Assembly: GCA_964630665.1 (NCBI GenBank)
Contig: CAZVVN010000006.1
Coordinates: forward strand, 1-64,000
DNA length: 64,000 nucleotides
From: an uncultured Acidiferrobacteraceae bacterium
GTDB taxonomy: Bacteria > Pseudomonadota > Gammaproteobacteria > Arenicellales > UBA868
Reading direction: 5' to 3'
Part shown: piece by piece, positions 1 through 64,000 of the stretch
Position numbering within the stretch: position 1 is the first letter of the stretch
Layout: each line of letters opens with the position of its first letter
Translations under genes and position numbers: made by a program
Notes under the pieces: model-generated
The model's input: only the letters and a program-made list of their open reading frames with translations
Databases searched by the model: none
What the model was told of the DNA's origin: nothing

Positions 1-796
1 CCAGGTGAGGGTCGGCTCAGTGTGATTCTCCTGGAGAAAACGTGGGTTTTGTTCCGCCAGAGGAAAGCTGACTGGTTCCGATCTCTGACGGTGCCACCAC
101 CATTTGAGCAACTCCGAACGGGACTTGTCGATGGCCGGATAGTGGTTGTTGCGAAAGGTCCCGTCTGGAAGGTGGTGCTTGGGCAACAAAGAGTGCGTGT
201 CGCTTCGCACCAATGGGGTCAGAACACCAGCAGTGCTTAAACAGGTCAACACAACGACGACCCATTGGCTAGCCGTACACCACCAAAGCCTCACGATTGA
301 TTGCAGCGGCCTGGTTGTCATCTGATCAGATTTTCGATGTGTTGCGATTGCTGTACCTCTGGGTGTTGCAGCTAGGTTTGCCTGGATCGCAGAGTGTGAC
401 CCAATGCTGTTTTCTTTGCTTTTAGCAAAAACTCATCCTGTTCTGAGAAACTGAGATCCTTTGTACTCGTCATCGTTGCTGGTTGTGATGCCCATCACAT
501 TCCCCAGCCCGTTTCCGGGCCCGAGGTGATGAGGGTCACAGATGTTCATCCCCCTGCTGTCCAAAATGGTGTCACTGGGACAGATCAGAAGATCTTTAAA
601 CACCTCGGAGCAGGAGAAGAACTGATGGAACTATTGCTCAACATCGTATTTTTTTACCGACTCTTTGAATTCATGCTGTGCACAACGATTCCGGGACACC
701 TGCGAAATCTGGCCAATCCGCCAATTTATCGCTACTTCGCCCAGATCCCATTGGGCTAGTGCCAGCGTGCCGCTTCGACAAGCGGCAACCGACCTT

Positions 797-1816
797 TTAC
801 CAACGGTACCCCAGTCGAATCTTATAGGTCTGATCCAGTTCTTCGATTCCCTCAGGGGCGCCGGAATCGAACTCAAGCTTGATCTCAGCCGCGACCTCGA
901 CTTTACGCAACAATGGTACTGAAAGACCAACCCGGGTATTGAGCACCAGATCTTCGGTCGCCTCCAGATTCCAGACACCCACCTGATTGAGGTAAAGACG
1001 GGTTTTCTTCCCCAGCATGTTGCTGGAAGCGTCGATGTTCCAGGTGCTACTGATGTATTTCTTTCCCTCTGACGCGACAATGAAATCTTCAGTGACATAA
1101 GCAAGACCCGGTTCGGTCATCAATGTGAACCGCGGCTTTCCGAACCACTGCCAACCATAATGGCCACCAACAAAGGTTCGCCGATCAAGATCGGCAAACT
1201 GATCTGATTCAAGGTACAGGGCTGCACCCCAGTACCTGGTGTCGGTCAGGAAATGGTCCGATTTCCCCATCAGGGTCCAGTTATCTGTATTCTTTTCTTT
1301 ACTGACGTTGTCCAACTCCCCCTCCCCTTTCAATATCCAGCGGGTTGATCCTTTGCGCCACTGGGTATCCAGCAGGCAGTCGAGTTCGTTCTTATCGGTA
1401 TTGCCGCTTTCAATGTCCCAGGAGAAACTGACAAATCCGGACCAATTGAACCCCTGCCCAAGCATCCAGGGCTCAGGGTTGAGGGACTTGATATCGCTGA
1501 CACTGTAGGTGGTGTGATCAACCCCCGCGGTGGTGACCACGAAGTTTCTGTGCGCTATCGAGATCGGCTGCGCCTTGAGGAGCCGGCCGTCCCGGAGCTG
1601 CAGGACAAGTGACTGACCGCTGTACAGGGACTCGATTTGATCTGCACTGATCATCAGGATGCCGGAGAACTCGGTCCTGATCTCGACCTGCCCTTTGCTC
1701 GCCCCGAGTACTGTGCCGAAGATCTGTGACCCGTCCGTCAGAAATATTCTGTCCAGGGTAGTGTCATCACCCTCGATGACAGATACCCACAACATGAAGA
1801 GCAGCCCCAGGATCAA
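797..1816 (-). CDS. Outer-membrane beta-barrel protein, DUF481/YdiY-like, with signal peptide and C-terminal aromatic residue
   Basis: 339-aa ORF with an N-terminal hydrophobic signal-like segment (MILGLLFMLWVSVIEG). It has an alternating hydrophilic/hydrophobic beta-strand pattern and ends ...YKIRLGYRW, a terminal aromatic typical of OMP barrels. The overlapping ORF at 631..1104 is in another frame and is rejected. Confidence 0.55.
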   Translation of the reverse strand: MILGLLFMLWVSVIEGDDTTLDRIFLTDGSQIFGTVLGASKGQVEIRTEFSGILMISADQIESLYSGQSLVLQLRDGRLLKAQPISIAHRNFVVTTAGVDHTTYSVSDIKSLNPEPWMLGQGFNWSGFVSFSWDIESGNTDKNELDCLLDTQWRKGSTRWILKGEGELDNVSKEKNTDNWTLMGKSDHFLTDTRYWGAALYLESDQFADLDRRTFVGGHYGWQWFGKPRFTLMTEPGLAYVTEDFIVASEGKKYISSTWNIDASSNMLGKKTRLYLNQVGVWNLEATEDLVLNTRVGLSVPLLRKVEVAAEIKLEFDSGAPEGIEELDQTYKIRLGYRW

Positions 1817-1989
1817 CCGAGATATTTTTTGTTCAGGAATAGTAGCTTGGCATCAGTTTCTCCACTCTAGATCGTCTGAAAGTCGGCTGAAGGGGTCTTC
1901 ACATGGGCCGGATTATAGGCAAAACCGTTGCCAGGCAGATCATGCACGCAGACTCAGCCAGTGAGCCTCGGGACGATTAGAATCGAAGA

Positions 1990-4900
1990 ATGTCAGCTGG
2001 CATTTTTCACCCCGCGGTCGAGCGCTGGTTCACCGATCAATTCGGTCGTCCCACCCCTGTCCAGATACAGGCCTGGCCAGCTATCCACGGCGGTGCACAT
2101 ACCCTGCTGGCCGCACCTACCGGCTCTGGCAAGACACTCGCTGCATTTCTCGCGGTGATCGACGACCTGGTCTGCGAGGGAGAGGTCTTCGGTCTGCCAG
2201 ACGAGACTCGAATCCTCTATATTTCACCGCTGAAAGCGCTGTCAAACGATATCCATCGAAACCTGGAAGCACCGCTTGCCGGGATCACCCGCGAGCTTGG
2301 CGCACTTACACCGCTGTCGATCCACTCGGCGGTCCGCACCGGGGATACGCCGAAAGCCGAGCGGGCCAAGATGCGCCGCCAGCCACCGCACATACTGGTC
2401 ACAACCCCCGAGACACTGTTCATTTTTCTCACCTCGGTGTCCGGCCGCCGTATGCTGGGATCGGTCCGCACGGTCATTGTCGATGAACTACATGCCGTGG
2501 CGGACAACAAGCGCGGTGCCCATCTGTCGCTGTCCCTTGAGCGTCTCGAGGCACTCTGCGCATCACCGCTACAGCGGATCGGTATTTCAGCCACCCAGAA
2601 ACCCATCGACAGCATGGCGGCGTTCCTGCTCGGTGACCGCGACAGTTCTGCCAACTGCAGGATCATCGACACCGGTTTTGTACGGGAGCGGGATCTGGCC
2701 ATCGAACTGCCACGCTCGCCGCTGCAACCGATCATGGCGACGGAAGTCTGGGGCGAGCTGTACGACCGCCTGGCAGACCTGGTCGCCGAACACCGCTCCA
2801 CGCTGATCTTTGTCAATACCCGTCGTATGGCCGAGCGTGTTGCCAAGCACCTTGCCGAGCGGATGGAGGACAGAGGACTCCCCGAGTCCGAAGTCACTGC
2901 CCACCACGGCAGCCTTGCCCGCGAACACCGGCTGGACGCCGAACAGCGGCTCAAGAACGGTCAGCTCAAGGCACTGGTAGCAACGGCATCATTGGAGCTC
3001 GGCATCGATATCGGTGATGTCGATCTCACCTGTCAGCTGGGCTCGCCGCGTGGAATCGCTACGTTTCTGCAGCGGGTCGGGCGTTCCGGGCACGGCGTCG
3101 ATGCCCTGCCAAAAGGCCGGCTCTTCCCGCTGTCACGAGATGAATTGATGGAGTGCACTGCGCTGCTCGATGCCGTACAGCGACAGGAACTCGACGCCAT
3201 CCAACTGGTACGGCCGGCCTGGGACGTGCTGGCCCAGCAGATCGTCGCTGAGATCTCCGCAGCTGAATGGGACACTGACGCGCTTTTCGAGATGCTCCGC
3301 CGTGCGTGGCCCTACCGTGAGATGCCCCGGCAGCGGTTTGACCAGGTCATACGGATGCTGGCAGACGGCTATACGACCCGCCGCGGCCGGCGAAGTGCCT
3401 ACCTGCATCTGGATGCCGTCAACGGCCGACTACGCGGCCGGCGGGGCGCGGGCCTGGTCGCGATGACCAACGGCGGTGCGATCCCTGACCAGTTCGACTA
3501 TGACGTCGTTCTGATGCCGGAGGACTGCCCGATCGGCACCCTCAACGAGGATTTTGCCTTCGAGAGCCTGCCGGGAGATATATTCCAGCTGGGCAACACC
3601 TCTTACCGAATCGCCCGGGTCGAGACCGGCAAAGTCTACGTCGAGGATGCCAAAGGCCAGCCGCCCAGCATTCCATTCTGGGTCGGTGAAGCGCCCGGCC
3701 GCAGCGACGAGCTTTCTTTTGCCGTCTCCCGGTTGCGAGAGCAGTTAAACCTGCACCTTGGAGTCGACAGCACCGGCATTCAAGCAGCCCGTACCTGGCT
3801 GCAGACTGAGATTGGCCTGTCGCCGCCAGCGGCTGAACAGCTTGCCGAATATGCCGGCCTGTCAAAAGCCGCCCTTGGCAACCTGCCCACCCAGTCAAAC
3901 ATCATCCTTGAGCGGTTCTTTGACGAGGTCGGCGACACCCACCTGGTCATCCATTCTCCATTCGGCTCGCGAGTGAACCGCGCCTGGGGACTTGCGATCA
4001 GAAAGAAGTTCTGCCGGAAATTCAATTTTGAACTTCAGGCAGCTGCCCTGGAGGACAGTGTCATCCTATCCCTGGGGCCCACCCACAGCTTCCCGCTGAT
4101 TGAGGTCGTAGGCTACCTGCGTCCCAAGAGTGTCAGGGACGTTCTGATCCAGGCTCTACTTGCCGCACCGATGTTTCCGATCCGCTTTCGCTGGGTTGCC
4201 ACGACCGCACTCGCTGTCAGGCGTAATCGAAACGGCAAGAAAACACCACCCCAGTTCCAGCGCAGCGATGCCGAGGATCTGCTGGCCGTGGTATTTCCCG
4301 ATCAGCTGGCCTGTGCCGAGAACATCGAGGGGAACCGCGAGATTCCGGACCACCCGCTGGTCGATCAAGTCCTCGCCGACTGCCTCCACGAAGTGATGGA
4401 TGTGGAGGGCCTTGAATCGATCATCGGCAAGCTGTGCAGCACGATATCCGGCCCGGACACCATACAGGTTACGACCTGTGAACTTGCCACTCCCTCACCC
4501 CTGGCCCAGGAGATCATCACGGCGAGGCCTTATGCTTTTTTGGACGACGCCCCGGCAGAGGAGCGTCGCACGCAGGCGATACGCAGCCGCTATCTGTTCG
4601 ACATAGAGGAAGCCGCAAAACTGGCCACCCTCGATCCCTTGGCGATCAAGACCGTGTGTAGCGAGGCGTGGCCCGATGCACGCACTGCCGATGAGCTTCA
4701 CGACGCCCTGGTTCTGGCCGGTTTCATCAGCCCCGACGAGACGGGGTCGGACCTGAGGCAATGGTCGTCGTTCTTTCTGGCACTCACAGCAGACCGGAGA
4801 GCCACCCAGCTGTCGCCCCCGGGAGGCGGGGTGCTGTGGGTCAGTGCCGAGCGGCTTGGGCAAGTGCTGCAGGTACTCGGTGATGACGTGCCAATGCAGC

Positions 4901-6447
4901 CGGAGATCGAACCGGTGCGGCTCGGTGACAATTCCAGCAGTGCCCAGACAACCACTCAAGAGGCACTGGTCGAGATCGTGCGCAGCCGGCTGGAAGCGCT
5001 GGGGCCGGTGACCGCACCAGCCCTGGCGGCACCGATGGGCCTTGCCCGTGGGGCCATCGACCAGGCGCTGCTCGCGCTGGAAACCGAGGGCTTCGCGATA
5101 CGCGGATTGTTCCGGACAGATTCGGCAGACAGTTGCGAAAAACGCTTTGGTACTCGAGAGGAATGGTGTGATCGTCGGCTGCTGGCTCGAATCGGCCGAT
5201 ACACGATCAAGACCCTTCGCAAGCAGGTTCAGCCGGTTACGGGTACAGCTTTCGTGCGTTTTCTCATTCACTGGCAAGGCCTCACAGGCGAGCGAACAGA
5301 AGGTCCCGAGGCTGTCCGCCAGGCGCTGCTGCGGCTGCAGGGCTTTGCTGCACCGGCGCTGGCCTGGGAATCGTCACTACTTCCTCACCGGGTTCCTGAC
5401 TACAACCCGGATCACCTGGATCAACTGCTACTGGCCGGGGAGTTCCTCTGGCTGCGGCCTCTGACCCCGGTTAAGAACGTCCGCCGCAACGGTCCGGTGA
5501 AAAACACGCCCATCATGTTCATCGAACGCAGTCAGATCAGTCACTGGCTGGTACGGGTCGCCCATACCGGCCTGCAGGCGGGTACGTTGTCGGGCTGGGC
5601 TTCGCTGTCTGCCCCGGCAACCCGGGTAAGGGATGCTCTGCTTTCCGGCGGCGCGTCGTTCTTCAGCGACCTCGTGGCCCGGACCGACCTGCTACGCAGC
5701 CAGGTCGAGGATGCCTTATCTGAGCTGGTGGCCTGGGGGATCGTTACCTCTGACAGTTTTTCCGGATTGCGGACCCTGACAACACCGTCGGCTAGAAGAC
5801 CAAGGTTCTCGCGGGCAGGCCGCAGGAGATCTGTCGCTATAGAAAGTAGCGGTCGCTGGTCGCTAGTTGAGCAGGTGTTGTTTCCCCGGGCCACGGAGAC
5901 AACACCGAACAACTCCAACGAGACCCGACTTTCCGATTCGGTGACAGGAATCGAACAGGCCGCGGTCGCACTGCTGGACCGTTACGGCATCGTTTTCCGC
6001 AGTCTGCTCGCCCGCGAGCACCGATCGCTACCACAGTGGCGCGAACTGGTACGCTGGTACAGGCGTATGGAAGCCCGAGGTGAGATTCGCGGCGGGCGCT
6101 TCGTCAGTGGTTTCAGTGGTGAGCAGTTCGCCTGGCCCGAAACCGTCGAACAAATCCGATACTACCGCGATTCAGCGCTCCACCCGGAACACAACAAACC
6201 GGTCATTGTGTCTGCTGCTGACCCACTCAATATTCAAGGCATCATCACGCCGGGTGAGAAAGTCCCGATGACAGAGGGCAACCGCCTGCTCTACCGGAAC
6301 GGAGTAAGTGTCGCCAATCTTATCGGTGGCCATTTTCAGTGGCTGGCGGAACCCGACGCTGGAACGGAATGGTCGGCTCGGAACCTGCTGATTCGCAATG
6401 ACCCGCAAGCAGTTCCACTGCCTGACCTGTCCTGCACTGGGTCGTGA
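1990..6447 (+). CDS. lhr: ATP-dependent helicase Lhr (large helicase-related, DEAD/DEAH superfamily 2)
   Basis: 1485 aa. The N-terminus carries the Q-motif/Walker A (PTPVQIQAWPAIHGGAHTLLAAPTGSGKTLAAF), a DEL-type motif II (VIVDELHAV) and the helicase C motifs (QRVGRSGH). The long C-terminal extension is typical of Lhr. A clean ATG at 1990 is preceded by an intergenic gap. Confidence 0.9.
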   Translation: MSAGIFHPAVERWFTDQFGRPTPVQIQAWPAIHGGAHTLLAAPTGSGKTLAAFLAVIDDLVCEGEVFGLPDETRILYISPLKALSNDIHRNLEAPLAGITRELGALTPLSIHSAVRTGDTPKAERAKMRRQPPHILVTTPETLFIFLTSVSGRRMLGSVRTVIVDELHAVADNKRGAHLSLSLERLEALCASPLQRIGISATQKPIDSMAAFLLGDRDSSANCRIIDTGFVRERDLAIELPRSPLQPIMATEVWGELYDRLADLVAEHRSTLIFVNTRRMAERVAKHLAERMEDRGLPESEVTAHHGSLAREHRLDAEQRLKNGQLKALVATASLELGIDIGDVDLTCQLGSPRGIATFLQRVGRSGHGVDALPKGRLFPLSRDELMECTALLDAVQRQELDAIQLVRPAWDVLAQQIVAEISAAEWDTDALFEMLRRAWPYREMPRQRFDQVIRMLADGYTTRRGRRSAYLHLDAVNGRLRGRRGAGLVAMTNGGAIPDQFDYDVVLMPEDCPIGTLNEDFAFESLPGDIFQLGNTSYRIARVETGKVYVEDAKGQPPSIPFWVGEAPGRSDELSFAVSRLREQLNLHLGVDSTGIQAARTWLQTEIGLSPPAAEQLAEYAGLSKAALGNLPTQSNIILERFFDEVGDTHLVIHSPFGSRVNRAWGLAIRKKFCRKFNFELQAAALEDSVILSLGPTHSFPLIEVVGYLRPKSVRDVLIQALLAAPMFPIRFRWVATTALAVRRNRNGKKTPPQFQRSDAEDLLAVVFPDQLACAENIEGNREIPDHPLVDQVLADCLHEVMDVEGLESIIGKLCSTISGPDTIQVTTCELATPSPLAQEIITARPYAFLDDAPAEERRTQAIRSRYLFDIEEAAKLATLDPLAIKTVCSEAWPDARTADELHDALVLAGFISPDETGSDLRQWSSFFLALTADRRATQLSPPGGGVLWVSAERLGQVLQVLGDDVPMQPEIEPVRLGDNSSSAQTTTQEALVEIVRSRLEALGPVTAPALAAPMGLARGAIDQALLALETEGFAIRGLFRTDSADSCEKRFGTREEWCDRRLLARIGRYTIKTLRKQVQPVTGTAFVRFLIHWQGLTGERTEGPEAVRQALLRLQGFAAPALAWESSLLPHRVPDYNPDHLDQLLLAGEFLWLRPLTPVKNVRRNGPVKNTPIMFIERSQISHWLVRVAHTGLQAGTLSGWASLSAPATRVRDALLSGGASFFSDLVARTDLLRSQVEDALSELVAWGIVTSDSFSGLRTLTTPSARRPRFSRAGRRRSVAIESSGRWSLVEQVLFPRATETTPNNSNETRLSDSVTGIEQAAVALLDRYGIVFRSLLAREHRSLPQWRELVRWYRRMEARGEIRGGRFVSGFSGEQFAWPETVEQIRYYRDSALHPEHNKPVIVSAADPLNIQGIITPGEKVPMTEGNRLLYRNGVSVANLIGGHFQWLAEPDAGTEWSARNLLIRNDPQAVPLPDLSCTGS

Positions 6448-6477
6448 TCTTAAAGCCCGGTACCAACCGAACCTCGC

Positions 6478-7071
6478 CTAGGCCCCGAACCGGTACTCTG
6501 AATCGACCTGCCAGCGACGACCATCGTGACGCAAAAGCGCCATCCCTGTCACCTGGAAACACTCAGTGAATGACTTATCGCGAACCTCGGCCCAGAGTTT
6601 CCGAAACTGGCTACGCTTGAGATCACGGAATGCCACGCTCACGTGGGGACAAAATGGCCGGTCTACCGACAGATCACAACCGATCCCGAAAGTCACCTTC
6701 AGGCGCCTGGAAAGTATCGACTGCACAGTCATCAGCTCCGGCGTCTGTACGACGTCGATATAGACCACCCGAGGGGGGAATGCGCCAAATCCGGAAAGCG
6801 TCACATCAATCGCCGGGGTTTGTCCAGCACACACGGTCAAGACCGATTTCAACACCTTGTTCTCATCATCTCCCAGCTTGAAAGGCGATTGCAGCGTGAC
6901 GTGCGGTGGTAATCGCAATGCCGCCTGGCTGTCGAAGGTGTCACGTGCCCACACCTGGTAGCGCTCGACCTGGTGCGCGGCACTCGGCGGCAGCAACAGT
7001 GCGATGAAGTAAAGATCAGCCAGCACGGAAATCAAAGCATATTTTTCATTGCTTTTGCATGTCTGGATCAA
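6478..7071 (-). CDS. 2H phosphoesterase superfamily protein (LigT/2'-5' RNA ligase-like)
   Basis: 197 aa with two H-x-T/S-x motifs (HVTLQ and HVSVAF) spaced as in LigT-like 2H enzymes. The N-terminal LYFIALLLP resembles the LFFAL start of the family. The exact start is uncertain. Confidence 0.55.
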   Translation of the reverse strand: MIQTCKSNEKYALISVLADLYFIALLLPPSAAHQVERYQVWARDTFDSQAALRLPPHVTLQSPFKLGDDENKVLKSVLTVCAGQTPAIDVTLSGFGAFPPRVVYIDVVQTPELMTVQSILSRRLKVTFGIGCDLSVDRPFCPHVSVAFRDLKRSQFRKLWAEVRDKSFTECFQVTGMALLRHDGRRWQVDSEYRFGA

Positions 7072-7096
7072 ACGGATATCTGACCATGATTTGAGC

Positions 7097-7171
7097 GTTA
7101 CCCAATCTCAAGGTAAGTACCCGGTAACATTTAGCCATAGGGTATAGGTTCGGTCTAATATTACCCGTAAC
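7097..7171. promoter_or_regulatory. Divergent promoter region (2H phosphoesterase <-> aminotransferase) with repeated TTACCCG(G)TAAC-like palindromic motifs
   Basis: Within a relatively AT-rich 200-bp intergenic region there are three sites: gTTACCCaatc (7097-7103), gTACCCGGTAAC (7117-7128) and TTACCCGTAAC (7161-7171). The latter two are near-palindromes with TTAC..GTAA half-sites. Confidence 0.25.
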
Positions 7172-7271
7172 GATCATGCCACGGGTTCGACCATTGGTAG
7201 CGGTACAGTTCAGAAACCCGTCATCTGGGCGATTCAAAGACCCACAATCACAATTTTCGAGAGACAAAAAA

Positions 7272-8186
7272 ATGACCACAGGGTTCTATCATTTCCAGGA
7301 CGATGCCCGCAATGCAGGCATCCAGATCGATATCAATGGGCAGTTGTTTCACCGTAACCAGGCTATGATCTCCGTATTTGACTCAGGCTTCGTCCTGGGC
7401 GATGGAATCTGGGAGGGACTGCGTGTCTTCAATGGACGAGTGGCCTTCTTCGATGAACACATGGACCGACTCTTTGAAGGCGCCAAGGCACTCGACTTCG
7501 AACTGGGCCTGACCCGCGCTCAACTGTCCGAACGCATCGACCGGCTACTCGCCGCAAACGGGATGCACGACGGGGTCAGTATCCGCCTGATGGTCTCCCG
7601 CGGCGTCAAGTCCACACCGAACCAGGATCCCAGAGTCACCATCGGCGGTCCCACCATCGTCATCATTGCAGAATTCAAAGAACCCGATCCGGAGATGCTT
7701 GTCCGCGGGCTTCGGATCTTCACCGTTCACGTCCGGCGGGGTCATCCCGATGTACAGGATCCGAGACTGAATACCCATTCCAAACTAAATTGCATCACCG
7801 CCTGCATCCAGGCCACCAAAGCCGGGTTCGACGAGGCATTGATGCTGGACCCGCACGGCTTCGTTGCGACCTGCAACTCGACACACTTCTTTATTGTCCG
7901 CAGTGACGAAGTCTGGACGTCGACCGGAGACTATTGCCTGACAGGGATTACCCGCGCTAATGTCATCAATTTGTGTCGCAATAACGCTATCCCGGTGTTC
8001 GAGAAGAAATTCAGTCTGAGCCAGGTCTACGGTGCACAGGAAGCCTTCGTAACCGGCACCTTCGGCGGCCTGGTACCGGTCATTGAAGTCGACGGGAGGT
8101 CGATCGGTGAACGGCGGCACGGGCCGATGGTCAAACACCTGCAGGGCCTCTACAGCGAGCTCGTCAACAAAGATACACGGGCCTGA
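7272..8186 (+). CDS. Class IV PLP-dependent aminotransferase (branched-chain amino acid / D-amino acid aminotransferase family)
   Basis: The ORF track starts at 7176, but the conserved region begins at MTTGFYHF (ATG at 7272, preceded by a purine-rich stretch). Motifs IWEGLRVFNGRVAFFDEHMDRL and EAFVTGTFGGLVPVIEVDGR are typical of the fold type IV IlvE/DAAT family. Confidence 0.8.
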   Translation: MTTGFYHFQDDARNAGIQIDINGQLFHRNQAMISVFDSGFVLGDGIWEGLRVFNGRVAFFDEHMDRLFEGAKALDFELGLTRAQLSERIDRLLAANGMHDGVSIRLMVSRGVKSTPNQDPRVTIGGPTIVIIAEFKEPDPEMLVRGLRIFTVHVRRGHPDVQDPRLNTHSKLNCITACIQATKAGFDEALMLDPHGFVATCNSTHFFIVRSDEVWTSTGDYCLTGITRANVINLCRNNAIPVFEKKFSLSQVYGAQEAFVTGTFGGLVPVIEVDGRSIGERRHGPMVKHLQGLYSELVNKDTRA

Positions 8187-8323
8187 CTGCCCGCACCGCG
8201 AGTCACCGCAGGATCAATTGCGGCCAGCGGACGAACTCGCCAGTGACCTCACAGCGTGCCGTCCTGCCAATGAAGCGAACAGCTGATCAGATTTTAGTTC
8301 CCAGTCGCCGAAGCGCTTCGGAG

Positions 8324-10216
8324 TCAGCCGATGGACTCTCCTGCTGAGCGTGTCACCCACTTCTGGAAAACCGGGGTCTTGGGCGGCTGCAGCGTGGTGT
8401 CAGCCTGGCAGCGGGCTTTGAGTTCCTCGACTGTTCCGCCGAAATCAAACAGTTCGACGCTGCCCCGCTGGGCCGCCATCTTGCGTCTCAGATCCTTTGT
8501 GGCGGATTCATCGACCAAAAGCTCACCCGTCAGGACCACACCGTATCGCCGGGCACCGTCTGTCGTTACCAGCCCTCGCTGAGTGTCGAGGGCAACCTTG
8601 GCAGGCTCCCGCTCCAGCGGGTCGCCCCAACCGCCGCCTCCCCAGGTGTTGAAGTACAGGGTATCTCCAGCTGCGACCCTGACTCTGTCGCACTTGGAGT
8701 GCATCCACTCCGTCTTGCCGTCGGACCGGACCATCAGCTTATTGCTGCGCTGACCCGGCAGTCCGCCATTGACGCCCCAGGGATGTGTCAGCCAGCGGTC
8801 ATCATGGATGGAGATCTCGCCAGGTTCAAGGAATTGATAGCCCATCGAGAGGCCGTTTCCACCGCGATGCAGGCCGGGCCCGCCGCTGTCAGCAATAGTC
8901 TCGTATTTAACGATCCGCAGCGGGAAATAGGCCTCGAGAAATTCGTTCGGTACATTAGTAAATGCCGGCCACAATGAGTGGCCATCTGGGCCGTCCCCGG
9001 CTGGCCGGCCGGGTATCCCGCCGAACCCGATCTGATAAAGCTGATACCACTCGCCGTTTTGATCATAACCCGAGTACATGAAGTGCGGGCTGTCCGAGAA
9101 ACCCGCAGCGCAGAGCGCATCTGGAGATCCCTGCCCCAGCAGACCGCTCATGATGTCAAAGATCCGTCCAAGCATATGGGTGCGTGAACTCAACGCGGCC
9201 GGGCGTATGGGCTTGAGAATCGAGCCACGCGGGATCCGCACTTCGACCAGATCATAGAAACCATCGTTGAAAAGGATCTGGGGATCAAACAGATTGATAA
9301 AGAATGCACCCAGAAACATCTTGAACATCTCTTCGTTCAACAGGAAGTTGACCGAACTGATCGACTGAGGATCGGTTCCTTCAAAATCAAAGAACACCTT
9401 TTCACCCTCGCGCCACATCGCGCAGCTGACCTTGTAAGGGCCCATGCCCATCCCGTCATCATCGATGTAATCGACAAAGTGCTGCTTCGTCTCCGGTACC
9501 ACCATATTCAGTATCGAGCTCATCGCCCGCTTGTTGCGATCCAGCATTTCGACCATGGCGGCGACGAACTCCTCGACACCAAACCGTTCGGCCATCTCCA
9601 GCACGCGCCGCTCAGCCAGTCTCAGAGCCGCGACAATGGCATTGAAATCCGAGCGGTTCCAATCCGGTAACCGGCAGTTCCGCAGGATCAACTCGAGGAT
9701 TTCCTTATTGAGCTCGCCCTTGCGGATGATCTTGACCGGCGGAACCTGAATACCTTCTTCAAATACCTGGGCAGCATCGGTCGGCAGACTCCCTGGAACC
9801 TTGCCACCGATATCCGTCATGTGACCGAACATAGCGGCCCAGGAAACCAGCCGCCCGTCGATATAGATCGGCATCATCATGAGCCAGTCATTCAAATGAC
9901 TGATCGCGCCATTGCAGGTATAGGGATCATTGGTCAGAAAAACGTCACCTTCTTCGATCGTCCCGTCGTAACCCTGCTGGAAGCCCCAGAAAAAAGAGCC
10001 GAACTGTCCGACGACCATCTTGCCTTCGTGGTTGGCAATCATCGGGAAGGCATCGTGCTGTTCGCGGATCCCGGGAGACATGGCTGTTCTGAACAGAACT
10101 GCGTCCATTTCCGTCCTGGCATTACGCAGGGCGTTCTCGATAATGTCGAGCGTGACCGGGTCGACCGTTACATCCTGGAATGGTGTGGTGTTGCTCTGAA
10201 TGACTTGTGCAGGCAT
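8324..10216 (-). CDS. hyuB: Hydantoinase B / oxoprolinase family protein (HyuB-like), cluster 1
   Basis: 630 aa. The N-terminal DPVTLDIIENALRNARTEMDAVLFRTAMSPGIREQHDAFPMI is characteristic of Hydantoinase_B, as are GGGGWGDPLEREP near the C-terminus and FDFGG at the end. It lies immediately downstream of hyuA with a 25-bp gap. Confidence 0.85.
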   Translation of the reverse strand: MPAQVIQSNTTPFQDVTVDPVTLDIIENALRNARTEMDAVLFRTAMSPGIREQHDAFPMIANHEGKMVVGQFGSFFWGFQQGYDGTIEEGDVFLTNDPYTCNGAISHLNDWLMMMPIYIDGRLVSWAAMFGHMTDIGGKVPGSLPTDAAQVFEEGIQVPPVKIIRKGELNKEILELILRNCRLPDWNRSDFNAIVAALRLAERRVLEMAERFGVEEFVAAMVEMLDRNKRAMSSILNMVVPETKQHFVDYIDDDGMGMGPYKVSCAMWREGEKVFFDFEGTDPQSISSVNFLLNEEMFKMFLGAFFINLFDPQILFNDGFYDLVEVRIPRGSILKPIRPAALSSRTHMLGRIFDIMSGLLGQGSPDALCAAGFSDSPHFMYSGYDQNGEWYQLYQIGFGGIPGRPAGDGPDGHSLWPAFTNVPNEFLEAYFPLRIVKYETIADSGGPGLHRGGNGLSMGYQFLEPGEISIHDDRWLTHPWGVNGGLPGQRSNKLMVRSDGKTEWMHSKCDRVRVAAGDTLYFNTWGGGGWGDPLEREPAKVALDTQRGLVTTDGARRYGVVLTGELLVDESATKDLRRKMAAQRGSVELFDFGGTVEELKARCQADTTLQPPKTPVFQKWVTRSAGESIG

Positions 10217-10241
10217 CGGATTGCTCTCGAGATGGTGGCCT

Positions 10242-12614
10242 TCAGGCTGGCCTGATCAGCAGATTTCCAACGGAATCCACTTCTCCAGCATGGCCGGGTA
10301 AGACCAGGGTCGTGGAGTCCATTTCGGTTACGATCGCGGGACCCGCAATCCTGTCTCCGGCCCTAAGCACGGCCCGGTCAAGAATGTCAGCGTCGTGCTC
10401 GCGACCTTCAAAGTAGATCTTGGAACGGGCATAGACCGCCCCGGAGGCATCGCCGTTTCCGCCGGCTAGCGCTTCGGCTTCTGCTGCGCTTTCCCTGCCC
10501 TGAACCAGTGCCCGAAGCGTGTAGAGTTCCCGCTCGGTCTCCAGGGCAAAAGTGAACAGTTGCTCGTGCATCGCATCAAAACGTTTCCCGAGCTCAGCAA
10601 GGCCACCGGATTCAAATTCGGCCGGCGTCATCTCGATAGTCAAACGCATACCCTGCCCGGCATAACGAAGATCGACCTGGTAGGCTGTCGACTGATCGCT
10701 TCGCGGAACGCCTTCAGCATCCAGAGTTGCGGCAGCCGAACCCGCCAGTTCAGTCAGGATTCCCAGTACCTGCGTGTCATCAGTTTCAGAGAATCGTCGG
10801 ACGAAGGTCCGAGAAGCCTCGTCGCGGACCCGGGTCGTGGCGTCACCGTAAGCGCACAACACCCCGGGTCCTGGCGGAATAATCACCGGCCAGGAATTCA
10901 TCAGACTGCCCAGGGCATTGGCATGCAGCGGGCCGGCCCCACCAAAGGCGACCAGTGCAAAATCCCTGGGATCAAAGCCCTGTTCCACTGACACCAGCCG
11001 CAGTGCGCCAAACATGTTCTCGTTGACGATGTTGACGATCCCTTCCGCTGCGTCCTGAACCGACAAACCCATGGCCTTGCCGACAGCAGCGACTGCCTGT
11101 TCCGCCTGATCGCGATCGAGCTCCATGTCGCCGCCGAGCTTGGCACTCGACGGCAGGTAGCCCAGGACCACGTTGGCATCGGTCACGGTGGGCTCGGTTC
11201 CACCCATGGCATAGGCAGCCGGCCCCGGCTCAGCACCGGCACTCTGTGGTCCGACGCGCAGGGCCCTCGTCAATTCCGGAACGTAAGCAATCGATCCTCC
11301 CCCCGCACCCACAGTCCGCACATCAATGGAAGACGAGCGCACGGTCACGTCCGCAACCCGGGTCTCGCGTCTTGTCTGAGCTACACCGTTTTGAATCAGG
11401 GCAACGTCTGTCGACGTGCCACCCATATCGAAGGTTAGAAGATCGCTGTAACCGGCCTGCCTGGCCATCCACACTGCACCCGACACGCCACCGGCCGGCC
11501 CGCTCATCAGCAGGTTGACCGGGGTTGCCTTGGCCGCCTCGGCCGACGCCAGGCCACCATCGGAACGCAGAATATGCAACTGCATCCCGCTCATTCGCCG
11601 ATTGAGCTCCGACTCAAGGTTCTCAATGTAGTTCGAGACCACCGGCCTGATGTACGAATTCACGACCGTTGTCTCGGTTCGTTCATACTCGTACATCTCC
11701 GGAACCACTTCCGATGAAATCGAGATCGGGATGCCAGGCAAAATACCCTCGGCCACCTGTCGAACCCGCTGCTCGTGTACACCGTTGGCGTAAGCGTTCA
11801 TCAGCGACACGGTCAGCGCCTCGATCCCGGCGCCGGACAACGCTTTCAGTGCCTCAGCCAGGGCATCCTCATCAAGGGGCCGGACGACCTCCCCTTTTGC
11901 GCCGATCCGCTCGTCTGCTTCAATGGTCAACTCCAGTGGCGCCAGGGGATCGCTCTTATTAAAGATCACCCAGCCACCCAGGCCACCCGGTACATAGGAC
12001 CGGGCGATCTGCAGAACCTGCTTGTAGCCTTTGGTCGTCACCAGCCCAACCCGGGCACCACTGGCTGTCAAAACGGTGTTGGTGGCCACTGTCGTGCCGT
12101 GCATGACATGACTGATATCAGCGAGAGAAACACCGGCCTGCTGACAGACCCGCTCGATGCCACTCAGTACCCCGATCGAAGAGTCTTTCGGGGTAGAGGG
12201 CACCTTGGCGGTAAAACTACGCCCGCTGGACTCCTCGATCAGCAGGATGTCGGTAAAAGTTCCACCAACATCAGCCCCCAGTCGGTAGCCGGCTTGACCG
12301 GCAACGCGCCTGGGCGCCGCAGTGGGCCCTTCCGTCGGAGCGGGTGTCGAAGCCGCCTGGGTACTGGCAGGCCTGCTTCTCGTTGCCGGCAGGTCAGGCG
12401 GTGGATCGTCTTCAGGCCTTTTCCGGGCCACCTCGGGTGAACGCTCCGCCGGTGGATCGTCAGAACGAGTCGTCCGCGGCGGGGCAGGAGGCTTGACCTG
12501 GGCAGGTTCTCCCGCCCGGGTCCGGTCACCCCGGGCCAGTGCAGCAAAGTCATCCTTTGCCTTTTTCAGTTCGGCATCGAACCAGCCCGTCGATTTACGC
12601 GAATCTTTCGTCAT
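10242..12614 (-). CDS. hyuA: Hydantoinase A / oxoprolinase family protein (HyuA-like) with a Pro/Ala-rich N-terminal extension of about 110 aa, cluster 1
   Basis: 790 aa. The core begins GADVGGTFTDILLIEE (Hydantoinase_A N-terminal signature). Before it sits a low-complexity segment (KPPAPPRTTRSDDPPAERSPEVARKRPEDDPPPDLPATRSRPASTQAASTPAPTEGPTAAP). No internal Met is available, so the extension is translated if ATG 12614 is used. Confidence 0.8.
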   Translation of the reverse strand: MTKDSRKSTGWFDAELKKAKDDFAALARGDRTRAGEPAQVKPPAPPRTTRSDDPPAERSPEVARKRPEDDPPPDLPATRSRPASTQAASTPAPTEGPTAAPRRVAGQAGYRLGADVGGTFTDILLIEESSGRSFTAKVPSTPKDSSIGVLSGIERVCQQAGVSLADISHVMHGTTVATNTVLTASGARVGLVTTKGYKQVLQIARSYVPGGLGGWVIFNKSDPLAPLELTIEADERIGAKGEVVRPLDEDALAEALKALSGAGIEALTVSLMNAYANGVHEQRVRQVAEGILPGIPISISSEVVPEMYEYERTETTVVNSYIRPVVSNYIENLESELNRRMSGMQLHILRSDGGLASAEAAKATPVNLLMSGPAGGVSGAVWMARQAGYSDLLTFDMGGTSTDVALIQNGVAQTRRETRVADVTVRSSSIDVRTVGAGGGSIAYVPELTRALRVGPQSAGAEPGPAAYAMGGTEPTVTDANVVLGYLPSSAKLGGDMELDRDQAEQAVAAVGKAMGLSVQDAAEGIVNIVNENMFGALRLVSVEQGFDPRDFALVAFGGAGPLHANALGSLMNSWPVIIPPGPGVLCAYGDATTRVRDEASRTFVRRFSETDDTQVLGILTELAGSAAATLDAEGVPRSDQSTAYQVDLRYAGQGMRLTIEMTPAEFESGGLAELGKRFDAMHEQLFTFALETERELYTLRALVQGRESAAEAEALAGGNGDASGAVYARSKIYFEGREHDADILDRAVLRAGDRIAGPAIVTEMDSTTLVLPGHAGEVDSVGNLLIRPA

Positions 12615-12674
12615 CCTTTAACGAATTTCCATCTGCTTGTTCATCATCCAATACCTAACGCAGACCGCGGCCCA

Positions 12675-13316
12675 TCAGTCCAGCGCCTGCCGCCACGCTC
12701 TGATCTGACCAATTGCCTCATCGGCATCGGTCAGATCACAATAACGGCGCTCAACATCCCGCAGGTTGTCATGGTGCGGGCCTTCATCCTGATCTCCCAC
12801 ACAGTCCTCGGGCACCAGCGTCCGGAACCCCCACTGGAAACAGTCCACGATCGACGCACGGACACAGCCCGATGTCGTGCAGCCCACCACAAAGATTGTA
12901 TCCACTGACTCCTTGTTGAAAAAGGCGGCGGCTGGTGTCTGAAAGAACATCGAGGCCCCCGATTTGCGCATCGCAACGTCGTAATCAGGGTCATAGGTCC
13001 GGGGATCAAGTTGAGTGGGCGTCTCACCTTCGATCAGATCTTCGAGCACCGCTGAGATCTTCCAGTAAGGCATATCCCGCCGGGAGTTGTAACCCGTATA
13101 ACAGGTCGCCACGGGCACACCGCAGGACCTGGCAACTTCGAGTAAGCGAGCAGTATTCTCGATCGCCCGCTGAACCAGGGGTGCACCACCTAGGGAAAAA
13201 ACGGGATCGGTAAAGCCGAGCTGGAAATCAACTACGGCGATCCCGGGCTTGCTACCAAAACCGATCGCCTCGCTGCCGTAGGAGCGTTGGCTGTAAACGT
13301 CCTGCTCGCCATTCAC
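12675..13316 (-). CDS. Isochorismatase-family cysteine hydrolase (N-carbamoylsarcosine amidase-like), cluster 1
   Basis: 213 aa. Motif VVGCTTSGCVRAS (catalytic Cys region of isochorismatase/CSHase-like hydrolases), AVVDFQLGFTDP near the N-terminus, and a DxxxxxN region. It lies directly upstream of hyuA-hyuB on the same strand. Confidence 0.75.
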   Translation of the reverse strand: MNGEQDVYSQRSYGSEAIGFGSKPGIAVVDFQLGFTDPVFSLGGAPLVQRAIENTARLLEVARSCGVPVATCYTGYNSRRDMPYWKISAVLEDLIEGETPTQLDPRTYDPDYDVAMRKSGASMFFQTPAAAFFNKESVDTIFVVGCTTSGCVRASIVDCFQWGFRTLVPEDCVGDQDEGPHHDNLRDVERRYCDLTDADEAIGQIRAWRQALD

Positions 13317-13362
13317 TGTATCGCATCCGTCAGAGTGGTCACTATTGACGGCCCATCGGCTC

Positions 13363-14313
13363 TCACTGGGCGGCCTGGTGGGCGAGTACGTCGTCGGGGA
13401 ATATCCCGGCTTTCATCAACTGACCAGGCAGGGGATCGTCAAAATGACCTTCCACCCAGTTGGCGACCTCTATCAAGCCGGAGAGATCGACACCGGTTTC
13501 ATAGTCCATATTGCGCAATACATAACAAAGGTCCTCGGTGGAAATGTTACCGGTTGCACGAGGGGCAAACGGGCAACCGCCTATGCCCCCGACCGAAGCG
13601 TCCAGGATACGCACCCCTGATTCAACCGCCGCAACGGCGTTGGCGATCCCGGTGTTGCGGGTGTTGTGGAAGTGACAGCCTATGGCGACCGAACCATCGA
13701 GAATCTCCTGAACCGCTGTCAAACGCTCGCGCACCTGGCTCGGAACGGCACAGCCGATACTATCGGCAAGCAGGATCTCGTTCACGCCCATCTGATCCAG
13801 ACGACGGGCAATGTCGACAACAGCGCCAATGCTGACTTCGCCCTCAAATGGACAGCCGAACGAAGCTGCAATCACAGCTGAGAAGACTTTACCGGACTGG
13901 TGAACTCGCTGAGCGATGGATTCCAGACCGCCAAGTGTCTCGGCAATGCTGGCGCCCTGGTTCTTCTGATTGAAGGTCTCGCTGGCCACGACCACGTAGC
14001 GCACCTCGTCGACTTGAGCATCAAGAGCTCGCTCAACACCCTTCATATTCAAAGCCAGACCTGAGAACCGGACCCCGGTCGATCGATCGACCTCACCCAT
14101 GACCAATTCCGCGTCGGCCATCTGCGGGACCCGTTTGGGGTTGACGAAACTGACCGCTTCAATCCGTCGGATACCCGTCTGCGCCAGGCGATCGATCAAC
14201 TCGACACGCTCGGCAACACTCCAGATCCGTTTTTCACTCTGCAGTCCGTCACGGGCGGCAACGTCACAGATCTCGATAGACCTGGCGCGGTCAGATGATC
14301 CCGTCATTTTCAA
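13363..14313 (-). CDS. HMG-CoA lyase-like (DRE-TIM metallolyase) protein
   Basis: 316 aa. Motifs EICDVAARDGLQ (N-terminal DRE-TIM signature) and IGCHFHNTRNTGIANAVAAVESGVRILDASVGGIGGCPFAPRATGNISTEDL (HMGL-like metal-binding region). It overlaps the upstream CoA transferase by 23 nt. Confidence 0.75.
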   Translation of the reverse strand: MKMTGSSDRARSIEICDVAARDGLQSEKRIWSVAERVELIDRLAQTGIRRIEAVSFVNPKRVPQMADAELVMGEVDRSTGVRFSGLALNMKGVERALDAQVDEVRYVVVASETFNQKNQGASIAETLGGLESIAQRVHQSGKVFSAVIAASFGCPFEGEVSIGAVVDIARRLDQMGVNEILLADSIGCAVPSQVRERLTAVQEILDGSVAIGCHFHNTRNTGIANAVAAVESGVRILDASVGGIGGCPFAPRATGNISTEDLCYVLRNMDYETGVDLSGLIEVANWVEGHFDDPLPGQLMKAGIFPDDVLAHQAAQ

Positions 14314-15523
14314 GCTCCTTCAGATCGTCCTCAGATAGACCCAGCATGCCACAGTAAACCTCCTCATTGTGGACACCCACCTCGGATGGGCCAAGCCAGG
14401 CGATCTCACTGTGGGTCTCGCTCAGTTTCGGCACAAATCCCGGCACTGCAATTTCACCGAGTTCTTTATCCTGAAACCGGCAAATCATATCCCGCGCCTG
14501 GTAGTGCGGGTCGTTGACGATATCCTCGATCGAGTAGATGGGCCCTGACACCACGCCATGTTTATCCAGTCGCTCATCCAGTTCGGCAGCGCTCAACTCC
14601 CGGGTCCAGTCTGCAATCAGGCTATCCAGTTCGTCGCCGTTCTGCCCGCGGGCCTGATGCGTACTGTAACGTGGGTCATCGGCGAGTTCCGGCTGCTCCA
14701 TAGCATCGCACAGGCGTTTGAACATCGGGTTGAGATTCGCCGCGATCACTACCCACTTGCCATCGCTGGTCGGAAAGATATTGGACGGCGAGACGTTTGC
14801 CAGGCCGGTGCCGCTCGGCTCCCTCACAAATCCCACCTTGTCATACTCTGACAGTGCACTTTCCATCATCGCGAAGCACGATTCCGTGATCGATGCATCG
14901 ATCACCTGGCCCCTGCCCTTGCCAACCGTGTCTCGCCAGTAAAGTGCCATCAGCACCCCCTGGGCGGCAAACATTCCGGCCAGTGTGTCTCCCAGCGAGA
15001 TCCCCATTCGTGGCGGGGGCTGATCCGGGAACCCATTGATGTATCGGAGACCGCCCATCGCTTCACCGACACTGGCGAACCCTGGGCGATCTGCGTAGGG
15101 GCCGGTCTGGCCATATCCAGAAACACGGGCAATGACCAGGCCGGGGTTGATCTCGTGCAGAGCACTGGGCGCGAGACCCCATTTCTCCAGAGTACCCGGC
15201 TTGAAGTTCTCAACCAGTACATCTGCTGTCTCGATCAGGCGACGGACCAGATCCTGCCCTCGAGATTCGCGGAGATTCGCCGAGACCGACTTTTTGTTGC
15301 GCGCCAGGACCGGCCACCAGAGTCCCCGATCCTTGTACCGGTGATGTCCCCAGGCCCGCATCGCGTCTCCGTTGCCCGGTGTTTCGACCTTGATCACTTC
15401 GGCCCCGAAATCCGCCATCCGCGAACCCACAAAAGGACCGGCAACCAGCTGACCCATCTCGATCACCCGCACACCGGCCAGGGGGCCTTTGAGCCGTTCA
15501 TCGGTTTTCGTGCGCTCAGGCAT
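14291..15523 (-). CDS. CoA-transferase family III (CaiB/BaiF) protein
   Basis: 410 aa. GVRVIEMGQLVAGPFVGSRMADFGAEVIKVE is the canonical CaiB/BaiF N-terminal motif. Conserved Asp-containing regions are VLVENFKPG and LGDTLAGM. Confidence 0.8.
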   Translation of the reverse strand: MPERTKTDERLKGPLAGVRVIEMGQLVAGPFVGSRMADFGAEVIKVETPGNGDAMRAWGHHRYKDRGLWWPVLARNKKSVSANLRESRGQDLVRRLIETADVLVENFKPGTLEKWGLAPSALHEINPGLVIARVSGYGQTGPYADRPGFASVGEAMGGLRYINGFPDQPPPRMGISLGDTLAGMFAAQGVLMALYWRDTVGKGRGQVIDASITESCFAMMESALSEYDKVGFVREPSGTGLANVSPSNIFPTSDGKWVVIAANLNPMFKRLCDAMEQPELADDPRYSTHQARGQNGDELDSLIADWTRELSAAELDERLDKHGVVSGPIYSIEDIVNDPHYQARDMICRFQDKELGEIAVPGFVPKLSETHSEIAWLGPSEVGVHNEEVYCGMLGLSEDDLKELENDGII

Positions 15524-15630
15524 TACGCCACCTCGTCAGACTTGATTGTCAGCCCGGATTCTATACAAGAACACGGTTCCCGATCCCTGACCCGAGTTTT
15601 CACTTCGACTCCCGCCACGACGCTTCAACG

Positions 15631-16470
15631 CTAGTGGCGGCCAAGAAACGAAAAGAGGAGTTCACAGAACTCGGCCTTCTGTGCTTTGCCAGCCACGACG
15701 TGAGCTGTATTTTTCATGGTGACCCCTTCGGCGCCGGGTATCGCCTGTTCGATCGGCAATGTAGTCCGGGGACTTGTGATCATGTCCATGGCCGCATGGA
15801 TGACGAGCGTTGGGGCACTGATCAAAGCGAGGCGATCTCTGGTGTCATGCGTAAGACAGGCATCGACCAGACGTTCGTGGGTCACATAGTTGTCTCTCAG
15901 CTCTGGCCACTCACCGCCAGGACCCAGCAAACGGTGCCGGTTCTGATTGTAGAACTCGGGAAGGAACGAACAGATGCACACAAATTCCTGAAACGTGTAA
16001 AACCCCGAGTCCTTATGGACAGTCCTGAATAAATTCAGCTGATCTCGAAGATAGTCATCGCAGAAAGCCCAGGCCCCCATATTCACCATACTACGGACGA
16101 GGTCAGGACGATTAAGAGCAATTTCCTGGGCCACACCACAGCCCATTCCAACCAGGCCGATAAGGTGGACATCACGCCAGCCCAGAGAATCGAGCAAGCC
16201 GATCAGATCATCGGCATAAAGTCTCATCGATGCCGGTCTACCCGGTTCATCGCTGGATTCGGCAATGCCCCGGTAGTCGAAGACCAGCACCTTGTAGCGG
16301 TCGGTCAGACCCCGAGCCAGGCCCCGGCCATCGCGGTGGCAGTAGGTTCCCCAGCCTCCCATGCACACGGCGGGATCTCCTTCACCGTGGATCTCGTAAT
16401 ACATCTGGTGATTGTTGATCTCGGCAAGCGGCACGGTGAAATCCCCGGGTAGTGATGAATTGCCGGCCAT
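15631..16470 (-). CDS. Alpha/beta-fold hydrolase
   Basis: The ORF track extends to 16629, but that would leave only 5 bp to the divergent amidase start. The internal ATG at 16470 (MAGNSS...MYYEIHGEGDPAV) gives a typical a/b-hydrolase N-terminus. The nucleophile-elbow-like motif is GLVGMGCG. Confidence 0.6.
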   Translation of the reverse strand: MAGNSSLPGDFTVPLAEINNHQMYYEIHGEGDPAVCMGGWGTYCHRDGRGLARGLTDRYKVLVFDYRGIAESSDEPGRPASMRLYADDLIGLLDSLGWRDVHLIGLVGMGCGVAQEIALNRPDLVRSMVNMGAWAFCDDYLRDQLNLFRTVHKDSGFYTFQEFVCICSFLPEFYNQNRHRLLGPGGEWPELRDNYVTHERLVDACLTHDTRDRLALISAPTLVIHAAMDMITSPRTTLPIEQAIPGAEGVTMKNTAHVVAGKAQKAEFCELLFSFLGRH

Positions 16471-16634
16471 TCTATACGACCCGGGAGCGGTTCCAGCAGA
16501 ACGGCCTGGTACTTTGATCTGGTAGCCCAGCGGCACTTTCCCGGCAGATACCGCGACCTCAAGCCAGCTCTCACCCAATTGTGCTATCGTGCTGCGACTC
16601 AATGTGAGCCTCTTTCCCCACTCGAACATATCCC

Positions 16635-18032
16635 GTGTCCCAACCCATCGTCTTTCAGCCCCTACATCGCCAGCTCACGACCCTTAACCGGGGCGAGTGT
16701 TCGGCCCGTGAACTGACTGCTGCCTATCTGGACCGGATTGACCGTTTTGATCCCCAGCTGAATGCCTACGTCACTGTATTCCGGGATGAGGCACTGCAAG
16801 CGGCCGAGAACGCAGACCGGCAACGTGCGGCCGGAAAACCGCTCGGCGCTCTACATGGGATACCCTTCGGACTCAAGGACATCATTGAGGTCCAAGGTCA
16901 ACCGGCCGCGTGGGGCTGTCGTGCCCTGGATGGCCGAGTGTCGCCAGTCTCGGCTACCGTGGTGGATCGCCTCACAAGCGAAGGTGCGATCATCCTGGGT
17001 AAAACCCAGTCCGTGGAATTTGCGTTGGGTGGCTGGGGCACCAACCAGCACTGCGGCACCCCGTGGAACCCGTGGGACCTTAAGACTCACCGCGTACCCG
17101 GAGGCTCGAGCAGCGGTTCTGGCGTTGCTGTTGCGGCCGGTCTCACTTCGGCCGCACTGGGCACCGACACCGGCGGCTCAGTCCGCCTGCCGTCGGCCTT
17201 CTGCGGACTGACAGGGCTGAAGCCGACCTTCGGCCGGGTGTCGAACCATGGCGTGATGCCACTCTCACACTCACTGGATACAGTCGGTCCCATGGCACGC
17301 TGTGTCCAGGATGTCGCTCTGATCTACCAGGTATTGCAGGGCCCAGATTCCAGAGATCGGACAACACTGTATCTGCCCGCGGATGAGCCAATGGCTGGAA
17401 TTCGCGATGGAATCAAGGGCATGTGCCTCGCTGCATTACCGGACGAACAAAGAAAAGAATCGACCGAGCCGGTCAACCTGGCCTATGAAAGGGCGCTGGA
17501 ATGCGCCGGAAAACTGGGCGCAGAGATCGTCATTCGGGGGCTTCCCCATTCCTTCGAGACTTACCGTAACCTCTCTTCCGTGATCGCGAGTGCGGAAGGC
17601 TATGCGCATTGTCATGAATTGATCGACCAGCAAGACCTGCCGATCGGCGATGCGACGCGTGCGCGAATGCTACCCGGAAAGACCTGCTCGGCGAAGGACT
17701 ACCTGGACGCCATGAACCAGATTGAGCGCTGGCGGACAGAATACGAAGAACACATGCGCGGGATTGATGCGCTACTGACCCCGACTGCGATGGTCCCGGC
17801 CATTCCGGTCGAGGAAGTTGACGAAAAGATACTGCCCGCCTACTACACGCGGGCAACAAACGTCCTTGGTCTGTGTGCGCTTGCTCTACCCATCGGTCAG
17901 TCAGGCGAAGGGTTGCCGGTATCGCTGTGCCTGCACGGGCACTCTTTTGCCGAAGCCACGATCCTAAGGATCGGCTCGGCACTCGAACAGGGACTGGGTG
18001 AAAACAGCCGGATCCCTGCAGGACTGGAGTAG
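16635..18032 (+). CDS. Amidase-signature (AS) family amidase
   Basis: 465 aa. [15 protein letters not shown]...GTDTGGSVRLPSAFCGLTGLKPTFGRVS is the amidase signature with the Ser-cisSer-Lys catalytic region. The N-terminal GIPFGLKD fits the family. Confidence 0.8.
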   Translation: MSQPIVFQPLHRQLTTLNRGECSARELTAAYLDRIDRFDPQLNAYVTVFRDEALQAAENADRQRAAGKPLGALHGIPFGLKDIIEVQGQPAAWGCRALDGRVSPVSATVVDRLTSEGAIILGKTQSVEFALGGWGTNQHCGTPWNPWDLKTHRVPGGSSSGSGVAVAAGLTSAALGTDTGGSVRLPSAFCGLTGLKPTFGRVSNHGVMPLSHSLDTVGPMARCVQDVALIYQVLQGPDSRDRTTLYLPADEPMAGIRDGIKGMCLAALPDEQRKESTEPVNLAYERALECAGKLGAEIVIRGLPHSFETYRNLSSVIASAEGYAHCHELIDQQDLPIGDATRARMLPGKTCSAKDYLDAMNQIERWRTEYEEHMRGIDALLTPTAMVPAIPVEEVDEKILPAYYTRATNVLGLCALALPIGQSGEGLPVSLCLHGHSFAEATILRIGSALEQGLGENSRIPAGLE

Positions 18033-18066
18033 CAGACCAACCCCTGCGCAGGAATCTGCCTGCAGA

Positions 18067-19005
18067 CTAGAGCAGCTTGAGCATAGCGTCGGCCCCACTG
18101 CTGTCGACCTGGTGACCGGCCTCGACGATAAGGTCCTTGATGACACCGTCGTTGACGATCATGGCATAGCGCCTGGAACGCAGGTTAAGACCCAGAAACC
18201 TCAAGTCTTCGACCATTCCCATTGCCCGGGTGAATTCGCCGTCTCCATCTGCAACCATACTGACCCGACCCTCGACGTTCTGGCTTCGGCCCCAGGCTTG
18301 CATGACAAAAGGATCATTGACAGCCAGACAGATGATGTCGTCGATACCCCGGTCGCGGATCTGATCGGCCTGCCGCACATAGCCCGGCAAGTGCTCTGCA
18401 GAACAGGCCGGTGTATAGGCGCCGGGTACTGCGAACAGAACTATCCTGCGCTGCGAAAAGAGCGCTTTGACGTCCACCGCCTGCGCTGTGTCACTTATAA
18501 GCTGGTAGACCTTCGCGCTCGGAACGGGATCACCGATAGCAAACCGGGCGTCAAGATAACCCAGCAGCGCTTTCATCTCATCACGCAACTGCCCTCTGGA
18601 TGACCATTTGACGAGCTGGCCAGTTGGATTTACCAGGCAAAGACCTGCAGAAACCACCGGTGGAAGACTGCGATCAAGATTCGCCGTAAACGACCCGCCA
18701 GGGTCACTGACCATGTCGAACGGCAGTTGGTACTGCTCAATAAACCTTCTGTTGGTCGCTGCATGATGGCCATTAAGACCGATTATCAGCGTGTTACGCG
18801 AAGTGAATTCCGGATAGTGATCGCGTAACCAATGCCAGTCGTCCGAGAGACCTGCTACGGGGAAATGATCGGTCCTCAGCAGCAACACATGGTGGCCGCG
18901 GTAATCGCTGAGATCCGTCAACACGCCCTGCTGGTTGGGCAACCCGCCAGTCGCTACAGGCGAGGAGCCTTGATTGGAGAACATCCCGCGGGACTCGGCT
19001 CGCAA
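18067..19005 (-). CDS. Tandem redoxin protein: degenerate N-terminal redoxin-like domain plus C-terminal Prx5-type peroxiredoxin
   Basis: The C-terminal half carries FAVPGAYTPACSAEHLPGY, the Prx5/AhpC-TSA peroxidatic Cys motif. The N-terminal half looks redoxin-like but lacks the active-site Cys (HFPVAGLSDD). Confidence 0.6.
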   Translation of the reverse strand: MRAESRGMFSNQGSSPVATGGLPNQQGVLTDLSDYRGHHVLLLRTDHFPVAGLSDDWHWLRDHYPEFTSRNTLIIGLNGHHAATNRRFIEQYQLPFDMVSDPGGSFTANLDRSLPPVVSAGLCLVNPTGQLVKWSSRGQLRDEMKALLGYLDARFAIGDPVPSAKVYQLISDTAQAVDVKALFSQRRIVLFAVPGAYTPACSAEHLPGYVRQADQIRDRGIDDIICLAVNDPFVMQAWGRSQNVEGRVSMVADGDGEFTRAMGMVEDLRFLGLNLRSRRYAMIVNDGVIKDLIVEAGHQVDSSGADAMLKLL

Positions 19006-19010
19006 CTAAA

Positions 19011-19469
19011 TCAGAGCAGTTGGACGCAACGCCTCAAGGCATCGTCTACAGCTTCTTGGTAGGCCGCTTCTTCGGTTTCCCGCTCGTTTCGGTAAACGCC
19101 AGGCACCGGGGGCTCAATCCGGGCCGACCCAAACTGCGCCTTGCGTGAATCCTGCCCGGACAACTCAAGACAGCACAGCACAACGATTTCATCTCCCTCG
19201 CGTCGACGGTCCCGGACCTGGCAGCGCCACTGGTCCGGGAAATGCCGGTCAAGCCAGGCCGACGGACCAAGACTGTCGAGATCATTCTTTTCCGGCCTGA
19301 CCTGCTGCATATCCGCAACCGGTGGTACGCCGGGCGCCGGTTGCCGGTTACGGGCAGACCCGGCGCTGCCGATACCCGATCCATCGTAGAGCGATTCCAG
19401 TTGGCGCCGATTCCCTTCGAGCAGGGTATCGAACGATTGACCGAAGCTTGGCCCGGAGTTAGAACCCAC
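19011..19469 (-). CDS. Small protein with a disordered N-terminus and a C-terminal Rad52-like minidomain, paralogous to the HyuB-fused extensions
   Basis: 152 aa. WLDRHFPDQWRCQV...EIVVLCCLELSG...EAAYQEAVDDALRRCVQLL aligns with the N-extension of HyuB (23164) and the C-extension of HyuB (34549). It sits between the isochorismatase-like and peroxiredoxin genes in a tightly spaced, co-directional string. Confidence 0.5.
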   Translation of the reverse strand: MGSNSGPSFGQSFDTLLEGNRRQLESLYDGSGIGSAGSARNRQPAPGVPPVADMQQVRPEKNDLDSLGPSAWLDRHFPDQWRCQVRDRRREGDEIVVLCCLELSGQDSRKAQFGSARIEPPVPGVYRNERETEEAAYQEAVDDALRRCVQLL

Positions 19470-19480
19470 TTGATCTTCTC

Positions 19481-20224
19481 TTAAGACCTGACAGCCGTCG
19501 GCAGCCTATCCTGCCACCACTGGCGAAAGTCATTATCCGCCACTGCCGCCAACCCACCGGCGTCGACCAGCGCTCCGAGATACTCCAATACGTCCCGCTC
19601 TGACTCGACATCACAATACTTGGCGTCCATGTCAAACAAGTTCGCCTGGTGTGGTCCATCGGCACGGTCACCGACCCCTTCACGTACGACCACAGTCTGA
19701 AAGCCATGCTGCAGAGAATCAACCGCAGAGGCCCGGACACAGCCGCTGGTCGTACAGCCTGTGATGATCACGGTGTCCACGTCGAGTCCGTGGAAGTAGA
19801 CATCCAACTCCGTGCCAAAAAAAGCGCTGGCGAATTTCTTGACAATGACCTGCTCGCCCTCAACCGGTGCGATCCGCTCGTCGATCTCCACCAGCGGCGA
19901 CCCGTTGACCAGAATCGAGAGCGAAGGTACCTTCTTGATGAACACACCAGCATCGCGAAAGTCGGGGTCATAGGCCACCGTGGTGTAAACAACCGGTAGA
20001 CGGCCCCGGCGGAACTCGGCCAGCAGGCGGGATGTGGTGTCCAGTTGCCGTGTGAAGTCCCCACCCAGCGGTGAGTCCGGGTCCGTGAAGCCATTGCTGA
20101 AATCGATGATCAGGAGCGCAGGATTTTGCCCATAGCCCGAGCGACTGGCGAGCCCCTTGGCGAGGTACGACTCGCGGGTGCTGTCCTGCCAGTCATTCAT
20201 GCTGTAAAGAGGGCTGCCTGACAA
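19481..20224 (-). CDS. Isochorismatase-family cysteine hydrolase (N-carbamoylsarcosine amidase-like), cluster 2
   Basis: 247 aa. ITGCTTSGCVRASAVD and ALLIIDFSNGFTDP are close paralog matches to the 12675..13316 product. Confidence 0.75.
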   Translation of the reverse strand: MSGSPLYSMNDWQDSTRESYLAKGLASRSGYGQNPALLIIDFSNGFTDPDSPLGGDFTRQLDTTSRLLAEFRRGRLPVVYTTVAYDPDFRDAGVFIKKVPSLSILVNGSPLVEIDERIAPVEGEQVIVKKFASAFFGTELDVYFHGLDVDTVIITGCTTSGCVRASAVDSLQHGFQTVVVREGVGDRADGPHQANLFDMDAKYCDVESERDVLEYLGALVDAGGLAAVADNDFRQWWQDRLPTAVRS

Positions 20225-20244
20225 TCAGAGAAATCCTGCACACG

Positions 20245-20811
20245 TCAACCAGGCCCGGATGATGACCTGGGCGGTGTCCAGCGATGGCGCCACCCCAGCC
20301 GGAATGACCGGACAACGCGGTGCAGCAGGTAGAAGAGCACAGCCAGCACTACCAGCACGAACACTGACAGCAACCGGCGGCCGAATGCAGCATCAATCAC
20401 AGAGCCGTCGTTCATCAGGTGTCCACTCAGCATCTCGACGGCCTGTATGGTCGCACCGGCACACAGGATGACGGCAGCTAGAACCGCGATCTGCAGCGTA
20501 TCGAAAATCAGATCCTGAGCGTTCGATTCAGTTACCCCCTGGAAAATACTTTTTCGAAATGACTGCCAGTGAGAGACGACGAAACTGATCACGGCGACCA
20601 GCGAGGCAAACCAGAACAATATGTTGGAGAAGTGAATTCTCGGGATATTGTCGATCAAGTACTGTACGAAAGGCTGGTAGAAAAGCAAGAAAATGATCAG
20701 AATCACGATCACAATCAGCCCAATCCACCGGCCTGGGCTGTGCCACCGACTGCTAGGCTCTTCCATCAGGTATAGGGGCCTCTTGCGGTGCCAGGAACGC
20801 AGAACGCTCAT
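20245..20811 (-). CDS. Small polytopic membrane protein (unknown family), paralog of 32788..33264
   Basis: 188 aa with about 4 predicted TM helices. Shared motifs with the 32788 ORF are FYQPF/FFQPF, GATIQAVE/GATLQAVQ and DAAFGRRL/DADFGRRI. Confidence 0.5.
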   Translation of the reverse strand: MSVLRSWHRKRPLYLMEEPSSRWHSPGRWIGLIVIVILIIFLLFYQPFVQYLIDNIPRIHFSNILFWFASLVAVISFVVSHWQSFRKSIFQGVTESNAQDLIFDTLQIAVLAAVILCAGATIQAVEMLSGHLMNDGSVIDAAFGRRLLSVFVLVVLAVLFYLLHRVVRSFRLGWRHRWTPPRSSSGPG

Positions 20812-21080
20812 GGCAGACCTTGAATCACGTCACGTCAGACACTAATGATAGTGCAGCCAGTGGGCAATGCCAAACTCAACTGATGCCAGAGTCTGCGCCA
20901 GCCCCGGAGATAAGACGCTTGCGGACCCGGCTGTAGAACCGTTCAGTGGCGTGTCGGGTCTTCCCGAGGGTAGTGTTCTGTTGTAGATTTGTCCGGTTTC
21001 AACACTAAACAGCGGCAGGCCATACGGACATGGACCAGCGCCGGCAATTGCTGGAATAACAAAGGAGAGATCGGACCCGC

Positions 21081-23150
21081 ATGTCTATCCGCCTCGGCAT
21101 CGACGTTGGAGGGACCTTCACAGACCTGTTGCTTTTTGACGAGGTCAACGAAGTGTTTCATCTTCACAAGACCCCGTCGACACCCGATGACCAGTCGCTG
21201 GCTATCCTGCAGGGCGTTGGCGATCTTCTCGACCAGTCCGGGGTATCTGCCGACCAGGTCCAGTCGCTCCTGCATGGTACGACAGTTGGAACCAACATCG
21301 TTCTCGAGGGGAAAGGGGCCAGAGTCGGCCTGCTGGTCACCGAAAACTTTGAGCAAGTACTGCATCTGGCCAGATCGCAGACACCCGGGCCACTGGCTGG
21401 CTGGATCACCATGCAGAAACCCGATCCCCTGGCTGATCTTGAATTCACCCGGGGAATACCCGAACGGATCAACGCCCGCGGGCAAATTATCCAGCCAATG
21501 GACGAGGCCCATGCCCGACAACTGATCGATGAGTTGGTGAACAAAGGCGCCGAATCGATCACGATTTCGCTGCTGCATGGCTACACAAACCCAACCCATG
21601 AGCGGAAACTTCGTGACATCATAGCGGTCACCTATCCTGATCTGCCCGTCTCGATATCCTCGGACATCCTCCCCGAGTTTCGCGAATACGAACGCACCCT
21701 CGTGACTGTCATGAACGCGTATATACGCCCAGACATGCGCGGATACCTGGCAGGTTTCAAGCAGAAGCTCGAAGCCCTGAATTCCACCCCCAAGCTGCAC
21801 ATTGTCCGCTCGGACAGCGGACTGATGGGTATCGAACATGCGATGGAGTCCCCGGTCTACACGCTGCTGTCAGGCCCCGCCGGCGGTGTCGGCGGGGCAG
21901 CCTACCTGTCCAGACTGACGGGACACCCGGATACGGTCGGCTTCGATATGGGCGGCACATCGACCGACATCTCCCTGATTCGAAACGGGCAGCCCACCGC
22001 ATCCCGGCAGACGTCACTCGGGAGTTACCCGATCAAGATCCCATCGGTCGAAGTCCACAGCGTAGGTGCGGGCGGTGGCTCGATTGCCCACGTCCCGATG
22101 ACCGGAGCTTTACGGGTAGGACCTGAAAGTGCCGGTGCCGTCCCGGGGCCTGCCTGCTACGGCAACGGTGGTACGGCAGCCACGGTGACCGATGCCAACG
22201 TAGTTCTCGGCCGCCTGCCGGAGTACCTGCTCGGCGGGAAAATGCCGCTCGATATCAAGGCAGCAGAAGATGCTGTCGGGGCAGTCGCACGACAACTCGA
22301 TCTGGACGTTTTCGAAGCCGCCCAGGGCATCATCGACATTGTCAATGAGAACATGTTCGGCGCCCTGCGCCTGACCACGGTTCAAAAAGGACTGGACCCG
22401 CGGAACTTCGGCTTGGTGGCGTTCGGTGGCGCTGGCCCGTTGCATGCCAATGCCCTGGCGATTCTCGGGCGGTGCTATCCCGTCATTGTGCCCCCTACGC
22501 CAGGGGTGTTGTCAGCGCTCGGTTTTCTCCAAGCCAGTGTCCGGAACGAAGCCAACCAGAGCATCATCCGGAACCTCTCCGATGTCGCCCCGGAGGAGTT
22601 GGGCAACATCGCATCCCGCCTGACTGATAACATCAGAAACTGGCTCTCTGGAGAAGGCATTGCTGTCAACGACCAGTCCTTGCAGCACGAGATCGACATG
22701 CGCTACCTCCGACAGGGCTATGAACTGTCGCTGCCATTTCAGCCAGAGAAAATCACCCAGGCAACACTGCAGGATCTGGGTGAGCGCTTCAATACCCTGC
22801 ACGAGCAACACTACGGGTTCAAGGTGAACTCGGTCGTGGAGATCGTCAACCTGCGCGTGATCGGCTTGGGTAAGGTTGCCGAGATGAATTCGCCAAAAGC
22901 ACGGCCTGGCAGTGCTGATCCAGCGGCTGCCTTGGCTGGGGAGCGACAGGTTTTCTTCGATGGCGCATCATTTGCTACAAATATCTACGAAAGAAACGGG
23001 TTGACAGCGGGTAATGAGATCACCGGCCCGGCCATCATCAGCCAGACCGATGCGACTACCATGATCCACCCGGATCACGTTGCTACAGTCGATGAGCACC
23101 TGAATATTCTTATCCAGCCCAGGATCCCGGCTACCGAGACCAGACACTAG
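21081..23150 (+). CDS. hyuA: Hydantoinase A / oxoprolinase family protein (HyuA-like), cluster 2
   Basis: 689 aa beginning MSIRLGIDVGGTFTDLLLFDE. It is preceded by a Shine-Dalgarno-like AAAGGAGAGA. Hydantoinase_A core motifs run throughout. Confidence 0.85.
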   Translation: MSIRLGIDVGGTFTDLLLFDEVNEVFHLHKTPSTPDDQSLAILQGVGDLLDQSGVSADQVQSLLHGTTVGTNIVLEGKGARVGLLVTENFEQVLHLARSQTPGPLAGWITMQKPDPLADLEFTRGIPERINARGQIIQPMDEAHARQLIDELVNKGAESITISLLHGYTNPTHERKLRDIIAVTYPDLPVSISSDILPEFREYERTLVTVMNAYIRPDMRGYLAGFKQKLEALNSTPKLHIVRSDSGLMGIEHAMESPVYTLLSGPAGGVGGAAYLSRLTGHPDTVGFDMGGTSTDISLIRNGQPTASRQTSLGSYPIKIPSVEVHSVGAGGGSIAHVPMTGALRVGPESAGAVPGPACYGNGGTAATVTDANVVLGRLPEYLLGGKMPLDIKAAEDAVGAVARQLDLDVFEAAQGIIDIVNENMFGALRLTTVQKGLDPRNFGLVAFGGAGPLHANALAILGRCYPVIVPPTPGVLSALGFLQASVRNEANQSIIRNLSDVAPEELGNIASRLTDNIRNWLSGEGIAVNDQSLQHEIDMRYLRQGYELSLPFQPEKITQATLQDLGERFNTLHEQHYGFKVNSVVEIVNLRVIGLGKVAEMNSPKARPGSADPAAALAGERQVFFDGASFATNIYERNGLTAGNEITGPAIISQTDATTMIHPDHVATVDEHLNILIQPRIPATETRH

Positions 23151-23163
23151 CGAGGAGAGATCG

Positions 23164-25479
23164 GTGAGTAGCAAATCAGCATCACTGGAAGAACTGGTCA
23201 GGGCCAACAAGGCGCAGTTCGACCGGATCTTTTCGACACAGATGGGAACGCCGGATGCACAACCGGGTGACACTGCCGAACCGTCTGAAACCCCGGCTTC
23301 AGTGGCAGAAGACGGTCAGGCTCCCCTGGACAGCAGTATCAGAAAGGTCCTGACCGAACGTTACGGCGACGGCTGGTCGCAGGAGATTGTCGAGCACAGT
23401 ATCGACGGTGACGAGGTCCGGGTCGTGTGCAGACTCGAAGCCGATGGATTGGCCAGTACGCAGCATGGCAACGCCAGGAACAGCGGCAACGTCGGGATCG
23501 CTCTGCAGCGTGCCAGCGACAATGCTCTGGCCCGCTGTTACCGTGAACTGGACCCAGACGGCACCCGAGCAACTGACTCATTTAAGGCGCCTGCGGCTTC
23601 AACATCTTCCCTGCCCCAGGATCTCCTGCCTACCGCTGCTGTCCGTTTAGCGGCCAGCCAGCGACAACGACCGGGGCAGCAGATCGATACAGTCACCCTG
23701 GATCTGATCGAAAACGCTCTCAGGAACGCGCGCCATGAAATGGACGCGGTACTGTTCCGCTCTGCCATGTCCCCAGTCATACGCGAACAGCACGACGAAT
23801 TCCCGATGATCACCGATCGACGGGGGCGAATGATTGTCGGTCAGTTCGGTTCCTACGTCGCCCAGATGCTCCGTGAGAAGAAGTTCGACCTCTCACCGGG
23901 AGACGTGATTCTTCAAAGTGATCCCTACCAGTGCGGCGGTGCGATCAGTCACATCAACGACTGGCTGGTCCTCGTTCCGGTGTTCCACCAGGAGGCTCTG
24001 GTCGGCTTCAGTTCCATGTTCGGACACATGATGGATGTTGGCGGACCAGTCGCCGGCAGTATGCCTACTGGCGCAACCACAATCTATGGGGAAGGCATCC
24101 GAATCCCGCCCATCAAGATCTTTGAGAAAGGCAAAGTCAACCAGGCAGCGCTGGATCTGATCCTCAACAATACCCGAACACCTCAGATGAACTACAGCGA
24201 CCTGATGGCAATCATCGCTGGAAGCCGTGCAGGTGAGAAACGGGTGGTGGAAATCTGTGACCGGTTTGGGCGAGAGACTTATTTTCAGGCCTGCGAGGCC
24301 CTCCTTGACCGTACCCAACAGGCCATGAAACGACTGATCGTCCAAAACCTGCCCACGGAACCCCAGTCATTCGAAGATTATGTCGACGATGACGGCTGTG
24401 GCAACGGCCCGTTCAAAATGAAACTCACACTCTGGCGGGAGGGTGAGCACGCTTTCTTCGACTGGACCGGTACCTCTGACCAGGCACCCGGCCCCATCAA
24501 CTTCTACCTGCACGAAGGTATGTTCAAGATGTTTATCGGGGTCTACATGATCATGGTCTTCGACCCACAGATCCTCTTCAATGACGGGTTCTATGATCTG
24601 GTCCATGTCACCATGCCCACAGGATCCGTACTGCAGCCCGAGTTTCCTGCAGCACTGGGCTGCAGGACCCACGCCCTGGCACGCCAATTCGATGTCCTGG
24701 GCGGTGCACTGAGTCACAAAGCCCCTGAGCTGGCCACTGCAGCGGGCTACGGCTCCAGCCCGCATTTTCTCTACTCTGGCATTGACCGGCAGGGTACCCC
24801 GTTTCAGTTGATGGAGATCCTGTATGGCGGTATTCCCGGCAGACCTGTTGGCGACGGCCTGGATGGGCATTCGTGGTGGCCGCTTTTTGAAAACATTCCG
24901 ACCGAATACCTTGAGATTTATTTCCCTCTGGTGGTCGAAAGCTACGCCAGCATCCGCGACTCCGGCGGCGCTGGCCAGCACCGCGGGGGCAACGGTGTCG
25001 AAAAGATCTACCACATTCTGGAGCCTGGGGAGATCTCGATCCATGACGACCGGCACCAAAGCCAGCCCTGGGGTATTCTCGGAGGCAAACCCGGTGCCTG
25101 TTCAGAGAAATGGATCATCCAGAAAGAGGCAGGGCGTAAAGCACTGTCCTCAAAAGTCGACAATGTGCAGGTCTATCCTGGTGATAGAATCATTTTCAGG
25201 ACCGCCGGCGCCGGCGGCTGGGGTGACCCCCTGGAACGGGAGGTGGGCGCAGTCAGGAACGACGTCGCGCGCAATCTGGTCGGTGTCGATACCGCGCGAC
25301 AGGCGTACGGTGTCATCATCAACGAAAACACCCTCGAGGCTGATGTCAGGCAGACCGAGGAGTTGAGGCAGAGAATGAGGAACAACCGATCCCCGCTGGC
25401 TGTCTTTGACTTTGGCAGCAGGATTGTCGGGGTTTCCCACAGGAATGGGGTCGAATCTGGTGAGCAGGCCCCGGTTTGA
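23164..25479 (+). CDS. hyuB: Hydantoinase B family protein (HyuB-like) with a roughly 170-aa N-terminal extension containing a Rad52-like minidomain, cluster 2
   Basis: 771 aa. The Hydantoinase_B core starts near residue 175 (TLDLIENALRNARHEMDAVLFRSAMSPVIREQHDEFPMI). The N-extension contains LTERYGDGWSQEIVEHSIDGDEVRVVCRLEADGL...ALQRASDNALARCYREL. It follows hyuA after a 13-bp gap. Confidence 0.85.
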   Translation: MSSKSASLEELVRANKAQFDRIFSTQMGTPDAQPGDTAEPSETPASVAEDGQAPLDSSIRKVLTERYGDGWSQEIVEHSIDGDEVRVVCRLEADGLASTQHGNARNSGNVGIALQRASDNALARCYRELDPDGTRATDSFKAPAASTSSLPQDLLPTAAVRLAASQRQRPGQQIDTVTLDLIENALRNARHEMDAVLFRSAMSPVIREQHDEFPMITDRRGRMIVGQFGSYVAQMLREKKFDLSPGDVILQSDPYQCGGAISHINDWLVLVPVFHQEALVGFSSMFGHMMDVGGPVAGSMPTGATTIYGEGIRIPPIKIFEKGKVNQAALDLILNNTRTPQMNYSDLMAIIAGSRAGEKRVVEICDRFGRETYFQACEALLDRTQQAMKRLIVQNLPTEPQSFEDYVDDDGCGNGPFKMKLTLWREGEHAFFDWTGTSDQAPGPINFYLHEGMFKMFIGVYMIMVFDPQILFNDGFYDLVHVTMPTGSVLQPEFPAALGCRTHALARQFDVLGGALSHKAPELATAAGYGSSPHFLYSGIDRQGTPFQLMEILYGGIPGRPVGDGLDGHSWWPLFENIPTEYLEIYFPLVVESYASIRDSGGAGQHRGGNGVEKIYHILEPGEISIHDDRHQSQPWGILGGKPGACSEKWIIQKEAGRKALSSKVDNVQVYPGDRIIFRTAGAGGWGDPLEREVGAVRNDVARNLVGVDTARQAYGVIINENTLEADVRQTEELRQRMRNNRSPLAVFDFGSRIVGVSHRNGVESGEQAPV

Positions 25480-25509
25480 ATCTAGGAGTCGAATCCATAA
25501 ACACTGGCT

Positions 25510-28095
25510 TTGAGAACGGGGATTTCACCCATGTCAATTGAAACGTTGATCACACTGGTGATCCTGGCCGTCATTGCGGTCGCGATCTTCTACATCATCT
25601 CTGTCTGGGTCTACAAAAGGGCCCCGGCCAACATGGGTTTTATACGGACGGGGTTCGGCGGAACCAAGGTCTGCCTGGGCCAGGGGGCGATGGTGCTGCC
25701 GGTCTTCCATGAAGTCAGCTGGGTATCACTGGAGACCATAAAGCTGATTGTCAGCCGCTCCCGTGACCAGGCGATACTGACCTCAGACAAGATCCGTGTC
25801 GACGTGGTAGCCGAACTCTACACCCATGTCGGACACACGGAAGAGGACTTATTGACCGCCAGCCGTAGCCTCGGAGAGAAGACCTTCGACGCCGACAACG
25901 TCCGGAACCTTCTGGAGGCAAAGATCATCAGCGCCTTGCGCAGCTATGCAGCGACCAAGACACTGAACGAGTTGCACGAAAACCGAGACACCTTCGCAAA
26001 AGACATCAAGAGCCAGGTCCGCGACAGTTTCCAGGCCAATGGCCTGAACCTCGAAGAGGTCACCATCGTGACAATGGAGCAAACCGGCAAGGAGTATTTC
26101 AAGACCGATAACGTGTTCGATGCCGAAGGGCTCAAGATCATCACGGCGATCACCTCCAAGGCCAAACGCGAAGTTCACGACACCGAGAAGAAAGCCAGTG
26201 TCGCTATTCGTCAGAAAGAACTCGATACCCAACTCGAGCTGCTCGAGATCGAACGCCAGGAGGCCTTTGCCAAGGCCAATCAGGATAAAGCAGTGTCCAA
26301 TGAGCAGGCCCTGCGGGTTGGTGAAAAACAGCGTTACGTCCTTGAGCAGAAAATGGCGGTCGAACAGAAAGAAATCGAGAACGAACAGACGCTGGAGCAA
26401 CTTCGGACCGACCGGGATGTCGCGATCATCGAAGAGGCTCGTAAGCGTGAAATCGCCGAGATTGAGAAAACCCGGATCACCGAACAACAAAGGCGGGACC
26501 GGGAGATCCATCTAATCTCCAAGGCCAAGGAGGAGGAACTCGCCAATATCCAGCGGAACCTGGATCTGGAAAAAGCCGAGAAGGATCGGCAAATCGAACT
26601 TCACGTAAAATCAAAAGAAGAACAACTCGCCCAGATCCAGCGTGAACAGGCACTGGAGATTGCAGAGAAGGACAAGCAAATCCAGTCCATCGCAAACGAC
26701 CGGCAACGTCAGGAGGCTGAAATTCTCCGACAGACTGCGATCACGACCAGCGAGGAACAGGCCCGTGAAGAAAGGGTCAAGGCCAGTGAAATTGCCGAAG
26801 TCGCGATTCAACAGCAGAAACTTGCGAGCCGTCTGTCCCTGCTGGATGTGGACAAGAATGACGCTTTTGCAACAGCGACCCAGGAAAAAGAAATTGCCGA
26901 AGAGCAGGCTAGGATCCTGACCCAGAAGCAGTTGTTTTTGCTCGAGCAGAAGTGGCAGGTGGAGCAGGAAGAAATCCACAAGGAACTCTCTGTCGAACAG
27001 GCGCAGATAGACAAGGAAGCACAGGTCCTGCTGGAATCACAGAAAAAAGAAACGGCCGAAGTGCAACGCTCACTGGCCCGACAATCCGAGGAACGCAATC
27101 GGGAAATCGCCCTGGCGGCCAAGGAAATGGAGCTCGAGCAGGCCGAGGCGCGTCGCCTTGAGGCCACCGCGGCCCGGCAGAAAGCCGAGCACGAGGCCGA
27201 ATCGGTGCGGCACGTCGCGGATGCTGAGCGGCAACGTATCATTGACCTGATAGAGGCAGAGAACAGCGCCGAGACCCGGCGGGTGGAGGAAGAAAACAAG
27301 GCGCAGATCTCTAGAATGCATATGCTCGCCCAGGCCGAAGCCCGCAAAGAATCAGCACAGCGTGAGGCGGATGCCACCCTGACGAGAGCCAGGGCCTCCA
27401 GTGAGGCGCAGCAAATCAATGCGCTCGGTATTGAAAAAGAAGCTGCCGCCAAAGGCCGCGCCGAGATGGAGATCGAGCAACTGCGGGTTGACAACACCCA
27501 GCGCATGCTCGAGGCGGAGGCCAGTGGTATCGAGGCCAAAGCCGACGCGCTCAAGAAGTACAACCTGGCGGCGACTTTCCTGGAGCTTTCCAAGCTGCAT
27601 ATCGAGGCCGAACGTGATGTGCGCAGCGATCAGGCCAAAGCCATGGGCAATGCCCTGCAGGGTGCCCAGATCCGCATGTACGGCGGCAGCGACGATGGGA
27701 CCATAGACAACATTCGGAGCCTGTTTACCTCGGGCTTCGGCGTCGGTGAGGCCCTAGAAGGTCTTGCCCAGTCGATGCCGGAGGGCCTGCGGCAACGCTT
27801 TGCAGAAAACGGTATCCGTGGCCTGTTCGGTGCCCCCGGAGGTGCCGGGCGCTTCCAGCACGCGGTGACCGAAATTGGAGAGCTTCTGACGCAGACTTTG
27901 AAAACAAAGAAAAGCCGGGAAGAAACAGATTTCAGGGACGCCATGCTGCAGCTCGAAGAGGCCGCGGGATCGGATAAGTCCAAGTTAGAAGCAGTTTCGC
28001 TGCTGACTGATTTCAACCAGGCCGGGGTGTTCGATGAAGTGTCGTTCGAGACCGTCTGGAGCCTATTGCTGGCAACCTCGAAAAGCGTCAACTAA
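25510..28095 (+). CDS. Flotillin / SPFH (band 7) family protein with N-terminal TM helix and a very long coiled-coil region (861 aa)
   Basis: It has an N-terminal hydrophobic helix (IETLITLVILAVIAVAIFYII). The SPFH domain follows (GFIRTGFGGTKV...IVTMEQTGKEYF). About 450 aa of heptad-like E/K/Q/R/A-rich repeats come next, then a flotillin-like C-terminus. The gene sits 30 bp after hyuB. Confidence 0.8.
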   Translation: MRTGISPMSIETLITLVILAVIAVAIFYIISVWVYKRAPANMGFIRTGFGGTKVCLGQGAMVLPVFHEVSWVSLETIKLIVSRSRDQAILTSDKIRVDVVAELYTHVGHTEEDLLTASRSLGEKTFDADNVRNLLEAKIISALRSYAATKTLNELHENRDTFAKDIKSQVRDSFQANGLNLEEVTIVTMEQTGKEYFKTDNVFDAEGLKIITAITSKAKREVHDTEKKASVAIRQKELDTQLELLEIERQEAFAKANQDKAVSNEQALRVGEKQRYVLEQKMAVEQKEIENEQTLEQLRTDRDVAIIEEARKREIAEIEKTRITEQQRRDREIHLISKAKEEELANIQRNLDLEKAEKDRQIELHVKSKEEQLAQIQREQALEIAEKDKQIQSIANDRQRQEAEILRQTAITTSEEQAREERVKASEIAEVAIQQQKLASRLSLLDVDKNDAFATATQEKEIAEEQARILTQKQLFLLEQKWQVEQEEIHKELSVEQAQIDKEAQVLLESQKKETAEVQRSLARQSEERNREIALAAKEMELEQAEARRLEATAARQKAEHEAESVRHVADAERQRIIDLIEAENSAETRRVEEENKAQISRMHMLAQAEARKESAQREADATLTRARASSEAQQINALGIEKEAAAKGRAEMEIEQLRVDNTQRMLEAEASGIEAKADALKKYNLAATFLELSKLHIEAERDVRSDQAKAMGNALQGAQIRMYGGSDDGTIDNIRSLFTSGFGVGEALEGLAQSMPEGLRQRFAENGIRGLFGAPGGAGRFQHAVTEIGELLTQTLKTKKSREETDFRDAMLQLEEAAGSDKSKLEAVSLLTDFNQAGVFDEVSFETVWSLLLATSKSVN

Positions 28096-28119
28096 CCAGC
28101 CAGAAGCGATTTCGCCGTC

Positions 28120-29202
28120 ATGCCAGAGTACGACGTCGTTCTGAGCGACGTCTGCAAGACCTTCTCCGGTGATACCCGGGCCGTGATCGATTTCAATGCC
28201 AAGATCGAACATGGTGCATTCGTCGCGATGCTCGGGCCAAGCGGTTGCGGCAAAACCACGACGCTTCGCATGATCGGAGGGCTCGAGGAAGTCACATCGG
28301 GAAAGATTTACCTGTCCGGCACCGATGTGACCGACCTGCCGCCCTCGGAGCGTGACACCTCGATGATGTTTCAAAGCTTTGCCCTGTTCCCGCACCGTAC
28401 GGTACTGCAAAACGTCGAGTTTTCGTTGAAGATGCGGGGCGTGTCACCCGAAGTCCGCCTGCGCCAGACCTGGGAAATGCTGGAACTGATCGGGCTCAGT
28501 GAACTGGCCCAACGCTATCCCAGGGATCTCAGTGGCGGCCAGCAGCAGCGTGTGGCCCTCGGCAGGGCCTTGATCAGTCATCCCACCGTTCTACTCCTCG
28601 ATGAACCACTCGGCTCTCTGGATTACAGCCTGCGTCAGGCGATGATGGTTGAATTGAAGAAAATTCAGCGGGAACTGGGCATCACCTTCATCATGGTGAC
28701 GCATTCCCAGCAGGAAGCGTTGTCCATGGCTGATCAGGTCATTGTGATGAGTGACGCCGTCATTCAGCAGATCGGCACCTCCCGGGAAATCTACGAGGCG
28801 CCCAAGACCCGGTTTGTTGCTGAGTTCATCGGCACCAATAACCTGTTTTCCGGTGTGGTCCGCTCCCAAAGTGGTTCCATCGTGATCCTTGAGCAGAATG
28901 ATCAACTCTTTTACGTTACAGCCGATGACTCAGCAGACAGCATACCGATTGGTGCCGAAGCCTATCTGTCGGTCCGAGCAGACAAGATGCATACTGGCCA
29001 CCAGAATGAGATGGCGAATCACGTAACCGGCAATTACCTGGCCACCGAATACCTGGGGTCACTTGAGACTGATGTCTTTGAGATCGCACCCAACCACTTC
29101 ATCCATGTGGAACAACATCGTGATTCAATACAGCGCGATTACCAGGTCGGTGAGCCGGTCGAGATCAGCTGGCCAACAAACGCCGGGGTACTGCTCCAAT
29201 AA
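28120..29202 (+). CDS. ABC transporter ATP-binding protein, PotA/FbpC-like with C-terminal TOBE-like regulatory domain
   Basis: Walker A GPSGCGKTT, signature LSGGQQQRVALGRAL, Walker B LLLDEPLGSLD and H-loop VTHSQ. The C-terminal 120 aa are typical of PotA-type importers. Confidence 0.85.
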   Translation: MPEYDVVLSDVCKTFSGDTRAVIDFNAKIEHGAFVAMLGPSGCGKTTTLRMIGGLEEVTSGKIYLSGTDVTDLPPSERDTSMMFQSFALFPHRTVLQNVEFSLKMRGVSPEVRLRQTWEMLELIGLSELAQRYPRDLSGGQQQRVALGRALISHPTVLLLDEPLGSLDYSLRQAMMVELKKIQRELGITFIMVTHSQQEALSMADQVIVMSDAVIQQIGTSREIYEAPKTRFVAEFIGTNNLFSGVVRSQSGSIVILEQNDQLFYVTADDSADSIPIGAEAYLSVRADKMHTGHQNEMANHVTGNYLATEYLGSLETDVFEIAPNHFIHVEQHRDSIQRDYQVGEPVEISWPTNAGVLLQ

Positions 29203-29228
29203 CACGTCCCAGCCCAGTCAGGGCCACG

Positions 29229-29272
29229 GAAAACAGCGACTGCGGTGCTGCGTTAACCGCCTGCCAGTCGCT
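29229..29272 (-). terminator. Candidate intrinsic terminator between the convergent PotA-like and PotC-like genes
   Basis: An 8-bp inverted repeat AGCGACTG/CAGTCGCT (29235-29242 / 29265-29272) encloses an inner 5-bp stem GCGGT/ACCGC. On the minus strand the structure is followed by TTTTCC. It overlaps the potC-like stop. Confidence 0.35.
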
Positions 29273-30098
29273 AGTGCGTCCTGCGATACAGCAGGCTGTA
29301 GACCACCAGAAAAAGACCAATCATCACCAGTGAAAACAGTGTCGACGCCGTACCAAGTGCGAACAGTGTCGGTCGAATCCGCTGAGTCATCGATGCATTG
29401 ATATCCAGGGGCAGTGTGTTGAACTCTCCGGCCAGCAGGGTTGTGCGGGCAAATTCATCATAAGACAGCGTGAAGCCGAACAATCCGGCGGCAACGATTC
29501 CGGGCAGGATCAGAGGGAAAGTAACCTCCTTGAACACCGTCCACTCGTCAGCACCCATGTCTCGGGCTGCCTCCTCCAAGCTGGTGTCGAAACGATTGAA
29601 GACCGCCATCATGACCAGGAAACCGAACGGCAGAGTCCAGACCACATGGACGCCAAGGCCCGAAGACCACCATGCTGCTGGAATACCGATCTGCCTCATA
29701 AGAGTCGCCAGTCCCAAACTCAGCAGAATGCCTGGCACCATCAGGCCAGCCATGACCGTATAGAACAGCAGATTAGAACCTACAAATCGTTTCCGGAATG
29801 CCATTGCCAACATGGTTGAGAAAAGCGCCGTGATCACCATCACGATCAAAGCCAGGATCAAAGAGCGCAACAGTGCCCCCTGCATATCACCTACGGTCGA
29901 AGGCTCAACAAGTTTCTGCCACCAGTAAAAACTCGTACCACGCATCGGAAAACTGGTACCGCCACGGCGTCCCTGGAACGACAGAATAAACATAGCGATC
30001 ATCGGGCCGTAAATAAAAACCAGAAACAAACCGTAGTAGCTGCTGAACAACGTGGTGATCCATGCCCGTTTTTTTCTTTGCCTGGTCCAGCGCGCCAT
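29271..30098 (-). CDS. ABC transporter permease, PotC-like
   Basis: 275 aa, 6 TM, with the EAA loop motif EEAARDMGADEWTVFKEVTFPL. Confidence 0.8.
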   Translation of the reverse strand: MARWTRQRKKRAWITTLFSSYYGLFLVFIYGPMIAMFILSFQGRRGGTSFPMRGTSFYWWQKLVEPSTVGDMQGALLRSLILALIVMVITALFSTMLAMAFRKRFVGSNLLFYTVMAGLMVPGILLSLGLATLMRQIGIPAAWWSSGLGVHVVWTLPFGFLVMMAVFNRFDTSLEEAARDMGADEWTVFKEVTFPLILPGIVAAGLFGFTLSYDEFARTTLLAGEFNTLPLDINASMTQRIRPTLFALGTASTLFSLVMIGLFLVVYSLLYRRTH

Positions 30099-30100
30099 GG

Positions 30101-31090
30101 TTACAACTCCTTTCGGATGTTCACCAGGCGCAAGATAATCACCACGCCGATCATCATTGCCAGCATCAGCATGATTGCGTTGACAGCAGCGAACGGATAG
30201 TTTGCGATCGCGTAATAATTCAGAATGACAGTACCGACTGTACTGGCTTTGCCCCCGTAGACGACCACGGCCGTTGCAAATTCACCCATCAGCATGACGA
30301 ATATGAAGATCATGCCAATGGCCACCCCGGGCAGCGACAAAGGCAGGATGATCTCGCGAAAAATCTGGAATGCCGTGGCACCCATATCCCGGGCAGCTTC
30401 CAGAATATCGTTGTCGATCTTGGCCAGTGAGAAGAAGATCGGGCCCACACACAGGACCACATAGAGCTGCGCCAGCGCAGTGGTATAGCCAAATTCTGAG
30501 TAAAGCAGGAACCGGGCCGGTTTATCGATAATACCCAGTGATAGCAACAATGAATTGAGCAGTCCCCGCCGGCCGAGCATGGGCAGCCAGGCCACGGCCC
30601 GGATCAGGTAGCTGGTCCAGAACGGCACCATGCAAACCAGGAATAACGCCATCTGCCACTTGAAGCTGCTGACCCGCATGGCCAGAAAATAGGCGATCGG
30701 GTAACCGAGCAGGAGGCACAAGACCATCACTTCAAGGGTGTAGGCAAAAGTGCTGCCGAGAGTCCTGAGAAACACGCTGAGTCTCAGAAAATTCCTGTGG
30801 TCGGGGTCAAAAAATCCTTCCGCCAGAAAATACTCAGCGTAGTTACCGAAGTTAAGATCGGGCTCCAATCCATGACCTGTAGAAGTCCACAGGCTGAACA
30901 CAACAATACTGACCAGCGGAATCACCAGAAAGACAAGCAGCCAGACCGCACTGGGGGCGATCAGCCAGCCAACCGGGAACCCACCTTCTCGATGGCGGCG
31001 CTTCACACTGGCTTCGACCCCAGGGCGCTCGGGCGCCACAGGCTGGTCTCCGACCAGGCCCGGATGACTCGATGGCGTCAACGACTCCAT
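30101..31090 (-). CDS. ABC transporter permease, PotB-like
   Basis: 329 aa, multi-TM, with the EAA motif LEAARDMGATAFQIFREIILPL. It sits 3 bp upstream of the PotC-like gene. Confidence 0.8.
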   Translation of the reverse strand: MESLTPSSHPGLVGDQPVAPERPGVEASVKRRHREGGFPVGWLIAPSAVWLLVFLVIPLVSIVVFSLWTSTGHGLEPDLNFGNYAEYFLAEGFFDPDHRNFLRLSVFLRTLGSTFAYTLEVMVLCLLLGYPIAYFLAMRVSSFKWQMALFLVCMVPFWTSYLIRAVAWLPMLGRRGLLNSLLLSLGIIDKPARFLLYSEFGYTTALAQLYVVLCVGPIFFSLAKIDNDILEAARDMGATAFQIFREIILPLSLPGVAIGMIFIFVMLMGEFATAVVVYGGKASTVGTVILNYYAIANYPFAAVNAIMLMLAMMIGVVIILRLVNIRKEL

Positions 31091-31306
31091 GATTGTCCTC
31101 GAGAGCGGTTTACAGCACGGCAGCCGGGCCTGTGCCGCAGGCCGGCAAAGAAAAGCGGCGCCTCTACAGCCGATACCAACCAGGCTGAAAGAGTCGCCGC
31201 TTGCTCATTCTCCCGAGCGCAGGTGTCACCCGGGCATCCACACCCAGCCAGGCTATCCCTGGCCGGTCCCGGTTCAAGCCCACCCATGCCGCGGGCAGAC
31301 CTCTGA

Positions 31307-32596
31307 TCAGGCCGTCAGGAACTCGGTCCAGCGCTTGACCAGGTAGTCGTTCTCTTTCATCAGCGAGTTCCACACACCGATATTAGAGAAACGATCCCAG
31401 TACGACCCACCATCCCGGACCTCACCTTTAGGTACCAGCGGATTACCGAACGGGTCCATCAGTTCCTTGGCCGCAGGCTTGCCCAGGTACCAGTAGTCCC
31501 ACTCTTCCGGCTCAAGATGCTTCTTGACGTTCTCGGTCTGGGACATGTAGTACCCCTGTCGGGCCACAAACGCGCCACCCCAACCGCTCAACCACCAGTT
31601 GATATACTCGTAGGCCTGATCGAGTTTCTTACCGGACACCTTGTTCGAAATCGACAGTCCACCGTGCCAGCCACGATAACCTTCTTTGAGGTCAGCATAG
31701 ATACACGGCACACCTTCCGACCTGATTGCAGTCACTGCAGGCGACCACATGCTCTCGACCGCGACTTCACCTGAGACCATGAGGTTGACGGACTGACCGA
31801 ATGTCTCCCAGAACGCGCGGAAATGACCTTCCTGCTTTTTCTCGATCAGGAAGTCGATCAAAACATCGATTTCCTCACGAGTCATATCCCCCTTGTCCTT
31901 GAAATCGATCAGCCCAATAGCCTCTGCTGCCATGGCCGCGTCCATAACACCGATCTGCGGCACGTTCAAAAGTGCAGTTCTGCCCCGGTACTTCTCATCA
32001 AACAGCTCACCCCAACTCTCCAGCTTGCCACCGGTCTCTTCCGGGTTGTATCCCAGCGTGTCAGCGTTGTGCCAAGTCGGTACGGCTGAGACCCAGCGTG
32101 TCGGGCCATCCACCAGATCACCGCTTTCGTTCAGCCACAACTTCCGGAAAGGTGCGTCGCCGTCACCTTCCTTGGAGTCAGGTGTGAGCTTGCCTTTCTT
32201 GCTCAGGTCAGAGATAGAGTCCCACTCCTTGACCCGAGTAGTGTCTGTCGGGTGCCAGACTTTGGCTGGAATGAAGACGTCAAAGTCGTTGTAGTACCCT
32301 TCGGCGATGTCGTACTGGTCATTCTGGTTGAGCATCTTGCCGAACATGGCGCCATAACCCAGTGCCTGACCACGGATCTCGAATCCCAGGTCCTTAGAGG
32401 CCTGAGCCTGGATCTCGTTGATGATACTGACACCCAGACCAATGGTGCGCAGCGGTTCATTTCCCGTCGAGATGTAAGGGAAACTGGCGGCCACCGTGCC
32501 GGCCGCAACAGCTTTTGCCGTGGTTCCCATGAACTCACGGCGGGTAACATCAGTGCGCCCTTTGGCGGCGCTCCGTTTCTTCGTGGTGTCTGTCAT
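31307..32596 (-). CDS. ABC transporter periplasmic substrate-binding protein (solute-binding family 1, PotD/PotF-like) with Tat signal
   Basis: 429 aa. The N-terminal RREFMGTTAKAVAAGTVAASF is a twin-arginine signal. AAGGAGG lies 11 nt upstream of the ATG. Confidence 0.8.
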   Translation of the reverse strand: MTDTTKKRSAAKGRTDVTRREFMGTTAKAVAAGTVAASFPYISTGNEPLRTIGLGVSIINEIQAQASKDLGFEIRGQALGYGAMFGKMLNQNDQYDIAEGYYNDFDVFIPAKVWHPTDTTRVKEWDSISDLSKKGKLTPDSKEGDGDAPFRKLWLNESGDLVDGPTRWVSAVPTWHNADTLGYNPEETGGKLESWGELFDEKYRGRTALLNVPQIGVMDAAMAAEAIGLIDFKDKGDMTREEIDVLIDFLIEKKQEGHFRAFWETFGQSVNLMVSGEVAVESMWSPAVTAIRSEGVPCIYADLKEGYRGWHGGLSISNKVSGKKLDQAYEYINWWLSGWGGAFVARQGYYMSQTENVKKHLEPEEWDYWYLGKPAAKELMDPFGNPLVPKGEVRDGGSYWDRFSNIGVWNSLMKENDYLVKRWTEFLTA

Positions 32597-32613
32597 TTTT
32601 CAGTGTCCTCCTT

Positions 32614-32653
32614 GGTTTACTAAGTTGAACGAGTGTTTACTAAGTTGAACGAG
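32614..32653. repeat. Perfect tandem direct repeat (2 x about 20 bp, unit GTTTACTAAGTTGAACGAG) immediately upstream of the RBS of the substrate-binding protein gene
   Basis: Read directly: ttggtttactaagttgaacgag-tgtttactaagttgaacgag. The 19-nt core is identical in both copies. It is AT-rich relative to the surroundings and sits 1 nt before the AAGGAGG RBS (minus-strand orientation). Confidence 0.8.
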
Positions 32654-32787
32654 CTCCTGGTCATCCACGATACCAAATATCTTCAACGGGACAAATACCT
32701 CCTTGACACCTGTGCAGTCAGGCCAGCAGTGAAAAATTTCCACATTTTCGATTCAGGCTCCAGGTGTTACCTTTCAAGAATCAAGAC

Positions 32788-33264
32788 TTATGCCCTGACC
32801 GGTCGAATCAGCTTCAGCAGCCAGAAAATAACACAGAATATACCCGTGATGATCACCAGGGCGATCGTCGCTGCAATACGCCTGCCGAAATCCGCGTCAA
32901 ACCCATGGCCGCTCTGCAACAGATAAGTACAGACGTTCTGGACCGCCTGCAGGGTCGCACCACCGCTCAACAGAATCGCCGTGAAAGTCGATCCTCTCAA
33001 AGAGGTCAGAACCATCGATTCGATGCTGCGCTGCTGGACGATATGTACCTTATAGGCGTGCCAGTGAAATGTGCAGAATCCGATGATGCCGATTATCAGA
33101 GCAGCCCAGAAAATCGCATTGCTGTAGGTCACCCCATTGAGGACCAGAGTAAAGAGGTCCTCAAATGGCTGGAAGAAATAAAGGAACACCAGGACGAGAA
33201 TGAGCAGGAGAAATCCTACCAGCGTCCAGAACCACTGCCATCCTGTCATATTCACTGCACCCAA
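32788..33264 (-). CDS. Small polytopic membrane protein (unknown family), paralog of 20245..20811
   Basis: 158 aa with about 4 TM helices. It shares motifs with the 20245 ORF (see that entry). It is last in the string isochorismatase-hyuA-hyuB-membrane-membrane. Confidence 0.5.
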   Translation of the reverse strand: MGAVNMTGWQWFWTLVGFLLLILVLVFLYFFQPFEDLFTLVLNGVTYSNAIFWAALIIGIIGFCTFHWHAYKVHIVQQRSIESMVLTSLRGSTFTAILLSGGATLQAVQNVCTYLLQSGHGFDADFGRRIAATIALVIITGIFCVIFWLLKLIRPVRA

Positions 33265-33432
33265 AAATCTGTGGCCAATCGGAAATCCTATCCCGATCGT
33301 GCCTTACTAAACGCTAGTTATTACCCAGGGTAAGTGCGCTCGAGCCCATGTAATCTGAACCAAATCGTGCTCGAATTCAAGCAAACACCGCCCGGCGGGC
33401 TGTCAGACCCATGCCCACTCCAGCAAGTGCCC

Positions 33433-34476
33433 TCAAGGAATAGCCCTCAACAGCAACACAGCAAAAAGAATGACAAAAATACTGTCCCGTGCCGGTCCAC
33501 CACCGTGACGATCAGTACCCCGGGTCGCGATCAGTGCAATGATCTCGATAATCAGGAATATCAGCGCAAGTACGGCGAACGGCCATACGCTGGACCACCA
33601 GGACACGTCCTCCGATACTTCCAGTCCACGGTGCATCCGCCAAATTTGAAGCAACAACGGGATGATCGTGAAGTAACCATAGGCCACCAGGAACCGGTAG
33701 CGGGTCACCTTTCGATCGAGTAGCCAGAAGGTAAAAAAGAACAAGACAAGATTGAGTAAATCCCAAAACAGAACGTTGTAGTTTTCATTGCCGCCGTGTC
33801 TGACCAGGTTTAGGAACCCCAGAAACAGCAGAAAGGTCGCCGCATCGCAGAACACCCACTCCCTGAATGGTTCTCCTTTACCCTTGATCGACCAAGAGCG
33901 TGTCGCTTTGTCGAACAGCAGTACCAGCGACACTCCGAGAACTGCGGGATAAAGCAGGTAGACCACAAGCCGGTACTGATCGACCTTGTCGACAAAGGTC
34001 CAGTTCAACACCAGAAACGCGAGAACAAGTGCCGCCAGGCCCAGAAGCCGGGTTCCGCCCGGTGTCTGCGATAGTTCCGGATCGGTCGTATCCGCTACCG
34101 CGCCGGCGTCACGGGTTGTGGATCGCCCTCGGACGATCATGCCGACCAGGAAAGCAATCAGTGCGACCGTGCCGATGACCAGCATCGCAACCAGAAATAC
34201 CAGGGAACGTGTATCTCCCCGCCAGGAATCGCCACCCTCCATTCCACCGGGATAGAGGAAGACAATAATCACAATCACTGCAACGACGACCGCTACCAGG
34301 GCGAGAACTGCCAGCAGATATTCGAACCACCGGGCCCCGGCACGGGCAGATCCTGGAGCGGTAGCCCGCGCACCGCTTGCGACCCGCCGTACGACCAGGT
34401 GGACACAGAACGCAACAAGCGCTGCAGCCGCGATCGCGGCCATGACCAGGATAAATATCAGGGATTGTGTTTCCAA
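33433..34476 (-). CDS. Polytopic integral membrane protein (about 9-10 TM, unknown family)
   Basis: 347 aa, highly hydrophobic with regularly spaced TM-length segments. It sits directly downstream of hyuB (cluster 3) on the same strand with a 72-bp gap. Confidence 0.5.
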   Translation of the reverse strand: METQSLIFILVMAAIAAAALVAFCVHLVVRRVASGARATAPGSARAGARWFEYLLAVLALVAVVVAVIVIIVFLYPGGMEGGDSWRGDTRSLVFLVAMLVIGTVALIAFLVGMIVRGRSTTRDAGAVADTTDPELSQTPGGTRLLGLAALVLAFLVLNWTFVDKVDQYRLVVYLLYPAVLGVSLVLLFDKATRSWSIKGKGEPFREWVFCDAATFLLFLGFLNLVRHGGNENYNVLFWDLLNLVLFFFTFWLLDRKVTRYRFLVAYGYFTIIPLLLQIWRMHRGLEVSEDVSWWSSVWPFAVLALIFLIIEIIALIATRGTDRHGGGPARDSIFVILFAVLLLRAIP

Positions 34477-34548
34477 ACGTTTGCCTCCGACTCAGGAACT
34501 CAAGATTTCACGACAGGCAGGTAGTCTGAAACCCTTCGATCCCCGCAG

Positions 34549-36711
34549 TCAGTTATCTCGCAGAACTTTCTGCGCACATTTGAACAGGCTCTGGTCGGCG
34601 GCAGCCTGAAGGCGTGCGCCGATCGATGATGCGCTGGGGTTCTCATCGGTACCGGTTTCGCTGGCATAGGTGCCGTTGGCCCGCAACTCACCACGCACTT
34701 CGGCAAAACCTCGGCGAGAGGAGTAATAAACGACGTCAAAACTCCAGGCCTCACCAAACGCCTCGCGCAGGGATTCGATCGTTGAATCACGGCTCTGGCT
34801 TACACCAGAAACCGCTGTTTCAACGGCGGTCGACCTTCGGCCGGGTGCAGTCCGCTGGGCTGTTTCAGAGGTCGCAAGCCGTGATTCTCTGAGCGCAACC
34901 TCTTCGGGGCTGCGATCCCGGCTTTCACTCAGGGTCCCAGCCGGCTGACTGCGCATCTGGGCGCGGAGCGATTCGGTGGCAGTGTCATTGACCCTTTCTG
35001 CAGCCAGATCAACAACCACACCATAGGCCGCCTTAGCGTGTTCCACCGTACAGAAATCGTCCAGTACATCTTCTAGAACCTGCGACGCTGGACGTTCCAG
35101 TGGGTCGCCGTATCCGCCGCCACACGGTGCGTAGAACGCGTGAACCTCACCGGCTTTGATCTTCAGGCCGGAGAACTTGGCCGGCATCTGTTGAATGTCA
35201 TCCGGATCATCGACGTTGTAGATCTCGACCTTGCCGGTTGTTCCCGGCCAACCGCCGAATATGCCCCAAGGCACGTCATGGTGCCGTTCGTTTTCGTGGG
35301 TGATGAAACCGTCGGTGAGCACGCGCTGGGACTTGACCACACCGATACCACCGCGAAAGCGCCCGGCTCCGGGCAGCACATCGTCGCGAAGCTCATAACG
35401 GTCACAGATCATCGGCAAGTGCATCGCGAGGTCTTCCAGCGGATTGTTACGCGTATTGGCCATCAGGTTATCTATGCTGTCCGGGCCATCGGAGAGCGGC
35501 CGACCTCCATAGGCGCCCTCGTTGACTTCCAGAAAGACCCAGTAATCACCCGATGGCCTGACTCCCGAATAAGAGACAAAAGACAGCGACGCGGAACTGC
35601 CAGCGATGATCTGATCGGGTAGAACCGGCGCCAGAGCCTTATAAATGAGGTCGATCACCCGGTTGACCTGGGTAAACCTTGCTTCTGCGGCAGCAGGAAA
35701 CTCAGGGTTGTAGATCGAACCTTTGGGCGCGATCACCTTGATCGGTCGGAACGAACCTTCGTTGGACGGCACCTGGATCTCCGAGGTTTCGGCATCCAGC
35801 AGCAAAGAGCGGATCGCGCAGAAACATGCGACTTTAGTCGAACCTTCAAATGGCACGTTAAATCCGGTCTCGACCTGGTCTGATGAACCGGTCAGGTCGA
35901 TCTCAATCGAATCGCCTTGAACCCGCACGCAGACCTTGATGGGCAAGCGTACGTCGCGGTTTTTGCCGTCATCATCCAGATAACCTTCCGCACGGTATTC
36001 ACCATCCGGAATCTTGTCGATCTTCTGCCTCAGTATCCGCTCGGTGTAGTCCATCAGCTGGCCGGTGGCTGCCAGGATCGTGTCCTTCCCATAACGCTCC
36101 ATGAGTTCGACAAAGCGCCGCACACCCAGCTTGGCAGAGGCGATCTGAGCCTCTATATCACTTTGCAACTGTTTGGCAGCGCGGCTGTTTCGTCCCAGAA
36201 ACTCCCACAGGGCGTCATTGCGGACACCCCTTTCATAGAGCTTGGTACCGGCAAACAGCATGCCCTCGGCATAGACATCCGGTATATCGATGATCAACCC
36301 CGGGGTGGCCGCTCCGATATCTAGATGATGCGCGGTGTTAGCTGCAAAACCGACCAGCTGGTCCTGATAAAAACAGGGAATCACAATGGCAAGGTCAGGC
36401 GAGTGACTGGCTCCGAAGTAGGGGTGGTTGTGAAGCACCACGTCGCCCTCGTTCCAGACACCACCTTGCAGTGACTCCTGGATGCCGTACAGGTAACCAG
36501 GCAGAGAACCAATGTGCAACGGTGTCGACTCCGATTCACACAAAGTGTTGAAATCAGTATCAAACAGGCCGGCACCGAGATCCTGCGATTCGCGAATGAT
36601 CGACGAGAAGGACATCCGGTAAAGGATATGGCCCATCTCCTCGGCGATGGTATCCAGCGCGCCGCTGATGACCTGTAAAGTGATCGGATCTAGTTCGTCA
36701 GCTGCCATCAC
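34549..36711 (-). CDS. hyuB: Hydantoinase B family protein (HyuB-like) with a roughly 130-aa C-terminal extension containing a Rad52-like minidomain, cluster 3
   Basis: 720 aa. The Hydantoinase_B core is marked by DPITLQVISGALDTIAEEMGHILYRMSFSSIIRESQDLGAGLF... and GGGYGDPLERP. The C-terminal tail contains LREAFGEAWSFDVVYYSSRRGFAEVRGELRANG...LQAAADQSLFKCAQKVL. Confidence 0.85.
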   Translation of the reverse strand: MMAADELDPITLQVISGALDTIAEEMGHILYRMSFSSIIRESQDLGAGLFDTDFNTLCESESTPLHIGSLPGYLYGIQESLQGGVWNEGDVVLHNHPYFGASHSPDLAIVIPCFYQDQLVGFAANTAHHLDIGAATPGLIIDIPDVYAEGMLFAGTKLYERGVRNDALWEFLGRNSRAAKQLQSDIEAQIASAKLGVRRFVELMERYGKDTILAATGQLMDYTERILRQKIDKIPDGEYRAEGYLDDDGKNRDVRLPIKVCVRVQGDSIEIDLTGSSDQVETGFNVPFEGSTKVACFCAIRSLLLDAETSEIQVPSNEGSFRPIKVIAPKGSIYNPEFPAAAEARFTQVNRVIDLIYKALAPVLPDQIIAGSSASLSFVSYSGVRPSGDYWVFLEVNEGAYGGRPLSDGPDSIDNLMANTRNNPLEDLAMHLPMICDRYELRDDVLPGAGRFRGGIGVVKSQRVLTDGFITHENERHHDVPWGIFGGWPGTTGKVEIYNVDDPDDIQQMPAKFSGLKIKAGEVHAFYAPCGGGYGDPLERPASQVLEDVLDDFCTVEHAKAAYGVVVDLAAERVNDTATESLRAQMRSQPAGTLSESRDRSPEEVALRESRLATSETAQRTAPGRRSTAVETAVSGVSQSRDSTIESLREAFGEAWSFDVVYYSSRRGFAEVRGELRANGTYASETGTDENPSASSIGARLQAAADQSLFKCAQKVLRDN

Positions 36712-36732
36712 TTATATGCCCATGACGGGTAT

Positions 36733-38808
36733 TTAGTTGCTGCGCTCAATCGTCAGATTGCCGAACACACCGGTATGCGCTACGTAACCGGGCGGGATCA
36801 GTATGGTGGAGTTATGCTGTATGACGATCGACGGACCGGTGAGGATATGGCCCGCCCGCAATCGGCCCCGATCATATCGAGGCGTCTGTACGGCCCGTCC
36901 GTCGTCAAAAACCGTTTCGCGATGATAGAGAAGCGCTTCCTCCACCGTGCTGCCACCGGCCTCTTCCAGACTCGAAACCTTCAAAGGCGTCACCCGCTCC
37001 ATACCAATTACCCGAATGGTGATCAACTCCACCTCCCCGTCCTCGAACGCATAGCCATAGTCCAGACGGTGCTGCGCGTGAAAACCGGCGACGATGTTCG
37101 GCACGTTGTCCTGGGTCACTTCACCTTCGGGTATGTCCGCTCTCAACTCAAAGCCCTGCCCGTGATACCGGCACTCGGCAATGCGCTGAAACTGCTGACG
37201 GGCGGCCGGAACACCGTCGTTCTCAAGGTCTTTCCGGCACTCGGCTACCAGATCGCTGACCAGGGTGTTCATTCTCTCTATCGTGTCGGCGGAAACCTCC
37301 GACAGTGAACTGATCAGGGAACGTGCATGCTCGTACTGCATGTCGGTCTGCAGCAGGCCCATCGCGGCCGTGATCCCCGGAGCCACAGGGACGATGACGT
37401 TCTTTGCCGACACCGCCTCGGCCAAGGCAACGCCGTGCAGAGGCCCGGCTCCGCCGAACGGCATCAGGGAGAATTCCCGTGGATCGACACCGCGGGCCAC
37501 CGAGTTCGAACGGATCGCCAGAGCCATGTTCGAGTTGATTACCTTGATAACCCCGAGGGCCGCATCAGTCACAGAGACCCCGAGCGGCCGGGCAATTTTG
37601 TTCTCAACTGCGCGCCTGGCAAGTTCCTCATCAAGAAGAAGGTCACCGCCCAGCATCTTGTCTGCATCCAGACGGCCAAGAACCACTTGGGCATCGGTTA
37701 CCGTCGGTTCCTCGCCGCCAAGCCCGTAACAGGCGGGGCCCGGGTCAGCCCCTGCCGAACGGGGTCCGACATGGAAACCACCGGCAGAATCGACATAAGC
37801 AATCGAGCCACCGCCGGCACCGATGGTTACCAGATCGATCATCGGGACCAGTATCGGGTGACCGCTGATGTAGGAATCCCGGGCATTCATGATCTTTATC
37901 TGGCCGCCGGGTATGGTACTGATATCTGCAGAAGTTCCACCAATGTCGACAGTGATCATGTTCTCACTGCCGGACCAGAGCCCTTCTGACTTTCCGCCGA
38001 TCACACCCCCGGCGGGCCCGGACATCAGCATGTTGACCGCTCGACGTGAACTCGCCTCGATGGTTGAAATACTGCCGTTCGACTGCATGACCCGAAGATT
38101 CGCCCTGAAACCTTCACTGCTCAGTTTTCCCTGCAGGTTGCTCAGGTAGAAGGAGGTGCTTGGACCGACAAATGCGTTCATTGCGGCAGTCGAAAAACGC
38201 TCGTATTCACGCAGCACGTTGGCGACATCGGAGGATGTACAGACAAACACGCCTGGCATCTCCTGTTCGACGATCGCCCGGGCCTGGCGTTCGTGGCTGT
38301 CGTTGAGAAAGGAAAAAAGAAACCCGATGACGACAGACTGTATCCCCCGTTTCTTGAACAACGCCACCGCTTCAAGCACTTCGTTTTCATTCAGCGGGGT
38401 CTCGACTTCTCCGGTGGGTGGCATGATCCTTTCTGTCACCGGGATCCGATTGCGCCGCTTGACCAGTGCCCGGCTCTGCCAGGGTACGTCGAAATGCAGG
38501 GAGAAATTATGTGGCCGCTTGTGCCGCCCGATATGAAGAATGTCCCGGAAATTCCGGGTCGTGATCATCCCGACCTCGGCTCCGTTATGCTCGAGCGTGA
38601 TGTTCGTCGCGACCGTTGTGCCATGGACAATCAACTCGATCTCGTCAGGCTTGACCTGGGCCTGCTCACACAACTCGGAAAGCCCCTTGAGAACACCTTC
38701 AGACTGATCCTGCGGGGTGCTCGCGACCTTGTGAAAGTAGACCCCGTGGTCGGCTTCGAGCACCAGATCGGTGTTCGTACCTCCGACATCAACGCCTACT
38801 CTAGCCAT
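36733..38808 (-). CDS. hyuA: Hydantoinase A / oxoprolinase family protein (HyuA-like), cluster 3
   Basis: 691 aa beginning MARVGVDVGGTNTDLVLEAD. Hydantoinase_A core motifs run throughout. It sits 21 bp upstream of hyuB. Confidence 0.85.
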   Translation of the reverse strand: MARVGVDVGGTNTDLVLEADHGVYFHKVASTPQDQSEGVLKGLSELCEQAQVKPDEIELIVHGTTVATNITLEHNGAEVGMITTRNFRDILHIGRHKRPHNFSLHFDVPWQSRALVKRRNRIPVTERIMPPTGEVETPLNENEVLEAVALFKKRGIQSVVIGFLFSFLNDSHERQARAIVEQEMPGVFVCTSSDVANVLREYERFSTAAMNAFVGPSTSFYLSNLQGKLSSEGFRANLRVMQSNGSISTIEASSRRAVNMLMSGPAGGVIGGKSEGLWSGSENMITVDIGGTSADISTIPGGQIKIMNARDSYISGHPILVPMIDLVTIGAGGGSIAYVDSAGGFHVGPRSAGADPGPACYGLGGEEPTVTDAQVVLGRLDADKMLGGDLLLDEELARRAVENKIARPLGVSVTDAALGVIKVINSNMALAIRSNSVARGVDPREFSLMPFGGAGPLHGVALAEAVSAKNVIVPVAPGITAAMGLLQTDMQYEHARSLISSLSEVSADTIERMNTLVSDLVAECRKDLENDGVPAARQQFQRIAECRYHGQGFELRADIPEGEVTQDNVPNIVAGFHAQHRLDYGYAFEDGEVELITIRVIGMERVTPLKVSSLEEAGGSTVEEALLYHRETVFDDGRAVQTPRYDRGRLRAGHILTGPSIVIQHNSTILIPPGYVAHTGVFGNLTIERSN

Positions 38809-38869
38809 GATCGCGGTCCATTGGCCGGTCGCATCTGACGTTCAGTTTCCCCGATCTCATGGTCTGGTG

Positions 38870-39565
38870 TCATGCGACCTCATGTTGCGAGCCCGATTCG
38901 ACCGTGGCAAGGTAGTCCAGCACCCGGCTCAGTGGCTCGACATCGCCGAACTTGGCGTCTATATCGAACAGATTCCATTCAGTCACTGCCGGTACGCGGT
39001 CTCCTACGGCCTCTCGGACCACGATCGGCCGAAACCCCTCGGCAATCGCGTCTTCTGTGGTGTGTCTCACACAACCGGCCATCGTGACGCCGGTAATGAT
39101 TACTGTATCCACGTCCTGTGCCCGCAGGAAACCTGCCAGATAGGTTCCGTGAAATCCACTGGCACGTTTCTTCTCTATCACCATCTCGTTGTCGAGCGGC
39201 GCAATTCGGTCATCGATAGCACAAGTTTCACTGCCGGCCTGCAGTAACTCCGCCGGAATCTTCTTGTGCCACAGACCCATGTCCGTGGGATCGCCTTGGG
39301 TGACATTGTAGGCGGTGGTCGTGAACACGATCGGAATACCAGCGGCGCGGGACGCTTTGAGCAAAGCCTGGGTAGAAGGGATGATGACATCCATGTTGTC
39401 GCAGAAAAAGACATTGCCGGGGCGGGTCCAGGCATTGGCAAGGTCGATATTCAAAAGTGCCGGACGCTTGCCGAATCCGATCCGCCGCTGGAATCCCCGC
39501 TCCTTGTACAGCGCCGAATCAATGGCGAAGATCTTGTCTAATGCATCCTGAATCTCGTCTGACAT
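38870..39565 (-). CDS. Isochorismatase-family cysteine hydrolase, closest in motif content to N-carbamoylsarcosine amidase (CSHase), cluster 3
   Basis: 231 aa. Motifs are ERGFQRRIGFGKRPALLNIDLANAWTRPG, IDDRIAPLDNEMVIEKKRASGF and ITGVTMAGCVRHTTEDAIAEGFRPIVVRE. They match my recollection of the Arthrobacter CSHase family, including the GCVRH catalytic-Cys context. This is unverified. Confidence 0.75.
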   Translation of the reverse strand: MSDEIQDALDKIFAIDSALYKERGFQRRIGFGKRPALLNIDLANAWTRPGNVFFCDNMDVIIPSTQALLKASRAAGIPIVFTTTAYNVTQGDPTDMGLWHKKIPAELLQAGSETCAIDDRIAPLDNEMVIEKKRASGFHGTYLAGFLRAQDVDTVIITGVTMAGCVRHTTEDAIAEGFRPIVVREAVGDRVPAVTEWNLFDIDAKFGDVEPLSRVLDYLATVESGSQHEVA

Positions 39566-39783
39566 TTGCTCAATTTCCTGAAACGCCGGTCACCATAACA
39601 GGCGTTCACTCCTGTTGATCGGAATCGTCATCCACAAAGCCAACGCTGTACACCGGCAGTCTGGACAGTGTCCAGATCAGTATACATCACCCCATCCGGC
39701 GTCGGCCGGGTAGCAGGGCTGCGGATCACGTCTTCTACCCCTTTGCAACAATCGCGCACGGCGATATTCAACCGACCTTGGAT

Positions 39784-40764
39784 TTAGCCGTTGATCTGGC
39801 TTAACTTAGGCAGAACCTCCTGTGCAAATCGCTCCATGTGATCGAGGCGCTCCTCGTAAGGACCGACCAGGTCGAGAATAATATAGCGAACGCCGGCATC
39901 ATAGAACGCCCGCAGATTCTCGGCAATCTGCTCGGCAGTGCCCAATGCGCAGTAGCGCTCGGCGGCCCGCCGGAAGTCCATGTTGTAGCGCACGCTCAGG
40001 CTGTGGCTTGCAACATCCAGAGCCGTTTCGTAATCCGTGTCGAGGCGGGTGTAAAGCAAGTGTGCTGTAGCAAAGTACGGGCTGGTACGGCCCTCCTTCC
40101 GGTAGGCGGCTCCTATCGTGTCCAGAGCAGCACGGTACATGGGCGGCGTGACCACGTAGCTCATCCAGCCGTCGGCCATCTGACCCGCGCGGCGCAATGC
40201 CGCGTCAGACCGCCCACCCAGCCAGATCGGCGGACCGCCTGCCTGGCAAGGTGCTGGTTCCATGAGAATATCCTGGAAACTGAAATGCTGGCCCGAATGA
40301 CTGACCCGCTGTCCGCTCCACAATTTTCGGATGACCTCGATGGATTCGCTCAGCCGGCTGCCGCGTTCATCACGGGGCGTCCCGGCGACATTGAAATCGC
40401 TGTCGAACTCTCCTCCCACACCCATGCCAAAAATCAGCCGCCCGTCGGACAACAGATCGAGGGTCGCGATCTGTTTTGCGGTCGGGCCAGGATGGCGCAG
40501 TGGCTGCAGGAACACCGCCGTGCCGATCTTCAGCCGGGTACTGAAGACAGCGGCCTGAGCCAGCTGAACGACTGGATCGAGTATCGGAATTGCAAATGCC
40601 AGGTGGTCACCCACCCAGATGGAATCGAAGCCCAGCTGCTCAACCCGCTCCACTACGTCACGCCCGTCCTGCTGGTTCGGTACCCAGGGTGTGTCAACGG
40701 GCTCGGTCCGTCTGTAGATGGTTTGAATTCCGAACGTCAGACCTTCGGCGAGTGGCAGCGTCAT
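39784..40764 (-). CDS. LLM-class flavin-dependent oxidoreductase (luciferase-like monooxygenase family)
   Basis: 326 aa. GFDSIWVGDHL, the GRLIFGMGVGG region and a C-terminal AGVRYIIL TIM-barrel signature are typical of the F420/FMN-dependent LLM family. Confidence 0.75.
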   Translation of the reverse strand: MTLPLAEGLTFGIQTIYRRTEPVDTPWVPNQQDGRDVVERVEQLGFDSIWVGDHLAFAIPILDPVVQLAQAAVFSTRLKIGTAVFLQPLRHPGPTAKQIATLDLLSDGRLIFGMGVGGEFDSDFNVAGTPRDERGSRLSESIEVIRKLWSGQRVSHSGQHFSFQDILMEPAPCQAGGPPIWLGGRSDAALRRAGQMADGWMSYVVTPPMYRAALDTIGAAYRKEGRTSPYFATAHLLYTRLDTDYETALDVASHSLSVRYNMDFRRAAERYCALGTAEQIAENLRAFYDAGVRYIILDLVGPYEERLDHMERFAQEVLPKLSQING

Positions 40765-40852
40765 ACCAGATCATCCCGAGTATGTGATACCAGGTGTATC
40801 TTAACAAAACACCCGTCATTACCTGGAGTGGCATTCACTATTCAGGAAGCAA

Positions 40853-42166
40853 TTGTTCAATCTCCTTACTGCTCCTCTGGCCTGCCTAGGCTCGGTGGAT
40901 AGCTTGACACCGCAGCAGCTGCCCTGCGAGGCTTGCGCTGCACCCATGAACGCCTACGATGACATGACAGCGCGACAACTGCATCTGGAAGACCCCCGTC
41001 AGGCGATGGTCAAGGGACCGGAGATCCGTATCAGCGGGCAGCCAGAAGGTCTCCTCGCTGGCCGGCGCTTCGTGGTCAAGGACCTTTTCGATGTCGCCGG
41101 TATCCCTACAGCTGCGGGCAGCCCCGACTGGAACCGGGGACAACCGAACCCTGGCCGTCACGCGGCAGCAGTTGAGACGCTTCTCGACGCCGGCGCACAG
41201 CTGATCGGCAAAACTATCACCGACGAGATCTCTCTGGGGATCCTTGGAGAGAACGTCTTTGACGGTACGCCGCAGAACCCGGCTTGTCCGGGCCGGGTGC
41301 CTGGTGGCTCATCGGCCGGCTCCGCTGCTGCAGTGGCGGGGAATTATTGTGACTTTGCCCTTGGAAGCGACACCGGCGGCTCGGTGCGCGTACCTGCGAG
41401 CTTCTGCGGCATATACGGAATGCGGCCGACCCACGGGCGAGTGGCCGTCGACGGCATGCTGCCCCAAGCACCCTCCTCCGATACGGTCGGCTGGTTCGCC
41501 AGAGAAGCCCGCGTCCTGAGCGAGGTCGGCAGGGTATTGCTGAATGAAAACATTCCGGACAGTCCACCGAGCACGCTGCTCATCGCGCGCGATGCGTTCT
41601 CTTTTGCCGATCAGTCCGCCCAGATCGACCTGCAACCTTTACTCGATCGGCTCAGCTCGTTGTTCGACGATGTCAATGAGGTCAACATGGCGGTCGAAGG
41701 CCTGGTATGCTGGTCCAGGGCACAACGCACGATCCAGCCGGTAGAAGGCTGGCAGAGCTTTGCAGGCTGGATCGATACGCATAACCCCCGCCTGTCGTAC
41801 ACGGTCGCCCGAAACCTCTTTCTCGCCTCGCAGACATCACAGGACGATCTGAGCTGGGCGAGGCTGATCCGCAGGCAAGCCAAAGCAAGGATGAAAACTC
41901 TTCTCCAACCGGGAACCATACTGTGCCTGCCAACTACACCGTTCTGTGCACCGCCGACCGGGCTGCCGGTGCAGCAGACCGATGAACTGCGGATGCGGAT
42001 CTCGGTGCTCTGCTGTCACGGCGGCCTGACCGGTGTTCCCCAGGTCTCCATTCCAGGGACCACAACAGGCCCAGACCAGGCCCCCGTTGGCCTGTCAGTC
42101 GTTGCCGGTCACAATCGGGATACCGAACTGCTTGCTGTTGCGGCGGCACTGGAGGCCACCTCATGA
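40853..42166 (+). CDS. Amidase-signature family amidase (AtzE/HpxW-like context)
   Basis: Amidase signature GGSSAGSAAAVAGNYCDFALGSDTGGSVRVPASFCGIYGMRPTHGRV. Its stop overlaps the start of the downstream NTF2-like gene (ATGA). The exact start is uncertain: the N-terminal helical region is short. Confidence 0.75.
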   Translation: MFNLLTAPLACLGSVDSLTPQQLPCEACAAPMNAYDDMTARQLHLEDPRQAMVKGPEIRISGQPEGLLAGRRFVVKDLFDVAGIPTAAGSPDWNRGQPNPGRHAAAVETLLDAGAQLIGKTITDEISLGILGENVFDGTPQNPACPGRVPGGSSAGSAAAVAGNYCDFALGSDTGGSVRVPASFCGIYGMRPTHGRVAVDGMLPQAPSSDTVGWFAREARVLSEVGRVLLNENIPDSPPSTLLIARDAFSFADQSAQIDLQPLLDRLSSLFDDVNEVNMAVEGLVCWSRAQRTIQPVEGWQSFAGWIDTHNPRLSYTVARNLFLASQTSQDDLSWARLIRRQAKARMKTLLQPGTILCLPTTPFCAPPTGLPVQQTDELRMRISVLCCHGGLTGVPQVSIPGTTTGPDQAPVGLSVVAGHNRDTELLAVAAALEATS

Positions 42167-42570
42167 CCGAATCACCGGAAATCAATCGAAGGGACGTGGT
42201 GGAAGAGATCCGCGAATTGTTCGAACGCTATGAGTCTGCTCTGATCAGCAAAGATGTCGAAGTCCTGGATAGCTCGTTCTGGGACAGTCCACACACGATC
42301 CGCTACGCCATGCATGAGAACGGTTATGGATTCGACGAGATCCACCAACACCGCGTGTCGCGGAAGAAAGGACCGGGGATCAAGGAACGAAGACGACGCC
42401 TCGAGATCCTGACGTTGGGTGATTCGTTGGCGACCGTCAACCTCGAGTTTCAGGTCAGAGGATCCGAGGACATCGGTCGTCAGAGCCAGACCTGGGTCCG
42501 GTTTCCCGAACTTGGTTGGAAAGTGGTGTCGGCCCACGTCTCAATCATGGATCAAGAACCGCGCTGGTGA
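42163..42570 (+). CDS. NTF2-like/SnoaL-like small protein, possibly AtzH/HpxZ-like (DUF3225-type)
   Basis: 135 aa. It ends ...QTWVRFPELGWKVVSAHVSIMD, reminiscent of DUF3225/AtzH-like proteins that follow AS-amidases in ureide catabolic operons. It is translationally coupled to the amidase. Confidence 0.5.
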   Translation: MTESPEINRRDVVEEIRELFERYESALISKDVEVLDSSFWDSPHTIRYAMHENGYGFDEIHQHRVSRKKGPGIKERRRRLEILTLGDSLATVNLEFQVRGSEDIGRQSQTWVRFPELGWKVVSAHVSIMDQEPRW

Positions 42571-42619
42571 GCCGGCTGCTTGCTAGGCCCGACTACAGAC
42601 GAACCCAGGAACTCTCCGT

Positions 42620-43324
42620 ATGAAAGACCATGACTTGACTTGGAAAGCAGCGGCCAGCGTGTCCGCCGCCATTACCACACGACACTCGATCCGCCGCTTC
42701 TTATCTACTCCTGTCAGCCGTACCCAGGTGGAACAGATCCTGGCGCTCGCCTGCCGCTCCCCCAGTGGCACCAACATGCAGCCCTGGCACGTTTGGGTAC
42801 TCGCCGGCGAGCGAAAACGTGCCCTGTCGTCGGCACTGAGCGTCGCCCACGACCAGGACCCTTCTACCTGGCAACCGGAGCACCGCTACTACCCGAAGGA
42901 ATTCAAGGAACCTTATCGGTCCCGCAGAAGAAAGGTCGGCTGGGATCTCTACGGCCTGCTCAAGATTGAACGCGGAGAGAAAGACAAAATGCACCGCCAG
43001 CACGGGCGAAATTTCCTTTTCTTTGATGCTCCTGTGGGACTGATCTTCGCCATCGATCGGGACCTGGAAATCGGCAGCTGGCTGGACTACGGCATGTTTA
43101 TTCAGAACGTGATGCTGGCAGCGCGAGAGATCGGGCTTCACACCTGCCCGCAGGTCGCTTTTACTGGTCATCACAAGGTCATCCGTGAGCATCTGGATAT
43201 TCCGGAGACCCAGGTGCTGGTGTGCGGTATGTCGCTCGGCTATGCTGACCCGGACGCGATCGAGAACAGTCTGATCACGGAACGCGAGCCAGTTGACAAC
43301 TTCGCCCGGTTTCTCGATCTTTAG
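42620..43324 (+). CDS. Nitroreductase family protein
   Basis: 234 aa. TRHSIRRFLSTPVSRTQVEQILALACRSPSGTNMQPWHVWV is a typical nitroreductase N-terminal FMN-binding motif. Confidence 0.75.
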   Translation: MKDHDLTWKAAASVSAAITTRHSIRRFLSTPVSRTQVEQILALACRSPSGTNMQPWHVWVLAGERKRALSSALSVAHDQDPSTWQPEHRYYPKEFKEPYRSRRRKVGWDLYGLLKIERGEKDKMHRQHGRNFLFFDAPVGLIFAIDRDLEIGSWLDYGMFIQNVMLAAREIGLHTCPQVAFTGHHKVIREHLDIPETQVLVCGMSLGYADPDAIENSLITEREPVDNFARFLDL

Positions 43325-43354
43325 CCCCATGAACGCGAAAAACAGGACACAGCG

Positions 43355-43645
43355 ATGACCCAGGCAAGACCCCGCGCAACACCCACGGTCCAAATCGAAA
43401 ACGACTGGATGATCGTAACGGAGTGGCGCTTTCCGCCCCACGGTGAGACCGGCTGGCACGTCCATCAGTACGATTACGTGGTGGTCCCGCTGGTCACCGG
43501 GCAGTTACTGCTGGAGACGCCTGACGGCGAAGGGACCGCCGAACTCGTTACCGGGCAATCCTATACCCGAAATGCCGGCATCGAACACAACGTGATCAAC
43601 AACAACGACTACGAATTTGTCTTCATCGAGGTCGAGCGTAAATAG
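43355..43645 (+). CDS. Cupin domain protein
   Basis: 96 aa. GETGWHVHQYDYVVVPLVTGQLLLETPDGE is the two-His cupin motif 1, and GQSYTRNAGIEHNVIN is motif 2. Confidence 0.6.
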   Translation: MTQARPRATPTVQIENDWMIVTEWRFPPHGETGWHVHQYDYVVVPLVTGQLLLETPDGEGTAELVTGQSYTRNAGIEHNVINNNDYEFVFIEVERK

Positions 43646-43685
43646 CCTGACTCACGGCCTTACCAACCTTTCGAGATTGAGCGCA

Positions 43686-44333
43686 ATGAAACCTGATCCG
43701 AACAGTGTACACACCAAATTCAGTACTCTTCGTGACATGATGGGCGACCCATCGGAACTGGCTGTTCGCAAGAGCATCACCAGACTCGACAAACACTGCC
43801 GCGAATTCATCCGTCGTTCACCGTTCGTGTGTATCGGCACCTCCAACGGCAAGGGCAAAGCCGACGTCAGTCCCAAGGGTGACCCACCCGGATTTGTTCA
43901 GGTACTGGACGATCAAACGCTGTTCATACCGGACCGACCTGGTAACAACCGGCTCGATTCGATGTCCAACCTGGTCATGAACCCCGCCATTGCATTGTTG
44001 TTTCTGATTCCGGGATTCAATGAAACCCTGCGGGTCAACGGTCAGGCCGTGATCGTTCAAGACGATACCCTTAACCAACAATCGTCGATCAACGGCAGAA
44101 CACCAAAAGTCGGTATCCAGGTGTCGGTAGAGACTGCTTTCCTGCATTGCGCAAAAGCGTTCAAACGCTCGAAGCTGTGGGAACCGGAAAGCCGGCAGAA
44201 CCGAAAGGAAATGCCCTCGCTTGGACAGATCATCATCGAACAGGCGACACCTGCAGGACAAAGCGTCGAACAGGACGAAGTGGTGCGCGCCGAACTGGCC
44301 ATAGAGAAAAGCAGCAGGACACGCCTTTACTAG
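43686..44333 (+). CDS. Pyridoxamine 5'-phosphate oxidase-like FMN-binding protein (MSMEG_1061-type)
   Basis: The ORF track starts at 43617 and overlaps the cupin gene. The ATG at 43686 (MKPDPNS) removes that overlap. ADVSPKGDPPGFVQVLDDQTLFIPDRPGNNRLDSMSNLVMNP fits the PPOX-like split-barrel family. Confidence 0.6.
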   Translation: MKPDPNSVHTKFSTLRDMMGDPSELAVRKSITRLDKHCREFIRRSPFVCIGTSNGKGKADVSPKGDPPGFVQVLDDQTLFIPDRPGNNRLDSMSNLVMNPAIALLFLIPGFNETLRVNGQAVIVQDDTLNQQSSINGRTPKVGIQVSVETAFLHCAKAFKRSKLWEPESRQNRKEMPSLGQIIIEQATPAGQSVEQDEVVRAELAIEKSSRTRLY

Positions 44334-44364
44334 CAGCAGGGCGAACCGACTGCCAGCACGCCAC

Positions 44365-44811
44365 TCAGGTCATTTCTTCCAGTGACCTGATGCTGTTGGT
44401 CAGTCTGGCCGGAAAATCACTTTTTTTCTGGCTCTTATAGTCGAATCCGACAATCTCCGACCTGCCGTGGGCGGCGACCTTCTGGTGATTGATACTGAAG
44501 ACGACATGCTGCATCACGAAGTAATCTGACCCCAAGTCTATTACTTTACCCCCGACCAGAATTCGGTCAGGAGCCGTCAGGGGCAAGCGGAAATTACATT
44601 CTACAGATTTGAGTATGCCACTCCTGCCCGAGGTCTCCCCTGACTCACGAAGCTGGATCTGGTCGAAGTATGCAAACCGGGAAGTCTCCATCCAGCGGAT
44701 GTATGCGGTGTTGTTGACATGCCGCATGGAATCCATTTCACCCCAGACGACAGGGAGTTCGATGACAACCGGAAAAGCGTCGTAGACCGCTTGATCAGAG
44801 TACAGTTTCAT
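44365..44811 (-). CDS. Acyl-CoA thioesterase, hotdog fold (YbgC/4HBT-like)
   Basis: 148 aa. VIELPVVWGEMDSMRHVNNTAYIRWMETSRFAYF is a typical 4HBT/YbgC N-terminal motif with the catalytic Asp. Confidence 0.65.
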   Translation of the reverse strand: MKLYSDQAVYDAFPVVIELPVVWGEMDSMRHVNNTAYIRWMETSRFAYFDQIQLRESGETSGRSGILKSVECNFRLPLTAPDRILVGGKVIDLGSDYFVMQHVVFSINHQKVAAHGRSEIVGFDYKSQKKSDFPARLTNSIRSLEEMT

Positions 44812-44814
44812 GGA

Positions 44815-45774
44815 TTATTGGCAGATCCGGCAGAGTAGTTCGACGTTCCGCAGGCCTTCTTCGCCGGAGACTTCAGGATCGCGACCTTCCCGAATCGAGG
44901 TAACGAAGTCGGCAATCTCGCCGGCATAAGGATTCACCTCGGTAAATCCGATCTCTCCTTCGTGGGTGTCGATGCGCCCGCCACCCCCGCGACCGAGTGT
45001 CTGGTCACAGTAAGCGTATCCCTTGCTGCCACAGATCTCTCCCCGGTTCGGCGCTGCGAAAAGCGCTGATGAGACAAACTGCGCGACAGCTCCGGACTCG
45101 AACTGCAAACCGACCGCTGCCGACTCGTCGTGCTGGCTGCCCAGTATGTTTCGCGTGATGGTACTGGTGACTTCAACCACTTCGCCACAACCAGGGGTCA
45201 GCATCCAGCGAAGCCAGTCGAGGCTGTGGGTTCCGACACCGGCAAGACTCCACCAACGTCCGACCTCATCGTGAGCCCGCCAGTTGCCGAAATCCGGCGC
45301 CTGGAAGGTCCACTGAGCCCGTGCATAGCGAATCTCTCCGAAGTCCCCCCGGTGAACCCGTTCGGCCAGCGCCCGGTGCCCCTGGTGCCAACGCATGTGG
45401 TAAGCCACGCCGAGGCGCACATCGGCACTTCGACAAGCTGCGACTATCGCCTCGGCATCCGCAACCGTGGTCGCCATGGGTTTCTCGACCAGCACGTGCT
45501 TCCCTGCGGCAGCAGCTGCGATGGCCTGTTCGGCGTGGAGCTTGTCCGGTGTTGCGATCACCACCGCATCAAGATCAGGGTCGGCCAGGAAGGCCCTCAG
45601 ATCATCGAACCCAGGCATTGGCGCCTGGGCGCTGTTCTGCCGGGCAAACTCAGTGGCCCGGTTTTTCTCTCGACTCAGGACACTCCAGAGCACCGCGTCT
45701 TCAACTTCGGCAATCGCGGGCGTCAACGCATCACGACTGATGTTTCCGGTACCGATCATTCCCAGACGAAGCAT
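44815..45774 (-). CDS. Gfo/Idh/MocA family oxidoreductase
   Basis: Rossmann motif LRLGMIGTGNISRD. The ATG at 45774 is preceded by AGGGGGAAAAGG, whereas the ORF-track start at 45822 has no RBS. The EKP motif is VLVEKPMATT. Confidence 0.8.
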   Translation of the reverse strand: MLRLGMIGTGNISRDALTPAIAEVEDAVLWSVLSREKNRATEFARQNSAQAPMPGFDDLRAFLADPDLDAVVIATPDKLHAEQAIAAAAAGKHVLVEKPMATTVADAEAIVAACRSADVRLGVAYHMRWHQGHRALAERVHRGDFGEIRYARAQWTFQAPDFGNWRAHDEVGRWWSLAGVGTHSLDWLRWMLTPGCGEVVEVTSTITRNILGSQHDESAAVGLQFESGAVAQFVSSALFAAPNRGEICGSKGYAYCDQTLGRGGGGRIDTHEGEIGFTEVNPYAGEIADFVTSIREGRDPEVSGEEGLRNVELLCRICQ

Positions 45775-45927
45775 GCCTTTTCCCCCTGACCAAAAGCACG
45801 ATTCTACAATTCGCAATCTCATTTACAATACAAATTCGTATCGCCCGGAAAAGCGAAGCCGCTGGCCCATACACCGCCGGTCGAACATCGGGAACCGGAC
45901 TCAGCTGTCTACAGCCCCAGTGAATAC

Positions 45928-46395
45928 ATGCAAGGCCTGATCCTGCTCGTCTCAGTTACCCTGCTTTATGCGGGTTACAACCTGTTCGTCAAGGTGTCGA
46001 GTGGACATGTTGCAGAGAAGGTCACCAGTACCGTGCTCGCGACCATCTGCCTGCAGTTCACCGCCCTGCTGGTCTCGACCCTGTTCGCGATCTACCTGCT
46101 CAGAAAGGGTGGGCAGGTCCTGGCACTCGGCCCGCCCGCCTATGGCTGGGCTGCGGCAGCAGGCCTTTGTATCGGCGCAGCCGAGATCGGGTATTTCTAC
46201 CTGTTTGGCAATTTCAGTGCAGGAAAGTCGATCCCTGCAAGCATCGTGATTCCAACAGTCGTCTGCGGCACGGTCATTGTGGCACTGCTGGCGTCACGAT
46301 TTCTGTTCAATGAGGCCCTATCCATCGTTCAGATCGGCGGCGTCGTGATCACCATCACGGGCATCGTCATGATCTACGCGGGCAGAACCGCCTGA
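45928..46395 (+). CDS. Small EamA-like/DMT-superfamily membrane protein
   Basis: 155 aa with about 4-5 TM segments, an N-terminal LFVKVSS... and a C-terminal GIVMIY, as in single-domain EamA/DUF6 proteins. Confidence 0.45.
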   Translation: MQGLILLVSVTLLYAGYNLFVKVSSGHVAEKVTSTVLATICLQFTALLVSTLFAIYLLRKGGQVLALGPPAYGWAAAAGLCIGAAEIGYFYLFGNFSAGKSIPASIVIPTVVCGTVIVALLASRFLFNEALSIVQIGGVVITITGIVMIYAGRTA

Positions 46396-46502
46396 CGCTG
46401 GGAAAATTCCCGCAGCGACAAAGGTCCGTTGACTCTACGACAAACCGGACACCGGCTGTCACCACAGAAGATCGCTGTAAAGCCTGGCTTTGTTGCCCGC
46501 CG

Positions 46503-46906
46503 CTAGTCCGGCCCATCGACGGTATGTGTTTTGAAGTCCGCCGGCGCAACGATTTCCAGAACCTCGAAGTCTTCTGACATCTCGATCTCCCGGTGTTTAA
46601 TCATCGGGATCTGGTTGATGCAGTCACCTTTGCGGATCGTTCTCACGCCCTGGCCCTCCCATTCAAAAGTCGCCCAGCCGTTCAGGACAAAGGTCATCTG
46701 GAAGGTACAGTCATGCACGTGCCACTGCTGGACACTGTCCTTTTGCTGCTTGCCGTTGTTTCGGATGACCTGTGCCACATAGTCCCCTTTGGTGCCGCCG
46801 TCTATTCCAAGGTAACGGTAGGATAGAATCTTCCGCAGCCCTTCTTCCCACACCGCGTCCTTGGCTTCGCTGTGCACGTATGTCCAACCTTCTTTTTTGC
46901 CCATGA
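46503..46906 (-). CDS. Cupin domain protein
   Basis: The ATG at 46906 (MGKKEGW) has AAGGAG 6 nt upstream. The ORF-track start at 46979 lacks an RBS. HVHDCTFQMTFVLNGWATFEWEGQG and DFEVLEIVAP are cupin motifs. Confidence 0.55.
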
Positions 46907-47037
46907 CTGCTCCTTGACTGGTAAGTTGGCGATAGAAGATTGTACCGCGCGCCAGATACACCGGGAAAGAATGTGTCACTCGACCCCGCCTTTGTTACCA
47001 TAGGCCGCTACTCAGCCTGACCAGGAGAAACAAAACA

Positions 47038-47307
47038 ATGACCGTTACCGTTATTATTTCTGTGGAGGTGAGCGATTTCGACGAGTGGAAAACCATGTTC
47101 AACGAAATCGAGAAGCAGCGTGTTGCGGCAGGTATCCATGCTAAGCCTTACCGGAAACCCGGCGACCCGAATGCGGCCTATGTCATTGGCAGCGCGCCTT
47201 CCAAAGAAGCCTTCACAGCATTTATCACTTCCCCGGAACGGATGAAGATTCAGAACAGCGGCATTATCACATCTCAACCGACAATCACATTTCTGGAAGA
47301 CGGCTAA
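47038..47307 (+). CDS. Hypothetical small protein (89 aa)
   Basis: A good RBS (AGGAGAAACAAAACAATG) sits upstream. No recognisable family from sequence alone. Possibly ferredoxin-like fold. Confidence 0.35.
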   Translation: MTVTVIISVEVSDFDEWKTMFNEIEKQRVAAGIHAKPYRKPGDPNAAYVIGSAPSKEAFTAFITSPERMKIQNSGIITSQPTITFLEDG

Positions 47308-47590
47308 CTCAAGACTACATTCATATCTCTTAGAACGGGATTAGTATTCGTTTCAGTGCCGCACTCGCAGAAGTAGAGTTTGCTGGGATCGGATGAACAC
47401 AATGGACCTTGCAAATCACTTTTCAATAAGGATCAATCTACCTTATCTCTTTCAAGAAGATCTCCGCTGATCCTATGTAATAATGCTGTATCGTTCTCCA
47501 TGGCTCACGGGTTATTCGACCGTATCGACATAGGCAAAGCTCTTGAATTCACCGTCGACTGCGCTACCATTGCTGCAGAGACAATACGTT

Positions 47591-48370
47591 ATGAAACTTG
47601 ACAAGGACCAGCTGGAACAATTTCACACAGAAGGTTTTCTGTTCCTGCCCGAATGCTTCTCTATGGCCGAATCAAACGCTCTGCTGGACGAGGCACACAA
47701 AGTCTATCAACTGGACCGACCCGAGGTCGTGCAAGAAGCCAGTGGCGTGGCGCGAACGGCGTTTGCAGCCCACACCTACAACGACGCTTTTGGCAGGCTC
47801 GGTGCCCACCCTCGTTTAATTGAACCGGTAGTCCAAATTCTGGGTGAAGAGGTCTACATGCACCAGTACAAGGTCAATGCCAAAGCCGCCTTTGACGGAG
47901 AAGTCTGGCAGTGGCACCAGGACTTCGGCACCTGGCACAGAGACGACGAAATGCCGGAACCGCGGGCCATGAACATCGCGGTTTACCTCGACGATGTGAC
48001 GGCCGCCAATGGGCCACTGCTGTTCATTCCCGGCAGCCATATGGACGGGACCCTGCCCGCAGGACACGACATCGAGACGACGTCCTACCCGCTGTGGACC
48101 CTGGACCGGGCCACAGTCACTCGACTGGCAACCGCAGGTGGAATCGAAGCGCCGGTCGGCAAAGCGGGTTCAGTTGTGCTGTTTCACGGCAACCTGGTCC
48201 ACGCAAGCCCACCCAACATCAGCCCCTTTGGACGCACGATCGTCTACCTCAGCCTTTGTGCCATTTCCAACCACATCCGGCGCTACAAGCGACCCGAATA
48301 CATCGCCCACCGCGATTTCAGGCCAATCACGCCACTGGCCGATGACTGCCTGTCCGAACTGGCTGCCTGA
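47591..48370 (+). CDS. PhyH-family Fe(II)/2-oxoglutarate dioxygenase, ectoine hydroxylase (EctD)-like with diverged signature
   Basis: EEVYMHQYKVNAKAAFDGEVWQWHQDFGTWHRDDEMPEPRAMNIAVYLDDVTAANGPLLFIPGSH parallels the EctD signature region (F-x-W-H-S-D-F-E-T-W-H-x-E-D-G-M-P ... PGSH) but has several substitutions. The His-x-Asp...His triad context is present. The ORF-track TTG start at 47543 is rejected in favour of the ATG at 47591. Confidence 0.7.
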   Translation: MKLDKDQLEQFHTEGFLFLPECFSMAESNALLDEAHKVYQLDRPEVVQEASGVARTAFAAHTYNDAFGRLGAHPRLIEPVVQILGEEVYMHQYKVNAKAAFDGEVWQWHQDFGTWHRDDEMPEPRAMNIAVYLDDVTAANGPLLFIPGSHMDGTLPAGHDIETTSYPLWTLDRATVTRLATAGGIEAPVGKAGSVVLFHGNLVHASPPNISPFGRTIVYLSLCAISNHIRRYKRPEYIAHRDFRPITPLADDCLSELAA

Positions 48371-48471
48371 ACCGCCTCATGTGAAGCGACTTTAATGTGA
48401 CATGGAGACGCCCTTACACTGGGCTGACCCGCTAATGCCACCTCCTTGGTCAACGGCAGTTTACCTGCAGT

Positions 48472-49659
48472 TCAGGTCAGCTTCTCCAGGAAGAAAGTGG
48501 TCATGGCACCTTTGTTCTTGAGGTCGGTCCAACCTCGCTCGACAACCTCCGCGGACCGATCCAGAAACGCCCGACTTGCCTCGGAGATGTGCACCTTGCC
48601 AGCCTCGCCGCTCGCTTCCATACGAGCCGCAATATTGACCGCATCGCCCCACACATCGAAAGTCCCACCGGAATAGCCCGCGATCACCGGCCCGGTGTGT
48701 ATCCCAACCCGAATCGGCCATTCCGGCTTGCCCAGTGTCCTGTGCTGTATATTGCTTCCTTCAACGAACTGCACCAGATCAAGCGCCGCCGCGCATGTAT
48801 CTCGAATGTGTGTCGGGCGCCCTTCCGGTACCCCGCCGACACACATGTAGGCATCACCGATGGTTTTCACCTTCTTGAGACGGTGTTTTGCCGTGATCTG
48901 ATCAAAACCCTTAAAGAAAGTATTCAAGGTGTCGAGTAATTCACCGGGCTGGATCTGTTCGACCAGACGAGTGAAGCCGACAAAATCAGTAAACATGATA
49001 CTTGCCGAGGAGAAGTACTCCCCTTTGGCATCAGTGCCAGTATCAGCCTCTGAGTCGTTCTCACCGGCAACGCGTCGTGCAGTCCCATCGCCTTGCTCGA
49101 GCAGGGTGACCACCTGGTCCGATAATAGTCTCAATCCTTCCTTCTGGCCGTGAACCAGCTTCGCAGGCTCGAAGTCGACCACACACAACGTACCTAGCGC
49201 GTACCCCCGACTGCTGACCAGAGGGGTCCCGGCATAGAATCGGATTCCCGAAGCAGATGGCATGTTCTGAAAATTCCGGGTGCGCTCGTCCTCGTCGATA
49301 TCCTCAATGATCAACTGTTCCCCTGGAGTGGCAAGCACATACTGGCAGATGCTGGTATCCCGCGGTGTCTGTTTCAAGCGCTCTTTGGTCTCGACATCAA
49401 TCCCGCTGCTCAACTTGCAGAACTGGCTGTCATTACTCAAGATATTGATGACGCTGACTGGGCACTCGGTGAGGTAACTGGCGATCTGAGTCACGTTGTT
49501 GAAACGTCGATCGCTTTCGAAATCCTTTTCCACAAGACCTAGTCGTTTGAGCTCGTCAAGCCGTTGTTCTTCATCTGGCGGGTTCGATACCGGGACGATC
49601 CCGGCTTCCAGGCCCTGCGCCTTGGCTTGTTCAAATATCTCCTGCTTGACGGCATCCAT
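48472..49659 (-). CDS. GAF domain-containing class III adenylate/guanylate cyclase
   Basis: 395 aa. The N-terminal GAF-like region is EQRLDELKRLGLVE...GTLCVVDFEP. The C-terminal cyclase homology domain motifs are FTDFVGFT, KTIGDAYMCVGG, VGIHTGPVIAG and VWGDAVNIAARMEASG. Confidence 0.75.
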   Translation of the reverse strand: MDAVKQEIFEQAKAQGLEAGIVPVSNPPDEEQRLDELKRLGLVEKDFESDRRFNNVTQIASYLTECPVSVINILSNDSQFCKLSSGIDVETKERLKQTPRDTSICQYVLATPGEQLIIEDIDEDERTRNFQNMPSASGIRFYAGTPLVSSRGYALGTLCVVDFEPAKLVHGQKEGLRLLSDQVVTLLEQGDGTARRVAGENDSEADTGTDAKGEYFSSASIMFTDFVGFTRLVEQIQPGELLDTLNTFFKGFDQITAKHRLKKVKTIGDAYMCVGGVPEGRPTHIRDTCAAALDLVQFVEGSNIQHRTLGKPEWPIRVGIHTGPVIAGYSGGTFDVWGDAVNIAARMEASGEAGKVHISEASRAFLDRSAEVVERGWTDLKNKGAMTTFFLEKLT

Positions 49660-49819
49660 GGATAAGCTTCTGATTTTTAACGATTGTTCAGTCCGGGCGC
49701 GGGGCGCTGACGTCAGATCGACACCTGATTCCTACTGAATAGAATACTATACTGGACTATTATGACCCTAGCTATGACGGGTGGAGATACTCAGGCCCGT
49801 CAGTACGAGGTCTCTTTTC

Positions 49820-51052
49820 ATGAGCCAGAATCTGACAACCAACGGCGATCGCTTTCTCGCTGATCTCGACGCTCTGCGGGAATTCGGCAAACAAGGCAGC
49901 GGAGTGGTCCGGCCCGCGTTCTCACCTCCTGATATCGATTCGCGGCGTTGGCTTACCGGCAAATTTGAAGCCTGTGGGTTGAGGCCCCGGTGGGACCCAG
50001 CGGCCAACCTGTTCGGAATGCCCCCGCAGTCCGGCAAACCGATCCTGATCGGATCACACTCCGACACCCAGCCCGAGGGCGGCTGGCTCGATGGCGCTTA
50101 TGGGGTCATTCTAGCCCTCGAAGTGGCGCGAACTTGTCAGGAAGCCGGTGGACCACCGGTCGCCGTGGTCTCATTTCAGGATGAAGAAAGTGCCTTCATG
50201 CCCATGACTGGCAGCTGCTTCTTCAGTGGTAACTTGTCCCGCGACACACTGTATGACCTGAGCAACGCTGCCGGACAACGTTACGGTGACCTCGCCAGTG
50301 CTCTGCCGGAACTCGAGCAACCTGAGTCACTGGATCCCGGCTTGTTCAGTGCTTTCCTGGAAGCCCACATCGAACAGGGCCCGGTTCTGGACCAGGCGGG
50401 TGAGATCATCGGGGTGGTTGAGACCATTGTCGGCAGTCGCCAGTTTGAAGTCACGATCACAGGCCAGCAGAACCACGCTGGGACGACGCCAATGGCCCTG
50501 CGACAGGACGCAGTCACTGGCTTTGCCGCTTTCATAACCAAGCTGGAAGAACGGTTCACAGAAATTGCAACACCACGTTCGGTCTGGACCATCGGCCGGG
50601 TGGACGTACGCCCCAATGCGCCTTCCATCGTTCCGGGAGCGCTGAACTGCTCCGTGCAGATGCGCGACGGCTCCCTCTCGCAACTGGATGCCATGTGCGA
50701 GATAACTCAGAAGGTGGCCGCCCAGACAGCAGCAGAAAGAAACCTCAACATTTCGCTGTTAGAGACAAAAGCTGTCGACCCGGTTGACATGGATGACCAG
50801 ATCATCGAGGCCTTCTGTGATGCTGCCGGATCAAATGCACCTGGTGCCTGGCGGCTTATGCCCTCCGGTGCGCTGCACGACGCCATGAACCTTGCGCCGC
50901 GAATCCCGACAGGGATGATGTTCGTGCCTTCGATCGGTGGCGTCAGCCACGCCTTCGAAGAGGACACCGAAAGAGAACACCTGGTTGCCGGTGTTCAGGT
51001 CATGGCCGATGCGGTCACCCGGCTCGCGGATCAACTGGGCGATAGCGGCTAG
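49820..51052 (+). CDS. M20-family Zn amidohydrolase: N-carbamoyl-L-amino-acid hydrolase / allantoate amidohydrolase type
   Basis: ATG at 49820 with GAGG upstream. The family traits read off the translation are [19 protein letters not shown] (the His/Asp metal-binding region of AmaB/AllC-like enzymes) and the insertion domain around NHAGTTPM. Its stop CTAG is shared with the convergent acyl-CoA synthetase stop. Confidence 0.75.
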
Positions 51053-52743
51053 GCTGTACTCGTCTCTTCCAGGTCGAGTTCTGAGACCATCTTCTCGCGC
51101 ATGAGAAACTTCTGCGGCTTACCCGTCACCGTCATTGGAAATTCCGTAACCGTGCGGACATATCGGGGAACCTTGAAATGCGCGATCTGGCCTTCGCAGT
51201 GGGTACGGACATCTTCGAGCGACACCTGCGCGCCCTGAGCTGGAACAATCCAGGCACAGATCTCTTCACCGTATTTCTCATCCGGAATTCCAAAAACCTG
51301 AACGTCCTGGATTCCGGGATGACCGAGTAGAAACTCCTCGATTTCGCGGGGGTAGACGTTCTCCCCACCGCGGATCAACATGTCTTTGACCCGCCCGACG
51401 ATGTTGCAGTAGCCCTCCGAATCAATCGTCGCGAGATCACCAGTGTGCATCCAACCATCACTGTCGATGGATTTAGCGGTTTGTTCCGGGTCCTCCCAAT
51501 ATTCCCGCATGACCAGATAACCACGGGTATGAAGTTCCCCTTGTTGCCCGGATGCCACGGTCTCACCCGATTCATTCACCACCTTGGCTTCGACATGCGG
51601 GTGAATCCGTCCAACCGTTGAGACGCGCCGCTCGATAGGATCGTCGACGGCACTCTGGAAAGATACCGGACTGGTCTCGGTCATGCCGTAAGCGATGGTC
51701 ATTTCCTCCAGGTGCATCTCGGAAACCACCCGCTTCATCAGTTCGATCGGACAGGGTGCGCCAGCCATAATACCGGTACGAAGAGTGCGCAGGTCGAACT
51801 GGCTGAAATCGGGCAAATTGACCATCGCACTGAACATTGTGGGAACACCATGCACGCCGGTACAACGTTCCTGACTCAGGGTCTGAAGCGTCTGCAAAGC
51901 ATCAAACCCCTCTCCGGGAAACACCATGGTACTTCCAGCTGTCACACAGGCGAGGTTACCCAGCACCATGCCGAAGCAGTGATAAAGTGGCACCGGTATG
52001 CACAATCGATCCTGGTGAGTCAGCCGCATGCAGTCTGCGACGAACCTGGCATTGTTGACGATATTCCGGTGGGTCAGTGTGGCGGCCTTGGGCGAACCGG
52101 TCGTACCGGAGGTGAACTGCAGGTTGATCGCGTCATCCGGAACCAGCGTAGCACCGATCGCATCCAGCCGCGCACGCTGTCCGGGCCCGCCTCGTGTCAT
52201 CACGTCACTGAAGCAGAGCATGCCCGCTACTGGAGCATCACCGACCTGGATCACGCTCTTCAGCGACGGAAGATTCTTGGATTCCAGCTGACCGGGCTGA
52301 CAGCGGCCAAGTTCCGGCGCAATATCCTGCAGCATTTCCAGGTACTGACTGGTCTTGAAGGAAACAGCGCTGATCAGCGCCTTGACGCCGGCCTTGGCCA
52401 GTGCGTATTGCAGCTCTGCCCGCCGATAGGCCGGGTTGATGTTGACCAGTATGGTGCCAATCCGCGCAGTGGCAAACTGGGCAAGGACCCACTCTGGCCG
52501 ATTGGGGGCCCAGATACCAACCCTGTCTCCTTTGTAGACACCTATAGCCAGCAGGCCAGCAGCAAGCTCATCGACCTTTTTCGAGAGCTGATCCCAAGTC
52601 CAGCGCTCTCCGGATTCGGAGAAAACACAGGCGTCACGGCTACCGTGTTGAGCCACGGTCCGGGCAAGAAAATCCGGGATCGTCACGGCCTCCAGTGTGG
52701 GCGTCTCCGGACCCTTGACATGCGAGTGGACTAAGCCTGCCAT
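51049..52743 (-). CDS. AMP-forming acyl-CoA synthetase / fatty-acid-CoA ligase
   Basis: The ATG at 52743 (MAGLVHS) avoids overlap with the upstream gene. The AMP-binding motif is region [12 protein letters not shown]. Other motifs are YGMTETSPV and the GWMHTGDLA...[20 protein letters not shown]-terminal domain. Confidence 0.8.
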
Positions 52744-52810
52744 CAGAGGTTCTCTGCTAGACATGAATCTGGTCGGACACATCCGGGACAACTCTGAGTC
52801 GGACGCGTTG

Positions 52811-55153
52811 TCACATCTGCCTCCAGTCACCCAGCTGCTCAAACGCATGAGCGGCCTGGTAGATAGTGGACTCACCGTAATGCCGGCTGATCAACATCAT
52901 CCCGACCGGCAACCCCTCTCCCATGCCACACGGAACAGACATGGCCGGATGGCCAGTGACGTCGAACGGGCTGGTATTTGCAAGCATCTCGAAAGCTCTC
53001 TGGCAGTACAGCGCCAGGGGGGCATCGGGCGGCGGCAGGGGGGTGGCCTTCATCGGCAACGTTGGCATCATCAGTAGGTCGCACTGCTCCAGTGTCGCAT
53101 TGTAGGTCTCTTTCAGTTTACGACCTAGGTTCTGGGCCTTAGCATAGAAATGCCCGCGGTAATGCCGGAGGAAATACTCTCCGAGAAACATGCTGACCTT
53201 GAGGGTATCGGACAACTCGTCGGCCCGATTAAGCCAGTTTGAATGATGATCGAGCAGACTGGTCGTATAGAGGCCCTTCCAGCCGGTGCCGAAACCGTTG
53301 CCCTTCATCATCTGGTTGGTCAGGCCTTCGAGCGCGATAGGTGTCCAGATGGCGGCGCCTTCATTATGCATCGGGATGGAGATGTCCTGGACATCAGCAC
53401 CGAGTTCACGCAGCCGGTCCGCGGCCGATCGCACTTTCGCGTCTACATCCGTCTCAGACTCGGGCCGACCAAAGCCTTCCTGTACCACCCCGATCTTCAG
53501 CCCCCGCACACCGCGACCAAGCGCCGAGGTGTAATGATCGACTCTGGGCGCATATTGTCTCGGGTCCAATCCATCTTCACCTGCGATCACTTCCAAGAGC
53601 AGCGCATTATCGGCAACGTTCTGTGTCATAGGACCAGTGTGATCGATCGTGGTCTCGATCGGCATCACACCCGTGTAGGGAACCAGCCCATGCGTCGGCT
53701 TCAAGCCGTAGCAACCGCAGTACGACGCGGGCATGCGGATTGACCCGCCCTGATCCCCTCCCATGGCCATGTCGACCTGCCCAGAAGCAACCAGGGCACC
53801 CGAGCCCGAGGACGAGCCCCCGGCTGAATACCCCATCCTGTGCGGATTGTGGCAGGGACCGGTCGCATTCGTGTGGCTACCACCTGAGAGACAGAAGTAC
53901 TCGCAGTGGGCTTTACCGACAATCGTACCACCGGCGTCGAGAATTCGTGTTACTACGGTCGCGTCCACATCCGGAATGTAGCCCTCCAGCGTAGACGCAC
54001 CATTCATCATGGGCACACCGGCCAGACTGATGTTGTCTTTAAGCGCCACTGTTTTTCCGGCAAGGGGTCCGCGTGGTGCACCTTTGACCTCACACTTGAC
54101 GTACCACGCATTGAGGGGGTTTTCTTCCGCGGAAGGCCGGTATCCCGGTGTTCTGGGATAATCCACCGTAGGCAGGTAATCGGGCATCCCATCGATCAGG
54201 TCATAGACCTTAATCGTGTCCTCCATGACCTCCAGGAACTCTGCTATCCGTTCGTCCGACAAGTGCATCCCCAGATCCAGGGTAATTTCCTTGAGTTGTT
54301 CGTGGGTCGGTCTCTTGACAGTCATATAGTCAAACCTCTTGTGGCTGGCCAACGCAGTCGCTATGGGCTGGCCTGCAGTTGCTGTGGTTTCGTTCTTAGG
54401 TATCAGTTCAGTTACGTGCTTGGGCATTGCATTGCTGGACCCAAAACCGACAAACTCCTCAATCAGTGAAGAATCCGTTGTATGCCCGTCACCTATTTCA
54501 CCGGTGATATCGCCTTTCTGCAACAGCAGGACCCGGTCCGACAGCGCCGTGATGAACTCAAGATTCTGTTCAACGAGCACGATACTCAATCCGTGCTCGG
54601 TATTCAGGCGTTTAAGCAGGTCAATAATACCCTCGACAATGGACGGTTGAATCCCTTCTGTCGGCTCATCCAAGAGTACCAGGTCCGGCTTGCTGATTAG
54701 GCAGCGAGCGATCGCCAGTATCTGCTGTTCCCCGCCGCTTAGGGCAGCCCCCGACCGATCGAGCAACGGTTGAAGCTGAGGGAAAGTCTGCACGATGGCT
54801 TCAATGGCCTCATGCTCTTCCTCACCATGCTCCACGACTCCCATCCTTAGGTTATCGTAGACCGAGAGCTGGGGAAAGATGCCTCTCCCCTGGGGCACAT
54901 ACCCCAACCCCAGGCGGGAGCGCTCATAAGCCGGCTCATCGGAAATATCCATTCCGTCGAATTCGATTCGACCCGAGGTCGCCGGCACGATCCCCATTAG
55001 CGTCTTCAGCAGAGTAGTCTTACCCATACCATTGTGCCCCAGCACACCGACGATCTGACCTTCAGCCACAGACAGATCTATGCCGTGAAGTATTGGCACT
55101 CGCCCATAACCCGCGTGCAGGTCCCGAACATTCAGCATCGGCGAGTCACTCAT
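52811..55153 (-). CDS. Fusion protein: N-terminal LivF-type ABC ATPase (about 237 aa) fused in-frame to a C-terminal amidase-signature enzyme (about 540 aa)
   Basis: A single uninterrupted 780-aa ORF. The N-terminus carries Walker [13 protein letters not shown], signature [15 protein letters not shown] and Walker [14 protein letters not shown] (LivF/UrtE-like). From about residue 239 it carries the amidase signature [47 protein letters not shown]. There is no stop codon between the two domains. Confidence 0.75.
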
Positions 55154-55881
55154 GCACTTTTCCGCTGGCCAAGGTAGACCTCCCGGACGCGCTCGTCCGA
55201 CGACACCTCGTCCATAGCACCTTCAGTCAGGATTCGGCCCTGGTGAAACACCGTGACCTTGCGCGCAATCATGCGGATGAACTGCATGTCGTGCTCGACA
55301 ACAATCATCGTTGCACTTCGATTTATTTCCTGGATGATTTCTGCAGTCCGAACAACCTCATCCTGAGTCATTCCAGCGGTCGGTTCATCGAGTATCACCA
55401 ACCAGGGTTCGCCCGCCAGCACCATTCCCAGTTCCACCAGTTGCCGCTGCCCGTGAGCGAGTGATCCCAGCTGAATTTTCCGTACCTTCCCCAGTTCCAG
55501 TCGGTCGATAACTTCCGTCGTGATCACCCGTGCCCGCTTGACACTGGCGGACTGGCTGGCCGAGAGCCAGATGTTCTCTTCGACATCCAGACCGTCGAAT
55601 ACATTCGGCACCTGGGTCTTGATCCCGACCCCCATTCTCGCAACCTGGTGGGATTCGCTGCCGGTGACATTGAAATCTCGTATCACAACATCACCGGCCG
55701 TCGGGCGCAACTGGGCGGTCAGGCATTTGAAAAAAGTGCTCTTGCCGGCGCCGTTGGGCCCAATTAGACAACGTAACTCATTCTCTCTCAGGGAAAAATC
55801 GACCCGATCAACAGCCACGACACCGCCGAAATGCATCGACAGCCCTCGGGTTTCGAGCACCACGTTACTCCTCAAGGCCAC
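55150..55881 (-). CDS. ABC transporter ATP-binding protein, LivG/UrtD-like
   Basis: Walker [13 protein letters not shown], signature [15 protein letters not shown] and Walker [12 protein letters not shown]. Its stop overlaps the fusion gene's start (ATGA). Confidence 0.85.
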
Positions 55882-56926
55882 CCTCCTTTACCCTTGTTCG
55901 ACCGCGTCGCCTAAATTTGCGGGCTGAGCGCGCCGTCATCCGTCGTGATCGTCTTCTGTCCCACATCTGCACCACCGACGGCACGATCCCCCTGGGCACC
56001 ACCAGGACAAAAATGATCAGAACCAACCCAAGGAACAAGTTGATGTTCACGACAGACTGCTGGCCAAGGAATGATGTCAGGTAAAACAAGACCAGGGCCC
56101 CGAAAATCGGCCCGATCAATGTGCCGCGACCGCCGATGATCACCCAGATAATCGCAAGTGCCGCGTTGTAGAGGTTGAATACATCCGGGGTAATTCGTCC
56201 AATCGAGTTGGCGAACATTATTCCCCCGAGGCCGGCGATGGCACCACCGACAGTGAACATGCAAAGTTTGTACAGGCGAACGTCATAGCCCAGTAGTTCT
56301 GTGCGCACTTCATTTTCCCGGATCGACACCGACACCCGCCCGAAATGCGATTTCGTCAGCCATACGCAGAGAAAATACGATCCCAGAAGGGCCACCATTG
56401 CGACATAGAACACCTGTTCTGGGAACAGGAACTGGTTGGCGTCCCAGGGAATGTTAATCGGCGGCACATTGATTCCGTTGAATCCTCCCAGCTTGGCAAT
56501 ACCAATCTTGTATTCGGGACCTGATGTCCGACGAATCACGCTGTACAGAATGAGTGTCAAGGTCAGGGTGATCACGGCCAAGTAAACATCGCTCAGGCGG
56601 CCGTAGAACATGAAATAGCCCAGGATCGCCGCCACGGCCGCCGCCACCAGAATTGCAATAAGTATTGCGCCGCTGCTGCCGCCGAAATTCAGTGCTGCAA
56701 TCGCGTAGGCATAACCACCAATCCCAAAAAACGCCGTCTGGCCAAAACACAGAATGCCGCCGTAACCCCAGATCAAGCCCAGGCTCAAGGCAAGTATTGC
56801 CAGGCTGACCGCGGTGGTCAGGCTGATCACCGCAAAGAGATCGAGGCTCTGGGGCGCAGCGAACAACACGACCAAGCCGACGATCCCAATCGACACGAGA
56901 GCGTTGGTCTCTCTGGTTCGTTTCAC
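55865..56926 (-). CDS. ABC transporter permease, LivM/UrtC-like
   Basis: 353 aa, multi-TM, branched-chain-amino-acid-type permease architecture. It overlaps the neighbouring genes by a few nt. Confidence 0.8.
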   Translation of the reverse strand: MKRTRETNALVSIGIVGLVVLFAAPQSLDLFAVISLTTAVSLAILALSLGLIWGYGGILCFGQTAFFGIGGYAYAIAALNFGGSSGAILIAILVAAAVAAILGYFMFYGRLSDVYLAVITLTLTLILYSVIRRTSGPEYKIGIAKLGGFNGINVPPINIPWDANQFLFPEQVFYVAMVALLGSYFLCVWLTKSHFGRVSVSIRENEVRTELLGYDVRLYKLCMFTVGGAIAGLGGIMFANSIGRITPDVFNLYNAALAIIWVIIGGRGTLIGPIFGALVLFYLTSFLGQQSVVNINLFLGLVLIIFVLVVPRGIVPSVVQMWDRRRSRRMTARSARKFRRRGRTRVKEGGLEE

Positions 56927-57792
56927 AGGCTTCGCTTAAAGAAACGACCAGTGATGCCCTGTGGCATCAAACGCAGCAAGACGATGGCCAACAGGAGCAG
57001 TGCCACCTCACCCATGGTCGGGCCAATCACGAAGCTGACGATACCGTTGATACCCCCCAGTAGGATAGATGCCGAGGCTGTTCCGGCAAGAATTGCAGTG
57101 CCACCGGAGATAACGGTGATGAAGGCCTTACCGATGTAGATCGCTCCGATGGTTGGCAGAATACCAGTGATTGGTGCCAGCAGGCCTCCAGCGAGGCCTG
57201 ATAGGGCAGCACCGATCCCGAAGGTTGTCGAGTACACGCGCTGGGTGCTGACTCCCAGCGCTGCAGCCATGTCTGCAGCCTGCATGGTGCCGCGGGCCAC
57301 CAGGCCCAGCTTGGTGTAGCGCAGCAGAAAGTACAGCAGGACGACCAGGAGAATCGCCACCAGGATGAGAAACAACTCATACCCACTCGAGCTGAATTCC
57401 CCGATGGTAATCGGACCGAACGGTGGCGCAATTGTTGTGGCCGTTTGCGCTCCAAAGATTGTCGTGATCAAGCCGATAAAGAACAAGCTCAACCCCCAGG
57501 TGGCCAGCAGGGTATCGACCATCCGGCCGTACAGAAAACGGATCAGAACCCACTCAACAATCAGTCCAATGATCCCGACGATCAGCGGCGCCAGGATGAA
57601 CATCGCAATCCAAATATTGACGCCACCGTTGGTGGCCACAATGACCGTGTACCCGCCCAGCATTAGGAACTCCCCATGGGCAAGGTTGATCACCCGCATC
57701 ATCCCGAAAATAACCGCCAACCCGATGCTGATCAGCACCAGGTTGGCGATGCCGTAGACGATTTGAAGCGCCAGAGCGGCTACAAGATCCAC
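56923..57792 (-). CDS. ABC transporter permease, LivH/UrtB-like
   Basis: 289 aa, multi-TM. The conserved N-terminal INLAHGEFLMLGGY is typical of LivH-type permeases. Confidence 0.8.
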   Translation of the reverse strand: MDLVAALALQIVYGIANLVLISIGLAVIFGMMRVINLAHGEFLMLGGYTVIVATNGGVNIWIAMFILAPLIVGIIGLIVEWVLIRFLYGRMVDTLLATWGLSLFFIGLITTIFGAQTATTIAPPFGPITIGEFSSSGYELFLILVAILLVVLLYFLLRYTKLGLVARGTMQAADMAAALGVSTQRVYSTTFGIGAALSGLAGGLLAPITGILPTIGAIYIGKAFITVISGGTAILAGTASASILLGGINGIVSFVIGPTMGEVALLLLAIVLLRLMPQGITGRFFKRSL

Positions 57793-57829
57793 TGTTGGCT
57801 TCCCGGCTGATGTCGAGACGCTGTCCGAA

Positions 57830-59083
57830 CTAGTCGATGCCTGCTGCCTTCAAACCGTTTTCAAAGTAGAAGGTCGACTGGTTCGGCGTGCTGATCAGAT
57901 CACAAACCAGCTGAGTGTCGGTCGGCTGCTGCTGTTCGTAGGTCTGGATAATGTTGAACTTCTGGTTCTGCAGCTCCGCGAGATACACGTTCTGAACCGC
58001 ATGATGCGTCTGCGGGTCGATCGAGATGTTGCCACTCGGGCCGGCAAAACTCGTCGGGGCATCCAGCGCTTCGATCACCTTCATCCGCTCGGCGGTGCCA
58101 GCAGCTTTGACGGCCTCGGCCCACAGATAGATTCCTTCGTACTGCCGGGCGGCCAGTTCGTTTAGGTACGGCGCGTCGGCGCCAAATCGGGCCTTAAACC
58201 GTTCCACGAACGCCTTGTTGTCGGCCGACTGGATCTCCTCGAAGTAACTGTACGCGACGATCATGCCGTCACCTTCCTCGGCAGAAATCATCAGATGCTC
58301 ATTGCCCACACCAAAAGTGGTGGAAGCAATGGGAACACTCTTGCTCATGCCGGCGGCAGCATACTGCCGGTAAAACGAGACGTGCGCGCCGCCGACCAGA
58401 GCGGACATCACCATGTCCGGTTTTGCCGCCTGGATCTTCTTGATGGTCGGCCCGAAGTTGGTGACATCGAGGGGGAAGAACTCTGTCTCCACTGGATCGC
58501 CGCCATTGTCACGAACATACTTCTGTACCCAATCCGCTGTGATGTGGCCATAGTTGTAGTCGGCCGCAATGATGTAGACCTTCTTGCCCCACTTGTTCAT
58601 GGTGTACGGCACCAGTTTTTCGACGGTCTGGCCCGGGGTCGAACCTGTACAGTAGTTGTTGGTGTCACAGACACCGCCTTCGTATAGCGTGTTGTAGAAA
58701 TAGAGAGTCTGGTAGCGGCTCAGTAACGGCCTGATCGATTCTCTTGAAGCCGATGTGATACCTGCCTGGACCACGTCCACACGATCGCTGGTCGCTGCCT
58801 TGGTCGCGTACTGCGTGTAAAACTGGATGGTCGACTGAGGATCGTAGACCGTAAGATCTACCTGCTTGCCGAGCAGGCCGCCCGCTGCGTTGATTTCCTC
58901 TACTGCCAGGTGACTCGCATCCACCATCGGCCGGCCATAGATATCAAGCCCACCGGTCTGGTCCAGTATCACTGCCATCTTCAGTTCGTCGGCAGCTTGG
59001 GCGCGGCCAATAAAAGCCGGTGCAGCGACAGCCGCGGCGGCAGCCGACGTACTTTTGAGAAAGTTTCTGCGATTGATTGACAT
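57830..59083 (-). CDS. Periplasmic substrate-binding protein of a Liv/Urt/Fmd-type ABC importer (type I PBP) with Tat signal
   Basis: 417 aa. The N-terminal RRNFLKSTSAAAAAVAAPAFIGRAQA is a Tat signal. The body resembles the UrtA/FmdD/AmiC-like amide/urea-binding family. AAAGGAGAAATAG lies upstream of the ATG. Confidence 0.8.
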   Translation of the reverse strand: MSINRRNFLKSTSAAAAAVAAPAFIGRAQAADELKMAVILDQTGGLDIYGRPMVDASHLAVEEINAAGGLLGKQVDLTVYDPQSTIQFYTQYATKAATSDRVDVVQAGITSASRESIRPLLSRYQTLYFYNTLYEGGVCDTNNYCTGSTPGQTVEKLVPYTMNKWGKKVYIIAADYNYGHITADWVQKYVRDNGGDPVETEFFPLDVTNFGPTIKKIQAAKPDMVMSALVGGAHVSFYRQYAAAGMSKSVPIASTTFGVGNEHLMISAEEGDGMIVAYSYFEEIQSADNKAFVERFKARFGADAPYLNELAARQYEGIYLWAEAVKAAGTAERMKVIEALDAPTSFAGPSGNISIDPQTHHAVQNVYLAELQNQKFNIIQTYEQQQPTDTQLVCDLISTPNQSTFYFENGLKAAGID

Positions 59084-59103
59084 TCTATTTCTCCTTTTGG
59101 TCT

Positions 59104-59134
59104 AGAAAATTATGTCGGATCGGCCAACCGACCC
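59104..59134 (-). terminator. Candidate weak intrinsic terminator between the flotillin gene and the Liv/Urt-like operon
   Basis: Minus-strand hairpin GGTCGGTTGGCCGATCCGAC (stem TCGG/CCGA extended with one mismatch) followed by ATAATTTTCT. It lies 45 nt downstream of the flotillin stop and upstream of the SBP RBS. Confidence 0.3.
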
Positions 59135-59178
59135 TTGTTTGCCTTCTACTAATCACTCCATCCGGCGTAACGCCCGAA

Positions 59179-60789
59179 TTACTCCTCGCTGGGTTCCCCA
59201 GAAGCCTGATCATCCGATGATTCAGACACCTGATCAGAAATACCTTTGATGCCATCACCTATGTTGACTCCAATTTCCTCACCCAGTTTTTTCACGGCAG
59301 GCAGCTGCAGTGCCATCGACAGAACACCGTCGACGACCTGATTCACCACTGCCTTGTCGGCACTACTGTCCTGCCCTCCTCCACCACCTGAGTTGCCAAA
59401 CCCGGTGACATGATTGATCCGTATGCTGTCGATTTTCTCTGCCGGTTTCACCATGCTGTCGACCACGTCCGGCAGAATCTCCAGCTTGCGCATATGCAGC
59501 TTCATCTCGATCAGATCATCACTTTGACTGTTTTCGGAAGCGATCAGCGCAGCTTCTCCTTCTGCTCGGGCCAGCAGTTCCGAACGCTGAGCATCAGCCC
59601 GGGTCTTTGTGGCTTCCGCCTCTGCTTTTGCCATCGCCATGAGGGTTCCGGTCTCACTGCCAACACGCGTTTCATCGACTTCGGCCTGCTCGCGAGCCCG
59701 GATCATCGCCAACGCTCGCTCGCGCTCGGCAGCGGCTACCTCGCGGGTCGTCTCAAGATCTTCTTTTGCCTTGATCTCTTCGGAACGGGCCTGCTCGACA
59801 GCAACTTGGGCTCTGGCGACTTCCGCTTCCTGCGCGGCAATCACGATGTCCCGTTCCAAGCGGCGCAGTTCAGAGGACTGGGTCGCCTCGAGCTCGGCCT
59901 TACGGACTTCCCGCCCGGTCTGTATTTCCTTGGCCTTGACCTCCTTGTCTTTTTCGATTCGGGCGAATTCACGCCGTTGCTCGGATTCGGACTGTTCCTC
60001 GGCAATCGCAGCATCGCTCGCAGTGCGCTCACGCTCGATGTTCAACTGCTGCCGAATCTGCGCTTCTTCCTCCTCCTGATCAATATTCAAACGCTTCTTG
60101 GTCGCGTCTAGCTTGCTCATCCGAACTGCTACATCCGCATCGGCCTCGATCACGGCGCGTTCTTTCTTGCTGTTTGCAACGATTTCCGCCAGGCGCCGCA
60201 GGCCGATTGCATTGAATGCGTTGTTTTCGTCAAGTGTGTGGAAAGGCGCCTGGTCCAGTCGGGTCAGCGAAACCGATTCCAGTAACAGACCGTTCTGTAA
60301 AAGATTGGGTTTGAGGATCTCTGTGATCTGTCCGACATACCTGCCCCGCTCGTTCTGCAGTTCATCCATCGTATAGTTAGCGGCCACGGATAGAATCGCA
60401 TCGACCAGTTTGCCTTCAAGGGTCTCGGCAAGGTCTTCCGAACGAAAGGTCTTCCCGGCCAAGGCCTGAGCTGCGGTCGCGACACCCGAATCGCTGGGGT
60501 CCACCCGAACGTAGAACTCGACCGTGGCATCGACTCGCAAACGGTCTACAGTGATCACAGATTTCTCAGCGTTGCGAACGACCTCGAGCCGGGTCGTTTT
60601 CATGTTGACTTCCGATACACGGTGAAGGAACGGAAGCGCCAGAAACCCCCCGTCCGTTATGATTTTCTGACCCCCCAGACCGGTTCGGATCAGCGCAATT
60701 TCGCGAGATGCTTTCCGGTAGAAGCGGTTCAGCAGAATGATGATCACCACAAGGGCAACAATCAGTACGATCAACCAGACCCAGTACAT
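59179..60789 (-). CDS. Flotillin / SPFH (band 7) family protein (YqiK/FloT-like), 536 aa
   Basis: N-terminal TM (YWVWLIVLIVALVVIIILL), then the SPFH domain (IALIRTGLGGQKIITDGG...). An E/A/R-rich coiled coil follows, then a Gly-rich acidic C-terminus. It is a paralog of 25510..28095. Confidence 0.8.
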   Translation of the reverse strand: MYWVWLIVLIVALVVIIILLNRFYRKASREIALIRTGLGGQKIITDGGFLALPFLHRVSEVNMKTTRLEVVRNAEKSVITVDRLRVDATVEFYVRVDPSDSGVATAAQALAGKTFRSEDLAETLEGKLVDAILSVAANYTMDELQNERGRYVGQITEILKPNLLQNGLLLESVSLTRLDQAPFHTLDENNAFNAIGLRRLAEIVANSKKERAVIEADADVAVRMSKLDATKKRLNIDQEEEEAQIRQQLNIERERTASDAAIAEEQSESEQRREFARIEKDKEVKAKEIQTGREVRKAELEATQSSELRRLERDIVIAAQEAEVARAQVAVEQARSEEIKAKEDLETTREVAAAERERALAMIRAREQAEVDETRVGSETGTLMAMAKAEAEATKTRADAQRSELLARAEGEAALIASENSQSDDLIEMKLHMRKLEILPDVVDSMVKPAEKIDSIRINHVTGFGNSGGGGGQDSSADKAVVNQVVDGVLSMALQLPAVKKLGEEIGVNIGDGIKGISDQVSESSDDQASGEPSEE

Positions 60790-61146
60790 AAGCCGTTGGC
60801 CTCCTCGTTTTTATCATCGACCGGGCGCCGTGGCTTCTCCGGCCGATAGTCATCCTATGCCGTTCAGATCAGCTGGCGGCACCTTTTGGTGGAATCTCGC
60901 ACAGTAGATGAGGTGAAGCCTGTAAGTCAATATATTTCTGGGTAACAATTACGAATGACATCTGAACTCAACAAGCCCGCGTCGCCCAGGGATAGTCTTA
61001 ATCTAGTGCAACAATCCGAGGTATCGTCAGCTCGCTCAAAGCGTCCGAGCGCCGTAGCCCGATCTCGGCGGAAGACAAGAATCAGCTACCCCACGACACA
61101 CCATCCCTGATACGCTACCGGCGGTTTCACAATCGCAGGCAAGAAC

Positions 61147-62079
61147 ATGAGCTTGGCAGTTGACGATCTTCTTCAGAGCAATCATCCAGTCTTTTTGGAC
61201 GGGGGTATCGGTACCGAATTGCAACGCCTGGGCGCACCGATGGACCACGAAGCGTGGTGCGCTGTTGCACTGGAGACCCATCCTGACCTGGTCCGACAGG
61301 TTCACCGCTCCTATATCGAGTCCGGTGCCGACATCATTACGGTCAACACCTACGCGACAACCCGCCAGGCGCTCAAGAGTGCTGGCATGGAAGAACAGTT
61401 TACCCGCTGGAACATCCGCGCAGTTCAGATTGCCAGGGAGACGCTGGAGGAATCGGCGCCTGAACGAGATATCCTGATTGCCGGGTCGGTTTCGACCTTT
61501 GGAAATTTCAACCGGTTCAGCGACGCTGAGCTGGAACCCTATTTCCATGAGCAGGCCGAGATCCTAGTTGAGAACGGCGTCGATCTAGTCATCCTCGAGA
61601 CGCTTTCATCCCGGGTGTCAACGATTGTCACCGCCCTGAATGCGCTGGCTGATTTCGACCTGCCCGTGTGGGTCGCTATCAGCGGCGTTCAGGACCGAAA
61701 CTCAGGTGCACTTTATTTGGGCGTAGAAGAAAGCCCTGCCCATAGCGATTCGGTCACTACCCACGAGCCCTTCGCCGATGCGATCCAGAAGATCATGGTC
61801 GAAGGCGGCTCGGCACTGCTGCTCATGCACTCCCCCGTTAATGTCTGCAGGCCTGGCCTTGAAGTGATGAGCGAGAATTATTCGGGGGTTCTGGGTGCTT
61901 ACCCCAATGCCGGCTACTGGCAACGTCCCGACTGGGCCTTTGTCGACCAGATCACTCCCGATGACTACCTTAAAGCCGCCGGGGACTGGATCGACGCCGG
62001 CGCGAAAATCGTCGGCGGCTGCTGCGGCATCGGCCCGGCGCACATCAGCGCGCTTTCGGCCGAGCTCCGCGGCAGATAG
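61147..62079 (+). CDS. Homocysteine S-methyltransferase family protein (MmuM/BHMT-like Hcy-binding domain)
   Basis: 310 aa. N-terminal FLDGGIGTELQR, then IITVNTYATT and the C-terminal Zn-binding IVGGCCGIGPAHI motif. Confidence 0.8.
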   Translation: MSLAVDDLLQSNHPVFLDGGIGTELQRLGAPMDHEAWCAVALETHPDLVRQVHRSYIESGADIITVNTYATTRQALKSAGMEEQFTRWNIRAVQIARETLEESAPERDILIAGSVSTFGNFNRFSDAELEPYFHEQAEILVENGVDLVILETLSSRVSTIVTALNALADFDLPVWVAISGVQDRNSGALYLGVEESPAHSDSVTTHEPFADAIQKIMVEGGSALLLMHSPVNVCRPGLEVMSENYSGVLGAYPNAGYWQRPDWAFVDQITPDDYLKAAGDWIDAGAKIVGGCCGIGPAHISALSAELRGR

Positions 62080-62101
62080 TCGCCCAGTTCTCTCCTGCCG
62101 G

Positions 62102-62815
62102 CTAGATTTTCTTTTTCCTCACCACCCGCTTGAGCGGCGTCAGGTTGATCTCGTCAAAAACGGTCCCCGTACGGACATTCAGCGCAACGGACACGGCTTC
62201 GGCCACGTCTTCCGGCTCAATGACATTGGCAGGATCCGGGCCGGGCTCGAAGTCAAGCTGATCAAAAAACCGAGTTTGAACCATGCCGGGATTGACGATG
62301 GTGATTCTCACACCCGCGGCTGCACACTCTTCCCGGAGCGACTGGGCCAGCCCTCGTAAAGCAAACTTGGTTGCAGAGTAGACGGCACCGTATCGCCCTC
62401 CGGACAGGGCCGCCTCCGATCCCATCAGCACGATGTCGCCACCGCCATTGCGTTTTATCAGGGGCAGAAACGCTCGTACCACACAGACCTGGCTAGTGAA
62501 GTTGAGGTCGATGAGCGATCTGATGTCTGCGTAGGACATCTGCTCCAGGGAACCAAACCATCCGCTGCCCGCACAGCAGATCACAGCGCTGATCTGGGGA
62601 TGGCTGCGGGCCAGTGCGGTCAACCGATCGGGAAGTCGCTCAAGGTCTGCAAGGTCTATCGAAACCGGTTCGAAGCACGTGTCGGCGGTTGAGATTCCTC
62701 TGAGATCCCGGGCGACGCCGATCACACGCTCACCGTCTGCAAGAAGGCGCGTGCTGATGGCATGGCCGATACCGGCACTGGCTCCGGTCACGAGCAGCGT
62801 GCGGGGTTCAGTCAT
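62102..62815 (-). CDS. SDR-family short-chain dehydrogenase/reductase
   Basis: Rossmann motif LLVTGASAGIGHAI, and the catalytic region YSATKFALRGLAQSL (YxxxK). The start at ATG 62815 minimises overlap with the upstream gene. Confidence 0.8.
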   Translation of the reverse strand: MTEPRTLLVTGASAGIGHAISTRLLADGERVIGVARDLRGISTADTCFEPVSIDLADLERLPDRLTALARSHPQISAVICCAGSGWFGSLEQMSYADIRSLIDLNFTSQVCVVRAFLPLIKRNGGGDIVLMGSEAALSGGRYGAVYSATKFALRGLAQSLREECAAAGVRITIVNPGMVQTRFFDQLDFEPGPDPANVIEPEDVAEAVSVALNVRTGTVFDEINLTPLKRVVRKKKI

Positions 62816-63872
62816 CACCAGGTGCCGGACAGGGCGAGACGTCTCTATCACTACGATTTCCCGTTACGTTGGGCCGGGATTCCGGTGAACAGGAAAACAA
62901 CTTGCTCGGCGGCAGATAGCGGGACAGTTCGTTGGCACAGAACTCGATCATCTCGTATTCACGCGATTCGGCATAGGAAATCATTGTACCGCGGTCAGAA
63001 AATGGGCTGGCGAACAGTGGTTCCTCCGGGTAAAGACGGGCAACGTTGCGAAAGAATGTCTTCGGCATACGGAACGGACCAAGCGTTACCGAGTGGATGC
63101 TTTGTACGGAAAGGCTGCTGAACACCTCTGTAAAGAGCGCCCGATAACGCGCCTGATAAGTGGACTCAAACAGGATCGGATCGAAACGCAACCCGACCTG
63201 CCAGCCGCGCCTTGCCAATTTGGCCATCGCGTCGAGGCGTTTACTCACGGGGGGAGCCTTGTGTTCCAGCGCCGCCGCGGTATCAGTCGGGGTGAGGCTG
63301 AAAGCGACCACCACATTTTGCCGGGGTTCTGCCACTAGCAGCGGCCGGACCTGGGTGCTCTTGGTCCGTAACTCGATGTGGGCCCGTGGGTGACTGTTCA
63401 GCCAGACCAGCAACTCGCTCACAAACCCCGTAACCGGTTCCAACGCCAGGCTATCACAGTCATAGCCTGAGAAAAACCAGACGTCCTCGCCCGGATGCGC
63501 CTCGAGTTTGTCGGCCATACCGGTAAAGAACCGCTCGTAGTTCACAAAGACGACGTAGTGGGCGGAACGGTACATCCCCTGCAGGAAACAGTAGCGACAG
63601 TCGTAGATACAGTTCATCATGTGGGAGAAGTAGTAATTGTGTGCTCCGCCGATGCCGTAACCCGGGGGAGTCAACAACATTGTTTCACCAAATTTTTCTG
63701 CCAATATCAGGGACGGGCGAGATTTCTGCAGCCGGAAGTTCTGCGCTTTGGGATTGAAGACCTCGCCGTAGCGCTCGCAAATCACCTGGGTGACGTCTGG
63801 AAAGTGCGCCAAGATTCTTTGCGCACGCGCATCGTCCTCGAGCGCCTGTTCAACGTAGATCGTATTGATCAT
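62808..63872 (-). CDS. Spore photoproduct lyase-family radical SAM protein (SplB-like DNA photoproduct lyase)
   Basis: 354 aa. The radical SAM Cx3Cx2C motif is CIYDCRYCFLQ. The N-terminal MINTIYVEQALED... and overall length fit the SPL/DNA-repair-photolyase-like family. Confidence 0.65.
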   Translation of the reverse strand: MINTIYVEQALEDDARAQRILAHFPDVTQVICERYGEVFNPKAQNFRLQKSRPSLILAEKFGETMLLTPPGYGIGGAHNYYFSHMMNCIYDCRYCFLQGMYRSAHYVVFVNYERFFTGMADKLEAHPGEDVWFFSGYDCDSLALEPVTGFVSELLVWLNSHPRAHIELRTKSTQVRPLLVAEPRQNVVVAFSLTPTDTAAALEHKAPPVSKRLDAMAKLARRGWQVGLRFDPILFESTYQARYRALFTEVFSSLSVQSIHSVTLGPFRMPKTFFRNVARLYPEEPLFASPFSDRGTMISYAESREYEMIEFCANELSRYLPPSKLFSCSPESRPNVTGNRSDRDVSPCPAPGDD

Positions 63873-64000
63873 GGGTTCTGCACAGCAGGTTCATCCAGCA
63901 GGGTGCCGTCTTGGTCCTGCAGAAAATGTATCGGCTGTTGCTCCAGATGCCATTCCAGGTGTTGCAAGACATCCACTGAACCTCGGCATTTTGTGAGCCC

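What the first reader, a model, noticed from the sequence alone, without database searches (positions are those of the whole stretch)
59179..60789. Second flotillin paralog heading the amide-ABC/amidase operon
A 536-aa flotillin (TM + SPFH + coiled coil + Gly-rich acidic tail) lies directly upstream of the Liv/Urt-like importer operon that ends in the LivF-amidase fusion and an acyl-CoA synthetase. A weak hairpin (59104..59134) separates them. Two diverged flotillins, each next to a different nitrogen-compound uptake and hydrolysis module in one window, is more than expected by chance.
Basis: inference. Interest (0 to 1): 0.5.

Follow-up and report, generated by a model that had tools for sequence, protein, structure and literature searches.

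The report
Flotillin built into amide-uptake operon
A membrane-scaffold protein (flotillin) is a conserved first gene of a seven-gene cassette that imports an amide, splits it with an amidase tethered to the transporter's own ATPase, and activates the acid to acyl-CoA, which gives a bacterial flotillin a defined, testable client.

Summary
Window 59179-60789 (-) encodes a 536-aa flotillin (TM, SPFH, long coiled coil, Flot domain, Gly-rich acidic tail). It sits 95 nt upstream of a Urt-like ABC importer, a UrtE-like ATPase::amidase fusion and an acyl-CoA synthetase.

The linkage is not chance. In 80 species-level genomes (Alpha-, Beta-, Gammaproteobacteria; flotillin 49-98% identical) the binding-protein gene follows the flotillin in 77 of 77 testable loci. 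The ATPase and amidase are one reading frame in 61 of 63. The synthetase follows in 52 of 59. Seven of seven look-ups anchored on the fusion protein, and three roseobacter plasmids (two read in full) whose flotillin is only 36-39% identical, show the same cassette.

Eight related operons with a separate amidase gene have no flotillin and no adjacent synthetase. No NfeD/YqiJ partner is present. The spacer hairpin is not significant, and terminator-like hairpins occur in only 2 of 79 spacers.

Best reading (inferred): a dedicated flotillin scaffold or cage for a transport-hydrolysis-activation metabolon for small amides.

The second flotillin (25531-28095, between HyuAB and an ABC ATPase) is real, but its context could be checked only down to 78% identity. 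I found no description of this cassette in the papers searched.

The parts
59179..60789 (-). Flotillin (Flot2), 536 aa: N-terminal TM helix, SPFH domain, long coiled coil, Flot domain, Gly-rich acidic tail. It is the first gene of the cassette.
   Evidence: ORF and translation. Pfam PF15975 and PF01145. AF2 model. Foldseek best hits are human flotillin complex chains 9BQ2/9L3G. Conserved as first gene in 80 genome loci, 7 fusion-anchored loci and the two roseobacter plasmid loci read in full.
60790..61146 (-). Upstream intergenic region, divergent from a homocysteine S-methyltransferase gene (61147-62079 +). It is the presumed promoter and leader of the cassette. It holds a TTGACT...TCTACT promoter-like pair near 60905-60935 and the RBS GAGGAGG.
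   Evidence: Sequence read directly. The consensus scan called no promoter here. No Rfam match. The upstream neighbour is not conserved across loci.
59084..59178 (-). 95-nt flotillin-to-binding-protein spacer with a weak hairpin (about 59103-59148) and the RBS AAAGGAGA.
   Evidence: Sequence. Fold z = -1.04, not significant. Spacer median is 58 nt and terminator-like hairpins occur in 2 of 79 loci.
57830..59083 (-). Periplasmic substrate-binding protein, TAT signal, Urt/AmiC-like (Peripla_BP_5/6).
   Evidence: Pfam. NCBIfam urea-type models match but fall below their cut-offs. The PDB search finds 8TG1, urea-binding proteins (7S6E) and AmiC (1PEA).
56923..57792 (-). UrtB/LivH-like permease.
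   Evidence: Pfam BPD_transp_2. NCBIfam UrtB models below cut-off.
55865..56926 (-). UrtC/LivM-like permease.
   Evidence: Pfam BPD_transp_2. NCBIfam UrtC models below cut-off.
55150..55881 (-). UrtD/LivG-like ABC ATPase.
   Evidence: Pfam ABC_tran and BCA_ABC_TP_C. NCBIfam UrtD 252 bits against a cut-off of 304.
52811..55153 (-). UrtE/LivF-like ABC ATPase (residues 1-235) joined by a flexible linker of about 48 aa to an amidase-signature amidase (residues 284-780).
   Evidence: Pfam ABC_tran and Amidase. NF005565 amidase subfamily 821 bits, above the 545 cut-off. Rhodococcus amidase 3A1K at E 7e-141. Walker [18 protein letters not shown]372, GGSSSG 445-450 and S471 read in the sequence. The linker is 40-137 aa and Pro/Ala/Ser/Gly-rich in homologues.
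51049..52764 (-). AMP-forming acyl-CoA synthetase. The mechanical ORF starts at GTG 52875 inside the amidase gene. The likely true start is ATG 52764 or 52743.
   Evidence: Pfam AMP-binding and AMP-binding_C. NF009233 850 bits, above the 832 cut-off, matching from residue 50. N-terminal translation. Directly downstream of the fusion in 52 of 59 testable loci.
25531..28095 (+). Second, diverged flotillin-like protein (Flot1, 854 aa from the ATG). It has a duplicated coiled-coil segment of about 190 residues and lies between HyuA-HyuB and an ABC ATPase. It belongs to a separate module.
   Evidence: tblastn 30% identity to Flot2. Pfam Band_7 only. Homologues are all 854 aa. Context is conserved at 78% identity. 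Internal repeat scores 270 against 97 +/- 11 for shuffles.

Best explanation
Shown: the flotillin is an integral, conserved first gene of a seven-gene cassette. The order is flotillin, periplasmic binding protein, two permeases, ATPase, ATPase::amidase fusion, acyl-CoA synthetase. The cassette is found in Alpha-, Beta- and Gammaproteobacteria and on plasmids. The flotillin co-occurs with two other features, the tethering of the amidase to the transporter ATPase and the adjacent synthetase.

Inferred pathway: a small primary amide is bound in the periplasm by a Urt/AmiC-like protein and imported. It is hydrolysed at the transporter's cytoplasmic exit by the tethered amidase, giving ammonia and a carboxylic acid. 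The synthetase then traps the acid as acyl-CoA.

Inferred role of the flotillin: its N-terminal helix followed by positive charges places the bulk of the protein in the cytoplasm, on the same face as the ATPase-amidase and the synthetase. By analogy with the flotillin and HflK/C cages, it oligomerises into a ring or dome that corrals or stabilises several importer complexes. Each importer carries only one amidase, and I recall that amidases of this family work as dimers, so clustering importers would let tethered amidases pair. It would also keep import, hydrolysis and activation in one membrane patch. That arrangement would trap a membrane-permeant substrate taken up at low concentration.
For: Domain content of the window genes.

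Synteny, anchored on the flotillin:
- The binding-protein gene is next to the flotillin in 77 of 77 testable loci from 80 species-level genomes.
- ATPase and amidase are one frame without stops in 61 of 63.
- The synthetase lies directly downstream in 52 of 59.

Synteny, anchored on the fusion protein:
- Seven of seven look-ups show the full cassette.
- The two roseobacter plasmids read in full (flotillin 37-39% identical) have the same order. The record of one ends inside the fusion gene. Hit coordinates on a third plasmid fit the same order (flotillin 36%).
- The 120 best database hits to the fusion are all fused.

Contrast set: eight operons with the same importer order but a separate amidase gene have no flotillin and no adjacent synthetase. 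For amidase-anchored samples that is 10 of 10 against 0 of 8. My Fisher exact calculation gives about 2e-5, not corrected for phylogeny.

Co-transcription: the spacer median is 58 nt, terminator-like hairpins occur in 2 of 79 spacers, and there is one stop/start overlap.

Insertion point: in some loci the flotillin sits between an AmiC-like gene and the binding-protein gene. Those two genes are adjacent in the flotillin-less versions.

Substrate class:
- The amidase domain is close to the Rhodococcus amidase 3A1K. I recall that enzyme as nitrile-hydratase-linked.
- It is 62-69% identical to plasmid amidases, some of them beside nitrile hydratase genes.
- The binding protein resembles urea-binding proteins and AmiC.

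Flotillin fold: the best structural matches are chains of the flotillin cage complex.

Precedents: S. aureus FloA binds the ABC permease IsdF and is needed for heme uptake (PMC10147376). SPFH cages delimit membrane patches and can enclose a client (PMC11260169).
Against: - No direct evidence shows that this flotillin touches the transporter, the amidase or the synthetase.
- Oligomerisation is assumed by analogy. The AF2 monomer is of modest quality (pLDDT 63), and the conserved C-terminus is unmodelled.
- The synthetase is not directly downstream in 7 of 59 loci, so a three-enzyme metabolon is not obligatory.
- The substrate is unknown.
- The fused-versus-unfused contrast rests on 18 amidase-anchored loci and is not phylogenetically corrected. 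All flotillin-bearing cassettes form one clade in a rough tree, so the co-occurrence could reflect a single ancestral event rather than repeated selection.
- Transcript boundaries are untested. The window's spacer (95 nt) is longer than the median.
Confidence: 0.55

Rival explanations
1. Membrane protection. The flotillin is co-expressed with the cassette but acts on the lipid bilayer rather than on the transporter. It would buffer fluidity or integrity against amphipathic or solvent-like amides and the fatty acids released from them, as proposed for Bacillus flotillins and for PspA-type systems.
For: - The synthetase belongs to a fatty-acid CoA ligase family.
- Relatives of the amidase domain sit beside nitrile hydratase genes on plasmids.
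- Flotillins are found in varied contexts elsewhere, such as an ABC-rhodopsin cluster in Hoeflea.
- A role for Bacillus flotillins in fluidity is my own recollection, not checked here.
Against: - Eight related operons with the same importer order but a separate amidase gene, presumably taking similar substrates, carry no flotillin.
- The flotillin tracks the tethering of the amidase, which a generic membrane-stress role does not predict.
- The binding protein is of the urea/AmiC type, which suggests small polar amides rather than membrane-active ones.
Confidence: 0.18
2. Regulatory gate. The flotillin binds the importer and modulates its activity or turnover, rather than organising a metabolon. 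This would resemble the way stomatin-type proteins modulate channels and HflK/C controls FtsH access to substrates.
For: - SPFH proteins with specific clients are known to regulate them, for example HflK/C with FtsH. Structures of these complexes appear among the fold matches, and the cage literature describes the idea.
- Being the first gene of the operon would give stoichiometric co-production.
Against: - It does not explain the co-occurrence with the amidase tether and the synthetase.
- The cassette encodes no protease or NfeD partner.
Confidence: 0.12
3. No functional coupling. The flotillin is an independent gene with its own promoter and terminator, and it is carried along with the operon by shared ancestry or transfer.
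For: - The window has a 95-nt spacer with a hairpin followed by UUUU.
- All flotillin-bearing cassettes form one clade in a rough tree, so the link may date from one event.
Against: - Adjacency and orientation are kept across three proteobacterial classes and down to 36-39% flotillin identity.
- The hairpin is not significant, and 77 of 79 spacers lack terminator-like hairpins.
- One locus has overlapping stop and start codons.
- In several loci the flotillin lies inside the unit, between the AmiC-like gene and the binding-protein gene.
Confidence: 0.05

Closest known systems
YqiK/FloT-type bacterial flotillins (SPFH2 subfamily) with their NfeD partner YqiJ/YuaF
   Same: - Same architecture: N-terminal membrane helix, SPFH domain, long coiled coil, C-terminal Flot domain.
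- About 35-36% identical to E. coli plasmid YqiK-like and Burkholderia flotillins.
   Different: - The canonical partner gene is absent. Burkholderia sp. SFA1 has YqiJ (PF07290) directly upstream of its flotillin, but no YqiJ homologue is found in the window or in any cassette locus.
- The published survey of SPFH operons reports NfeD pairing for SPFH2 and mentions no ABC transporter link (PMC2636767).
- The cassette clade carries a DENNAFN signature where the YqiJ-paired flotillin, the Hoeflea flotillin and the window's Flot1 have D/K-x-x-N-x-F-D-A-E-G.
S. aureus FloA and the IsdF/FhuC heme ABC importer
   Same: A flotillin interacts directly with an ABC importer permease and is required for nutrient uptake. 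The authors call it the first nutrient acquisition system shown to depend on flotillin microdomains (PMC10147376).
   Different: - FloA is a general, separately encoded scaffold with many clients.
- Here the flotillin is encoded in the importer's own operon and co-varies with an enzyme tethered to the ATPase. That implies a single dedicated client.
Flotillin-1/2 and HflK/C-FtsH cages
   Same: - The best structural matches of the model are flotillin cage subunits 9BQ2 and 9L3G, followed by prohibitin and HflK/C.
- These proteins form large domes that delimit a membrane patch and can enclose a client enzyme (PMC11260169).
   Different: - Cage formation is not shown here.
- The proposed client would be a transporter with a tethered hydrolase on the cytoplasmic face, not a protease.
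- Global TM-scores are low (0.20-0.27), because the long helices of the monomer model are oriented arbitrarily.
Urt urea and Fmd short-chain-amide ABC importers, AmiC-type amide sensing, and the nitrile hydratase-amidase-acyl-CoA synthetase pathway
   Same: - Five-component Urt-like importer. The binding protein resembles urea-binding proteins and AmiC.
- The amidase domain is close to Rhodococcus amidase 3A1K.
- Unfused relatives sit with nitrile hydratase, aldoxime dehydratase and AmiC/ANTAR genes.
- From my own knowledge, not checked here: Fmd of Methylophilus imports short-chain amides and urea, and Pseudomonas chlororaphis B23 follows its amidase with an acyl-CoA synthetase.
   Different: - All Urt equivalog models score below their cut-offs, so this is not a urea transporter by NCBI's criteria.
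- The amidase is fused to the second ATPase.
- A flotillin heads the operon.

Membership tests
Flotillin (SPFH superfamily, bacterial SPFH2/YqiK-FloT type) | SPFH/Band 7 domain | tested here: met
   PF01145, E 8.6e-14, 52 bits against a cut-off of 23.6. Foldseek matches SPFH domains of stomatin and flotillin-2 with target-normalised TM 0.70-0.80.
Flotillin (SPFH superfamily, bacterial SPFH2/YqiK-FloT type) | C-terminal Flotillin domain (PF15975) | tested here: met
   PF15975, E 6.9e-35, 120 bits against a cut-off of 27, covering the whole profile.
Flotillin (SPFH superfamily, bacterial SPFH2/YqiK-FloT type) | N-terminal membrane anchor and a long coiled coil between the SPFH and C-terminal domains | tested here: met
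   Hydrophobic residues 3-20 followed by RFYRKASR. The AF2 model has helices at 2-28, 208-372 and 382-419, with pLDDT 75-91 over most of the long helix (residues 221-360).
Flotillin (SPFH superfamily, bacterial SPFH2/YqiK-FloT type) | Whole-chain structural resemblance to flotillin cage subunits | tested here: inconclusive
   The top four Foldseek hits are 9BQ2 and 9L3G chains (E 1e-9 to 5e-8, about 400-428 aligned columns). TM-scores are only 0.20-0.27 and the model is of modest quality. phmmer finds no PDB sequence at E <= 0.001.
Flotillin (SPFH superfamily, bacterial SPFH2/YqiK-FloT type) | Operon partner of the NfeD/YqiJ/YuaF family | tested here: not met
   No conserved upstream gene in 72 loci. 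The YqiJ protein from the Burkholderia locus finds nothing significant in the window or in any cassette locus. Pfam does recognise YqiJ in the control locus. This is a typical feature, not a strict one: the 2009 survey found SPFH2 without NfeD2 in 17 genomes.
Flotillin (SPFH superfamily, bacterial SPFH2/YqiK-FloT type) | Homo-oligomeric ring or cage; enrichment in detergent-resistant membrane | not testable with these tools
   Needs multimer modelling, cryo-EM or fractionation.
Urt-type urea ABC transporter | Equivalog-level match of UrtA-E components | tested here: not met
   Best models are the urea types, but all fall below their cut-offs: UrtA 365 against 495, UrtB 241 against 374, UrtC 269 against 576, UrtD 252 against 304, UrtE 265 against 286. 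The five-component architecture is shared.
Amidase-signature amidases, NF005565 (PRK07235) subfamily | Subfamily HMM above cut-off, and an intact Lys/cis-Ser/Ser catalytic triad | tested here: met
   NF005565 scores 821 bits against a cut-off of 545. 3A1K aligns at E 7e-141 over residues 284-774. K372 in ALKDN, GGSSSG at 445-450 and S471 in GGSIR are read in the sequence. Assigning them to the Rhodococcus triad (Lys96, Ser171, Ser195 with an offset of 276) rests on my recollection of that structure.
ABC transporter nucleotide-binding domain (fusion N-terminus) | Walker A, ABC signature and Walker B motifs | tested here: met
   GHNGMGKTT at 39-47, LSGGEQQ at 139-145 and LVLLDEP at 159-165 are read in the sequence. 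PF00005 at E 9.6e-34.
AMP-forming acyl-CoA synthetase, NF009233 (PRK12583) family | Family HMM above cut-off, with AMP-binding and C-terminal domains | tested here: met
   850 bits against a cut-off of 832. PF00501 and PF13193.

The most novel reading that the evidence does not exclude
This flotillin clade forms a cytoplasmic-face cage that encloses several amide importers, their flexibly tethered amidases and perhaps the acyl-CoA synthetase. That would be a genetically encoded, membrane-bound nanocompartment for transport-coupled catabolism. Operon-encoded flotillins may be a wider class of accessory subunits for ABC importer plus hydrolase modules. Candidate further examples are the window's Flot1 with HyuAB, and the Neorhizobium cluster of Liv-type ABC genes, aldehyde dehydrogenase, flotillin and D-aminopeptidase.
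Probability: 0.25. Interest if true: 0.85.

Novelty: new variant of a known kind. Interest (0 to 1): 0.62.

Why it matters
What bacterial flotillins do is still unclear. They are usually separately encoded, pleiotropic, and often dispensable in the laboratory (for example the P. aeruginosa SPFH survey, PMC13086221). A flotillin clade hard-wired into one catabolic operon offers a single genetically defined client. It also offers a natural control, because related operons with an untethered amidase lack the flotillin.

The scaffold or cage hypothesis therefore becomes directly testable in culturable carriers. Those with strain names seen here include Sulfitobacter sp. THAF37, Sulfitobacter sediminis MJW-29, Marimonas arenosa KCTC 52189 and Lutimaribacter marinistellae KCTC 42911.

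The cassette also points to a widespread route for scavenging small organic amides as nitrogen and carbon sources in marine, freshwater and soil Proteobacteria. In that route the hydrolase is physically tethered to the importer.

Tried and rejected
- **Terminator or attenuator between the flotillin and the binding-protein gene.** The hairpin is not significant. The consensus scan lists it only as a weak 5-bp site. Terminator-like hairpins occur in 2 of 79 spacers.
- **Riboswitch or known RNA in the leader or spacer.** No Rfam match, apart from one sub-threshold CRISPR-repeat hit inside a permease gene, taken as chance.
- **NfeD/YqiJ partner.** None found. The 170-aa ORF at 61036-61548 upstream has no Pfam hit and lies antisense to the methyltransferase gene, so I take it as spurious.
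- **Conserved upstream regulator.** None across the 80 loci. Some loci have a MarR gene plus an AmiC-like gene, and some have a pyroglutamyl-peptidase-like gene. Neither was seen upstream of the operon in the window.
- **Sequence search of the flotillin against the PDB.** No hit at E <= 0.001. NCBIfam has no model for it.
- **Urea transporter reading.** Rejected, because all Urt equivalog cut-offs are missed and the operon carries an amidase rather than a urease.
- **Paper for the closest binding-protein structure, 8TG1.** Not found.
- **Literature search for the cassette.** Four term combinations returned nothing relevant.
- **Deeper sampling of the Flot1 context.** The best 120 homologues are all at least 77% identical. 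Plasmid hits are only generic flotillins at or below 37% identity.
- **First tree script.** It timed out and was redone. The tree is neighbour-joining without bootstrap and should be treated as rough.
Full report
**1. What is at the coordinates**

Window 59179-60789 on the minus strand is a 536-codon ORF starting at ATG. Pfam finds the Flotillin domain PF15975 (E 6.9e-35, residues 387-508) and the SPFH/Band 7 domain PF01145 (E 8.6e-14, residues 33-212). The sequence begins with a hydrophobic stretch (residues 3-20) followed by RFYRKASR. By the positive-inside rule this places the rest of the protein in the cytoplasm; that step is an inference. The centre is E/A/R/K-rich. Near the end lie GFGNSGGGGG and an acidic tail.

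An AlphaFold2 model built on 19 homologues is of modest quality (mean pLDDT 63). It shows a helix at 2-28, an SPFH fold at 69-180, one 165-residue helix at 208-372 and a second helix at 382-419. Its best Foldseek matches in the PDB are the four chains of the human flotillin-1/2 cage (9BQ2, 9L3G; E 1e-9 to 5e-8 over about 400-428 columns). Prohibitin, HflK/C, stomatin, erlin and vault follow. Global TM-scores are low, at 0.20-0.27. A sequence search of the PDB finds nothing. The protein is a flotillin by domain content and fold.

**2. The downstream genes**

On the same strand follow six genes:

| Coordinates (-) | Product |
|---|---|
| 57830-59083 | TAT-signal Peripla_BP_5/6 binding protein |
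| 56923-57792 | BPD_transp_2 permease |
| 55865-56926 | BPD_transp_2 permease |
| 55150-55881 | ABC ATPase |
| 52811-55153 | 780-aa protein joining an ABC ATPase to an amidase |
| 51049-52875 | AMP-binding enzyme |

NCBIfam places the five transport components nearest to the urea (Urt) models, but all score below their cut-offs. The amidase part passes the NF005565 amidase subfamily (821 bits against 545). The last gene passes the NF009233 fatty-acid CoA ligase family (850 against 832).

The amidase part is a close homologue of Rhodococcus amidase 3A1K (E 7e-141). On plasmids it is 62-69% identical to stand-alone amidases. Some of these sit beside nitrile hydratase genes and others beside Urt-like importers. 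The binding protein resembles 8TG1, urea-binding proteins and AmiC.

Walker A, signature and Walker B motifs are readable in the sequence, as are K372, GGSSSG and S471 of the amidase. The mechanical ORF of the synthetase starts inside the amidase gene. Family homology begins at residue 50, and ATG codons at 52764 and 52743 are more likely starts.

**3. The spacer**

The flotillin stop and the binding-protein start are 95 nt apart, with a good ribosome-binding site. It is no more stable than shuffled sequence (z = -1.04). No Rfam family matches the operon region at a meaningful level.

**4. Is the linkage conserved?**

I aligned the flotillin with 18 homologues and used the alignment to scan one genome per bacterial species. 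At least 593 stretches encode a relative, and the best 80 were fetched. They come from Rhodobacterales, Hyphomicrobiales, Geminicoccales, Minwuia, Burkholderiales, Arenicellales, Thiotrichales, Granulosicoccaceae and others. Flotillin identity runs from 49 to 98%.

Results of tblastn with the window's proteins:
- The same binding-protein gene lies directly after the flotillin in 77 of 77 loci where the contig continues. The other three contigs end at the flotillin.
- Among 63 loci that reach the amidase, the ATPase and amidase are one reading frame without stops in 61. The exceptions are L014, where the ATPase and amidase matches fall in different frames on a contig that ends inside the amidase gene, and L020, where the amidase region is only partly matched.
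- The synthetase lies directly downstream in 52 of 59 testable loci.

Across 79 loci the spacer between the flotillin and the binding-protein gene has a median of 58 nt, and only 2 contain a terminator-like hairpin with a U tail.

**5. The reverse test**

Searching with the fusion protein gave 120 best hits. All are fused (772-869 aa, with ABC_tran plus Amidase). I looked up the genomic place of seven of them, chosen for length and contig size. All seven show flotillin, binding protein, permease, permease, ATPase, ATPase::amidase, synthetase. In one (L101) the flotillin stop overlaps the binding-protein start by 17 nt.

**6. A second, much more divergent set**

On plasmids of Sulfitobacter sp. 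THAF37 and Pseudosulfitobacter pseudonitzschiae the same cassette order is annotated. The Pseudosulfitobacter record ends inside the fusion gene. On a plasmid of Sulfitobacter alexandrii, the positions of the flotillin and fusion hits fit the same order, but I did not fetch its annotation. The three flotillins are only 36-39% identical to the window's, and the fusions 57-59%. In a rough neighbour-joining tree all cassette flotillins form one clade. The plasmid type sits on a long branch within it. A Neorhizobium flotillin is sister to the clade. A YqiJ-paired Burkholderia flotillin and a Hoeflea flotillin lie outside.

**7. The natural control**

Eight plasmid operons have the same importer order followed by a homologous but separate amidase gene. 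They come from Agrobacterium, Paracoccus, Thioclava, Shinella, Pleomorphomonas, Aureimonas, Tistrella and Rhizobium. None has a flotillin within 8-9 kb, and none has a synthetase directly downstream. Several carry a divergent MarR gene plus an AmiC-like gene, an AmiC-like gene plus an ANTAR gene, or nearby nitrile hydratase and aldoxime dehydratase genes.

In cassette loci that also have the MarR and AmiC-like pair, the flotillin lies between the AmiC-like gene and the binding-protein gene, that is, inside the unit.

Counting only loci reached through the amidase or fusion, the flotillin is present in 10 of 10 fused and 0 of 8 unfused operons. My Fisher exact calculation gives about 2e-5. This number is not corrected for shared ancestry, so it may reflect a single event.

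**8. What is missing**

Flotillins of the YqiK/FloT type are usually paired with an NfeD-type gene (YqiJ/YuaF) (PMC2636767). The Burkholderia control locus shows that pair. No such gene is found in the window or in any cassette locus, and the gene upstream of the flotillin is not conserved. The cassette clade and its Neorhizobium sister carry a DENNAFN motif. At that position the YqiJ-paired Burkholderia flotillin, the Hoeflea flotillin and Flot1 have D/K-x-x-N-x-F-D-A-E-G.

**9. The tether**

Between the ATPase and the amidase lies a stretch of 40-137 residues. It is rich in Pro, Ala, Ser and Gly and highly variable in length and sequence. That is what a flexible tether looks like, not a rigid domain interface.

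**10. Most likely mechanism**

*Shown:* a conserved, apparently mobile seven-gene unit in which the flotillin, the amidase tether and usually the synthetase occur together.

*Inferred:* a small primary amide is bound in the periplasm and imported. It is hydrolysed at the exit by the tethered amidase, and the acid is trapped as acyl-CoA. The flotillin lies on the same face of the membrane. By analogy with the flotillin and HflK/C cages (PMC11260169), it oligomerises and corrals or stabilises the importers.

Each importer has one UrtE-type subunit and therefore one amidase. I recall that amidases of this family are dimers, but did not check this. Clustering would then let tethered amidases pair. 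Keeping the steps together would help to trap a membrane-permeant substrate at low concentration.

An experimental precedent exists. S. aureus FloA binds the ABC permease IsdF and is needed for heme uptake (PMC10147376).

I put about 0.9 on the functional link and about 0.55 on the scaffold or cage mechanism. The rivals are a membrane-protection role (0.18), a regulatory gate (0.12) and no coupling at all (0.05).

**11. The other flotillin**

Window 25531-28095 (+) encodes an 854-aa SPFH protein that is 30% identical to the first over residues 4-360. It is packed between HyuB (31 nt upstream of the mechanical ORF start at 25510) and a PotA/MalK-like ABC ATPase (24 nt downstream). The matching permeases and binding protein are convergent. 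It contains a tandem duplication of about 190 coiled-coil residues.

The same context is present in a relative at 78% identity. All 120 best homologues are at least 77% identical, so deeper conservation could not be tested.

HyuA-HyuB also lies directly upstream, on the same strand, of the cassette flotillin in four Rhodobacterales loci, and nearby in three others. This is a recurring hint, not a result.

**12. Limits**

- The window is a catabolic island for organic nitrogen, so within-window adjacency alone proves little.
- The 80 loci are the best matches to this flotillin, so they describe its own clade and not flotillins in general.
- Transcripts, protein contacts, oligomeric state and substrate are all untested.
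- I found no paper describing this cassette with the searches I ran. That is not proof that none exists.

**13. Verdict**

This is a new variant of a known kind: a flotillin clade without an NfeD partner, built into an amide import, hydrolysis and activation operon.

Noticed in passing
window 25531-28095 (+): The other flotillin-like protein (854 aa) contains a tandem duplication of about 190 coiled-coil residues (222-414 against 422-607; score 270 against 97 +/- 11 for shuffles). It lacks a Pfam Flot-domain match. If it forms a cage, the wall would be about twice as long.
   Followed up: partly
window 8324-12614 (-), 21081-25479 (+), 34549-38808 (-), 16635-18032 (+), 40853-42166 (+), 12675-13316 (-), 38870-39565 (-), 49781-51052 (+): The window is an organic-nitrogen catabolic island. 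It holds three HyuA/HyuB pairs, two further amidase-signature amidases, two isochorismatase-family hydrolases and an M20 carbamoylase-type hydrolase.
   Followed up: partly
L013, L022, L037, L040 (about 4.6-9.7 kb, + strand); also L028, L035, L094: HyuA-HyuB lies directly upstream of the cassette flotillin on the same strand in four Rhodobacterales genomes, and nearby in three more. This echoes the window's HyuA-HyuB-Flot1 arrangement with a different flotillin clade.
   Followed up: partly
L086 5480-13485 (Neorhizobium sp. SOG26 plasmid): The sister flotillin (42% identical) is also embedded in a transport and hydrolase cluster: Liv-type permease, two ABC ATPases, aldehyde dehydrogenase, flotillin, D-aminopeptidase. 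The second ATPase ORF is 449 aa and has an unexplained C-terminal extension of about 190 aa.
   Followed up: partly
L088 2257-10617 (Hoeflea sp. IMCC20628 plasmid): A flotillin follows an ABC transporter and a gene annotated as bacteriorhodopsin on one strand.
   Followed up: no
window 52811-55153 (-) residues 234-240, and 59179-60789 (-) residues 460-471: The fused ATPase ends in EF[TV]GFG followed by glycines. Most flotillins of this clade have I[TS]GFG followed by a Gly-rich stretch. Unfused ATPases end in ...VGM or ...IGM. The shared motif is short and may be chance.
   Followed up: partly
L101 1-2248: RtcB and RNA 3'-phosphate cyclase genes lie directly upstream of the cassette flotillin in one genome. 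A P. aeruginosa SPFH gene (PaFlo8) is reported inside the rtc locus (PMC13086221).
   Followed up: no
plasmid collection: A YqiK-like flotillin gene (36% identical) matches 303 plasmid records. Of these, 227 are from Escherichia and 259 are typed as conjugative. A few of the E. coli records are chromosome-sized.
   Followed up: no
window 61036-61548 (-): A 170-aa ORF with no Pfam hit lies antisense to the homocysteine S-methyltransferase gene (61147-62079 +). Its apparent conservation in L001 and L003 follows from that overlap. It is probably not a gene.
   Followed up: yes
window 57227-57264 (-): A sub-threshold Rfam match to CRISPR-DR29 (26.8 bits against 39, E 0.029) lies inside the permease gene. 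Taken as chance.
   Followed up: no
window 51049-52875 (-): The mechanical start of the acyl-CoA synthetase ORF (GTG 52875) overlaps the amidase gene by 65 nt. Homology starts near residue 50, so ATG 52764 or 52743 is the more likely start.
   Followed up: partly
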